Positions 1 to 24,000 of a DNA stretch of 24,000 nt are shown here, in pieces. The notes under the pieces are model-generated. The model did no database searches and was not told the origin of the DNA. It saw only the letters and a list, made by a program, of their open reading frames with translations. The position numbers and the translations under genes were made by a program. Source of the stretch: a bacterium. Its GTDB lineage: Bacteria > Zhuqueibacterota > Zhuqueibacteria > Oceanimicrobiales > Oceanimicrobiaceae. Each line of letters begins with the position of its first letter. The first letter of the stretch is position 1. The DNA lies in the NCBI GenBank assembly GCA_046757165.1, contig JBHHXT010000042.1, positions 6,177 through 30,176 on the forward strand, in the 5' to 3' direction.

Positions 1-275
1 ACGGGTTGAGCAATTCGAATAGCTCGCGGTGAACTTCCAACCCGGGTGCCGACTCCAGAGAGAGGTCCAATAACAGCATCAAGTCATGCGATTTCGGAAA
101 ACGGACACGATGGAATATGAGATGGGCTTTGAGATATTTCTCAGCGGCCTGCTGGCAATGGAAGCAAACCAGGTCAGGGAGAGGTTCATTCTTGCGTCGT
201 GAGAGCGCGATGGCTCCTTAAAAAATCAGCTTCGCCCTTGCGCACCCATTCTGTCGCCTCATCAACGGCGCTCAT
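1..275 (-). pseudogene. HEPN-domain toxin of an MNT-HEPN pair; 3' end runs off the window; reading frame disrupted
   Basis: Not in the ORF track. A minus-strand ATG at 275 overlaps the MNT stop by 14 nt and reads MSAVDEATEWVRKGEADFLRSHRALTTQE, with a stop at 186-188. A second frame opens after a TAA at 218-220 and reads ALSRRKNEPLPDLVCFHCQQAAEKYLKAHLIFHRVRFPKSHDLMLLLDLSLESAPGLEVHRELFELLNP to position 1. The two pieces together look like one HEPN protein (QQAAEKxLKA helix, SHDL), so a single-nt frame switch must lie between 186 and 220. Confidence 0.6.
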
Positions 276-576
276 AGGCGACCACGCCCTTGCTCAGGAT
301 TTCAGTCAGAAAGGGCTCTACCCTGCTCGCCGCGCGCTGTATTTCGGCCGGGGTTCGCACGACGATATCTATAGGAGCCGGCCTTGGGGCTAGCAAGCGG
401 GAAATGTGACGAATTCTTTCCGCCCCCACGAGGGGGGTCTCCCAGACCACGAGCAGGTCGATATCGCTGTCCTCATTGGCATCCCCATAGGCGTGTGACC
501 CGAAGAGGATTACTTTTTCGGGAGACACCCCGGCCACGATCTTGTCAACGATATCCTCGAGTAGTCGCTTTTCCAT
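262..576 (-). CDS. MNT-type minimal nucleotidyltransferase (antitoxin partner of HEPN)
   Basis: 104 aa. VILFGSHAYGDANEDSDIDLLVV carries the GS...DxD motif of pol-beta-superfamily nucleotidyltransferases. Small size and a 14-nt overlap with the downstream HEPN reading frame fit the MNT-HEPN arrangement. Confidence 0.85.
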   Translation of the reverse strand: MEKRLLEDIVDKIVAGVSPEKVILFGSHAYGDANEDSDIDLLVVWETPLVGAERIRHISRLLAPRPAPIDIVVRTPAEIQRAASRVEPFLTEILSKGVVAYERR

Positions 577-671
577 GTCAGTAATGTATCCATATCATTT
601 GAGAAAAAAACGATTTTTTTTGAATAGCCCTCGCGCAAATGTTACCACGGTAAGAATGTAAGATCGCCTGG

Positions 672-1031
672 TCAGGCTGACCCATGCCCTTTTTCCAACA
701 ACAGCAGCAATTCATCCATGCTGAAGGGCTTGGTCAGGTAGGCATAGGCGCCTGATTTGATCGCCATCTGTGCGGATTCAGTGGTTCCGTAGGCCGTCAT
801 CACGATCACGATGGCCTCCGGTTGAAGCTTCTTGATTCGTTGCAACAAGGTGATGCCATCCATGCCGGGCATTTTCAGGTCGGTCAGGACGACATCGAAC
901 GGCTTCTTATCCAGCAGTTCCAGGGCCGCAAAAGGGGAGTCCACCGCTGTCGATTCATAGCCAGCATCTTGTAAATCATCTTGCAGTGAAATCCGCTGGA
1001 TTTCTTCATCCTCAACAATTAGAATTCGCAT
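672..1031 (-). CDS. stand-alone response-regulator receiver (REC) domain protein
   Basis: The track ORF is 672-1118. I place the start at the internal ATG (1031), giving MRILIVEDEE. It has the acidic pocket, a phospho-acceptor Asp in VVLTDLKMPGMDG, Thr in MTAY and Lys in TKPF. The stop follows the receiver directly, so there is no output domain. By hand alignment 77 of 114 positions are identical to the receiver of the bEBP at 8110-9513. Confidence 0.85.
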   Translation of the reverse strand: MRILIVEDEEIQRISLQDDLQDAGYESTAVDSPFAALELLDKKPFDVVLTDLKMPGMDGITLLQRIKKLQPEAIVIVMTAYGTTESAQMAIKSGAYAYLTKPFSMDELLLLLEKGHGSA

Positions 1032-1192
1032 GTTGGGCTGCTTCCTGTTCCCTCTCGTCACACGTCGAGGGGTACAGAAGGCTTGCATGATTTGGCGTAA
1101 ACGCAAACTGATTGGCATCGAAGGAACAAGTCAACGCGTTCAGGTGTTGAGAAGCTTGTACACCGACCCGCGGTTAGGACAGCTCAGTTTGG

Positions 1193-1224
1193 GAGAAACT
1201 CCCGCAGCCAGCCTGCTGCGGGAG
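1193..1224 (-). terminator. putative intrinsic terminator of the molybdoenzyme operon
   Basis: Read on the minus strand: CTCCCGCAGC-AGGCTG-GCTGCGGGAG, a perfect 10-bp GC-rich stem with a 6-nt loop, followed by TTTCTCCC. It lies about 40 nt after the TtrA-like stop at 1265. The U-tract is short. Confidence 0.5.
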
Positions 1225-1264
1225 ACACCAGAGGAACGAGCAAGTTGCGACGATTCAACACCTG

Positions 1265-4200
1265 CTACGTAGCAATCAACTTCACCTGCGTGTCGTAGAA
1301 GGATGACGACCCGCCGATTATGTCTTCCAGACAAACATTCTTCATCACCGGGTCCACTGCCATGACGGCATTGGGGCAGAGGCCGCTTTTCCGGCTCTTG
1401 TCGCCCGGGATTTTCTGATTGTCGATGATGACATCGTTGGCGCCATAGGCCCAGTGGCCAAAATGCCAGGAAATCGCAATGACGCCCGGGCGCATGCCTT
1501 CGATCACTTTGAGCCTGCCTTCCACCGGAATCACGTCACCATTCTTGAGATCCCAGATACCTTCCTGGTTCGTCGCCGAGACGACCCGCACTTTATCGCC
1601 GTCTTTCAGGCCGAGCTGCCAGGCTGTGGCAGAGTTGATGTGGATCAGGTTCTCCGGTAAGATTGCGGCCAACCAGTAGTCAGTCGGTAGTGTGCGTGAC
1701 TGGCCGCCGGTAATCTCCTTATAAGTAATCAGGTGCAACGGATAGTGGCCTTTGTCGAGCGGACGGTCATCAAACCCTTTGACCGGCTCTGCCAGGCCGA
1801 TGCCGGAAAAACGCTTGCCGGTGTAGGGGTGCCGCGTCAGAGCGACGTCCTCCACATAAATGCTGAACATTTTCTTGAAAGGGTGCGGCTGCTTGTCGCC
1901 GCTGTTGCGGTACTTGTCGAAGTCTTCAAAGCGGCCGCCGCGGTTCAGGACATAGACCACCTTTTTCCACCAATGTTTGCCGTTTGCGTCAATCGCGGCG
2001 CGCTTGAGCCTGTTCGGGTCCAGCACTGCCGGCGACAGGTGCTTGCGCGCATCCATGAAGACCTTTATTTCGTTTGCATCTGCGTCCGGGACAGCCTGGC
2101 CGGGTTTGTCGCCGGCCGCAATATTGGCAAACATTTTCACGTAGTAATCTTCCGGTCGGGTGAAGTCCATGCCCGGGCCAAAGCCATCCTTGCCGTGGCC
2201 CGGCAATTTCAATCTTTCCGCAACGGCCAACATGATCGCTTCCATACTGACCGGCATTTCTTCGCCATAAACGGTCACCTTCTCGACCAGCGGTTCTACC
2301 GTAGGTTGGCGAACCTTGGACTGCAGGACCGGGCAGGCGGGCGTCGTGTGCGGCGTGCCCCAGCGCTCCCAGACGGCCGTATCCGGAAAGATATAATCGG
2401 CATACATGGAAGTTTCGCCGATCACGATATCGCAGGCAAAGTAGAGCGGCACCTTGTCGAAATCCAGCAGGGTCTTGATCACGCGGTCGCCTGCAGGCGT
2501 GGATAACACAGGCGTACCTTTGTGCGTGAAAAGCGCTTTGATCGGGTAGGGGTAGCCATCCTCTGCTGAAGGCAGGATCTCCTGGTAAATCTCGTTGGAG
2601 TGCGGAAACCAGGGTCGTTTTGCCGGATAACCGTGCTCGCGAAACAAAGTGCTTTCCTCATATTTTGCTTTTTCACGGGTGATCTTGTAGCCGCAGGCGG
2701 TCAATTTGCCCGGATGCAGGCTCTTTTTCAAATTGAACGGCTGGCCTTTTTTGCTGCCGTCTTCATGCCAATGGCTGCCGCCCTTGGAAAGACCGCCTTT
2801 CCAGTCCGGGTTGCCGACCAGCAGGTTGAGCGTGATGATGGCCTGCGCGTTGTAGTAGCCATTGGTATGCTGCACTGGCCCGCGGTAGAGCTCGGCCACC
2901 GATTTCTTGCCGTGCCTGGCAAATTCAACCGTCAGCTCAACGATGTCTTCTACCTCAAGGCCGCAAAGCTCGGCCCACTCGTCCATGGACTTGTTCCTGG
3001 CATAATCTGTCAGAATTCGGAATGCTGATTTCACCTGAACTTTGCCGACCTTACCGCTATAAAAGAGGTCGCCTTCGATAGCTTTCTTCTCGTCGTAGGG
3101 GTTGAAGGCCAGGGGACTGCCGTTGCGCATGACAACAAACTCATCCTTGCCGCCACGGCCAATGTCGGCAGCGCGCAGCAATCCGGCCGGGCCATCTTTT
3201 TCAATTTTGACCAACCAGGTGGCGTTTGACCATGTCGTTTCACTGTCCTGCCTGGCGGCGGCTTTGTTGGCATTGGTCAAATAGGTTTTATCATACTTGT
3301 CATTCTCCAACATCCAGCGGATCATCGCATTCGCGAGTGCGGCGTCTGTGCCCGGTTTGAGTGGCAGCCACTTCCACGCCTTGGCAGCGGTCTTTGAGAG
3401 TCGCGGATCGACTACAGCAATCTTCAGTCGGCCCGTGACCAGATTGTTGGTGACCAAGTTACTCAGATATGGCGGCCCAAAACTGGCATCAAACGGGCTG
3501 GTGCCGAAGAAGACAACAAACTCGCTGTTGTAGAGATCCGGTTTCATGTGGTGCTTCCCTTTGCGCCACTTGCCGTCCTTAAATTGTTCGGTCATCTTTT
3601 CATAAGCAATGTGGTGCGACTGCTCGCAAATCGAGGTGTGCAAATGATAGTTGGTGCTGCCAAAACCATTGTACAACCACCTCTTGCTGAACTCTTTGCG
3701 GCCGTGTTCAACGCGGCCCCCCAGAAAAACAAACTGATTGTTCACCGGTCCAAAATCAGGATGGTTCGGGTCGATCAGTGTACTGAGGTGGTCGCGATAT
3801 TTTGCCTTGAACGCCTTCACGGTCATCTTGCCCTTGCCGACATTTTTTGCGTCGACGGCCATCGCTTTTGACACTTTAGCGTCGCGCAGTCTAAACAAAT
3901 CTTGCAGGCCCGGCACCACGCGGTTTTCTTCGCCCGGCACATTGGCAAAGAGCTTGCCGCCAGTGACGATTTCCAAAATCGCCTGTTCAAAGGGCACCAC
4001 CTGCCATTTGTTCTGGCCGCGTTTGCCGGCACGCTTCAGCACTTTGGTTATGCGGTACGGATCATAAAGACTCTGGATGCCTGCCTGTCCCTTCGGACAA
4101 ATCCCGCCATCGACCTTTGCCGCTGATTTGATGTTGGTGGCATAGGGCAGAGCAGGATTCAGCGTCTGCATGCCGTAAGGATTGCCGTCCACTTTTGCCG

Positions 4201-4444
4201 CCACGCCATCCAGGACCTTAACCTTGATGGGACAGGCTGTGTGACACTGCAAGCAGACCGAGTAGATGACGTTTTCAGCGTTCCCCAGCGGGTATTCCCC
4301 CGCGGCTGCGTACGCCTCCGATACTTTACCACAACTCGAAAGCGTCTGTGCGACTATGCCGGTACCGCCCAGCAACGCCGTCGTTTTGAAAAACTCACGG
4401 CGGCTCAAGCCCCTATTTTCAGGTTGGTTATTGCCATTTTTCAT
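1265..4444 (-). CDS. Tat-exported molybdopterin (bis-MGD) oxidoreductase catalytic subunit, TtrA-like; substrate unknown
   Basis: 1059 aa. Twin-arginine motif SRREFFK. N-terminal [4Fe-4S] motif CLQCHTAC...GGICPKG (CX2CX3C...C). Candidate Cys molybdenum ligand in HTSICEQSHH near aa 273. Its length, the long insert between the FeS motif and the Cys ligand, and blocks such as KRAGKRGQNKWQVVPFEQAI and MIRWMLEND match my memory of Salmonella TtrA. ATGA start/stop overlap with the upstream membrane-subunit gene. Confidence 0.9.
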   Translation of the reverse strand: MKNGNNQPENRGLSRREFFKTTALLGGTGIVAQTLSSCGKVSEAYAAAGEYPLGNAENVIYSVCLQCHTACPIKVKVLDGVAAKVDGNPYGMQTLNPALPYATNIKSAAKVDGGICPKGQAGIQSLYDPYRITKVLKRAGKRGQNKWQVVPFEQAILEIVTGGKLFANVPGEENRVVPGLQDLFRLRDAKVSKAMAVDAKNVGKGKMTVKAFKAKYRDHLSTLIDPNHPDFGPVNNQFVFLGGRVEHGRKEFSKRWLYNGFGSTNYHLHTSICEQSHHIAYEKMTEQFKDGKWRKGKHHMKPDLYNSEFVVFFGTSPFDASFGPPYLSNLVTNNLVTGRLKIAVVDPRLSKTAAKAWKWLPLKPGTDAALANAMIRWMLENDKYDKTYLTNANKAAARQDSETTWSNATWLVKIEKDGPAGLLRAADIGRGGKDEFVVMRNGSPLAFNPYDEKKAIEGDLFYSGKVGKVQVKSAFRILTDYARNKSMDEWAELCGLEVEDIVELTVEFARHGKKSVAELYRGPVQHTNGYYNAQAIITLNLLVGNPDWKGGLSKGGSHWHEDGSKKGQPFNLKKSLHPGKLTACGYKITREKAKYEESTLFREHGYPAKRPWFPHSNEIYQEILPSAEDGYPYPIKALFTHKGTPVLSTPAGDRVIKTLLDFDKVPLYFACDIVIGETSMYADYIFPDTAVWERWGTPHTTPACPVLQSKVRQPTVEPLVEKVTVYGEEMPVSMEAIMLAVAERLKLPGHGKDGFGPGMDFTRPEDYYVKMFANIAAGDKPGQAVPDADANEIKVFMDARKHLSPAVLDPNRLKRAAIDANGKHWWKKVVYVLNRGGRFEDFDKYRNSGDKQPHPFKKMFSIYVEDVALTRHPYTGKRFSGIGLAEPVKGFDDRPLDKGHYPLHLITYKEITGGQSRTLPTDYWLAAILPENLIHINSATAWQLGLKDGDKVRVVSATNQEGIWDLKNGDVIPVEGRLKVIEGMRPGVIAISWHFGHWAYGANDVIIDNQKIPGDKSRKSGLCPNAVMAVDPVMKNVCLEDIIGGSSSFYDTQVKLIAT

Positions 4445-5733
4445 TCGTAGGCCTCCTTCAATTTGTCGGTCGTTTGGGATGGGACTACCCTGACCGCAGC
4501 GGTCTCAGTATCGATGATTGGCAAAATCGATTTGCCGGCCATGAAGATGAACGCCGGTACTCCGATCGTGAACAAAAAAAGAAACCATTCCATCACGCTG
4601 GGAAAGTAGTCGAATGTCAGGCCCGGCCCGGTAAAGGCATGCTTCAACCCTTCGAGCTCGGGGACGGCCAACGCAGGAATAACGATGTTCAGTCGTACCG
4701 AGATGAAGCTGAAGGCGATCAGCGCTCCGGCGGTGCCTACTGCTGTGACTGACCGTGACCGTGATAGCAGCAACAAGCCGGGAATGACGACGCCCGTGCC
4801 AACATGCACGAACCAAAACACCCACCAGAAATTTCCGAACAAAACGAGTTTCAAACTTTCGCTTTCGGATGGCACGGAGCTCCAGAGACCGATGGAGAGT
4901 TCTGCCCATTCCAGCAGAACATCGGTGGCCAACAGAACGAGAACGATGCGGCCCAGCAGTCTGACGATCTTTCGATTTTCCTCCGTATTGCCGTTTGCAC
5001 CCCACACCGCGACAACGAAAGCGAGAAGTGCGGCACCAGAAGTCAATGCGCCGGCAAGGAAGATAATCGGGGTCAGGCCGGAATTCCAGTAAGGCCGAGC
5101 GCCGACAGCGCCGAAGATCGCCCCGACCGAGCCGTGAAACGCGACGGCCAGCGGAATGCCGATGCTGCCAAGAATCTTCAGGACGTTCAAGTCTTTTTCG
5201 TGAGAATATTCCTGGCGACGGTTCGGGTCGAAGCCGATGAGCTTGCAAATAAAAGTATTGGGCGTTTTGGTGTCGGCCTTCTGTACCAGGTCGGCCCGCA
5301 AGGCAAATCTGAACTCAATCAGGAGTAGAATGAAGTAGGAAGCGTACAACCAGGCCATCCAGCCCATGACGGAAGTAAAGTTTGTCTGTGTGAGCATCCG
5401 CCAGACGCGGCTCATGTGACCCAGGTCCAGCCAGATAGCCAACATCGCGCCAACCAGCGTGGCCAGGGCGGTCAGCAGCGCCAGCCGGCCGATCTTTTCG
5501 AATGCCTTGATCCGAAACACGTACACCAGCGCGGACATCAGGAAGGCGCCGGCAGAGAGCCCGATCAAGTAAATGTATCCGGCAACCCACAATCCCCACG
5601 GCACGTAGGAGCCATAGTTTGCGTTGATGTGGCCATTTGTCAGGCGGTCAAAAAGTCCAACCAGCCCGACCATCAATGCTGCGATCGTGAGTCCCCAGAA
5701 AAATCTGTTCCGGGAATTCTCTTGCGTTTTCAT
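4441..5733 (-). CDS. NrfD/PsrC-family integral membrane quinol-interacting subunit (TtrC-like)
   Basis: 430 aa, highly hydrophobic with about 10 predicted helices. NrfD-like N-terminus (YVPWGLWVAGYIYLIGLSAGAF). AGGAG Shine-Dalgarno sequence ahead of the ATG. Sits between the FeS and Mo subunits. Confidence 0.85.
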   Translation of the reverse strand: MKTQENSRNRFFWGLTIAALMVGLVGLFDRLTNGHINANYGSYVPWGLWVAGYIYLIGLSAGAFLMSALVYVFRIKAFEKIGRLALLTALATLVGAMLAIWLDLGHMSRVWRMLTQTNFTSVMGWMAWLYASYFILLLIEFRFALRADLVQKADTKTPNTFICKLIGFDPNRRQEYSHEKDLNVLKILGSIGIPLAVAFHGSVGAIFGAVGARPYWNSGLTPIIFLAGALTSGAALLAFVVAVWGANGNTEENRKIVRLLGRIVLVLLATDVLLEWAELSIGLWSSVPSESESLKLVLFGNFWWVFWFVHVGTGVVIPGLLLLSRSRSVTAVGTAGALIAFSFISVRLNIVIPALAVPELEGLKHAFTGPGLTFDYFPSVMEWFLFLFTIGVPAFIFMAGKSILPIIDTETAAVRVVPSQTTDKLKEAYE

Positions 5734-5745
5734 TTCATTCTCCTC

Positions 5746-6711
5746 TCATAGCAGATAGTGAACTTTTGGCTTGGTGCCCATTTCTTCTTTCAAATGCGTC
5801 ACGTTGGGCTTGCCCATCAGCTCTGCCACCAAACTCCGGGGATCGTTGGCATCGCCAAAGAAGGTCGCGCGTCCGATACAAGTCACAACGCATTCTGGCA
5901 GCATCCCTTTCTCGATTCTGTGCACGCAGAAGTGGCACTTGCGGGCGTTGCCAATGGGTGATTTGTTGTCGACGCGCGGTCTTGCTTGACCGTAGTCATA
6001 AGTCGGGCTTTCTTCGTAGACACGCGCATTGTCGCCGCCGACATAGGCAAACGCAGCTTTCGGCGCATTTTCGGTATAAAAGCGGCCGGTGTCAAACGTG
6101 CGCGCACTGTAGGGACAGGCTGTGATGCAGTAGCGACAGCCGATGCACTGATCGTAGTCGATGTGGACGATGCCATCCGGACGCTTCCAGGTTGCACTCA
6201 CGGGGCAGACGGGTACGCACGGCGGCTCTTCACACTGCATGCAGGGCCGTGGTGTGAACCGGTGTGTCACGTTGGGAAATGTGCCGATCTCTTCTTCCAT
6301 CACCGGCCGGTAGACCACGCCGGGCGGCAGCTTGTTCTCTGCCACGCATGAGACGGTACAGCTATGGCAGCCCGTACACTTGCGCAGATCAATGACCATC
6401 GACCATTTGCGCTTCTCTATCGGTTTTGCCAGCGCCCGCTTCAGGTCGCGGATCATGCGGATAATCGGGTCCTCGTCTGGCATGGGCTCTGGCAGGTCGG
6501 GAAAATCAATCGGCGCTACCTCCGGTTCTGCCGTCTCTGCCAAAGCCGAAAATTTTTTGTCCACGACCATCGGCAGCAACATGGAAGCAAATACGCCCGT
6601 GCCGAATTTTTTCAAAAAACCGCGACGGTCCTCTTCCGCCTCGCCTCGCTCAGCGCTCACAGGCTCCGTCGAATCTTCTATCTGCAAAAGCTTTGTTTTT
6701 TCGTCAGTCAT
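5746..6711 (-). CDS. four-cluster [4Fe-4S] electron-transfer subunit with its own Tat signal (TtrB/PsrB-like)
   Basis: 321 aa. Tat signal [23 protein letters not shown]...SALA. Four Cys groups: [37 protein letters not shown] and CHFCVHR...CVVTC. Confidence 0.9.
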
Positions 6712-6759
6712 GATGACCTCGTCACTTTAAGGGATTGATGACAACATGCGTTGAACATG

Positions 6760-6790
6760 ACTCTGACAGGGTTTGAAACCCTGTCAGAGT
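6760..6790 (-). promoter_or_regulatory. 31-nt perfect intercistronic stem-loop between the porin and the FeS-subunit gene
   Basis: ACTCTGACAGGGTTT-G-AAACCCTGTCAGAGT, with 15-nt perfectly complementary arms. It lies 13 nt after the porin stop and 49 nt before the FeS-subunit ATG. No U-tract follows on the transcribed strand, so it is not a canonical terminator. Confidence 0.6.
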
Positions 6791-6802
6791 TACACTATTG
6801 GC

Positions 6803-7819
6803 CTAAAACTTATAGTAAAATGAAAATCGCGGAATAATATCGCTGTCCGGACTTACGCCGGCGTCATTTTCGCTGTAGAAGACGGCTTCAATATTGGGCA
6901 TCAAATGGATGTTTTTGGCGGGCTGGAAATCCAGGCCGCCGACAAAAAATGTCGACTTTGCGGACGCGTCAAATGGAATGTAAGATATCTTGGCGCCGGA
7001 GGGGTTCGGATCGAACATGCGGTCGATTCTCGCGAAGCCCCAGACTTTCTCCGATAGTTTGGCCACGGCGAACAGAGAGCCGACTTGCAGGGTCATGTCA
7101 TCTGCGCCCGCTACCTGGCGATTCTGGTGCGCAAACTGAACGCCAACGCGGAACGTTTTTTTGTCATAGCCGGCAAATCCTTGCAGGGTGTAACGGTTGG
7201 TTTCGCCGGGGCGTTCTTCGAAGTCGACATAGCCTTCGATGATGAAGCCGGCTTCTGTCTTTGCGCTCACGCTGAACATCGCTTTCTTGCCCTCATTGTT
7301 CTCGGTGCCGTTGCTGGAGCCGTTACCCAGGAGCAGGTGGTATTTGACGCGCTTGTTAGAATCAAGCGTGCCTTTCACGCCAATGCCGAAATCTCGCGAT
7401 GACCCCAGTTTTTGCAAATCAAGCGCCGTCTTCTCAACCGACCGGTAACCCCAGAATTTCTCGACCAGGCCCCAGGTTGGGGTGCCGGAAATGCCCAGGT
7501 AGATACTGTGCTTGCCCTTTTTCCACTTCAAGTAAGCATCTTTGACAACGGGAGTCATTTTGTCTTTGCCGGTGAAATTCCCCGCGCTGCTCATCTCGAG
7601 GCGAAGGCGCATCGAGAAGGCCTCACTCAACCCTTTGTCGAATGCGAAGTAGATACGCCGCATCCAAAACCCATTTGCGCCTTCCAAATCCTCGTTGTGG
7701 TTAGCGGCCATGTAGTAGTAATCGCCAAACATGTAACCGCTGATTTTGCCGCTATCCTGGGCAAAAAGCGGAGCAGTCAATATCAGCATGGAAATGAGAA
7801 TAAGGGCGTGCTTTTTCAT
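6803..7819 (-). CDS. outer-membrane beta-barrel porin, possibly of the anion-selective OprO/P-like type
   Basis: 338 aa. Sec signal MKKHALILISMLILTAPLFA-QD. Alternating amphipathic beta-strand pattern. C-terminal aromatic residue (FSFYYKF). Strong GGAGGA Shine-Dalgarno sequence. First gene of the operon. The subfamily assignment is only an impression. Confidence 0.7.
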   Translation of the reverse strand: MKKHALILISMLILTAPLFAQDSGKISGYMFGDYYYMAANHNEDLEGANGFWMRRIYFAFDKGLSEAFSMRLRLEMSSAGNFTGKDKMTPVVKDAYLKWKKGKHSIYLGISGTPTWGLVEKFWGYRSVEKTALDLQKLGSSRDFGIGVKGTLDSNKRVKYHLLLGNGSSNGTENNEGKKAMFSVSAKTEAGFIIEGYVDFEERPGETNRYTLQGFAGYDKKTFRVGVQFAHQNRQVAGADDMTLQVGSLFAVAKLSEKVWGFARIDRMFDPNPSGAKISYIPFDASAKSTFFVGGLDFQPAKNIHLMPNIEAVFYSENDAGVSPDSDIIPRFSFYYKF

Positions 7820-7901
7820 CGTAATTCCTCCACAGCTATTAGGATTTCTGTTTTTTCAATTGCAACTTGAGTCCACTGAATACAGATTCACATGAATCCC
7901 T

Positions 7902-7917
7902 ATCAAAGGCTGTACCA
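7902..7917 (-). promoter_or_regulatory. candidate sigma-54 (-24/-12) promoter for the porin-reductase operon
   Basis: The minus strand reads TGGTAC-AGCCT-TTGAT, against the consensus TGGCAC-N5-TTGCW. GG-N10 spacing is correct, but the -12 element is GA instead of GC. It lies 83-98 nt upstream of the porin ATG and 99-133 nt downstream of the tandem palindromes. Weak on sequence alone. Confidence 0.3.
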
Positions 7918-8015
7918 GAAAATCATGGTGAACTGGGTGAAAGTTTAGTTGGTTGTTTTTAATGTCTTTGCCTGTGGTAGAGTCTCGTCTGTGCTCTGCA
8001 AGTCCAGGGCAACAT

Positions 8016-8050
8016 CGTCGAAATTTCGGCGGCTAGACGTCGAAATTTCG
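8016..8050. promoter_or_regulatory. two identical palindrome-containing sites; candidate enhancer (UAS) for the adjacent NtrC-family activator
   Basis: CGTCGAAATTTCG occurs twice without mismatch, at 8016-8028 and 8038-8050. Each copy contains the perfect 10-bp palindrome CGAAATTTCG. The 22-bp spacing puts both copies on about the same helical face. They sit between the activator stop (8110) and the porin start (7819). Confidence 0.45.
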
Positions 8051-8109
8051 TCGGCAAGAGATGGGCAAGTGTGAGGAGTGAAGAATGGCAGGAGGGGGAA
8101 AGATTCCTG

Positions 8110-9513
8110 TCACGCCGGGATTGTTCCGCTCGCCCCGGGCTGGTCTTCCGCGGGGTTTTGATACTCGATACCATGTTTGTTGATTTTGCTTTTCAAGGTC
8201 GACGTGGGAATGCTGAGAAGTTCTGCTGCTTTGGCCTTGTTGCCGCCCGTCTTCGCCAGCGCCTGAGAAATAAGAGCTTTTTCAAGATCGGCGACAGTGG
8301 CTTCGAGCGCTAAAGGTTTGTCCATCTCATTTGGGGCCGGCCTGACCCCGAACCTCCGCTCACGGATTTCACCGGGAAGGCAGTCCGGTACGATAGGGTT
8401 GCACCGGCAGGAGAGCATCAGCCGTTCAACCACGTTTTTGAATTCACGCACATTGCCTGGCCAGGAATAATCCATCAAATCCTGATAGACTCGTGGGTCG
8501 ATTTCAGGGATTTCCCCTTGCCGAAATTCGCGGACAAAATGTGTGAAGAAAAGCTGAATATCTTCTTTGCGCTCTCTAAGGGGTGGCAGTTTGATAGGAT
8601 AAATGTTCAAACGATAAAAAAGGTCTTCACGGAACCGGCCCTTGGCAACGAGCTCACGCAGATTGCTTTTGGTCGCCGCGATGACACGGACATCGATCTT
8701 GAAGGTTTCGGTGCCCCCCACCCGTTCAAACGTGCGTTCTTCTAAAACCCGTAGTAGTTTGACTTGTAATTCTATCGGGATATCGTCCACTTCGTCGAGG
8801 AAGATGCTGCCGCCGCTGGCGAGCTCAAACCGTCCCCTCTTTTGTTTTACGGCCCCGGTGAAGGCGCCGCGCTCGTGACCGAAGAGTTCGCTTTCCAAGA
8901 TGTCCTTGGACAGCATGGCGCAGCTCACCTTGATGAACGGCTTGTCTTTACGTGGCGAGTTGTAATGAATGGCGTTGGCGACCATCTCCTTGCCTGTGCC
9001 GGTTTCCCCTTCGATGAGGACGGTCGCCTCAGTGGGGGCGACAATCTCGAGCTGCTTGTAGATTTCTCGCATGGCGTTGCTCTTGCCGATGAGTTGGCCA
9101 AATGAATATTGTCTCTCCAACTCTTCTTTGAGTCTAATATTCTCAGCGACCACCCGGCGATAATCTTTTACTCTTTCCAACAACAACAGCATCTCATCCA
9201 TGCTGAAGGGTTTGGTGAAGTAGTCATACGCGCCAGACTTCATGGCTTGCACGGCTGTTTCTACGGTGGCGTAAGCGGTCATCATGATCACCGTGGTGTC
9301 CGGTTGAATTTCCCTTATTTTCTTCAGCAACGTGATGCCGTCGATACCGGGCATTTTCAAATCGGAAATGATAACATCGAATGATTCCTTTGCCATCAGG
9401 TTGAGCGCCGCCCGGGCGGATGCGGCCGCCGCGGTTTCATACCCGGCGTCTCGCAAATCGTCTTGCAACGAGACACGCTGGATTTCTTCGTCCTCTACAA
9501 TCAGGATCTTCAT
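8110..9513 (-). CDS. sigma-54-dependent response regulator (NtrC-family bacterial enhancer-binding protein)
   Basis: The track ORF extends to 9609. I start it at MKILIVEDEE (ATG 9513), 16 nt after the kinase stop. It has a REC domain (ISDLKMPGIDG), an AAA+ domain with Walker A GETGTGKE and the sigma-54 contact motif ESELFGHERGAFTGA, and a C-terminal Fis-type HTH (GNKAKAAELLSIPTSTLKSKI). Confidence 0.9.
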   Translation of the reverse strand: MKILIVEDEEIQRVSLQDDLRDAGYETAAAASARAALNLMAKESFDVIISDLKMPGIDGITLLKKIREIQPDTTVIMMTAYATVETAVQAMKSGAYDYFTKPFSMDEMLLLLERVKDYRRVVAENIRLKEELERQYSFGQLIGKSNAMREIYKQLEIVAPTEATVLIEGETGTGKEMVANAIHYNSPRKDKPFIKVSCAMLSKDILESELFGHERGAFTGAVKQKRGRFELASGGSIFLDEVDDIPIELQVKLLRVLEERTFERVGGTETFKIDVRVIAATKSNLRELVAKGRFREDLFYRLNIYPIKLPPLRERKEDIQLFFTHFVREFRQGEIPEIDPRVYQDLMDYSWPGNVREFKNVVERLMLSCRCNPIVPDCLPGEIRERRFGVRPAPNEMDKPLALEATVADLEKALISQALAKTGGNKAKAAELLSIPTSTLKSKINKHGIEYQNPAEDQPGASGTIPA

Positions 9514-9529
9514 GTTCACCCTATCCGGA

Positions 9530-11584
9530 TCAATGCCCGATCGCGTCTGGCCGCAGGAGTTTCTGAGCTCGAGCCAGCTCATCAGGTGTATTGACATTGA
9601 GAAAAGCATGCCTGGAATAGAACACCAATCCCGGTTCCATGCGTACGATGCGCGTCCTCACCTTGTCATAGAATTGAGAGACTTTGTGTTCCCCCAGTTC
9701 AATCTGCGCCTTGATAACGGGAAGACATTTCTTCTTATAGACCGCGCACAGGGGCTCGACGCCTGATTCGGACTCGAACGCGAGGACGTCATAGGGAGCA
9801 CAATTCTCGCACAGGAAGCGGATGAGCTGCCGGGACAAGAATGGCAGGTCGCAGGCAACAACCAGACAGTGCTCCGTTTGTGAGCGCTGCAACGCGGTAT
9901 AAATCCCTGCCAGTGGGCCGAAGTTTGCGACCGCATCCGGATACACTGGCAAATTGAGAAATCTGTACTCCTGCTGCTGGTTGCTGATAACCACGATCTG
10001 CTCGAACTGTTCCCTGAGGCTATCGACAACACGCGCGATCATGGGTTTGCCGTCAACGAACAGCAGCGCCTTGTTCTGCCCCATGCGAGACGATGTTCCA
10101 CCCGCCAGAATCGCAGCGCTGACATCTTGGCTGCTCATCCCCGAAAGCGATTTCGCGGAGGGGAACATGACACGAAATACCGTACCAGTGCTGCTGCTGG
10201 TGAAGCAAATCTGTCCTTTATGTTCATCGATGATTTCTTTCGTGACCGCAAGCCCCAGTCCGGTTCCCTTGCCGCTAGGCTTGGTCGTAACAAAAGGGTC
10301 GAAGATAGAATGCTTGATTTCGAGAGGAATGCCCTTTCCAGTATCCTTCACATCCACTAATACACCATTTTCGGTGGCCTCAGAAACAACGCTAATTTGA
10401 CCGCCTTCGTCGGTCGCGTCGACCGCATTCAACAGCAGGTTGACAAACACCTGCTCGAGATGTTGGGCATCTCCCAGGATCGTTGGTAAGTCTTTTGAGA
10501 GCGACAGGTCTAACCGCACGCGCTGTTTCTTGAGTCGGAGTTCCACCAGGTGGCAGGAGGCGGTAATGATATCATTCACCGCAATCGGTTGAAACATGAT
10601 CTCTTTTTTGCGGGAGAAATTCAACAAATCCCGGATGATATTCTCGATGCGAAGCAACGCGCTATCCATCAGTTTGGCATATTTCTTTGTCTGGGCGGCA
10701 TCCCTTGGACTGGCGATAATCCGACGCAGGCAATTTCGAATGCCGGCAAGAGGATTGTTGATCTCGTGTGCCAGACCTGAAACCAGCGTGCCGATCGCAG
10801 CAAGTTTCTCCGTTTGGATGAGCGCCTTTTGTTGGTGATCCTGCTCCTCGGCGGCGGTTCTCAAGCGGCCGAGCATGTCTTCGAAACCACGCTCGAGTTC
10901 GCCGATCTCATCCCGGCGCTTCCCCGCGATGTTGGCCTCATAGGTCGGAACTTCGACTTTTGCCATCTCTGTCGCCAGCTTCTTGATGGGGCTGGCCAAC
11001 GTGCGGGCAACCAAAGATGCAATCAGAACGCCCACAACAGCGAATGCAAGACTGACGATGAACATCCAGCGCTTGAACGCGTCAGCCCGGCCAAATTCTG
11101 ACTGACGGCTGAACTGCATCAAAAGTGTACCGAGCCGCTTGCCGCTATTCTCGAGCGGATAAGCGATTTGAAAGACCGGGTCTTCCCTGTCCTGTACTAT
11201 CTGTGGCTGAGCAAGAGCCATCCACCGCTGCGCCGCCTGCGACTCTTTGTCCTGGATGTATTGCCGATGATCGTCGCTCGCCAGGACGCCACCGGACGCG
11301 TCAACAACCATAACGTGTGTGACCGCGGCCATGGAATTAGCCAGCAGATCCTGGATGTAGTTGTTCAAAAGTCCATCCTCCTCAATCAGGCCCCGCTCCT
11401 GATACAAAAGCGTATTAGTGAACGAAATGGCGGCGGACGCAGCCAGGACAAGGGCCCGCCTTTCGGCCTCGGAGAAAAGCTGATTGCGATAAACATCCAC
11501 GATGAAAATGTTTGCGACAAAACTGCAGGCGGCTATGATCGCAGAGGCCAGGCCGATGAACTTCCTTTCCAGAGTCAAGCGCAT
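9530..11584 (-). CDS. membrane sensor histidine kinase fused in-frame to a C-terminal MobA (molybdenum cofactor guanylyltransferase) domain
   Basis: 684 aa in one ORF. Order of parts: TM1 (aa 9-30), an extracytoplasmic segment of about 140 aa, TM2 (aa 173-193), HAMP, HisKA with H-box SGLAHEINNPL (His273 at nt 10766-10768), and HATPase_c (NLLLNAVDA, DTGKGI, GTGLGL). A short linker is followed by MobA motifs at aa 483-684 (nt 9533-10138): AILAGGTSSRMGQNKALL, FGPLAGIYTAL, VVACDLPFLS and FLNVNTPDELARAQ. Confidence 0.9.
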   Translation of the reverse strand: MRLTLERKFIGLASAIIAACSFVANIFIVDVYRNQLFSEAERRALVLAASAAISFTNTLLYQERGLIEEDGLLNNYIQDLLANSMAAVTHVMVVDASGGVLASDDHRQYIQDKESQAAQRWMALAQPQIVQDREDPVFQIAYPLENSGKRLGTLLMQFSRQSEFGRADAFKRWMFIVSLAFAVVGVLIASLVARTLASPIKKLATEMAKVEVPTYEANIAGKRRDEIGELERGFEDMLGRLRTAAEEQDHQQKALIQTEKLAAIGTLVSGLAHEINNPLAGIRNCLRRIIASPRDAAQTKKYAKLMDSALLRIENIIRDLLNFSRKKEIMFQPIAVNDIITASCHLVELRLKKQRVRLDLSLSKDLPTILGDAQHLEQVFVNLLLNAVDATDEGGQISVVSEATENGVLVDVKDTGKGIPLEIKHSIFDPFVTTKPSGKGTGLGLAVTKEIIDEHKGQICFTSSSTGTVFRVMFPSAKSLSGMSSQDVSAAILAGGTSSRMGQNKALLFVDGKPMIARVVDSLREQFEQIVVISNQQQEYRFLNLPVYPDAVANFGPLAGIYTALQRSQTEHCLVVACDLPFLSRQLIRFLCENCAPYDVLAFESESGVEPLCAVYKKKCLPVIKAQIELGEHKVSQFYDKVRTRIVRMEPGLVFYSRHAFLNVNTPDELARAQKLLRPDAIGH

Positions 11585-11749
11585 GACATAAACTCACAGG
11601 GTTTGTTCCGAGGGTTCGCTTGTTGCAGCCCTCGTTGTATCGCTGTCGAGAACAGTAGATAATTAGAATATTTGACGAGAAAATCAAGAGGGAAGCAACA
11701 CGCAGGAACGATCTTCGCGGATTTGGGCCTGGCGCTCCACCTTTGTGAG

Positions 11750-11777
11750 TCAAGTAGAAGATGTGATTGGCCGATAA
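11750..11777 (+). promoter_or_regulatory. candidate sigma-28 (FliA-type) promoter upstream of the HPt gene
   Basis: TCAAG-N15-GCCGATAA. The -10 element matches the GCCGATAA consensus exactly. The -35 element is TCAA/CAAG rather than TAAA. It lies about 65 nt upstream of the ATG at 11842. Confidence 0.4.
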
Positions 11778-11841
11778 GTCCTAGGATGAATTTCACCTCA
11801 AAGAGAGCATTCGTAAAACATTGAGCAAATGGTGTTCGGTC

Positions 11842-12195
11842 ATGAGTGAGACAACGACAATCGACGTAACTGTTATTGAACAGCTCAAAGAGCTGGTTGA
11901 CGACGAAGATCCCGATTTCCTGACAGATCTTTTTCAAGAATACCTCGAGGACGTCACAACCCACCTCTCGAAGCTGGTCCAATCGATCGAAGCGATGGAT
12001 ACGGTAACCGTGGTGAAAACGGCTCACACGCTCAAAGGCGCAAGCAGCAACCTGGGAGCCAGGCACATGGCTGAGCTTTTCACGGAGTTAGAGAAGACGG
12101 CGAAAAGGGAGGATGCGGATGGCGCCAGGAAGCTTCTGTCAGAACTGCAGAAAGAATTTGGCAACGTCCGGAAGGCCATGAGTGCTTACTTATAG
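11842..12195 (+). CDS. single-domain histidine phosphotransfer (HPt) protein
   Basis: The track ORF starts at a TTG (11821). I prefer the ATG at 11842 (MSETTT). HPt signature KTAHTLKGASSNLGA, with the phosphorylatable His at nt 12025-12027. All-helical composition, about 117 aa. Confidence 0.8.
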   Translation: MSETTTIDVTVIEQLKELVDDEDPDFLTDLFQEYLEDVTTHLSKLVQSIEAMDTVTVVKTAHTLKGASSNLGARHMAELFTELEKTAKREDADGARKLLSELQKEFGNVRKAMSAYL

Positions 12196-12278
12196 CCTCT
12201 ATCTGCAAGCCACAAGCGTGCAGCTTCACGCGTTCTTCTCCTGAACGACATTCTCGAAAAAATAGGATGAATTCGTTG

Positions 12279-12297
12279 AAAAAGGCGTACAACGCCC
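12279..12297 (-). terminator. possible intrinsic terminator of the flagellar operon
   Basis: The minus strand reads GGCGT-TGT-ACGCC followed by TTTTTC, about 65 nt after the flgM-like stop. The stem is only 5 bp, so this call is weak. Confidence 0.35.
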
Positions 12298-12362
12298 TTG
12301 AGGTCACGATGGAGGGAGATTTCTATGTACTCCTGGCCGTCAGGTTGGGGCCAGCCCTGGCT

Positions 12363-12707
12363 CTAGAGTCCCACGATATCGTCTAACTCGCCACTGTTCA
12401 GAAGTTTTTGCGCAGCCTCTTCAACGATCTTTTCGCTGGAATAGAGGCCTGCTTTGATCTTGGCCAACGCTTCATAAATCACGTGTGCCCGAGACGATGG
12501 CAGTTTGGCCAGCAACTCCTTTGAAACAGTGAACTCATCTCTGGACTTCTGAAGCTCATGGGCTTCCTGAGAAATCTGCACCTGATCGCTCTTGACACTG
12601 GTCGCCCTTTTTGACTCCTCCTTCTGGACTTTTCGATCGCGGACATCGTTAACCGGCTTGTCCGGTTTCTTAGGAGGACCGATGCCGTACAAATCTTGGA
12701 TTTTCAT
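12363..12707 (-). CDS. flgM: anti-sigma-28 factor FlgM-like protein
   Basis: 114 aa, charged and probably disordered N-terminal half. VQISQEA resembles the FlgM V-x-L-S motif. C-terminal ALAKIKAGLYSSEKIVEEAAQKLL matches the FlgM pattern I-x-x-G-x-Y-x-V/S-x-x-x-I-A-x-K-L-L. GGAGG Shine-Dalgarno sequence. Last gene of a flagellar operon. Confidence 0.6.
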   Translation of the reverse strand: MKIQDLYGIGPPKKPDKPVNDVRDRKVQKEESKRATSVKSDQVQISQEAHELQKSRDEFTVSKELLAKLPSSRAHVIYEALAKIKAGLYSSEKIVEEAAQKLLNSGELDDIVGL

Positions 12708-12734
12708 GATTCAGCCTCCATCTTGATGCGCTCA

Positions 12735-13118
12735 TTAATAAATAAAATCCACAATCTGTTTATGTGCCATTTGCGCCATGGAACGCAAATCCTTGATTGT
12801 TCTCTTTTCCTTCGCCACCTCGGCGAGTGAACGAGCCGTTCGGTTGATTTTTGTCTGAAGGACCTCCGTATTTCTTGCGTCTAATGATATTATCGACTGG
12901 ATTATCGCTTTGATGCCCGAAATCGTTGCGCTGTTTTCCCTGCCAAGCTTTGCCCGCTCCAACCTGACCTGCAAGTCTTCCGCATTCATCGTTTGCAGCA
13001 CATCCTGACGATAGCTCAGCTTGTCCAGCACTTGCTCCCACTCCTCTTCATATAGAAGCTTGTTGATTTCCACTGTGGCATCTCGTAACTGCTGAAGTTT
13101 TCGAAAAGTCGAATCCAT
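12735..13118 (-). CDS. small helical flagellar export chaperone-like protein (FliT/FlgN-like)
   Basis: 127 aa, all-helical. N-terminal LLYEEEWEQVLDKLSYRQDVL resembles the FliT E-x-W-D-x-L region. Its start overlaps the fliD stop (TAATG). The call rests on position and composition only. Confidence 0.35.
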   Translation of the reverse strand: MDSTFRKLQQLRDATVEINKLLYEEEWEQVLDKLSYRQDVLQTMNAEDLQVRLERAKLGRENSATISGIKAIIQSIISLDARNTEVLQTKINRTARSLAEVAKEKRTIKDLRSMAQMAHKQIVDFIY

Positions 13119-14608
13119 TACAACCTCAATGATGAAGATAGACTCGAAAAAGCCGCTTGTTGTCCACCGATCAGTTGTGCGGTCTCCTGCATCTTTGAAA
13201 GTTGCCGCCGAAGCTGCGCCTCCCGTCTTGCCAGGCGCTCATCAAAGCGGGCAAGCTGGGTATCGATGCTCGTCATCCTATCCGAGATGCTATCCTGACT
13301 ATCATCGAGCACCCCGCCCACCTTGATGAAGTCATTCAGAAAGTTCTTGATCTGAACTGCAATTCCACTGGTGGAATTGAACAAGTCCGAGACTTGCGAT
13401 GACCCGGCCGCCAGGGCGCTCTCGAACTTGGTCGAATCCGTAAAGCTCAAGGTGCCATCCGAGGCGGCGGTGATTCCGATCTCGAACAGGTGCTCCGGGT
13501 TGCCCGATGAGATGCCGGAGACCTTGCTCGTCATGATACTTCTGAGATTGGAGCGCAAGTAGGAGTAGGTGGACTCGCCGGCCAACACGCCACGGGTGTT
13601 GTTGTCAGGGTCGACAGCCTGCTTTTCGCGCAGATACGTAATCACATCGTTATAGGCGTCCAATAAATCTTGCAGCTCTTTTGTGACAGACTCGGTGTCC
13701 ACTGAAACCTGCAGAGACTCCGTAGTGGTGGTGACGTCCTTCAGGGTCATGGTGACGCCGGTCAGGATATCGTTGATCGTATTGCTGTCCCGATAGAACG
13801 TCAATCCATCCACAACCAACTGGGAGTTCAACGTGCTGTTTGACGAGGAGGTGCCGACGCTGGTGATATAGCCGCCAGATGTGCCTGACGACTGCACACT
13901 GTTGCTTATCTCCGTTGTTGAAAGCAGGGAGTTGGCCGAGTCCGTCATGACCATGCGATAGGTGTAGCCGGATTGACCGCTCTTGAAAACAAGCCGAGTG
14001 GTGCTGTCCTGCTCGTGAACCACCGATGCCGTCAACTTTTCATCCGCGTCGATGGTCTTGGCCGTGACGGCGGTGCTCATGGCATTGTTGATGGCAAGTG
14101 CAATGTCACTGAGGATATCATCATTGTTTGTGCTGGAAGAGTTGATCGTCACCGAAATGGTTTCGCGGTTGGTGCTATCCGAAGTCGTGGGGTGCCCGAC
14201 TTCTATCTGGAATGTTTGCGAGCCATTTGTACTAAAGAACGTCTGCAGCTCTGTGCCGGTCTTCGTATATTGCTTCGAAACCCGTGTATCAGAGCTGGCC
14301 AGACGGCTGACCGAAACATCGTGGCTGCCGGCCAGGGCCGTCGAACTTGCGGTGGCGGTAATTTTGTCCTTGTCACTGGTGGAAACGGTCTTGGTGGCAA
14401 AATAATCTGTCAGCACATCCGTCAATCTTTTCGCCAGTGAATTCAAAGAGGATAGTTTTGAATCCAGGTCAGAGAGGACCTGGTTGCGCGTGCTGAGCGT
14501 GTCCTTCTTATCCTCCAGCCGGAACCGCGGTTGGGACTCAATCTGCAATGTCGCCTGAATCAACTGCTCGATGCTGGAATTGCCCTGTGTGAAAATGTCA
14601 ATACCCAT
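13118..14608 (-). CDS. fliD: flagellar filament cap protein FliD (hook-associated protein 2)
   Basis: 496 aa. Ser/Thr/Asn-rich, Cys-free central region. Heptad-like helical termini typical of FliD (N-terminal LSDLDSKLSSLNSLAKRL, C-terminal IDTQLARFDERLARREAQLRRQLSKMQETAQLIGGQQ). Adjacent to fliS. Confidence 0.85.
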   Translation of the reverse strand: MGIDIFTQGNSSIEQLIQATLQIESQPRFRLEDKKDTLSTRNQVLSDLDSKLSSLNSLAKRLTDVLTDYFATKTVSTSDKDKITATASSTALAGSHDVSVSRLASSDTRVSKQYTKTGTELQTFFSTNGSQTFQIEVGHPTTSDSTNRETISVTINSSSTNNDDILSDIALAINNAMSTAVTAKTIDADEKLTASVVHEQDSTTRLVFKSGQSGYTYRMVMTDSANSLLSTTEISNSVQSSGTSGGYITSVGTSSSNSTLNSQLVVDGLTFYRDSNTINDILTGVTMTLKDVTTTTESLQVSVDTESVTKELQDLLDAYNDVITYLREKQAVDPDNNTRGVLAGESTYSYLRSNLRSIMTSKVSGISSGNPEHLFEIGITAASDGTLSFTDSTKFESALAAGSSQVSDLFNSTSGIAVQIKNFLNDFIKVGGVLDDSQDSISDRMTSIDTQLARFDERLARREAQLRRQLSKMQETAQLIGGQQAAFSSLSSSLRL

Positions 14609-14620
14609 CTTTATGACTCC

Positions 14621-14962
14621 TCAGTGCTGCGTTGGTTGAGAAGTACCTTCCGGTGCTGGCAGTATCTTTTCCCATGTCGAACGTAACCCAATCAGAATAT
14701 CCAGAACCTCACAAAACCTGTCTTCTTCGAGAACTCTGAGTGAGAATTCGTATAAATCATAGAACGATTTTGCAATTTCGTAGTAGTCGAAGTTCAGTGC
14801 CGCGGTCAACTCATGGAGTACCTTCCTGACTTTTTCCTTGTCCCCGGCGTGGCAGGCAGCGATTCCCAAATCGTACAGTTTTAGGATGATGATCTCTGGC
14901 TTCGAACATTCCACAAGCGATTCCATTACCTGACCTTCTGATTGTTGATTTACCAACTGCAT
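14621..14962 (-). CDS. fliS: flagellin-specific export chaperone FliS (copy 2)
   Basis: 113 aa. IIILKLYDLGIAAC...VLHELTAALNFDYYEIAKSFYDLYEFSL...LIGLRSTWEKI follows the FliS pattern (LMLYDG...II.EL...LN.E.GGEIA.NL..LY.Y....L..L..AW). Confidence 0.85.
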   Translation of the reverse strand: MQLVNQQSEGQVMESLVECSKPEIIILKLYDLGIAACHAGDKEKVRKVLHELTAALNFDYYEIAKSFYDLYEFSLRVLEEDRFCEVLDILIGLRSTWEKILPAPEGTSQPTQH

Positions 14963-14980
14963 TACGAAGTCACCCGTCCT

Positions 14981-15319
14981 CTAGTTCTCGAGATCCCGAC
15001 ATCCCAGAACGGCAGATTCCCAGACATCGCGCAGCCCTTCGAATATCATCAGCGCATTTTCGAATTTTTGAGAATGCACCTGGTCTAACGCGAAACGATA
15101 CAACTGAAAAAAGGTCAAGGCTATCTCCTTATGATCGAAATTCAGCGCCGCGATCAACTCAACCAAAACCCTGGCTGCGCCCGTCCTGTCCCTTGCGCGG
15201 CACCTCTTGACACCGAGGTCAAAGAGCATCAGAATCAATTTTTCGGGGCTCGCGGTCTTGAGCTGCTGTCTCAAATACGGATTCCTGGTGCCCTGATGGT
15301 CGGCAAGCTGTATAGCCAT
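14981..15319 (-). CDS. fliS: flagellin-specific export chaperone FliS (copy 1)
   Basis: 112 aa. NPYLRQQLKTASPEKLILMLFDLGVKRC...LVELIAALNFDHKEIALTFFQLYRFAL...FEGLRDVWESA is a classical FliS N-terminus and core. Roughly 40 percent identical to copy 2 by eye. Confidence 0.85.
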   Translation of the reverse strand: MAIQLADHQGTRNPYLRQQLKTASPEKLILMLFDLGVKRCRARDRTGAARVLVELIAALNFDHKEIALTFFQLYRFALDQVHSQKFENALMIFEGLRDVWESAVLGCRDLEN

Positions 15320-15367
15320 GGTCGAATCTCCCTTACGAGAACGAGTCTTCGGTTTATCTTGGTTTAA

Positions 15368-15394
15368 TTATCGACGACGGAACTTGCCACTTGC
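15368..15394 (-). promoter_or_regulatory. candidate sigma-28 promoter of the fliS-fliS-fliD operon
   Basis: The minus strand reads GCAAG-N14-GTCGATAA, with 7 of 8 matches to GCCGATAA. It lies about 50 nt upstream of the fliS ATG at 15319. Same CAAG...GYCGATAA layout as the site at 11750-11777. Confidence 0.35.
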
Positions 15395-15466
15395 CACTGT
15401 TTGTCTCTTTTTTTTGAGTTTTTTTCGGGTGTTTTCATTCGGACCGCTCTCAGCAGGACAAGACTG

Positions 15467-15861
15467 ATGTCGGGCGAATTCAACTCACATCACGGGTCAA
15501 TATCTTGCGGCGAGGAGGATTTTGTTGATTTGTACAAGGCGAGCACCGGCGCCGGGGGCGTGTACAGTGCCTCGTTGATTACCGTGATGGCGATCAACCT
15601 CACCATCATATTTGGTTTGATGCGCACCTTTTCCCTCAAAGCTCAGGACCGGGCAATTCGTGCCGAGGAGAATCTGCGCCACTTTGTCATGAACGCAAAC
15701 GTTTTGACGAGAAGTTGACCATGCGGCAAATCATTGGCTTACGTTTTGCATCTGACGCCGAGTTTTTGGTCATGGAAAAGCGCGCTGTGGCTGAGAACTT
15801 GTCTGAGGACGATATCAAGAAAGCCGTCAAGACCTGGAGAGCCGATACGTACCGGGTTTGA
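15467..15861 (+). pseudogene. small conserved-looking membrane protein split by a single-nt frameshift
   Basis: Frame 1 (ATG 15467, track ORF 15401-15718) reads ...SLITVMAINLTIIFGLMRTFSLKAQDRAIRAEENLRHFVMNANVLTRS and then stops. A second frame continues without a gap as KRFDEKLTMRQIIGLRFASDAEFLVMEKRAVAENLSEDDIKKAVKTWRADTYRV, with its stop at 15859-15861. Restoring one A in the AAA run at 15697-15699 joins the two. The LRFASD...WRAD tail resembles a DUF family I recall only vaguely. Confidence 0.5.
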
Positions 15862-15908
15862 ACAACGGTGGCCTGCGCCGCTCACGCAGGGGTCTCGGAC
15901 GAAAGCCC

Positions 15909-16943
15909 CTATTTCAACTTCAGGCCCGGCCACTCCCGGATCGGCGTGGTCGACTTGACGATATGCATTCCGGCAGCGGCAAACCGCTCAAATGCCTGGT
16001 CAGCCGTTTCCGTGTAGTCGATGACTTCGGGAATGACGACGGACGACATACAGTCCTCGAGCAGGTAAACTCTCTGTGCCAATCTGATGTCTGACATTTG
16101 AATCGATTTGAGCAAATCGTCGATGGTCCAGGCAATGCAGTGGCTTTTGGCCTGGCCGGCGATGATGACCGCGTCAAATTGCAGCAGCTTTTGGACAAAC
16201 GCGGTGTTGCGATGCGCTATGGTGCTCCCCTCGTGGTCGTCGACGACCTCCGGGCTCAACACCGAGTAGTTCTCTGTCAATGGGTTGTTGCCCTTGATCT
16301 GATAATCCGGTTGGGCATAGCGGGCGATGCTGTGAAAAAAGATCGCCTCTTCCACGGCAGAGACCACCGCATGTCCGATTCCGCCCAGCATCGCATGATA
16401 GGGCCAGATGGTCAAATCGTACTTGCCGCCCTGGTGCAATTTTTGAACATAATGTTCAAGCAACCTCTGGCCATATTTTTTGTCGACATCCAAGCTTTGA
16501 GAAAGCTCGGGGTTGAATCGCCACCTGCCCTCCTGAACATCCTCGACAGAAACCAGAGTGAAGGGCGGAGGGTGCTCGCCGTTCTTGTCTACCAAAAAGA
16601 TGCTGTGGAAAATCTGAAGCGCCTGATGCGTGTCCAGTGTGGGGCACATCTCTGAAATGCAGTCGAGGTTTCGATAGATGAACTCACATAGGCGGCGATT
16701 ATCCTCAACCGCACCGATTCCAGACCGGCCGCCAACAAACAATTCATACCCGGGGATACAAAAGGTGTTCTGAACATCTACCAGCATCAAACAGATACGC
16801 ATTCTGTCTTGTGCTGCGGGTTTGATCTTGAATTGATTCCGACAGACCGCGGCTTCCGCGGCGCGTGTCTGGTAAGGAACTTTCCAGACCTCCCCGACTC
16901 GCTGGGGATCGAAATAGGGTGGAATGGGTAGTGCTTTTTTCAT
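15909..16943 (-). CDS. long nicotinamidase/isochorismatase-superfamily cysteine hydrolase
   Basis: The track ORF begins at a TTG (16964). I prefer the ATG at 16943 ([11 protein letters not shown]). [12 protein letters not shown] matches the D-x-Q-x-D/T-F motif. [16 protein letters not shown] is a metal-site-like D-x-H...[15 protein letters not shown] carries the catalytic Cys. At about 344 aa it is much longer than a typical 200-aa PncA. Confidence 0.7.
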
Positions 16944-16975
16944 GTCTCTATTCCGCCTGCCCAATACTGGAGGTC

Positions 16976-17003
16976 AGAAAAAAACACCGTTACAAACGGT
17001 GTT
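16976..17003 (-). terminator. canonical intrinsic terminator lying inside the 5' leader of the nicotinamidase-like gene
   Basis: The minus strand reads AACACCGTT-TGT-AACGGTGTT followed directly by TTTTTCT, a perfect 9-bp stem with 7 consecutive T including the stem end. It ends only about 33 nt upstream of the ATG at 16943. Confidence 0.55.
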
Positions 17004-17137
17004 GCATCTGAGCCTTGATTTCGTAAGAGTCCCCACAACCCAGATGCATCGGGGTTGCTTCAAATGACGGAAACGTTCAGGCGGAGCGTAAGAATCAGCG
17101 AGCGAAGCGAGCGTATTTTTACCTCACGCCAGCAAGC

Positions 17138-17204
17138 TGCAAAAATACGCCCCGACTTTCATTATTACATTTTACAGCAAGGAATATCGGGGCTGATTTT
17201 TGCA
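17138..17204. repeat. 18-bp imperfect inverted repeat flanking a 31-bp AT-rich spacer
   Basis: TGCAAAAATACGCCCCGA (17138-17155) pairs with TCGGGGCTGATTTTTGCA (17187-17204), 16 of 18 complementary. A-tract, GC stem and T-tract are symmetrical, as in a bidirectional terminator, but the loop is unusually large. CGTATTTTT at 17112-17120 can pair instead with AAAAATACG at 17141-17149. Confidence 0.5.
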
Positions 17205-17327
17205 CTCCATCCCCAACAACCGTTTCCTGAAAGTTCACCTTTTCACGCGCTCTGAGGAGAGTGGGTCTCACGCGCCACAACGTAAGCCGGGAGAAGGTGG
17301 GAGGTTCCGGCATTCGCCGGAAGGCCA

Positions 17328-18554
17328 TTATTTTGCCTCCACTCGCTTGCAAAATTTCTCCCAGGCTGCAATCGTGAGGTCGGTGAGTTCCGTGCAGCTT
17401 TCTATGATTTCTGCTTCATAATGGTCCAGGAATCGAATTTGCTCACGCCGGAGTTGAACGTCCAACGGTGCGGCGATCTGATTGGTGTGTCCTCTCCCGA
17501 GCTGTACGCCGACATCGAAAGCAATTTCTGCCATCTCCTCAAGGGAGTGAAAGGATTCCTCTATTTCTATCTCTCTATAATTGTCCACCCAGGAATGCAC
17601 CCAGAAACTCATGTCGTCTAACCACAGGTAGCCCAGAAATCTGTAGGGCTCATAAGCGATGCGTGCCTGCCCAATGAGCACCCGAAAAGGATCGTTCTTT
17701 TGTGAAATGGTAATGCAGTCGATGGCACTCAAGTCCCGTACTTGCTTGACCTCCAGGACAACATCATCGAGCGCATCGTTGCTTTCCCCTTCGATGCGCA
17801 CCAGGAATTTGCGGTCGCGCGCACTGCCGATACCGAGTTTGAGATAGCCAACCTGCTTTATCCCGAAGAAATCCGCCGCGAGGTTCGGTTTGTCCAGGCG
17901 AATCGTCTCGATGTAGGGTTGCATGGCCGCCACCAGGTTCTCCTGCTCAGCATCTGGCATGGGTTCCATAATGGATTGCACCCAGGCGAAGTATTTTTCC
18001 CGGTTGAATTTGAATCTGGTCTTAATGCGCGCAACCAATGAAGGAATCGGCGCCTCGGTTGCCGGATCCATCAGAGCGGCACGATATCCCCGGAGGAACG
18101 TTCCATACAGTTGCTCGGCGTGCTCGCACCAGCCGTTTTCCCGGCAAGCCAGATGGAGTGAAACGCCAAAGCGCATCAAATCGATCACGGCCGGTCCGCT
18201 CGATGAATCATCGAAGTCGGTCAGTCCACGACCCAGATCGGTAATGGCATATTGCTCGATGTGAGCATCGCCGTGCAGGTTGAAAGCAGGCGTGCCGCGC
18301 AACAGGGGGCCGGACCGACGGCAGATTTCCTGGCTGAACGGAATGTTGATAAAGCGAAAATACCCGTGTGGGCTTGCCAGAATGCGTTTAAGCAACGCGG
18401 GGTTGTGGGAAAAATCGTACTGGGCGGGCTGGGAGTACAGCGGATTTGGCGCCGTGTCATCACCGGCTTGTGCAAGGGCACCCGTGCATGAAAGCAGGAA
18501 ACAAAACAGGTGAACGGATGCTATCTTGCCAGCCTTCCGCATAGCCATCCTCAT
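17328..18554 (-). CDS. secreted or lipoprotein DUF2252-like (protein-kinase-fold) protein
   Basis: 408 aa. N-terminal signal with a possible lipobox (FLLSC). FNLHGDAHIEQYAITDLGRGLTDFDDSSSGPAVIDLMRFGVSL resembles the DUF2252 core (GDxHxxNFG...DFDE...DLxRL). Confidence 0.6.
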   Translation of the reverse strand: MRMAMRKAGKIASVHLFCFLLSCTGALAQAGDDTAPNPLYSQPAQYDFSHNPALLKRILASPHGYFRFINIPFSQEICRRSGPLLRGTPAFNLHGDAHIEQYAITDLGRGLTDFDDSSSGPAVIDLMRFGVSLHLACRENGWCEHAEQLYGTFLRGYRAALMDPATEAPIPSLVARIKTRFKFNREKYFAWVQSIMEPMPDAEQENLVAAMQPYIETIRLDKPNLAADFFGIKQVGYLKLGIGSARDRKFLVRIEGESNDALDDVVLEVKQVRDLSAIDCITISQKNDPFRVLIGQARIAYEPYRFLGYLWLDDMSFWVHSWVDNYREIEIEESFHSLEEMAEIAFDVGVQLGRGHTNQIAAPLDVQLRREQIRFLDHYEAEIIESCTELTDLTIAAWEKFCKRVEAK

Positions 18555-18802
18555 TCGTTAGTCGTTTTCGAAATAGAAATCAAGCGCCGTCAGGACCTGT
18601 GCACAGAAATATAGCAATGGCCTGCAACAATTGCAACCACTTTGTCCTGTGCCGGGGCAGCTATTGCAATTCGTCAATCATTCTTGCCTGCCGGCAACTG
18701 GTATGATGATTCTGATAAATCTTTGTTTTTCTGATAGTTTTACCGATTCATTAAGGTGGATTATTGCACAGGATGGCCTGCGAGAAAGGACGCTCATAAA
18801 GA

Positions 18803-21800
18803 ATGAAAAGGTGGTTGCTCTCCTCAGTCGTGTTGATTGGGGCCTGCCTGCTGATCTTCAAGAATTTTCCTTCCGGACACTCACAACCAAACCAGGCCCA
18901 GAAGTTTGCGACCGGGAGCCCGGAGGACCCGGAAGCACGGGCCCGGTTCGAAAAGATGCGTTTGCAGGACCCGCGGACCCGGAGCATCCCGCCTGGAATT
19001 CGCGCAGCGGAATTGCGATTTGTCAGGACCCTCCCGAAAACAGGGTCTGTCGCCCTCGACCCGGGAGGTGGACATTCTCATAGCCGACCGTTGAGATGGC
19101 AGCAGCGTGGCCCGTCCAATATTAGCGGACGAACGCGCGCCCTCGCCTATGATGTTTCCAATCCAAACATCATCCTGGCCGGGGGAGTCACCGGCGGCAT
19201 GTGGCGTTCCCTCGATGGCGGCCAGAGCTGGGTGCGGACAACCGGTGCTCAGCAACACCCTTCGGTCACCGCTCTGGTTCAGGATGTCCGTCCGGGCAAG
19301 ACAAATGTCTGGTATGTTGGCAGCGGAGAACGCAAAGGCAACAGCGCCAGCGCTGGCGGTGCTCTTTTCATGGGCGACGGCATTTTCAAATCAACAGACG
19401 GCGGTGCCTCCTGGCGCTTGCTGCCGGCCACGGCTTCGGGTCAGCCGCAGAGATTCGATAACTTCTTCGACTATGTCTGGAATCTGGCCACCGATGCTTC
19501 GAATCTCCAGCAAGACGAAGTTTACGTGGCCACTCATAACACCATCCGGCGCAGCCTGGACGGCGGCGCGACATGGCAAATCGTTCTGGGCGACCGCTCT
19601 CTGACGAGCCACTATGCCGACGTCGCCGTGACCTCTACCGGAGTCGTTTACGCAGCCTTCGGCAGCGGCGGGTCGACAAAAGGCCTCTGGCGTTCCACGG
19701 ATGGCGCGCCGCAAAACTGGACTGAAATTACGCCCGCCGGCTGGTCGGCGGCCTACAATCGCATCGTCATGGGCATTGCGCCCTCGAACGAAGCCGTCGT
19801 TTATTTTCTGGTGGAAACACCGTGGGATGGTGCGCTGAAACATCAGTTGTGGCGCTACACTTACCTCGGGGAGGATGGCTCCGGGGCAGGCGGCGAGTGG
19901 CTGAACCTGACCGAGAACTTGCCGGCATTCGGCTCTCCAGTCGGCAATTTTGACTCCCAAGATTCCTATGATATGCTGGTGCGCGTACACCCGCAGCAAG
20001 AAAATGTCGTCTTTCTCGGCGGCACCAATCTTTACCGCTCGAGCGATGGCTTCCTGACCAGCGAAGCCATTGCCTGGATCGGGGGATATGCTCCGGCAAA
20101 CAATGTCACCTCTTACAAAGGTCACCACCCCGACCAGCACGCGCTCGCCTTCCATCCTCAGCAGCCCAACGTGATGCTTTCCGGCCACGATGGCGGCATC
20201 AGCATCACCCACGATAACCTGGCCGAAACCGTCATGTGGGACTCCCTGAATCACGGCTATGTCACGACGCAGTTCTACACCATCGCGCTGGACCCTGCCA
20301 CGCCTGGCAGCGATCTTCTCATCGGCGGGATGCAGGACAACGGCACCTGGCTCAGCAAGGATTCCGATGGTGGCGTGCCCTGGACTCCGGTGTTTGCCGG
20401 CGACGGGGCTTTCTGCGCCCTGGCGCCTGGCGGCGACACCTGCTATGTTTCAGTTCAGCTCGGTACGGTTTTTCGTCTGGCCCTCGATGGTTCAGGCCAC
20501 GTGCTCTCATCTGCGAATGTGACCCCTGCTGATGCAACGGGCTTCTTGTTTATCAATCCCTTTGTTCTGGATCCGCATGACGCCCACGTCATGTACCTTG
20601 CGGCCGGCAACCGTGTCTGGCGCAACCACGATCTGAGCCGCATTCCGGCATCTGAGCAAAAAACCCTGGTCAACTGGAGGCCGGTTGCAAAGATTGCAGA
20701 CTCGGACGCCAGGGTGACAGCACTCGGCATCTCGCGGGAACCGGCAAACCGGCTTTACTACGGCACCAATGATGGCCGCGTCTATCGCGTCGATAACGCA
20801 GCGCGGAACCAGACAACACCAGGGTTGGTGAGCGGTGAGGACGAGCTGCCCGCAGCTTACATCAACTGCATCGCAGTCGACCCCACAGACGCAGATCGAG
20901 TGGCCGTGGTCTTTTCGAACTACAATGTGCCGAGCCTGTTCTTCTCGGCCGATGGGGGAGAAACCTGGCAGCAGGTCAGCGGCAATCTGGAGGAATTCCC
21001 GGATGGTTCTGGCAGCGGGCCGTCAACGCGGTGGATGGCAATTGTGCCACAGGGGAACGCGACGCATTATTTTGTCGGCACCAGCACCGGGCTGTATTCC
21101 ACGACATCCCTCGATGGCCCGGCCACAGTCTGGATTCAGGAGGGGGCGACCACCATTGGCAACGCCGTGGTAGCCATGGTCGCTGCCCGTCTCCCGGACG
21201 GCCTGGTGGTGGCCGCGACTCATGGACGCGGGGTGTTCGCTGCGCGGCTCGCTGCGCGCACAAATGTTGAATTCACTTCGTTTGAGGCAGAGCTTCTCCC
21301 CGGCACGTTCGACGTAAGGCTCGCCTGGCGAACGGCGGCTGAGCTGAACACGGCCGGCTTTGAAATCGAAAGACGAGAAGACAACCAGGAGGCCTGGGCG
21401 ACGATTGGATTTGTGCCGGGAACCGGCACGGTTGCCGGCGGCGAATATGTGTTCGTCGATGACGTCACCTCTCTGATTGCAAGGAACGTGGCCGAGGTTT
21501 CGTATCGGTTGAAACATGTTAGCCAGGACGGGACCGCAGAGCTCTCGCACGAGATCGTGGTGCCGGTGGAGGTGGTGCCGGTCGCGCTGGTTGATTTCAG
21601 CGGCGATCTGCAAAACGAGAGCCTCACGGTGCGGCTGGAATGGCACACGGCACTGGAGGTGCAAAGCAAACGGTTTCTCATCGAAAGAAGGGGCGGCTCC
21701 GGCAACGACGAGTGGCATGAAATCGGCGTCCGCGCCGGCCAGGGCACCACCGATGAACCAAGCCACTACTTGTTTGCTGAAAATGTCGCAGGACTGCATG

Positions 21801-22192
21801 AATCGGGAGTCAAAACCCTCACCTACCGTCTGATGCACGAAACCTCGGACGGGCGCGCAAGTGTCCTTGGAGCGGTGGAAATTGACCTGCCCGCTCCGCC
21901 ATCAAGATTTGCCCTGCAGCAGAATTATCCCAATCCGTTCAACCCAACCACCCGCTTCGTCTATGAACTGCCAGCTCCTGGCCACGTGAAACTCGAAATC
22001 TACAACCTGCTCGGCCAGAGCGTGGCCATCCTCGTCAATGAAGAACAAAGCCGTGGGCGCCACACGTTGGTCTGGGATGCGTCTCAAAGTGGGCTGGCAT
22101 CAGGGGTGTATTTTTATAGAATTGAAGTGACCGCGGTCGATGGCCGTCAAAAGAAGAGGACGGACATCAGGAAGTTGGTGTTTGCGAAGTAA
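18803..22192 (+). CDS. large secreted BNR/Asp-box beta-propeller protein (sortilin/VPS10/GH74-like) with two tandem ~100-aa domains and a T9SS C-terminal sorting domain
   Basis: 1129 aa with a signal peptide. Repeated Asp-boxes: SLDGGQSW, STDGGASW, SLDGGATW, STDGAPQNW, SADGGETW. GGMQDNGT and HPDQHALAFHP blocks. Tandem repeats at nt 21266-21568 and 21581-21889. C-terminal FALQQNYPNPFNPTT...GVYFYRIEV...KLVFAK is a type-A T9SS sorting domain. Confidence 0.85.
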   Translation: MKRWLLSSVVLIGACLLIFKNFPSGHSQPNQAQKFATGSPEDPEARARFEKMRLQDPRTRSIPPGIRAAELRFVRTLPKTGSVALDPGGGHSHSRPLRWQQRGPSNISGRTRALAYDVSNPNIILAGGVTGGMWRSLDGGQSWVRTTGAQQHPSVTALVQDVRPGKTNVWYVGSGERKGNSASAGGALFMGDGIFKSTDGGASWRLLPATASGQPQRFDNFFDYVWNLATDASNLQQDEVYVATHNTIRRSLDGGATWQIVLGDRSLTSHYADVAVTSTGVVYAAFGSGGSTKGLWRSTDGAPQNWTEITPAGWSAAYNRIVMGIAPSNEAVVYFLVETPWDGALKHQLWRYTYLGEDGSGAGGEWLNLTENLPAFGSPVGNFDSQDSYDMLVRVHPQQENVVFLGGTNLYRSSDGFLTSEAIAWIGGYAPANNVTSYKGHHPDQHALAFHPQQPNVMLSGHDGGISITHDNLAETVMWDSLNHGYVTTQFYTIALDPATPGSDLLIGGMQDNGTWLSKDSDGGVPWTPVFAGDGAFCALAPGGDTCYVSVQLGTVFRLALDGSGHVLSSANVTPADATGFLFINPFVLDPHDAHVMYLAAGNRVWRNHDLSRIPASEQKTLVNWRPVAKIADSDARVTALGISREPANRLYYGTNDGRVYRVDNAARNQTTPGLVSGEDELPAAYINCIAVDPTDADRVAVVFSNYNVPSLFFSADGGETWQQVSGNLEEFPDGSGSGPSTRWMAIVPQGNATHYFVGTSTGLYSTTSLDGPATVWIQEGATTIGNAVVAMVAARLPDGLVVAATHGRGVFAARLAARTNVEFTSFEAELLPGTFDVRLAWRTAAELNTAGFEIERREDNQEAWATIGFVPGTGTVAGGEYVFVDDVTSLIARNVAEVSYRLKHVSQDGTAELSHEIVVPVEVVPVALVDFSGDLQNESLTVRLEWHTALEVQSKRFLIERRGGSGNDEWHEIGVRAGQGTTDEPSHYLFAENVAGLHESGVKTLTYRLMHETSDGRASVLGAVEIDLPAPPSRFALQQNYPNPFNPTTRFVYELPAPGHVKLEIYNLLGQSVAILVNEEQSRGRHTLVWDASQSGLASGVYFYRIEVTAVDGRQKKRTDIRKLVFAK

Positions 22193-22206
22193 GTGAAGTA
22201 ATGTTC

Positions 22207-22593
22207 TTACCAGATAACGTTAACTTGTCGATACCCTTGGACCTTTCTGTCTTTACTTACCAAGCTCACACCATGGTGTAGGCATGTGGCAACGATCATG
22301 CAATCAGCGGGATCGCCGGCGAAATTGCCTGGTAGTCGCGTTGACGACACGATAATTTTGGGCGTGAGTTGCAGTAATCTCAACTTCGGGCGCGCCAGCG
22401 CTTGTTCAATCCAATCTTGAACATCTATCATGAACCCGATTCGTTGTTTGGCAACGAGCATCGCCACTTCCCAGCAAGAGATGACGCTGACTCCGACAGA
22501 ATCATCATGACTGATGATCTCGTGTGCTCTTGAAGATAACCTTTCGTCTTCGTTTACCCACCATATCCAGGCATGTGTGTCAAGCAAAATCAT
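22207..22593 (-). CDS. vapC: PIN-domain toxin VapC
   Basis: The track ORF starts at 22608. The ATG at 22593 gives the classical ATGA overlap with the antitoxin stop. MILLDTHAWIWW...SVISCWEVAML...DPADCMIVATCL...LVSKD carries PIN acidic residues in the usual order. Confidence 0.85.
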   Translation of the reverse strand: MILLDTHAWIWWVNEDERLSSRAHEIISHDDSVGVSVISCWEVAMLVAKQRIGFMIDVQDWIEQALARPKLRLLQLTPKIIVSSTRLPGNFAGDPADCMIVATCLHHGVSLVSKDRKVQGYRQVNVIW

Positions 22594-22817
22594 CGCTGAG
22601 CTTCCCATTCTACATTAATTGCAGAGACGATATCATCCTGAAAGATAATACAGCCCTTAAGCGGATTTTCTTCAGTCTCTCTCGAGTCGGAATAGGGAAC
22701 GACACGAGCAACAGGTTTGCCATACTTCGTCACAACTATCGATTGTTGAGTTCTTGCTACTTCGTCGAGCAAGGACAAGCAATGGGTCTTGAATTTTCCA
22801 GCAGGAATTTGTTTCAT
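22590..22817 (-). CDS. Phd/YefM-family antitoxin
   Basis: 75 aa. MKQIPAGKFKTHCLSLLDEVARTQQSIVVTKYGKPVARVVPY is a typical Phd/YefM N-terminal fold sequence. GAGGA Shine-Dalgarno sequence. Overlaps vapC. Confidence 0.75.
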   Translation of the reverse strand: MKQIPAGKFKTHCLSLLDEVARTQQSIVVTKYGKPVARVVPYSDSRETEENPLKGCIIFQDDIVSAINVEWEAQR

Positions 22818-22939
22818 TTCTATTCCTCACGATATGACCATTAAGTTTGACTATGGTTAGAATAAAATATAAGAATGGTCCACATGAGATGCAAGAGTTT
22901 TGTAGCTATCTTGAATGTCCGGGTTAAGAGTTTCGTAAG

Positions 22940-23620
22940 CTATCCTCGACCTCTCTGGTCCTGTTGTAACTGAACACAAAACCGCCTCAATCTGGACTCA
23001 TCCAGCCGCCCTGCCACACGCACACCACTACAAACATCCAAACCGAACGGTCCGACTTGCTCCACCGCTTTGCGAACATTTTCCGGGTTCAGGCCGCCGG
23101 CCAGATAAGTGGGGACTTCGACCCGCTCGCGAATCTGCCTGCTCAAAGACCAATCGTGCGTCCGCCCGGTGCCGCCGAGCTTCTTGACTTTTGAAACCGG
23201 ATCGCCGGAATCCAACAAAATCGTGTCCACGTGCGGCGCCACAGCCAGCGCTTCTGCAACCGATGCTTCGCCGGTAACATGGACCACCTGCACAATGCCG
23301 ATGCCCGGCAGAGCGGCCCTCAGCTCTTGCTGCCTGCCCTTCTCCAGGCGGTCGACGAGCTGGATCGTGTTTGTACGGCATCTGTGGTGCTGGGCGATGA
23401 TCGCATCGACATCTTGCTTGCTGGTCAGAAGAAAGGTCGCGACTCCTGGTGGCACGGCGGCGGCGATTTCGGCAATCTCTTCTTCTGAAATCACACCGGG
23501 ACCGCTGGGCATGGCAGAAACAAGCCCGAGGGCGCTTGCGCCGTATTTGATAGCCAGCCAGGCCTCTTCCTGGCTTTGAATACAGCAAATCTTGACTCTG
23601 GGAGATGGCGTTGCGTGCAT
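22940..23620 (-). CDS. trpF: phosphoribosylanthranilate isomerase (TrpF-like)
   Basis: 226 aa. VKICCIQSQEEA...GASALGLV at the N-terminus. LGGTGRTHDW, YLAGGLNPENV and GLDVCSGVR match TrpF signature blocks (GGTG..FDW, LAGGL.P.NV, GVDVSSGVE). No other trp genes are visible in the window. Confidence 0.8.
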   Translation of the reverse strand: MHATPSPRVKICCIQSQEEAWLAIKYGASALGLVSAMPSGPGVISEEEIAEIAAAVPPGVATFLLTSKQDVDAIIAQHHRCRTNTIQLVDRLEKGRQQELRAALPGIGIVQVVHVTGEASVAEALAVAPHVDTILLDSGDPVSKVKKLGGTGRTHDWSLSRQIRERVEVPTYLAGGLNPENVRKAVEQVGPFGLDVCSGVRVAGRLDESRLRRFCVQLQQDQRGRG

Positions 23621-23816
23621 GAAAATAACGGCTCTATCTCGATCTGTGTGGGTAGGTACTACTTAACTCCAAATTCTAAAAAAAGCTGCCTGAACGCAAA
23701 ACTCTTGCCCAAAAAAAACAAGAGTTGACTTTTCAGTTCTTAAGCTGTGTTATTCACAAGAGATTAGCAAATATTCCCATAATCGCTTGAGTATGCAATA
23801 CCTTAACGGAATAAAG

Positions 23817-23866
23817 AGGAGTGCAACGCTTTAGCGTTGCATGAAATGCTAAAGCATTTCACTCCT
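23817..23866. repeat. nested palindrome: an outer 7-bp stem enclosing two adjacent perfect 9-bp hairpins
   Basis: The outer stem AGGAGTG...CACTCCT brackets TGCAACGCT-TT-AGCGTTGCA (23822-23841) and TGAAATGCT-AA-AGCATTTCA (23842-23861). The hairpin cores GCTTTAGC and GCTAAAGC are reverse complements of each other. The element lies in an AT-rich intergenic region upstream of trpF. Confidence 0.5.
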
Positions 23867-24000
23867 TACGTGTTGGCCCTTGCTGGGAGAAATTCATGAA
23901 TTATTCGGGTCAAGAATATTTTGTCATGCATATCATTGTGTTTCTTGGGCACGATTTTTCGGTGACCTTCGGCGACTTCGGTGATTTTCGGTGGTCATAA

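Follow-up and report, generated by a model that had tools for sequence, protein, structure and literature searches.

Organisation of the operon

The window, that is the whole 24,000-nucleotide stretch of DNA that was analysed, carries four open reading frames on its minus strand, exactly where a preliminary description of this DNA had placed them, encoding in turn a porin (6803..7819), a B subunit (5746..6711), a C subunit (4441..5733) and an A subunit (1265..4444). The B-C-A order, the porin as first cistron ahead of B and the ATGA overlap of the C and A genes, all described beforehand, are confirmed. B and C are 12 nt apart, and the porin-B spacing is 91 nt (23-32 nt in the closest relatives, L009 and L010). 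This spacer holds on the minus strand a perfect 31-nt palindrome (6760..6790), a hairpin with a 14-bp stem and no U-tract, and the whole 92-nt spacer has a fold energy of -36 kcal/mol. One further near-identical copy of the palindrome is found elsewhere in the genome, at C139, and the element could conceivably help to set the ratio of porin to enzyme transcripts. A B-(C)-A arrangement with the same regulators was observed in all 80 related loci fetched, roughly half of the related loci having C between B and A. Given this recurrence, and that of the porin in Bacteroidota-type lineages, the arrangement is not due to chance; together with the ORFs themselves, it confirms the earlier observation. 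The locus is a real four-gene respiratory operon, presumably co-transcribed.

The A subunit (1059 aa) displays a twin-arginine motif (SRREFF), an FS0 cluster motif (C64-x2-C67-x3-C71...C116), an invariant G243-R244 pair and a candidate Mo ligand, C273, and is assigned as a Tat-exported bis-MGD molybdoenzyme. TtrA is its highest-scoring named family, with ArrA and PhsA far lower, and the claim of a long, Ttr-like enzyme stands; the score against the TtrA equivalog HMM is 489.5 bits for a cut-off of 1750. The B subunit (321 aa) is a predicted Tat-exported ferredoxin with its own twin-arginine motif (RRGFLKK), and the Tat signals noted for both proteins are indeed there. Its four Cys groups correspond to four [4Fe-4S] motifs (Fer4_11 and related matches), and its top NCBIfam match is TtrB at 181.8 bits, under the cut-off of 416. 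The C subunit is, as had been said, long (430 aa); it matches NrfD/PsrC-type quinol-interacting integral membrane proteins (PF03916, 147.7 bits), and its hydropathy profile, with ~10 hydrophobic segments, predicts ~10 helices.

Regulators and promoter candidates

Upstream of the operon, also on the minus strand, lie an NtrC-type sigma-54-dependent response regulator (8110..9609) and a sensor histidine kinase (9530..11584). The regulator comprises receiver, AAA+ sigma-54 interaction and Fis-type HTH domains (PF00072, PF00158 at 239 bits, PF02954), which agrees with the sigma-54 activator, rather than a LuxR-type TtrR, expected from the preliminary description; the genome also carries rpoN. Since homologues of the regulator align only from about residue 30 onward, its start is probably later than 9609. 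Pfam and NCBIfam matches place a periplasmic sCache-like domain, HAMP, HisKA and HATPase domains in the kinase, which is fused in frame to a MobA guanylyltransferase domain, and this fusion is covered over the full query length in L009, L010 and L023. Unlike in most relatives, no PhnD-like binding-protein gene adjoins the window kinase.

A pattern match, TGGTAC-N5-TTTGA (7903..7917, minus strand), is a candidate -24/-12-like sigma-54 promoter, located 84 nt ahead of the ATG of the porin gene; as a pattern alone it is not above chance within the window. The same variant form is found in L010 and L048, whereas in L053, L070, L041, L031, L064 and others the first cistron is preceded by the canonical TGGCAY-N5-TTGC. 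About 100-135 nt further upstream, two copies of a palindrome with the core CGAAATTTCG can be read on the minus strand (8016..8050), which could constitute an enhancer-binding site.

Position of the enzyme among known systems

The enzyme tree, built without the sequences of Anaeromyxobacter PSR-1, Geobacter OR-1, Pyrobaculum and SrdA, places A in a large conserved clade holding 430 species genomes, hereafter type I. Type I forms a monophyletic group, with a clade designated type II as its sister (SH-aLRT support of 98 for the pair), and both together are sister to the clade scoring with the TtrA HMM, whose top member, at 1497 bits, is itself under the 1750 cut-off. The nesting of A inside characterised TtrA, considered beforehand as a possibility, is therefore not observed, A being found in a separate clade. 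On sequence grounds, A is not a true tetrathionate reductase and belongs to the Ttr-like, non-Arr group. The motif around the Mo ligand is CEQSHHI in type I and CQGSLYF in type II.

TtrA homologues of Anaeromyxobacter sp. PSR-1 and Geobacter sp. OR-1 are Ttr-like non-Arr arsenate reductases (PMC11462812, PMC12949373). Such reductases share with the window the B-C-A order, a Tat-exported A subunit of ~1060-1080 aa with a Cys ligand and the Gly-Arg pair, and a kinase and sigma-54 regulator upstream. Type II includes the enzyme of G740, whose locus fits the published ttr locus of Melioribacter roseus and reads arsR-arsP-arsC-acr3, truncated PhnD-like protein, kinase, sigma-54 regulator and reductase genes. 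The M. roseus 'TtrBCA' locus (MROS_1076) is accompanied by ArrTSR-like regulators and arsRPCB (PMC5492636), and its first cistron is a homologous porin, 33% identical to that of the window; identity is 63% for B, 54% for the regulator and 48% for A. The window differs in that its A lies in the sister clade with the other motif after the Mo ligand, its kinase is MobA-fused, and the PhnD/ArrX-like binding protein, the adjacent ars operon and the downstream CMD gene are missing.

Compared to TtrBCA/TtrSR of Salmonella enterica and Shewanella sp. ANA-3, the window has the same gene order, three subunits, Tat signals on A and B and a long insertion before the Mo ligand. However, its A scores far under the equivalog cut-off in a separate clade and has Gly-Arg, C is longer with 10 helices, a porin cistron is added, the regulator is NtrC-type and not LuxR-type, and the kinase has no binding-protein domain. 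A molybdoenzyme operon preceded by a kinase and an NtrC-type sigma-54 regulator is rather the arrangement of AioXSR/ArxXSR/ArrXSR (ArrX 6x6b, 6x8w; AioX 6esk); the third component of these systems is matched by an ArrX-like binding protein in relatives of the window, whereas the window has none and its kinase bears MobA. Finally, the selenate reductase SrdBCA of Bacillus selenatarsenatis SF-1 has the BCA order and falls in the wider Ttr group in published trees, but its Gram-positive host has no porin.

The porin and its phosphate-regulon paralogues

The first cistron encodes a 338-aa protein with a Sec signal peptide, which AlphaFold (pLDDT 86, pTM 0.81) models as a 16-strand barrel bearing an L3 loop; the top fold matches are PorB, Omp32, OmpF/C and OprP. 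The model and fold search suggest an outer-membrane porin of the Pho-regulon / Porin_O_P-like kind, sharing the barrel and L3 constriction loop with OprP/OprO of Pseudomonas (PF07396) and PhoE of E. coli. Similarity to PF07396 (Porin_O_P) is weak, with weak matches in 31 of 36 homologues. The window porin is ~100 residues shorter than OprP, and the fold alignment of the two gives only ~11% identity. In contrast to phosphate-regulon porins, it is joined to a respiratory operon and not to phosphate uptake.

The question, raised beforehand, of whether the porin is conserved in synteny is answered by its position directly upstream of B in Bacteroidota (3/5 loci), Calditrichota (3/3), Ignavibacteriota (3/3) and Gemmatimonadota (1/1), and it is also present in the M. 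roseus and G365 loci; no porin was found in this position in Campylobacterota (0/6), Nitrospirota (0/7) or Chloroflexota (0/5). The same genome holds a 69% identical paralogue, which terminates the cluster phoU-pstS-pstC-pstA-pstB-pstB-phoB-phoR, where PstA, PstC, PstS and PhoU score above NCBIfam cut-offs. Among 20 further porin homologues in the phylum, five are in pst/pho clusters and four in Ttr-like operons. Both settings are interleaved in the porin tree, which requires a minimum of 4 switches over well-supported branches. The 52 conserved porin positions, 12 of them basic, are without exception identical in the two settings. A link between Pho porins and such operons was not found in the literature searched. 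Arsenate is a look-alike of phosphate, and a near-copy of a phosphate-starvation porin at the head of the operon suggests a route by which arsenate would reach the enzyme; a Pho-regulon porin may, however, be no more than a pore with a general preference for anions, as PhoE is.

Substrate of the enzyme

The preliminary description had listed arsenate among several candidates and left the substrate open. The Gly-Arg motif, the ArrX-like sensors and the ars genes of related loci narrow it to arsenate as the most probable substrate, and the paralogy of the porin with a Pho-regulon porin argues for this independently. When A is aligned by profile to the ArrA chain 6cz7, G164-R165 corresponds to the type I invariant G243-R244, and ArrA H189, S190 and C193 to H269, T270 and C273 of A. 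Ttr-like arsenate reductases, Arr and Arx are reported to share this Gly-Arg, R165 of ArrA being an arsenate ligand, and true Ttr not to have it (PMC12949373). It is absent from the sequences nearest TtrA (L095, L096 and L089) and is also found in two TtrA-side members, L097 and L105. The Gly-Arg rule is drawn from few sequences.

In 32 of the 80 type I loci, a gene for a PhnD-like binding protein lies upstream of the kinase gene. For the binding proteins of L053 (type I, with porin) and G365 (type II), ArrX is the best match, at 191 and 186 bits, followed by AioX at 153 and 132 bits and by PtxB and PhnD at no more than 66. Within about 9 kb of the 80 type I loci, Acr3 was found in 6, ArsC in 4 and ArsR in 7, the rough chance expectation for Acr3 being less than one locus. 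The closest relatives, L009 and L010, have a different binding protein, no nearer to ArrX (75 bits) than to PtxB (79 bits). Neither kind was found in the genome of the window, which shows only two weak, unlinked PF12974 matches. No ars genes were found within the window and no match to Acr3 or ArsB in the genome (estimated completeness 99.98%), whose sole ars-like cluster, on contig C5, comprises arsR, a methyltransferase gene (possibly arsM), a GNAT gene and an ArsC-like phosphatase. Transcription of M. roseus ttrA is up on arsenate, not statistically clearly, and the authors considered the Psr-like enzyme more likely to be the main reductase (PMC5492636).

Taken together, we consider, with somewhat better than even confidence, that this is an operon for periplasmic oxyanion respiration under sigma-54 and two-component control whose substrate is most probably arsenate. 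Arsenate would cross the outer membrane through the trimeric-type, 16-strand porin of the pst-pho kind, electrons would be taken from menaquinol by the NrfD-type C subunit and handed to A by the four-cluster B subunit, and arsenate would be reduced to arsenite at the Cys-ligated Mo-bisMGD site of A.

It is rather unlikely that type I differs in substrate from type II, the arsenate-linked clade, and reduces or oxidises some other oxyanion (selenate, antimonate, vanadate, tellurate or phosphite). The distinct Mo-ligand surroundings, the ambiguous or missing binding protein, the lack of any match to an arsenite efflux gene in the genome and the occurrence of both types together in some genomes speak for it, as does the BCA order common to SrdBCA, a member of the wider Ttr group according to published trees (PMC7331816, PMC10100899). 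However, some bona fide type I loci do carry ArrX-like binding proteins and ars genes, and the 14 Melioribacteraceae genomes with a match each have just one of the two types and never both, which fits equivalence of the two. Selenate is a sulfate mimic, and the Pho kinship of the porin suits a phosphate mimic better. A divergent but genuine tetrathionate (or thiosulfate/polythionate) reductase, serving sulfur respiration or disproportionation at vents, is highly improbable. Such an enzyme would account for the top-scoring family, the BCA order and the Tat signals; many carriers are vent sulfur-cycle taxa, annotation pipelines name the relatives 'tetrathionate reductase subunit A', and a Ttr-type protein is abundant in Desulfolithobacter thiosulfate disproportionation (PMC9751629). 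Yet the latter enzyme is reported to group with authentic Ttr and not with the arsenate group (PMC12949373). The 489 bits of A in a clade apart from the nearest-TtrA sequences, its Gly-Arg motif and regulators of the AioSR/ArrSR and not the TtrSR kind also argue against it, and Desulfuromusa kysingii possesses, in addition to a type I gene, three that are more closely related to TtrA.

The direction of the reaction is not fixed by sequence alone: Arr and Arx are close relatives working in opposite directions, and an arsenate porin would aid exit of a product as well as entry of a substrate. An anaerobic, Arx-like arsenite oxidase is nevertheless quite improbable, given that the sensors of relatives are closer to ArrX than to AioX, that the M. 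roseus homologue is up during arsenate respiration (PMC5492636) and that the published Ttr-like enzymes are presented as reductases (PMC11462812). As for the porin, it is unlikely to be a general diffusion pore standing at the head of the operon by happenstance, with no substrate-specific role. Its fold matches to general porins do equal those to OprP, its Porin_O_P match is under the cut-off, many homologues are in neither setting, and Proteobacterial, Nitrospirota and Campylobacterota carriers do without it. Against this stands its tight same-strand linkage across several phyla, with B-C-A and B-A forms and both enzyme types, and the phosphate regulon is the only other recurrent setting found.

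Organisation and control of the operon

The operon occupies 1265-7819 on the minus strand and, as the preliminary description had it, begins with a porin gene as first cistron (7819-6803, 338 aa, 16-strand model), ahead of the genes for the FeS subunit B (6711-5746, 321 aa), the NrfD-type membrane subunit C (5733-4441, 430 aa) and the molybdopterin catalytic subunit A (4444-1265, 1059 aa), all on the minus strand. The distance between B and C is 12 nt, and the claimed ATGA overlap between the C and A genes was confirmed in the sequence. Subunit A displays a twin-arginine signal, an FS0 cluster motif and a candidate Mo ligand, C273, and B has a separate twin-arginine motif and four Cys groups; hence the proposed ttrBCA order with Tat signals on both A and B can be seen directly in the ORFs and motifs. 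Subunit C, already described as long, matches NrfD (PF03916) at 147.7 bits for a cut-off of 25.8 and is a polytopic membrane protein with ten hydrophobic segments in its 430 aa. In its mode of action the operon resembles the three-subunit, quinol-linked periplasmic reductases of the Ttr/Psr type; the initial observation is confirmed and its reading is supported and sharpened by the results reported here.

The spacer between the porin and B is 91 nt long and contains a perfect palindrome (14-bp stem) with no U-tract. A second, near-identical copy (94%) of this 31-nt perfect palindrome (6760-6790) is found in the window genome (G000) at G000:C139:7780-7813 and, given this copy elsewhere, it may be a palindromic element of low copy number and not a signal specific to the operon. 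In the closest relatives of the window the porin-B spacer measures 23-32 nt, which supports a single transcript.

Upstream of the porin are the genes of an NtrC-type regulator, which has a sigma-54 interaction domain, and of a kinase in in-frame fusion with MobA; rpoN was found in the window genome. TtrBCA sensu stricto is under TtrS/TtrR (LuxR-family) control whereas the window regulator is of the NtrC type, and with its sigma-54 interaction domain the earlier expectation of sigma-54 rather than LuxR-type TtrR control is borne out. A -24/-12-like site is located 84 nt ahead of the porin ATG, and the first cistron of many related loci has either the same variant -24/-12 form or a canonical site upstream. 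A sigma-54 pattern search of the window alone gave 39 matches for 30 expected, which is not above chance; thus the promoter is called from its position and from the sites in relatives.

The regulator ORF as listed (8110-9609) overlaps the kinase-MobA gene by 80 nt and, since its homologues align only from about residue 30, its real start codon is probably downstream of the listed one. The MobA domain carried by the histidine kinase (9530-11584) is complete; the same fusion occurs in the related loci L009, L010 and L023, and in L029, L065 and L069 MobA is a separate gene nearby, not fused to the kinase. Overlapping the kinase start is a 163-aa Cys-rich ORF (11575-12066, minus strand) which has no Pfam match and no homologue in the 80 type I loci surveyed or elsewhere in the genome, and which looks spurious. 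Just downstream of A, an orphan receiver-only response regulator (672-1118) was observed; residues 18-117 of the Melioribacter roseus response regulator are 47% identical to it.

Family and phylogeny of the catalytic subunit

Among the named families TtrA is the best-scoring one for window A, with 489.5 bits on the NCBIfam equivalog NF011567 (427.8 in the genome search), below the cut-off of 1750. The scores on the ArrA equivalog NF041714 (124.8 bits, cut-off 1600) and on PhsA (186 bits, cut-off 694) miss their cut-offs as well, and PsrA and ArrA, the best relatives of solved structure, score only ~95 bits. Many close homologues exist, with 55-76% identity, and by their names they come from many phyla. 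Indeed, scanning one genome per species returned 430 genomes with a motif-bearing relative of window A, which constitute type I and are spread over more than 15 phyla.

A tree was built with Psr-like outgroups and six reference sequences scoring 718-1497 bits on the TtrA model, these references being TtrA-like and not characterised TtrA. In this tree all type I sequences form a single clade, with the TtrA-like set as its sister. A 301-genome sample of the class of G001 (locus labelled Ectothiorhodospiraceae) gave a best TtrA score of 1497 and hence none above 1750 bits, and an ArrA family search of five genomes found no bona fide ArrA; the comparison with ArrA was made by profile alignment to a PDB chain only, outside the tree. 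The search also covered 166 genomes of the GTDB family of G306 (locus labelled Melioribacteraceae). The locus of genome G740 comprises a divergent arsR-arsP-arsC-acr3 group, a truncated PhnD-like protein, a kinase, a sigma-54 regulator, the porin, B, C, A and a CMD-family gene, which matches the published M. roseus ttr description; thus G740 is very probably the M. roseus strain of that locus. Its A subunit, 48% identical to window A, is a member of another large clade, type II, which joins type I with a support of 98 (SH-aLRT), the joint clade being sister to the TtrA-like set. A homologue search with a type II protein gave no Melioribacter or Anaeromyxobacter names among the best 120 matches. 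The nesting of A inside characterised TtrA, which the preliminary description had set as a counter-test, is not seen with these TtrA-like references. Furthermore, Desulfuromusa kysingii has a type I gene and, in addition, three genes closer to TtrA, and this co-occurrence speaks for a difference in function.

On comparison with the named systems, TtrBCA sensu stricto has the B-C-A gene order and the twin-arginine signals on A and B in common with the window operon, but it is proposed to lack the Gly-Arg motif (PMC12949373), which is G243-R244 in window A, and window A lies outside the TtrA-like clade and below the TtrA cut-off. In ArrAB(C) the order is (C)AB whereas that of the window is BCA, with an ArrA score under the cut-off. 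In PsrABC/PhsABC the order is ABC with an A subunit of ~760 aa, again unlike the window, and Psr-like sequences fall as the outgroup of the tree. On these tests the operon fails as TtrBCA proper, as Arr and as Psr/Phs. Its best place is in an uncharacterised sister clade within the Ttr-like group, which is probably arsenate-reducing. The 'Unk' BCA clade of Duval 2008 was considered as the identity of the type I family and the text of that paper gave no confirmation; Caldithrix abyssi was considered as a model organism and dropped, the literature reporting Ttr to be lacking there.

Kinship and distribution of the porin

The porin has a Sec signal, and its AlphaFold model (pLDDT 86, pTM 0.81) displays 16 strands, a helical L3 loop and helices at 118-136, with TM-scores of 0.65-0.70 to PorB, Omp32, OmpF/C and OprP. 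The 16-strand barrel with an internal L3 loop is a feature common to Pho-regulon / Porin_O_P porins, but the window porin, with 15.5 bits, misses the PF07396 gathering score of 20.9. In the classification by HMM that had been suggested, 31 of the 36 porin homologues match PF07396 weakly (best E-value 1.6e-6).

Synteny was examined by tblastn of the window proteins against the 80 type I loci, counting in the denominators those with enough upstream DNA. The porin is directly upstream of B in 3/5 loci of Bacteroidota, 3/3 of Calditrichota, 3/3 of Ignavibacteriota and 1/1 of Gemmatimonadota as well as in a few unclassified genomes, and in 0/6 loci of Campylobacterota, 0/7 of Nitrospirota and 0/5 of Chloroflexota. 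The porin is found with operons of either form (B-C-A or B-A) and with enzymes of either type; the porins of M. roseus and of the type II genome G365 are 33% identical to that of the window. Conservation of the porin with the enzyme clade, for which the preliminary description had proposed a survey, is thus observed in several phyla.

The window genome has a second porin copy, 69% identical to the window porin, whose gene closes a phoU-pstS-pstC-pstA-pstB-pstB-phoB-phoR cluster; the PstA, PstC, PstS and PhoU of this cluster exceed the cut-offs of their NCBIfam models. Among 20 further porin homologues from the same phylum, five are found in pst/pho clusters and four in Ttr-like operons, and genome G910 has one porin in each setting. 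Porins of the two settings are intermixed in the porin tree, where well-supported branches require at least four switches of setting; the window porin clusters with the Pho-cluster paralogue of its own genome and the Ttr-operon porin of G910 (support 99/96). Moreover, 52/52 conserved porin positions, of which 12 are basic, do not differ between the settings. Taken together, the paralogy, the interleaved tree and the identical conserved positions indicate that the porin heading the operon is the cell's phosphate-regulon porin type, recruited repeatedly. A porin of the Pho type at the head of the operon fits a phosphate-shaped anion as substrate, and this argument stands apart from the enzyme sequence, resting as it does on a phosphate-starvation porin duplicate attached more than once to the operon. 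With arsenite carrying no charge at neutral pH, such a porin also speaks for the reductase direction of the enzyme.

In the literature searched, no description of a porin in operons for arsenate respiration was found, and the word porin is absent from the text of the M. roseus locus paper (PMC5492636). What is new here is the identification of the porin cistron as a Pho-regulon porin paralogue, its retention with the operon across several phyla, a cultured strain included, and the unusual sensor set of the window genome, a kinase-MobA fusion without a binding protein. This raises a question that we did not find asked before, namely whether Bacteroidota-type arsenate respiration depends on a dedicated outer-membrane channel, and a companion one, whether such a channel can tell arsenate from phosphate. 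Since cultured M. roseus has the same porin-first layout, the porin idea can be tested in a strain already in culture.

Arsenate as the predicted substrate

Ttr-like enzymes that reduce arsenate and not tetrathionate are reported from Anaeromyxobacter PSR-1, Geobacter OR-1, Pyrobaculum and M. roseus (PMC5492636, PMC11462812, PMC12949373), and the expression of Ttr-like genes is reported to exceed that of arrA in paddy soils releasing arsenic (PMC11462812). A 2026 paper proposed the Gly-Arg pair, with the arsenate ligand R165 of ArrA, as a mark of arsenic-handling enzymes which is missing in true Ttr (PMC12949373). Window A has this motif of Arr/Arx in common with the Ttr-like arsenate reductases. 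Indeed, none of the 20 type I sequences that were aligned departs from G243-R244. A profile alignment with ArrA chain 6cz7 places this pair on G164-R165, and H269, T270 and C273 on ArrA H189, S190 and C193. The pair is absent in the three sequences nearest TtrA (L095, L096 and L089) and present in two more distant members of the TtrA-like side. Window A falls in the clade sister to the one with the presumed M. roseus enzyme, and support for the clade uniting the two is high.

A PhnD-like binding protein is found ahead of the kinase in 32/80 type I loci. The binding protein of L053, a type I locus with the porin, scores 191 bits for ArrX, 153 for AioX and at most 66 for PtxB and PhnD, and that of the type II genome G365 shows the same ranking, ArrX being best. 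Of the trio of binding protein, kinase and sigma-54 regulator looked for beside operons of Ttr-like arsenate reductases, the window has the kinase and the regulator; a sensor binding protein of either kind, ArrX-like or equidistant from PtxB and ArrX, is absent from the window and was not found in its genome. In a directed search of the flanks of type I loci, Acr3 was present in 6/80, ArsC in 4/80 and ArsR in 7/80, where by a rough estimate chance would give Acr3 in less than one locus of 80. Unbiased clustering of all flanking ORFs in the same 80 loci gave Moco-synthesis genes, CMD, FmdE and rhodanese as recurrent neighbours and no ars cluster among the top groups. Linkage to ars genes is present in M. 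roseus and in 6-10/80 related loci, whereas there are none in the window. The window genome, estimated 99.98% complete, has no match to Acr3 or ArsB, and its sole ars-like cluster consists of arsR, a methyltransferase that may be arsM, a GNAT gene and an ArsC-like phosphatase.

The closest relatives of the window have a second type of binding protein, equally close to ArrX and to PtxB, a phosphite binder, and type I departs from type II in the residues that follow the Mo ligand. With the traits of the window subgroup, that is the kinase-MobA fusion, a lack of arsenite efflux genes, and a binding protein that is either missing or equidistant from PtxB and ArrX, its enzyme could conceivably now act on another phosphate-shaped oxyanion, not arsenic, entering through the Pho-type porin. 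Phosphite may then serve as electron donor, or vanadate or antimonate as acceptor, and this would be a respiratory molybdoenzyme chemistry so far undescribed. We consider such a change of substrate improbable. For the window enzyme itself we infer arsenate as the substrate with slightly better than even confidence, a level set by the missing binding protein, the missing efflux genes and the other misfits.

Other features of related loci

Approximately half of the type I loci (among L028-L081; e.g. L033, L041, L053 and L070) have the order B-A with no NrfD gene between, and these B-A enzymes must hence get electrons by another route. Two different PhnD-like proteins are found in tandem before one kinase in L033, L035, L041, L045, L057, L046, L068 and L071, one being ArrX-like and the other of the L009 type, equidistant from PtxB and ArrX. 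One of the four Ttr-like paralogues of D. kysingii (L105, G002:C9:210500-216500) shows an in-frame TGA at the Mo-ligand Cys column, so that this Ttr-like enzyme probably has a selenocysteine ligand. In the pstSCABB-phoBR-porin cluster of the window genome (L112, G000:C91:9704-10795), the leading gene encodes a PhoU with an LMWPc / ArsC-like domain fused at its C-terminus (TIGR02691, 75 bits, below the cut-off); through this fusion arsenate detoxification may be linked to phosphate uptake.

In 11 type I loci, in M. roseus and in G365, the gene after A encodes a small CMD/AhpD-like protein (e.g. L012:12403-12720 and L111:18327-18686); the window is without it. FmdE, MoaA, MobA and MoeA genes are also recurrent, and a TPR-rhodanese protein is encoded just upstream of B at L073:6211-6891 and in five other Chloroflexota type I loci.

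Follow-up and report, generated by a model that had tools for sequence, protein, structure and literature searches.

The window, that is, the whole stretch of 24,000 nucleotides that was analysed, carries on its minus strand a gene in which a sensor histidine kinase is continued in frame by a MobA domain. The genes for a sigma-54-dependent response regulator and for a membrane-bound molybdoenzyme lie on the same strand. The features of the kinase-MobA gene are as follows.

9530..11584, minus strand: whole kinase-MobA gene, a single open reading frame (ORF) of 684 codons plus stop, with four Pfam domains above gathering score
11486..11563, minus strand: transmembrane (TM) helix 1, aa 8-33 (Kyte-Doolittle, 19-aa window, peak 2.2; a helix in the AF2 model)
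11081..11485, minus strand: periplasmic sensor loop, aa 34-168, flanked by both TM segments (hydropathy)
10985..11080, minus strand: TM helix 2, aa 169-200, continuing into HAMP (hydropathy peak 2.75)
10856..11014, minus strand: HAMP, aa 191-243 (Pfam PF00672, E=2.1e-10)
10604..10792, minus strand: HisKA/DHp with phospho-acceptor His273, aa 265-327 (Pfam PF00512, E=1.9e-12)
10157..10474, minus strand: HATPase_c catalytic domain, aa 371-476 (Pfam PF02518, E=1.4e-24)
10118..10156, minus strand: linker, aa 477-489, SAKSLSGMSSQDV
9533..10117, minus strand: MobA domain (molybdenum cofactor guanylyltransferase), aa 490-684 (Pfam PF12804)

The original prediction described one unbroken ORF that encodes a classical transmembrane sensor kinase, and this description held throughout. 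The ORF listing contained the 684-codon frame intact, hydropathy placed two TM helices around an extracytoplasmic loop of about 135 aa, and the domain-model search returned HAMP, HisKA, HATPase_c and NTP_transf_3, all above their gathering scores. The sensor loop showed a weak sCache_3_2 match under the Pfam gathering score, and the AF2 model gave it a mixed alpha/beta fold (pLDDT 82-92). Across 18 fusions the H-box residues H273, E274, N277 and P278 were invariant, with H273 sitting in GLAHEINNPL, and so were N382, N386, D414-G416-G418, F428 and G440-G444 of the N, G1, F and G2 boxes. In a Foldseek search, the HATPase_c region was 33% identical to the cytoplasmic domain of ZraS (9jfj). The protein therefore combines the H-box DHp, the GHKL ATPase and the two TM helices with loop and HAMP that define a class I (HisKA) transmembrane sensor kinase. 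The best reading of these sequence features is that the kinase half is a working kinase, for which phosphotransfer to the cognate regulator is predicted.

MobA attaches GMP to Mo-MPT, forming bis-MGD. The C-terminal part of the protein matched NTP_transf_3 (MobA-like, PF12804) over aa 490-640 (E=2.5e-39), and the expected motifs LAGGTSSRMG (aa 493-502), GPLAG (aa 556-560) and ACDLPFL (aa 577-583) were all located. Full-length alignments were obtained with the MobA structures 2E8B, 1E5K and 1FR9 (E 4e-24 to 6e-21), with residues 6-193 set against 7-192 of E. coli MobA. The tail had been thought nearly the same as that of the E. coli enzyme, and the alignment to 1E5K/1FR9 (E ~6e-21) indeed paired FLNVNTPDELARAQ with FVNVNTPEELARWQ. 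A Rossmann-like fold was predicted for the domain by AF2 (pLDDT 82-93).

All of the compared MobA catalytic residues were retained on alignment: the window protein has equivalents of E. coli G14, G15, R19, K25, D71, G78, P79, L80, G82, D101, N180 and N182. At the equivalents of G14, G15, K25, D71, P79, D101, N180 and N182, the fused domains (n=21) were the same as the stand-alone MobAs (n=27). The LAGG-x3-RMG loop, Lys25, Asp71, GPLxG, Asp101 and Asn180/Asn182, which we take to have the functional roles known from MobA structures and mutagenesis, were invariant in the 21 fused domains except for R19 in P0007, a fusion in which the LAGG-x3-RMG loop is damaged. E. coli G22 and N53 were not conserved in the fused domain, and the stand-alone MobAs of the same lineage also do without them. 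In MobA-type enzymes, LAGG and GPLxG mark guanine specificity and MocA-type motifs cytosine specificity; the fused MobA has the guanine-type motifs LAGG and GPLAG. Scored alone, the fused domain fell just under the NCBIfam cut-offs (PRK00317, 150.3 vs 164; TIGR02665, 138.1 vs 151.85). Six stand-alone MobAs that were tested likewise fell under both, and the cut-off does not separate the MobAs of this lineage. Among the stand-alone proteins, P0137, P0215 and P0172, which NCBI names MobA, scored 110-137 bits and the unnamed P0129 scored 141-157; on these models the fused domain does as well as most named stand-alone MobAs of related phyla. These comparisons point to a catalytically competent guanylyltransferase. 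The idea of a degenerate nucleotide-binding sensor domain, which had been raised earlier, is disfavoured because nothing in the MobA half is degenerate.

As had been claimed, the junction DNA contains no stop codon between the HATPase_c and MobA parts, and Met483 is preceded by ...CTTTCGGGG, without a spaced Shine-Dalgarno sequence. The linker sequence is unconserved, yet its length is tightly kept among the fusions (13-15 aa), with a spacing from G2 box to LAGG of 43-48 aa in 20/20 of them. Residues 481-485 had pLDDT <50, and in the AF2 model of the full-length monomer the domains were confident while the inter-domain geometry was uninterpretable (pTM 0.36). Foldseek returned no solved chain that covers both the kinase and the MobA modules. 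The conserved linker length would also be compatible with a geometric constraint arising from functional coupling.

The identical 684-aa protein (P0001, NCBI MFQ5649937.1) occurs on 3 contigs, from an NCBI metagenome-assembled genome and from an independent Logan assembly of SRR29324606. In addition, a search of orthologous loci recovered at least 20 homologues with the same in-frame junction (38-62% identity, independent assemblies). Met483 was not conserved among 17 homologous fusions, and therefore internal initiation is excluded as a feature of the family. Distances in the kinase and MobA halves were correlated (r=0.91, Mantel 0/2000), showing that the halves co-diverged, and mean identity among the fusions was similar for the two (45% kinase, 44% MobA); the available family DNA pairs, at <=70% amino-acid identity, are too divergent for reliable dS. 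Because 20 or more divergent homologues share the junction, Met483 is unconserved and the halves co-diverge, kinase-MobA is a genuine fusion and not two genes, as first proposed. That two separate genes were joined by a missed stop codon, a frameshift or a chimeric assembly might be suspected in a metagenome-assembled genome, but this is hardly credible given the identical protein in independent assemblies and the recurrence of the junction in these homologues and in 6 species-representative genomes. The constant junction geometry and the correlated distances indicate that the fusion is old and has a single origin.

At least 18 full-length fusions and a number of fragments were recovered. The architecture is rare: of 1.84 billion representative proteins it occupies about 6-8 clusters, and 6-7 of 185,579 species genomes carry it, from Calditrichota, Marinisomatota and FCB relatives. 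An exhaustive search with the HATPase_c-plus-MobA segment gave two-domain matches solely in this one family. P0246 and P0291 were considered as further kinase-MobA fusions and excluded, their long multi-stretch matches being those of ordinary hybrid kinases. Literature searches found no description of a kinase-MobA fusion, in agreement with the earlier statement that no such architecture was known.

The nearest relatives of the fused domains are often stand-alone MobAs (for P0001, 67.8% vs 66%), and the close stand-alone mobA genes sit in unrelated housekeeping contexts. Among the best 80 hits, no genome had both a fused and a stand-alone MobA, although metagenome-assembled genomes are incomplete; the Calditrichaeota stand-alone MobA P0164 was located in a different assembly. 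Unfused kinases were nested among the fused ones in two groups or more (bootstrap 89.5 and 96), which indicates that the MobA domain is a part that the family has lost at least twice. The unfused relatives L006 and L012 have the regulator 12 and 116 nt behind the kinase, respectively, with no mobA remaining, and separate adjacent kinase and mobA genes were sought next to unfused relatives without success. Conversely, MobA is intact in a Zhuqueibacter remnant (L018) from which the first 300 aa, the regulator and the operon have disappeared. N-terminal extensions resembling the kinase C-terminus and linker were clear in contig-end fragments and in the stand-alone P0141; the signal in the extension of the stand-alone P0127 was weak. 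The deep nodes had low bootstrap support (36-60%), as did the intermingling of fused with stand-alone MobAs. The repeated losses, together with the remnant with its intact MobA, argue against an obligatory coupling of the two halves.

Downstream of the fusion, the following features were found.

8110..9513, minus strand: sigma-54-dependent response regulator (REC, AAA+, Fis-type HTH; Sigma54_activat E=2.4e-71, Response_reg, HTH_8)
8019..8050, minus strand: palindrome CGAAATTTCG in two copies, 22 bp apart; putative binding sites of the activator
7902..7917, minus strand: putative sigma-54-type -24/-12 promoter TGGTACAGCCTTTGAT, conserved TGGYAC-N5-TTTG[CAT]
6803..7819, minus strand: outer-membrane anion-porin-like protein, 338 aa, with signal peptide and C-terminal ...FYYKF, heading the putatively regulated operon
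5746..6711, minus strand: 4Fe-4S subunit, TtrB/DsrO-like (RRGFLKK motif)
4441..5733, minus strand: NrfD/PsrC-type membrane quinol-interacting subunit (Pfam NrfD E=7.6e-43)
1265..4444, minus strand: molybdopterin (bis-MGD) catalytic subunit, TtrA-like, 1059 aa (Pfam Molybdopterin, Molydop_binding, Molybdop_Fe4S4)

The partner sigma-54 activator that had been proposed does adjoin the kinase: it likely starts at MKILIVEDE, 14 nt past the kinase stop codon, and a sigma-54 regulator lies immediately after the kinase at every related locus. The palindrome CGAAATTTCG occurs only twice within the 24-kb window. Equivalent CGACGAA-N-TTCGTCG palindromes hold the same position in L002, L003, L005 and L006, where TGGYAC-N5-TTTG[CAT] follows about 100-130 bp downstream. 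In the window, the -12 element is TTTGA, not TTGC, and the single-site match is weak; the promoter call thus draws on conservation and not on consensus strength. Across L002-L006, synteny is kept from kinase(-MobA) and sigma-54 regulator to porin, Fe-S subunit, NrfD and Tat-exported molybdopterin oxidoreductase. The predicted regulatory link to the molybdoenzyme accordingly finds backing in conserved synteny and in the palindromes and -24/-12 promoter of five independent loci. The porin kept its position at every locus, and its orthologues (6/6) matched Porin_O_P weakly (best E=1.6e-6).

A Ttr/Psr-class catalytic subunit had been placed about 5 kb from the fusion. Its location was right and it bears a Tat signal (SRREFFK); the protein scored 489.5 bits against the NCBIfam TtrA cut-off of 1750 and is therefore TtrA-like only. 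Orthologous kinase-MobA genes adjoin Psr/Phs-like enzymes. Related operons carry TorD-like chaperone genes, and TatA genes lie within the operon in L002 and L006 and divergently upstream in L005. A PhnD-like binding-protein gene directly precedes the kinase at all other fused loci (L002, L003, L005, L013, L017, L019, L022, L029 and L038), and no homologue of it was detected in the 24-kb window (tblastn E >0.5). The promoter and palindromes that might indicate autoregulation were not found at the kinase-MobA operon, a generic scan for sigma-70 promoters and terminators gave nothing above chance, and neither a Moco riboswitch nor other RNA elements were detected at these loci. Because the regulatory operon is without such a -24/-12 promoter, kinase-MobA is probably made constitutively; aioXSR was also reported to be constitutively made (PMC6011840).

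Comparison with known systems indicated that this one is a variant of the design in which a periplasmic binding protein, a kinase and a sigma-54 regulator act together (XSR). AioXSR, ArxXSR and ArrXSR (PMC5908839, PMC6011840) resemble the orthologous loci in their order of binding protein, kinase and sigma-54 regulator, in a kinase with two TM helices and a periplasmic loop, and in a sigma-54 promoter ahead of an operon for a DMSO-reductase-family enzyme. The binding protein of the orthologous loci is of the PhnD/PtxB family and matches the ArrX and AioX structures, and the unfused relative L006 regulates an ArrA-like enzyme beside arsenic resistance genes. This likeness is one of architecture, gene order and binding-protein matches. 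Unlike in these systems, the fusion kinase ends in a MobA domain, the hosts belong to the FCB group and the window is without a binding-protein gene; at the fusion loci the enzymes resemble TtrA or Psr/Phs and are neither Aio nor Arx.

Among other two-component systems, AtoS and ZraS gave the best models for the kinase core (221 and 179 bits) and AtoC, NtrC and ZraR the best matches for the regulator. All these scores lie far under the equivalog cut-offs. ZraS and AtoS also have other sensor domains and regulons, and the C-terminal enzyme domain sets the fusion apart from them. In TtrS the binding domains are inside the kinase, and TtrR is not known to be a sigma-54 activator. The TtrSR-TtrBCA system of Salmonella and Shewanella (PMC5408782) shares with the window the order of ttrB, ttrC and ttrA-like genes and a PhnD-like oxyanion sensor; the catalytic and Fe-S subunits find their best NCBIfam matches in TtrA and TtrB, and the membrane subunit weakly resembles TtrC. 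It differs in that the regulator here is of the sigma-54 type and the TtrA model scored 489 against its cut-off of 1750. Compared with stand-alone MobA (E. coli 1E5K/1FRW; Aquifex 2E8B), the fused domain has the same predicted fold and the same compared GTP, Mg and MPT-site residues, but it is tethered through its N-terminus to a membrane kinase. MobA is likewise joined to a functionally linked partner in MobA-MobB (PRK14489), FdhD-MobA, MobA-FdhD and MobA-MoeA; those partners are cofactor-biosynthesis or insertion proteins, whereas here the partner is a signalling protein.

Taken together, we consider it reasonably probable that the protein is a bifunctional kinase plus competent MobA whose tethering ensures co-production of two largely independent halves, the domain being the ordinary MobA of the lineage that was captured once, long ago, into a regulatory operon. 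The N-terminal 480 residues would form an NtrB/ZraS-type sensor kinase, partnered in most relatives by a PhnD-family periplasmic binding protein, which would phosphorylate the adjacent sigma-54 enhancer-binding regulator. The regulator is predicted to bind the two palindromes and to activate the -24/-12 promoter of the operon for the porin and the Fe-S/NrfD/bis-MGD oxidoreductase. The C-terminal 200 residues, on their short low-confidence linker, would act as MobA and convert Mo-MPT and GTP to bis-MGD, which the neighbouring oxidoreductase, presumably supplied by this domain, would need prior to export. The fusion would mainly ensure constitutive co-production and would place the last cofactor step at the membrane. 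Since it appears to be the captured MobA of the lineage, the domain probably serves as the MobA of the cell and not as a signal input. From its biochemistry, MobA is known to contact the chaperone TorD (PMC9103625).

A broader alternative is that MobA is both enzyme and sensor, so that induction is licensed by cofactor completion, either because loading feeds back on the kinase or because the kinase gates MobA. We regard this as unlikely. In its first form, which by itself seems rather improbable, occupancy of MobA by Mo-MPT, bis-MGD or GTP would bias the kinase/phosphatase balance, so that induction of the operon would require a cell able to make the cofactor; the domain might remain catalytic. 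Cofactor loading must precede Tat export, and an apoenzyme without cofactor would therefore be wasteful. The short linker of kept length, the equal constraint on both halves since the ancient fusion, the intact ligand-binding residues and the lack of a Moco riboswitch at these loci are all consistent with such a checkpoint. By analogy, it would be a protein counterpart to Moco-riboswitch or ModE control, which shares the logic of tying enzyme expression to cofactor availability and works by RNA or DNA binding, unlike a kinase-MobA fusion. However, the domain was cleanly lost at least twice while kinase, regulator and operon stayed, and the L018 remnant retains MobA without the sensor half. In addition, the linker varies in sequence and the junction is modelled with low confidence, input domains do not usually lie C-terminal of the ATPase domain, and the fused domains are indistinguishable from stand-alone enzymes at the compared residues. 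If true, this would be a protein-based cofactor checkpoint inside a two-component sensor, for which we found no described precedent.

In the second form, the conformation or dimer geometry of the kinase would control MobA, and bis-MGD would be made or handed over at the membrane solely upon substrate sensing. The short linker tethers MobA physically to the ATPase domain, MobA works in complexes with chaperones and apoenzymes (PMC9103625), and TorD-like chaperone and TatA genes accompany related operons. Nucleotide attachment was once proposed to have a regulatory role, and studies of mobAB regulation lent it no support (PMC9103625). Against this, neither a phosphorylation site nor an allosteric one is known in MobA, the truncated remnant and the stand-alone orthologues evidently function without a kinase, and gating of the sole MobA of a cell by one substrate would starve its other bis-MGD enzymes. 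We judge this form quite unlikely.

It is equally doubtful that the protein reflects a neutral fusion of adjacent kinase and mobA genes, or that it is made as two proteins through internal initiation at Met483. Fusion and fission are apparently easy in this lineage, where fused MobAs are interleaved with stand-alone ones, a remnant is present and N-terminal extensions like the kinase C-terminus plus linker occur in some stand-alone MobAs (e.g. P0141), and further MobA fusions are known (MobA-MobB, FdhD-MobA, MobA-MoeA). Met483 is not conserved, however; no locus with separate adjacent genes was found, and the fusion lasted through divergence down to 38% identity.

How the last step of bis-MGD synthesis is coordinated with molybdoenzyme expression, loading and Tat export is only partly understood. 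The present family physically joins the nucleotide-attachment enzyme to the sensor that would induce a bis-MGD enzyme, and the joining has been stable across Calditrichota, Marinisomatota and their relatives; it is therefore a natural construct for asking whether signalling and cofactor maturation communicate. The fusion may link signalling to cofactor supply, and even with independent halves it would connect Moco maturation, by a Rosetta-stone link, to an oxyanion sensor of the XSR type. Were the fusion purely neutral, there would be no obvious reason for it to last in two or three phyla under equal constraint on kinase and MobA. The sole MobA of these uncultured anaerobes may be the tail of a membrane-tethered kinase. 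Current records name the fusions 'HAMP domain-containing protein' or 'NTP transferase domain-containing protein', and metabolic reconstructions could therefore score such genomes as being without mobA.

The ORF listing placed the kinase-MobA gene exactly where the original prediction had put it, and hydropathy together with Pfam matches above the gathering scores divided its product as follows:

9530..11584, minus strand: kinase-MobA ORF, 684 codons without an internal stop
aa 8-33 and 169-200, minus strand: two TM segments (hydropathy), flanking a loop of ~135 residues
aa 191-243, minus strand: HAMP
aa 265-327, minus strand: HisKA
aa 371-476, minus strand: HATPase_c
aa 490-640, minus strand: NTP_transf_3 (MobA-like), E=2.5e-39

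The C-terminal 200 residues aligned end to end with the Aquifex MobA structure 2E8B (E=3.8e-24) and with E. coli MobA 1E5K/1FR9 (E ~6e-21), and the structure alignment set the tail FLNVNTPDELARAQ opposite E. coli MobA FVNVNTPEELARWQ, in line with the prediction. As also claimed there, the junction DNA contained neither a stop codon nor a spaced Shine-Dalgarno sequence ahead of Met483. An AlphaFold2 model built with an 18-sequence alignment as input had a mean pLDDT of 80.9 (ATPase 85-89, MobA 82-93), with values <50 at junction residues 481-485 and a pTM of 0.36 for the whole; in this model, the domains are confidently predicted and their mutual placement is undefined. The top Foldseek matches were kinases (ZraS 9jfj at 33% identity), and Foldseek found no solved chain covering both the kinase and MobA modules.

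The identical protein exists at NCBI as MFQ5649937.1 and is recorded on three contigs, one of them from an independent Logan assembly of SRR29324606. Among 5.8 billion proteins searched, 18 full-length homologues (38-62% identity) shared its four-domain layout, and fragments were found as well. These results confirmed that the ORF is a true fusion rather than two genes. The H-box His273 and the N, G1, F and G2 boxes were invariant across the homologue alignment, as were G495, G496, K505, D550, G556, P557, L558, G560, D579, N663 and N665 of the MobA domain. Distances between pairs of kinase halves correlated strongly with those between the corresponding MobA halves (r=0.91, Mantel 0/2000), and mean identities were alike (45% for kinase halves, 44% for MobA halves); these findings point to a single old fusion whose halves then co-evolved under similar constraint.

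The fusion is rare: when 1.84 billion cluster representatives were searched exhaustively by HMMER with the HATPase_c+MobA segment, only P0003, P0008, P0015, P0242, P0244, P0027 and two fragments combined the two domains. All of these are 683-703 aa long and belong to one family. Matches of odd length proved to be ordinary hybrid kinases or FdhD-MobA, MobA-FdhD and MobA-MoeA proteins, which are already known MobA fusions. When one genome per species was scanned (185,579 species), the fused form was present in 6 species genomes, namely a Calditrichaceae MAG, two Neomarinimicrobiota, one MAG labelled Cytophagia and two unclassified, and one shortened remnant was also detected. The most complete genomes with the fusion include GCA_003695345.1, GCA_006240825.1, GCA_964538995.1, the Neomarinimicrobiota MAGs JABMOW01 and JALUTR01, and the MAG from which MFQ5649937.1 derives. 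Full-text literature searches found no description of this architecture, just as the original prediction had known of none, and the databases name the fused proteins just 'HAMP domain-containing protein' or 'NTP transferase domain-containing protein'.

To evaluate the MobA half, we mapped E. coli positions G14, G15, R19, K25, D71, G78, P79, L80, G82, D101, N180 and N182 onto 21 fused sequences and 27 stand-alone relatives. The two sets showed the same pattern; the sole fused exception was R19 in P0007, the stand-alone proteins carried a few single substitutions at G78, L80 and G82, and E. coli G22 and N53 were conserved in neither set. The fused domain scored slightly under the NCBIfam equivalog cut-offs (150.3 vs 164; 138.1 vs 151.85), as did stand-alone MobAs of related phyla: P0137, P0215 and P0172, which bear the NCBI name MobA, scored 110-137, and P0129 scored 141-157. 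The MobA half qualifies as a real MobA by every available sequence test, and the prediction of a complete domain was upheld by the full-length structure alignment and the retained E. coli residues. The proposal of a degenerate nucleotide-binding sensor domain is disfavoured because nothing in this half is degenerate. Among the fusions, damage to the nucleotide loop was confined to the 715-aa P0007 (LAGG--SQRSLDKAL, the R19 equivalent replaced), which also has a long acidic C-terminal tail; its MobA could be decaying, or this could be a sequencing error.

The nearest relatives of fused MobA domains were often stand-alone MobAs. The domain of the window protein, P0001, was 67.8% identical to stand-alone P0121 (best fused match, 66%), that of P0004 was 67.7% identical to P0124, and that of P0008 was 61% identical to P0135. 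These close relatives lie in unrelated, housekeeping-type surroundings, and the fused domain therefore looks like the lineage's ordinary MobA, not a diverged paralogue. Among the 80 best genome hits, no assembly carried both fused and stand-alone forms, which fits, short of proof, the fusion being the cell's MobA.

Related fused loci share a gene order of PhnD-family binding protein, kinase-MobA, sigma-54 regulator, sometimes TatA, a ~340-aa protein, an Fe-S subunit, sometimes NrfD, the molybdopterin oxidoreductase and sometimes a TorD-like chaperone. Their binding proteins match PtxB, HtxB, ArrX, AioX and PhnD structures, and the loci have the same design, PhnD-family binding protein included, as AioXSR/ArxXSR/ArrXSR, where binding protein, kinase and sigma-54 regulator go together (PMC5908839). 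At the unfused locus L006 (5349-19092), the genes are arranged in this way around an ArrA-like enzyme (1129 bits, full length), which the unfused kinase would regulate; ArsR, an ArsC-like LMW phosphatase and a transporter of the SBF/Acr3 type are its neighbours. L006 thus resembles an ArrXSR-like locus for arsenate respiration in an FCB-type organism. L003 alone continues beyond its oxidoreductase and chaperone genes with MoaA (radical SAM + Mob_synth_C) and a MOSC-domain gene (18627-20270); in that lineage, the fused locus is thus clustered with additional genes of cofactor biosynthesis. All other fused loci have the binding-protein gene ahead of the kinase, yet it is absent from the entire 24-kb window, as it is at the unfused relative L012; upstream of the window kinase (11585-12400 region) there are instead a divergent Hpt gene and the flagellar genes fliD and two fliS. 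Three elements of the window concern the oxidoreductase operon and its predicted promoter:

6803-7819, minus strand: ~340-aa porin-like protein (338 aa), conserved first gene of the putatively regulated operon
7902-7917, minus strand: sigma-54-like promoter TGGTACAGCCTTTGAT (TGGTAC-N5-TTTGA), ~100 bp downstream of the palindromes
8019-8028 and 8041-8050, minus strand: two CGAAATTTCG palindromes, 22 bp apart, the window's only two

A single-site sigma-54 promoter match is by itself at chance level, and the -12 element of the predicted promoter is TTTG[CAT] rather than the canonical TTGC. Because L002, L003, L005 and L006 share this layout, with a palindrome of the CGACGAA-N-TTCGTCG type ahead of TGGYAC-N5-TTTG[CAT], there is evidence that the sigma-54 regulator would drive the oxidoreductase operon, which backs the predicted control of the molybdoenzyme by the partner activator. 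No palindromes or -24/-12 promoter of this kind were found ahead of the regulatory genes in the window; therefore, kinase-MobA is probably made constitutively, and aioXSR has been reported to be constitutively made (PMC6011840).

The 338-aa protein carries a signal peptide, ends in ...FYYKF and has no Pfam match at default thresholds; it and its orthologues weakly match phosphate-selective porin O/P (Porin_O_P; 6/6 orthologues). It is probably an outer-membrane anion channel, suggested to be dedicated to the oxidoreductase's substrate. At L010 (1441-3392), a stand-alone mobA (P0123, 61% identical to the fused domain) lies directly upstream of a homologue of the porin-like gene (65% identical), and no kinase, regulator, oxidoreductase or sigma-54 motif was found at that locus. 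The catalytic subunit, predicted to be of the Ttr/Psr class, is TtrA-like at most, its score falling far below the TtrA cut-off (489 bits vs 1750). Given its twin-arginine signal (SRREFFK), this subunit must be loaded with bis-MGD in the cytoplasm, ahead of its export. Kinase-MobA orthologues adjoin genes for Psr/Phs-like enzymes, and thus the fusion is not tied to a single substrate. A stand-alone Hpt protein, encoded divergently to the kinase (11821-12195, plus strand), and a single-domain receiver protein (672-1118, minus strand, just downstream of the oxidoreductase operon) may form an additional phosphorelay branch; neither gene was seen in related loci.

Neighbour-joining analysis of the kinase part split the close homologues without MobA into no fewer than two groups (bootstrap 89.5 and 96) and recovered them as monophyletic in 0/200; these homologues were nested in a crown clade with fused proteins (79%), and the deeper branches were all fused. 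At two unfused loci, the regulator begins 12 or 116 nt after the kinase, with no leftover mobA. A remnant was located in Candidatus Zhuqueibacter pondensis:

L018 5377-6594: kinase-MobA remnant, 405 aa, aligning to residues 301-684 of a fused protein

This 5'-truncated gene retains the second DHp helix, intact ATPase boxes and an intact MobA; the sensor, HAMP and H-box are absent, and no regulator or oxidoreductase lies nearby. It looks like a fission intermediate. In addition, a few stand-alone MobAs, P0141 most clearly, have N-terminal extensions resembling the kinase C-terminus plus linker. Thus, fission seems to happen with MobA as the surviving part, which argues that its value is independent of the kinase. 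The exact number of fusion and fission events is uncertain because deep-node support is low.

We consider it reasonably probable that the protein is bifunctional. The kinase half would switch on the operon for the porin and the oxidoreductase by way of the sigma-54 regulator. The MobA half, tethered at the membrane and probably serving as the cell's working MobA, would make bis-MGD (for the biochemistry, see PMC9103625). Architecture, conservation, residue integrity, synteny and promoter conservation were observed here, whereas we infer that MobA is catalytic, that it supplies the neighbouring enzyme and that the halves act independently. A cofactor checkpoint, in which the cofactor state on the MobA side acts on the kinase, seems unlikely, and a MobA gated by the kinase is more doubtful still: the MobA domain has been cleanly lost repeatedly, a MobA-only remnant exists, and the linker is unconserved in sequence and modelled with low confidence, although its length is conserved (43-48 residues from G2 box to LAGG in 20/20 fusions examined), both halves are equally constrained, and a search for a Moco riboswitch found none. 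There is similarly little to recommend a neutral fusion or internal initiation; Met483 occurs in the window sequence alone among the aligned homologues, which rules out internal initiation as a family feature. An artefact is scarcely credible for a protein recorded on three contigs.

The kinase module, the MobA module and the regulatory design are each of known kinds, and their kinase-MobA combination is undescribed, rare, old and conserved. It should interest specialists in two-component signalling and in the molybdenum cofactor because it offers a simple natural test of coordination between the nucleotide-attachment step and enzyme induction. For annotation, it means that mobA may hide within a kinase gene.

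Elsewhere in the window, a 1129-aa protein (18803-22192, plus strand) has BNR/Asp-box repeats and a weak match to Por_Secre_tail, a type IX secretion sorting domain, which fits an FCB-group host. Two tandem FliS-like genes (14621-15319, minus strand) adjoin fliD, with several small ORFs lacking a family match nearby. A PIN-domain protein is encoded at 22207-22608 (minus strand), and a small MntA-like nucleotidyltransferase (262-576, minus strand) is possibly the antitoxin of a type VII toxin-antitoxin pair.
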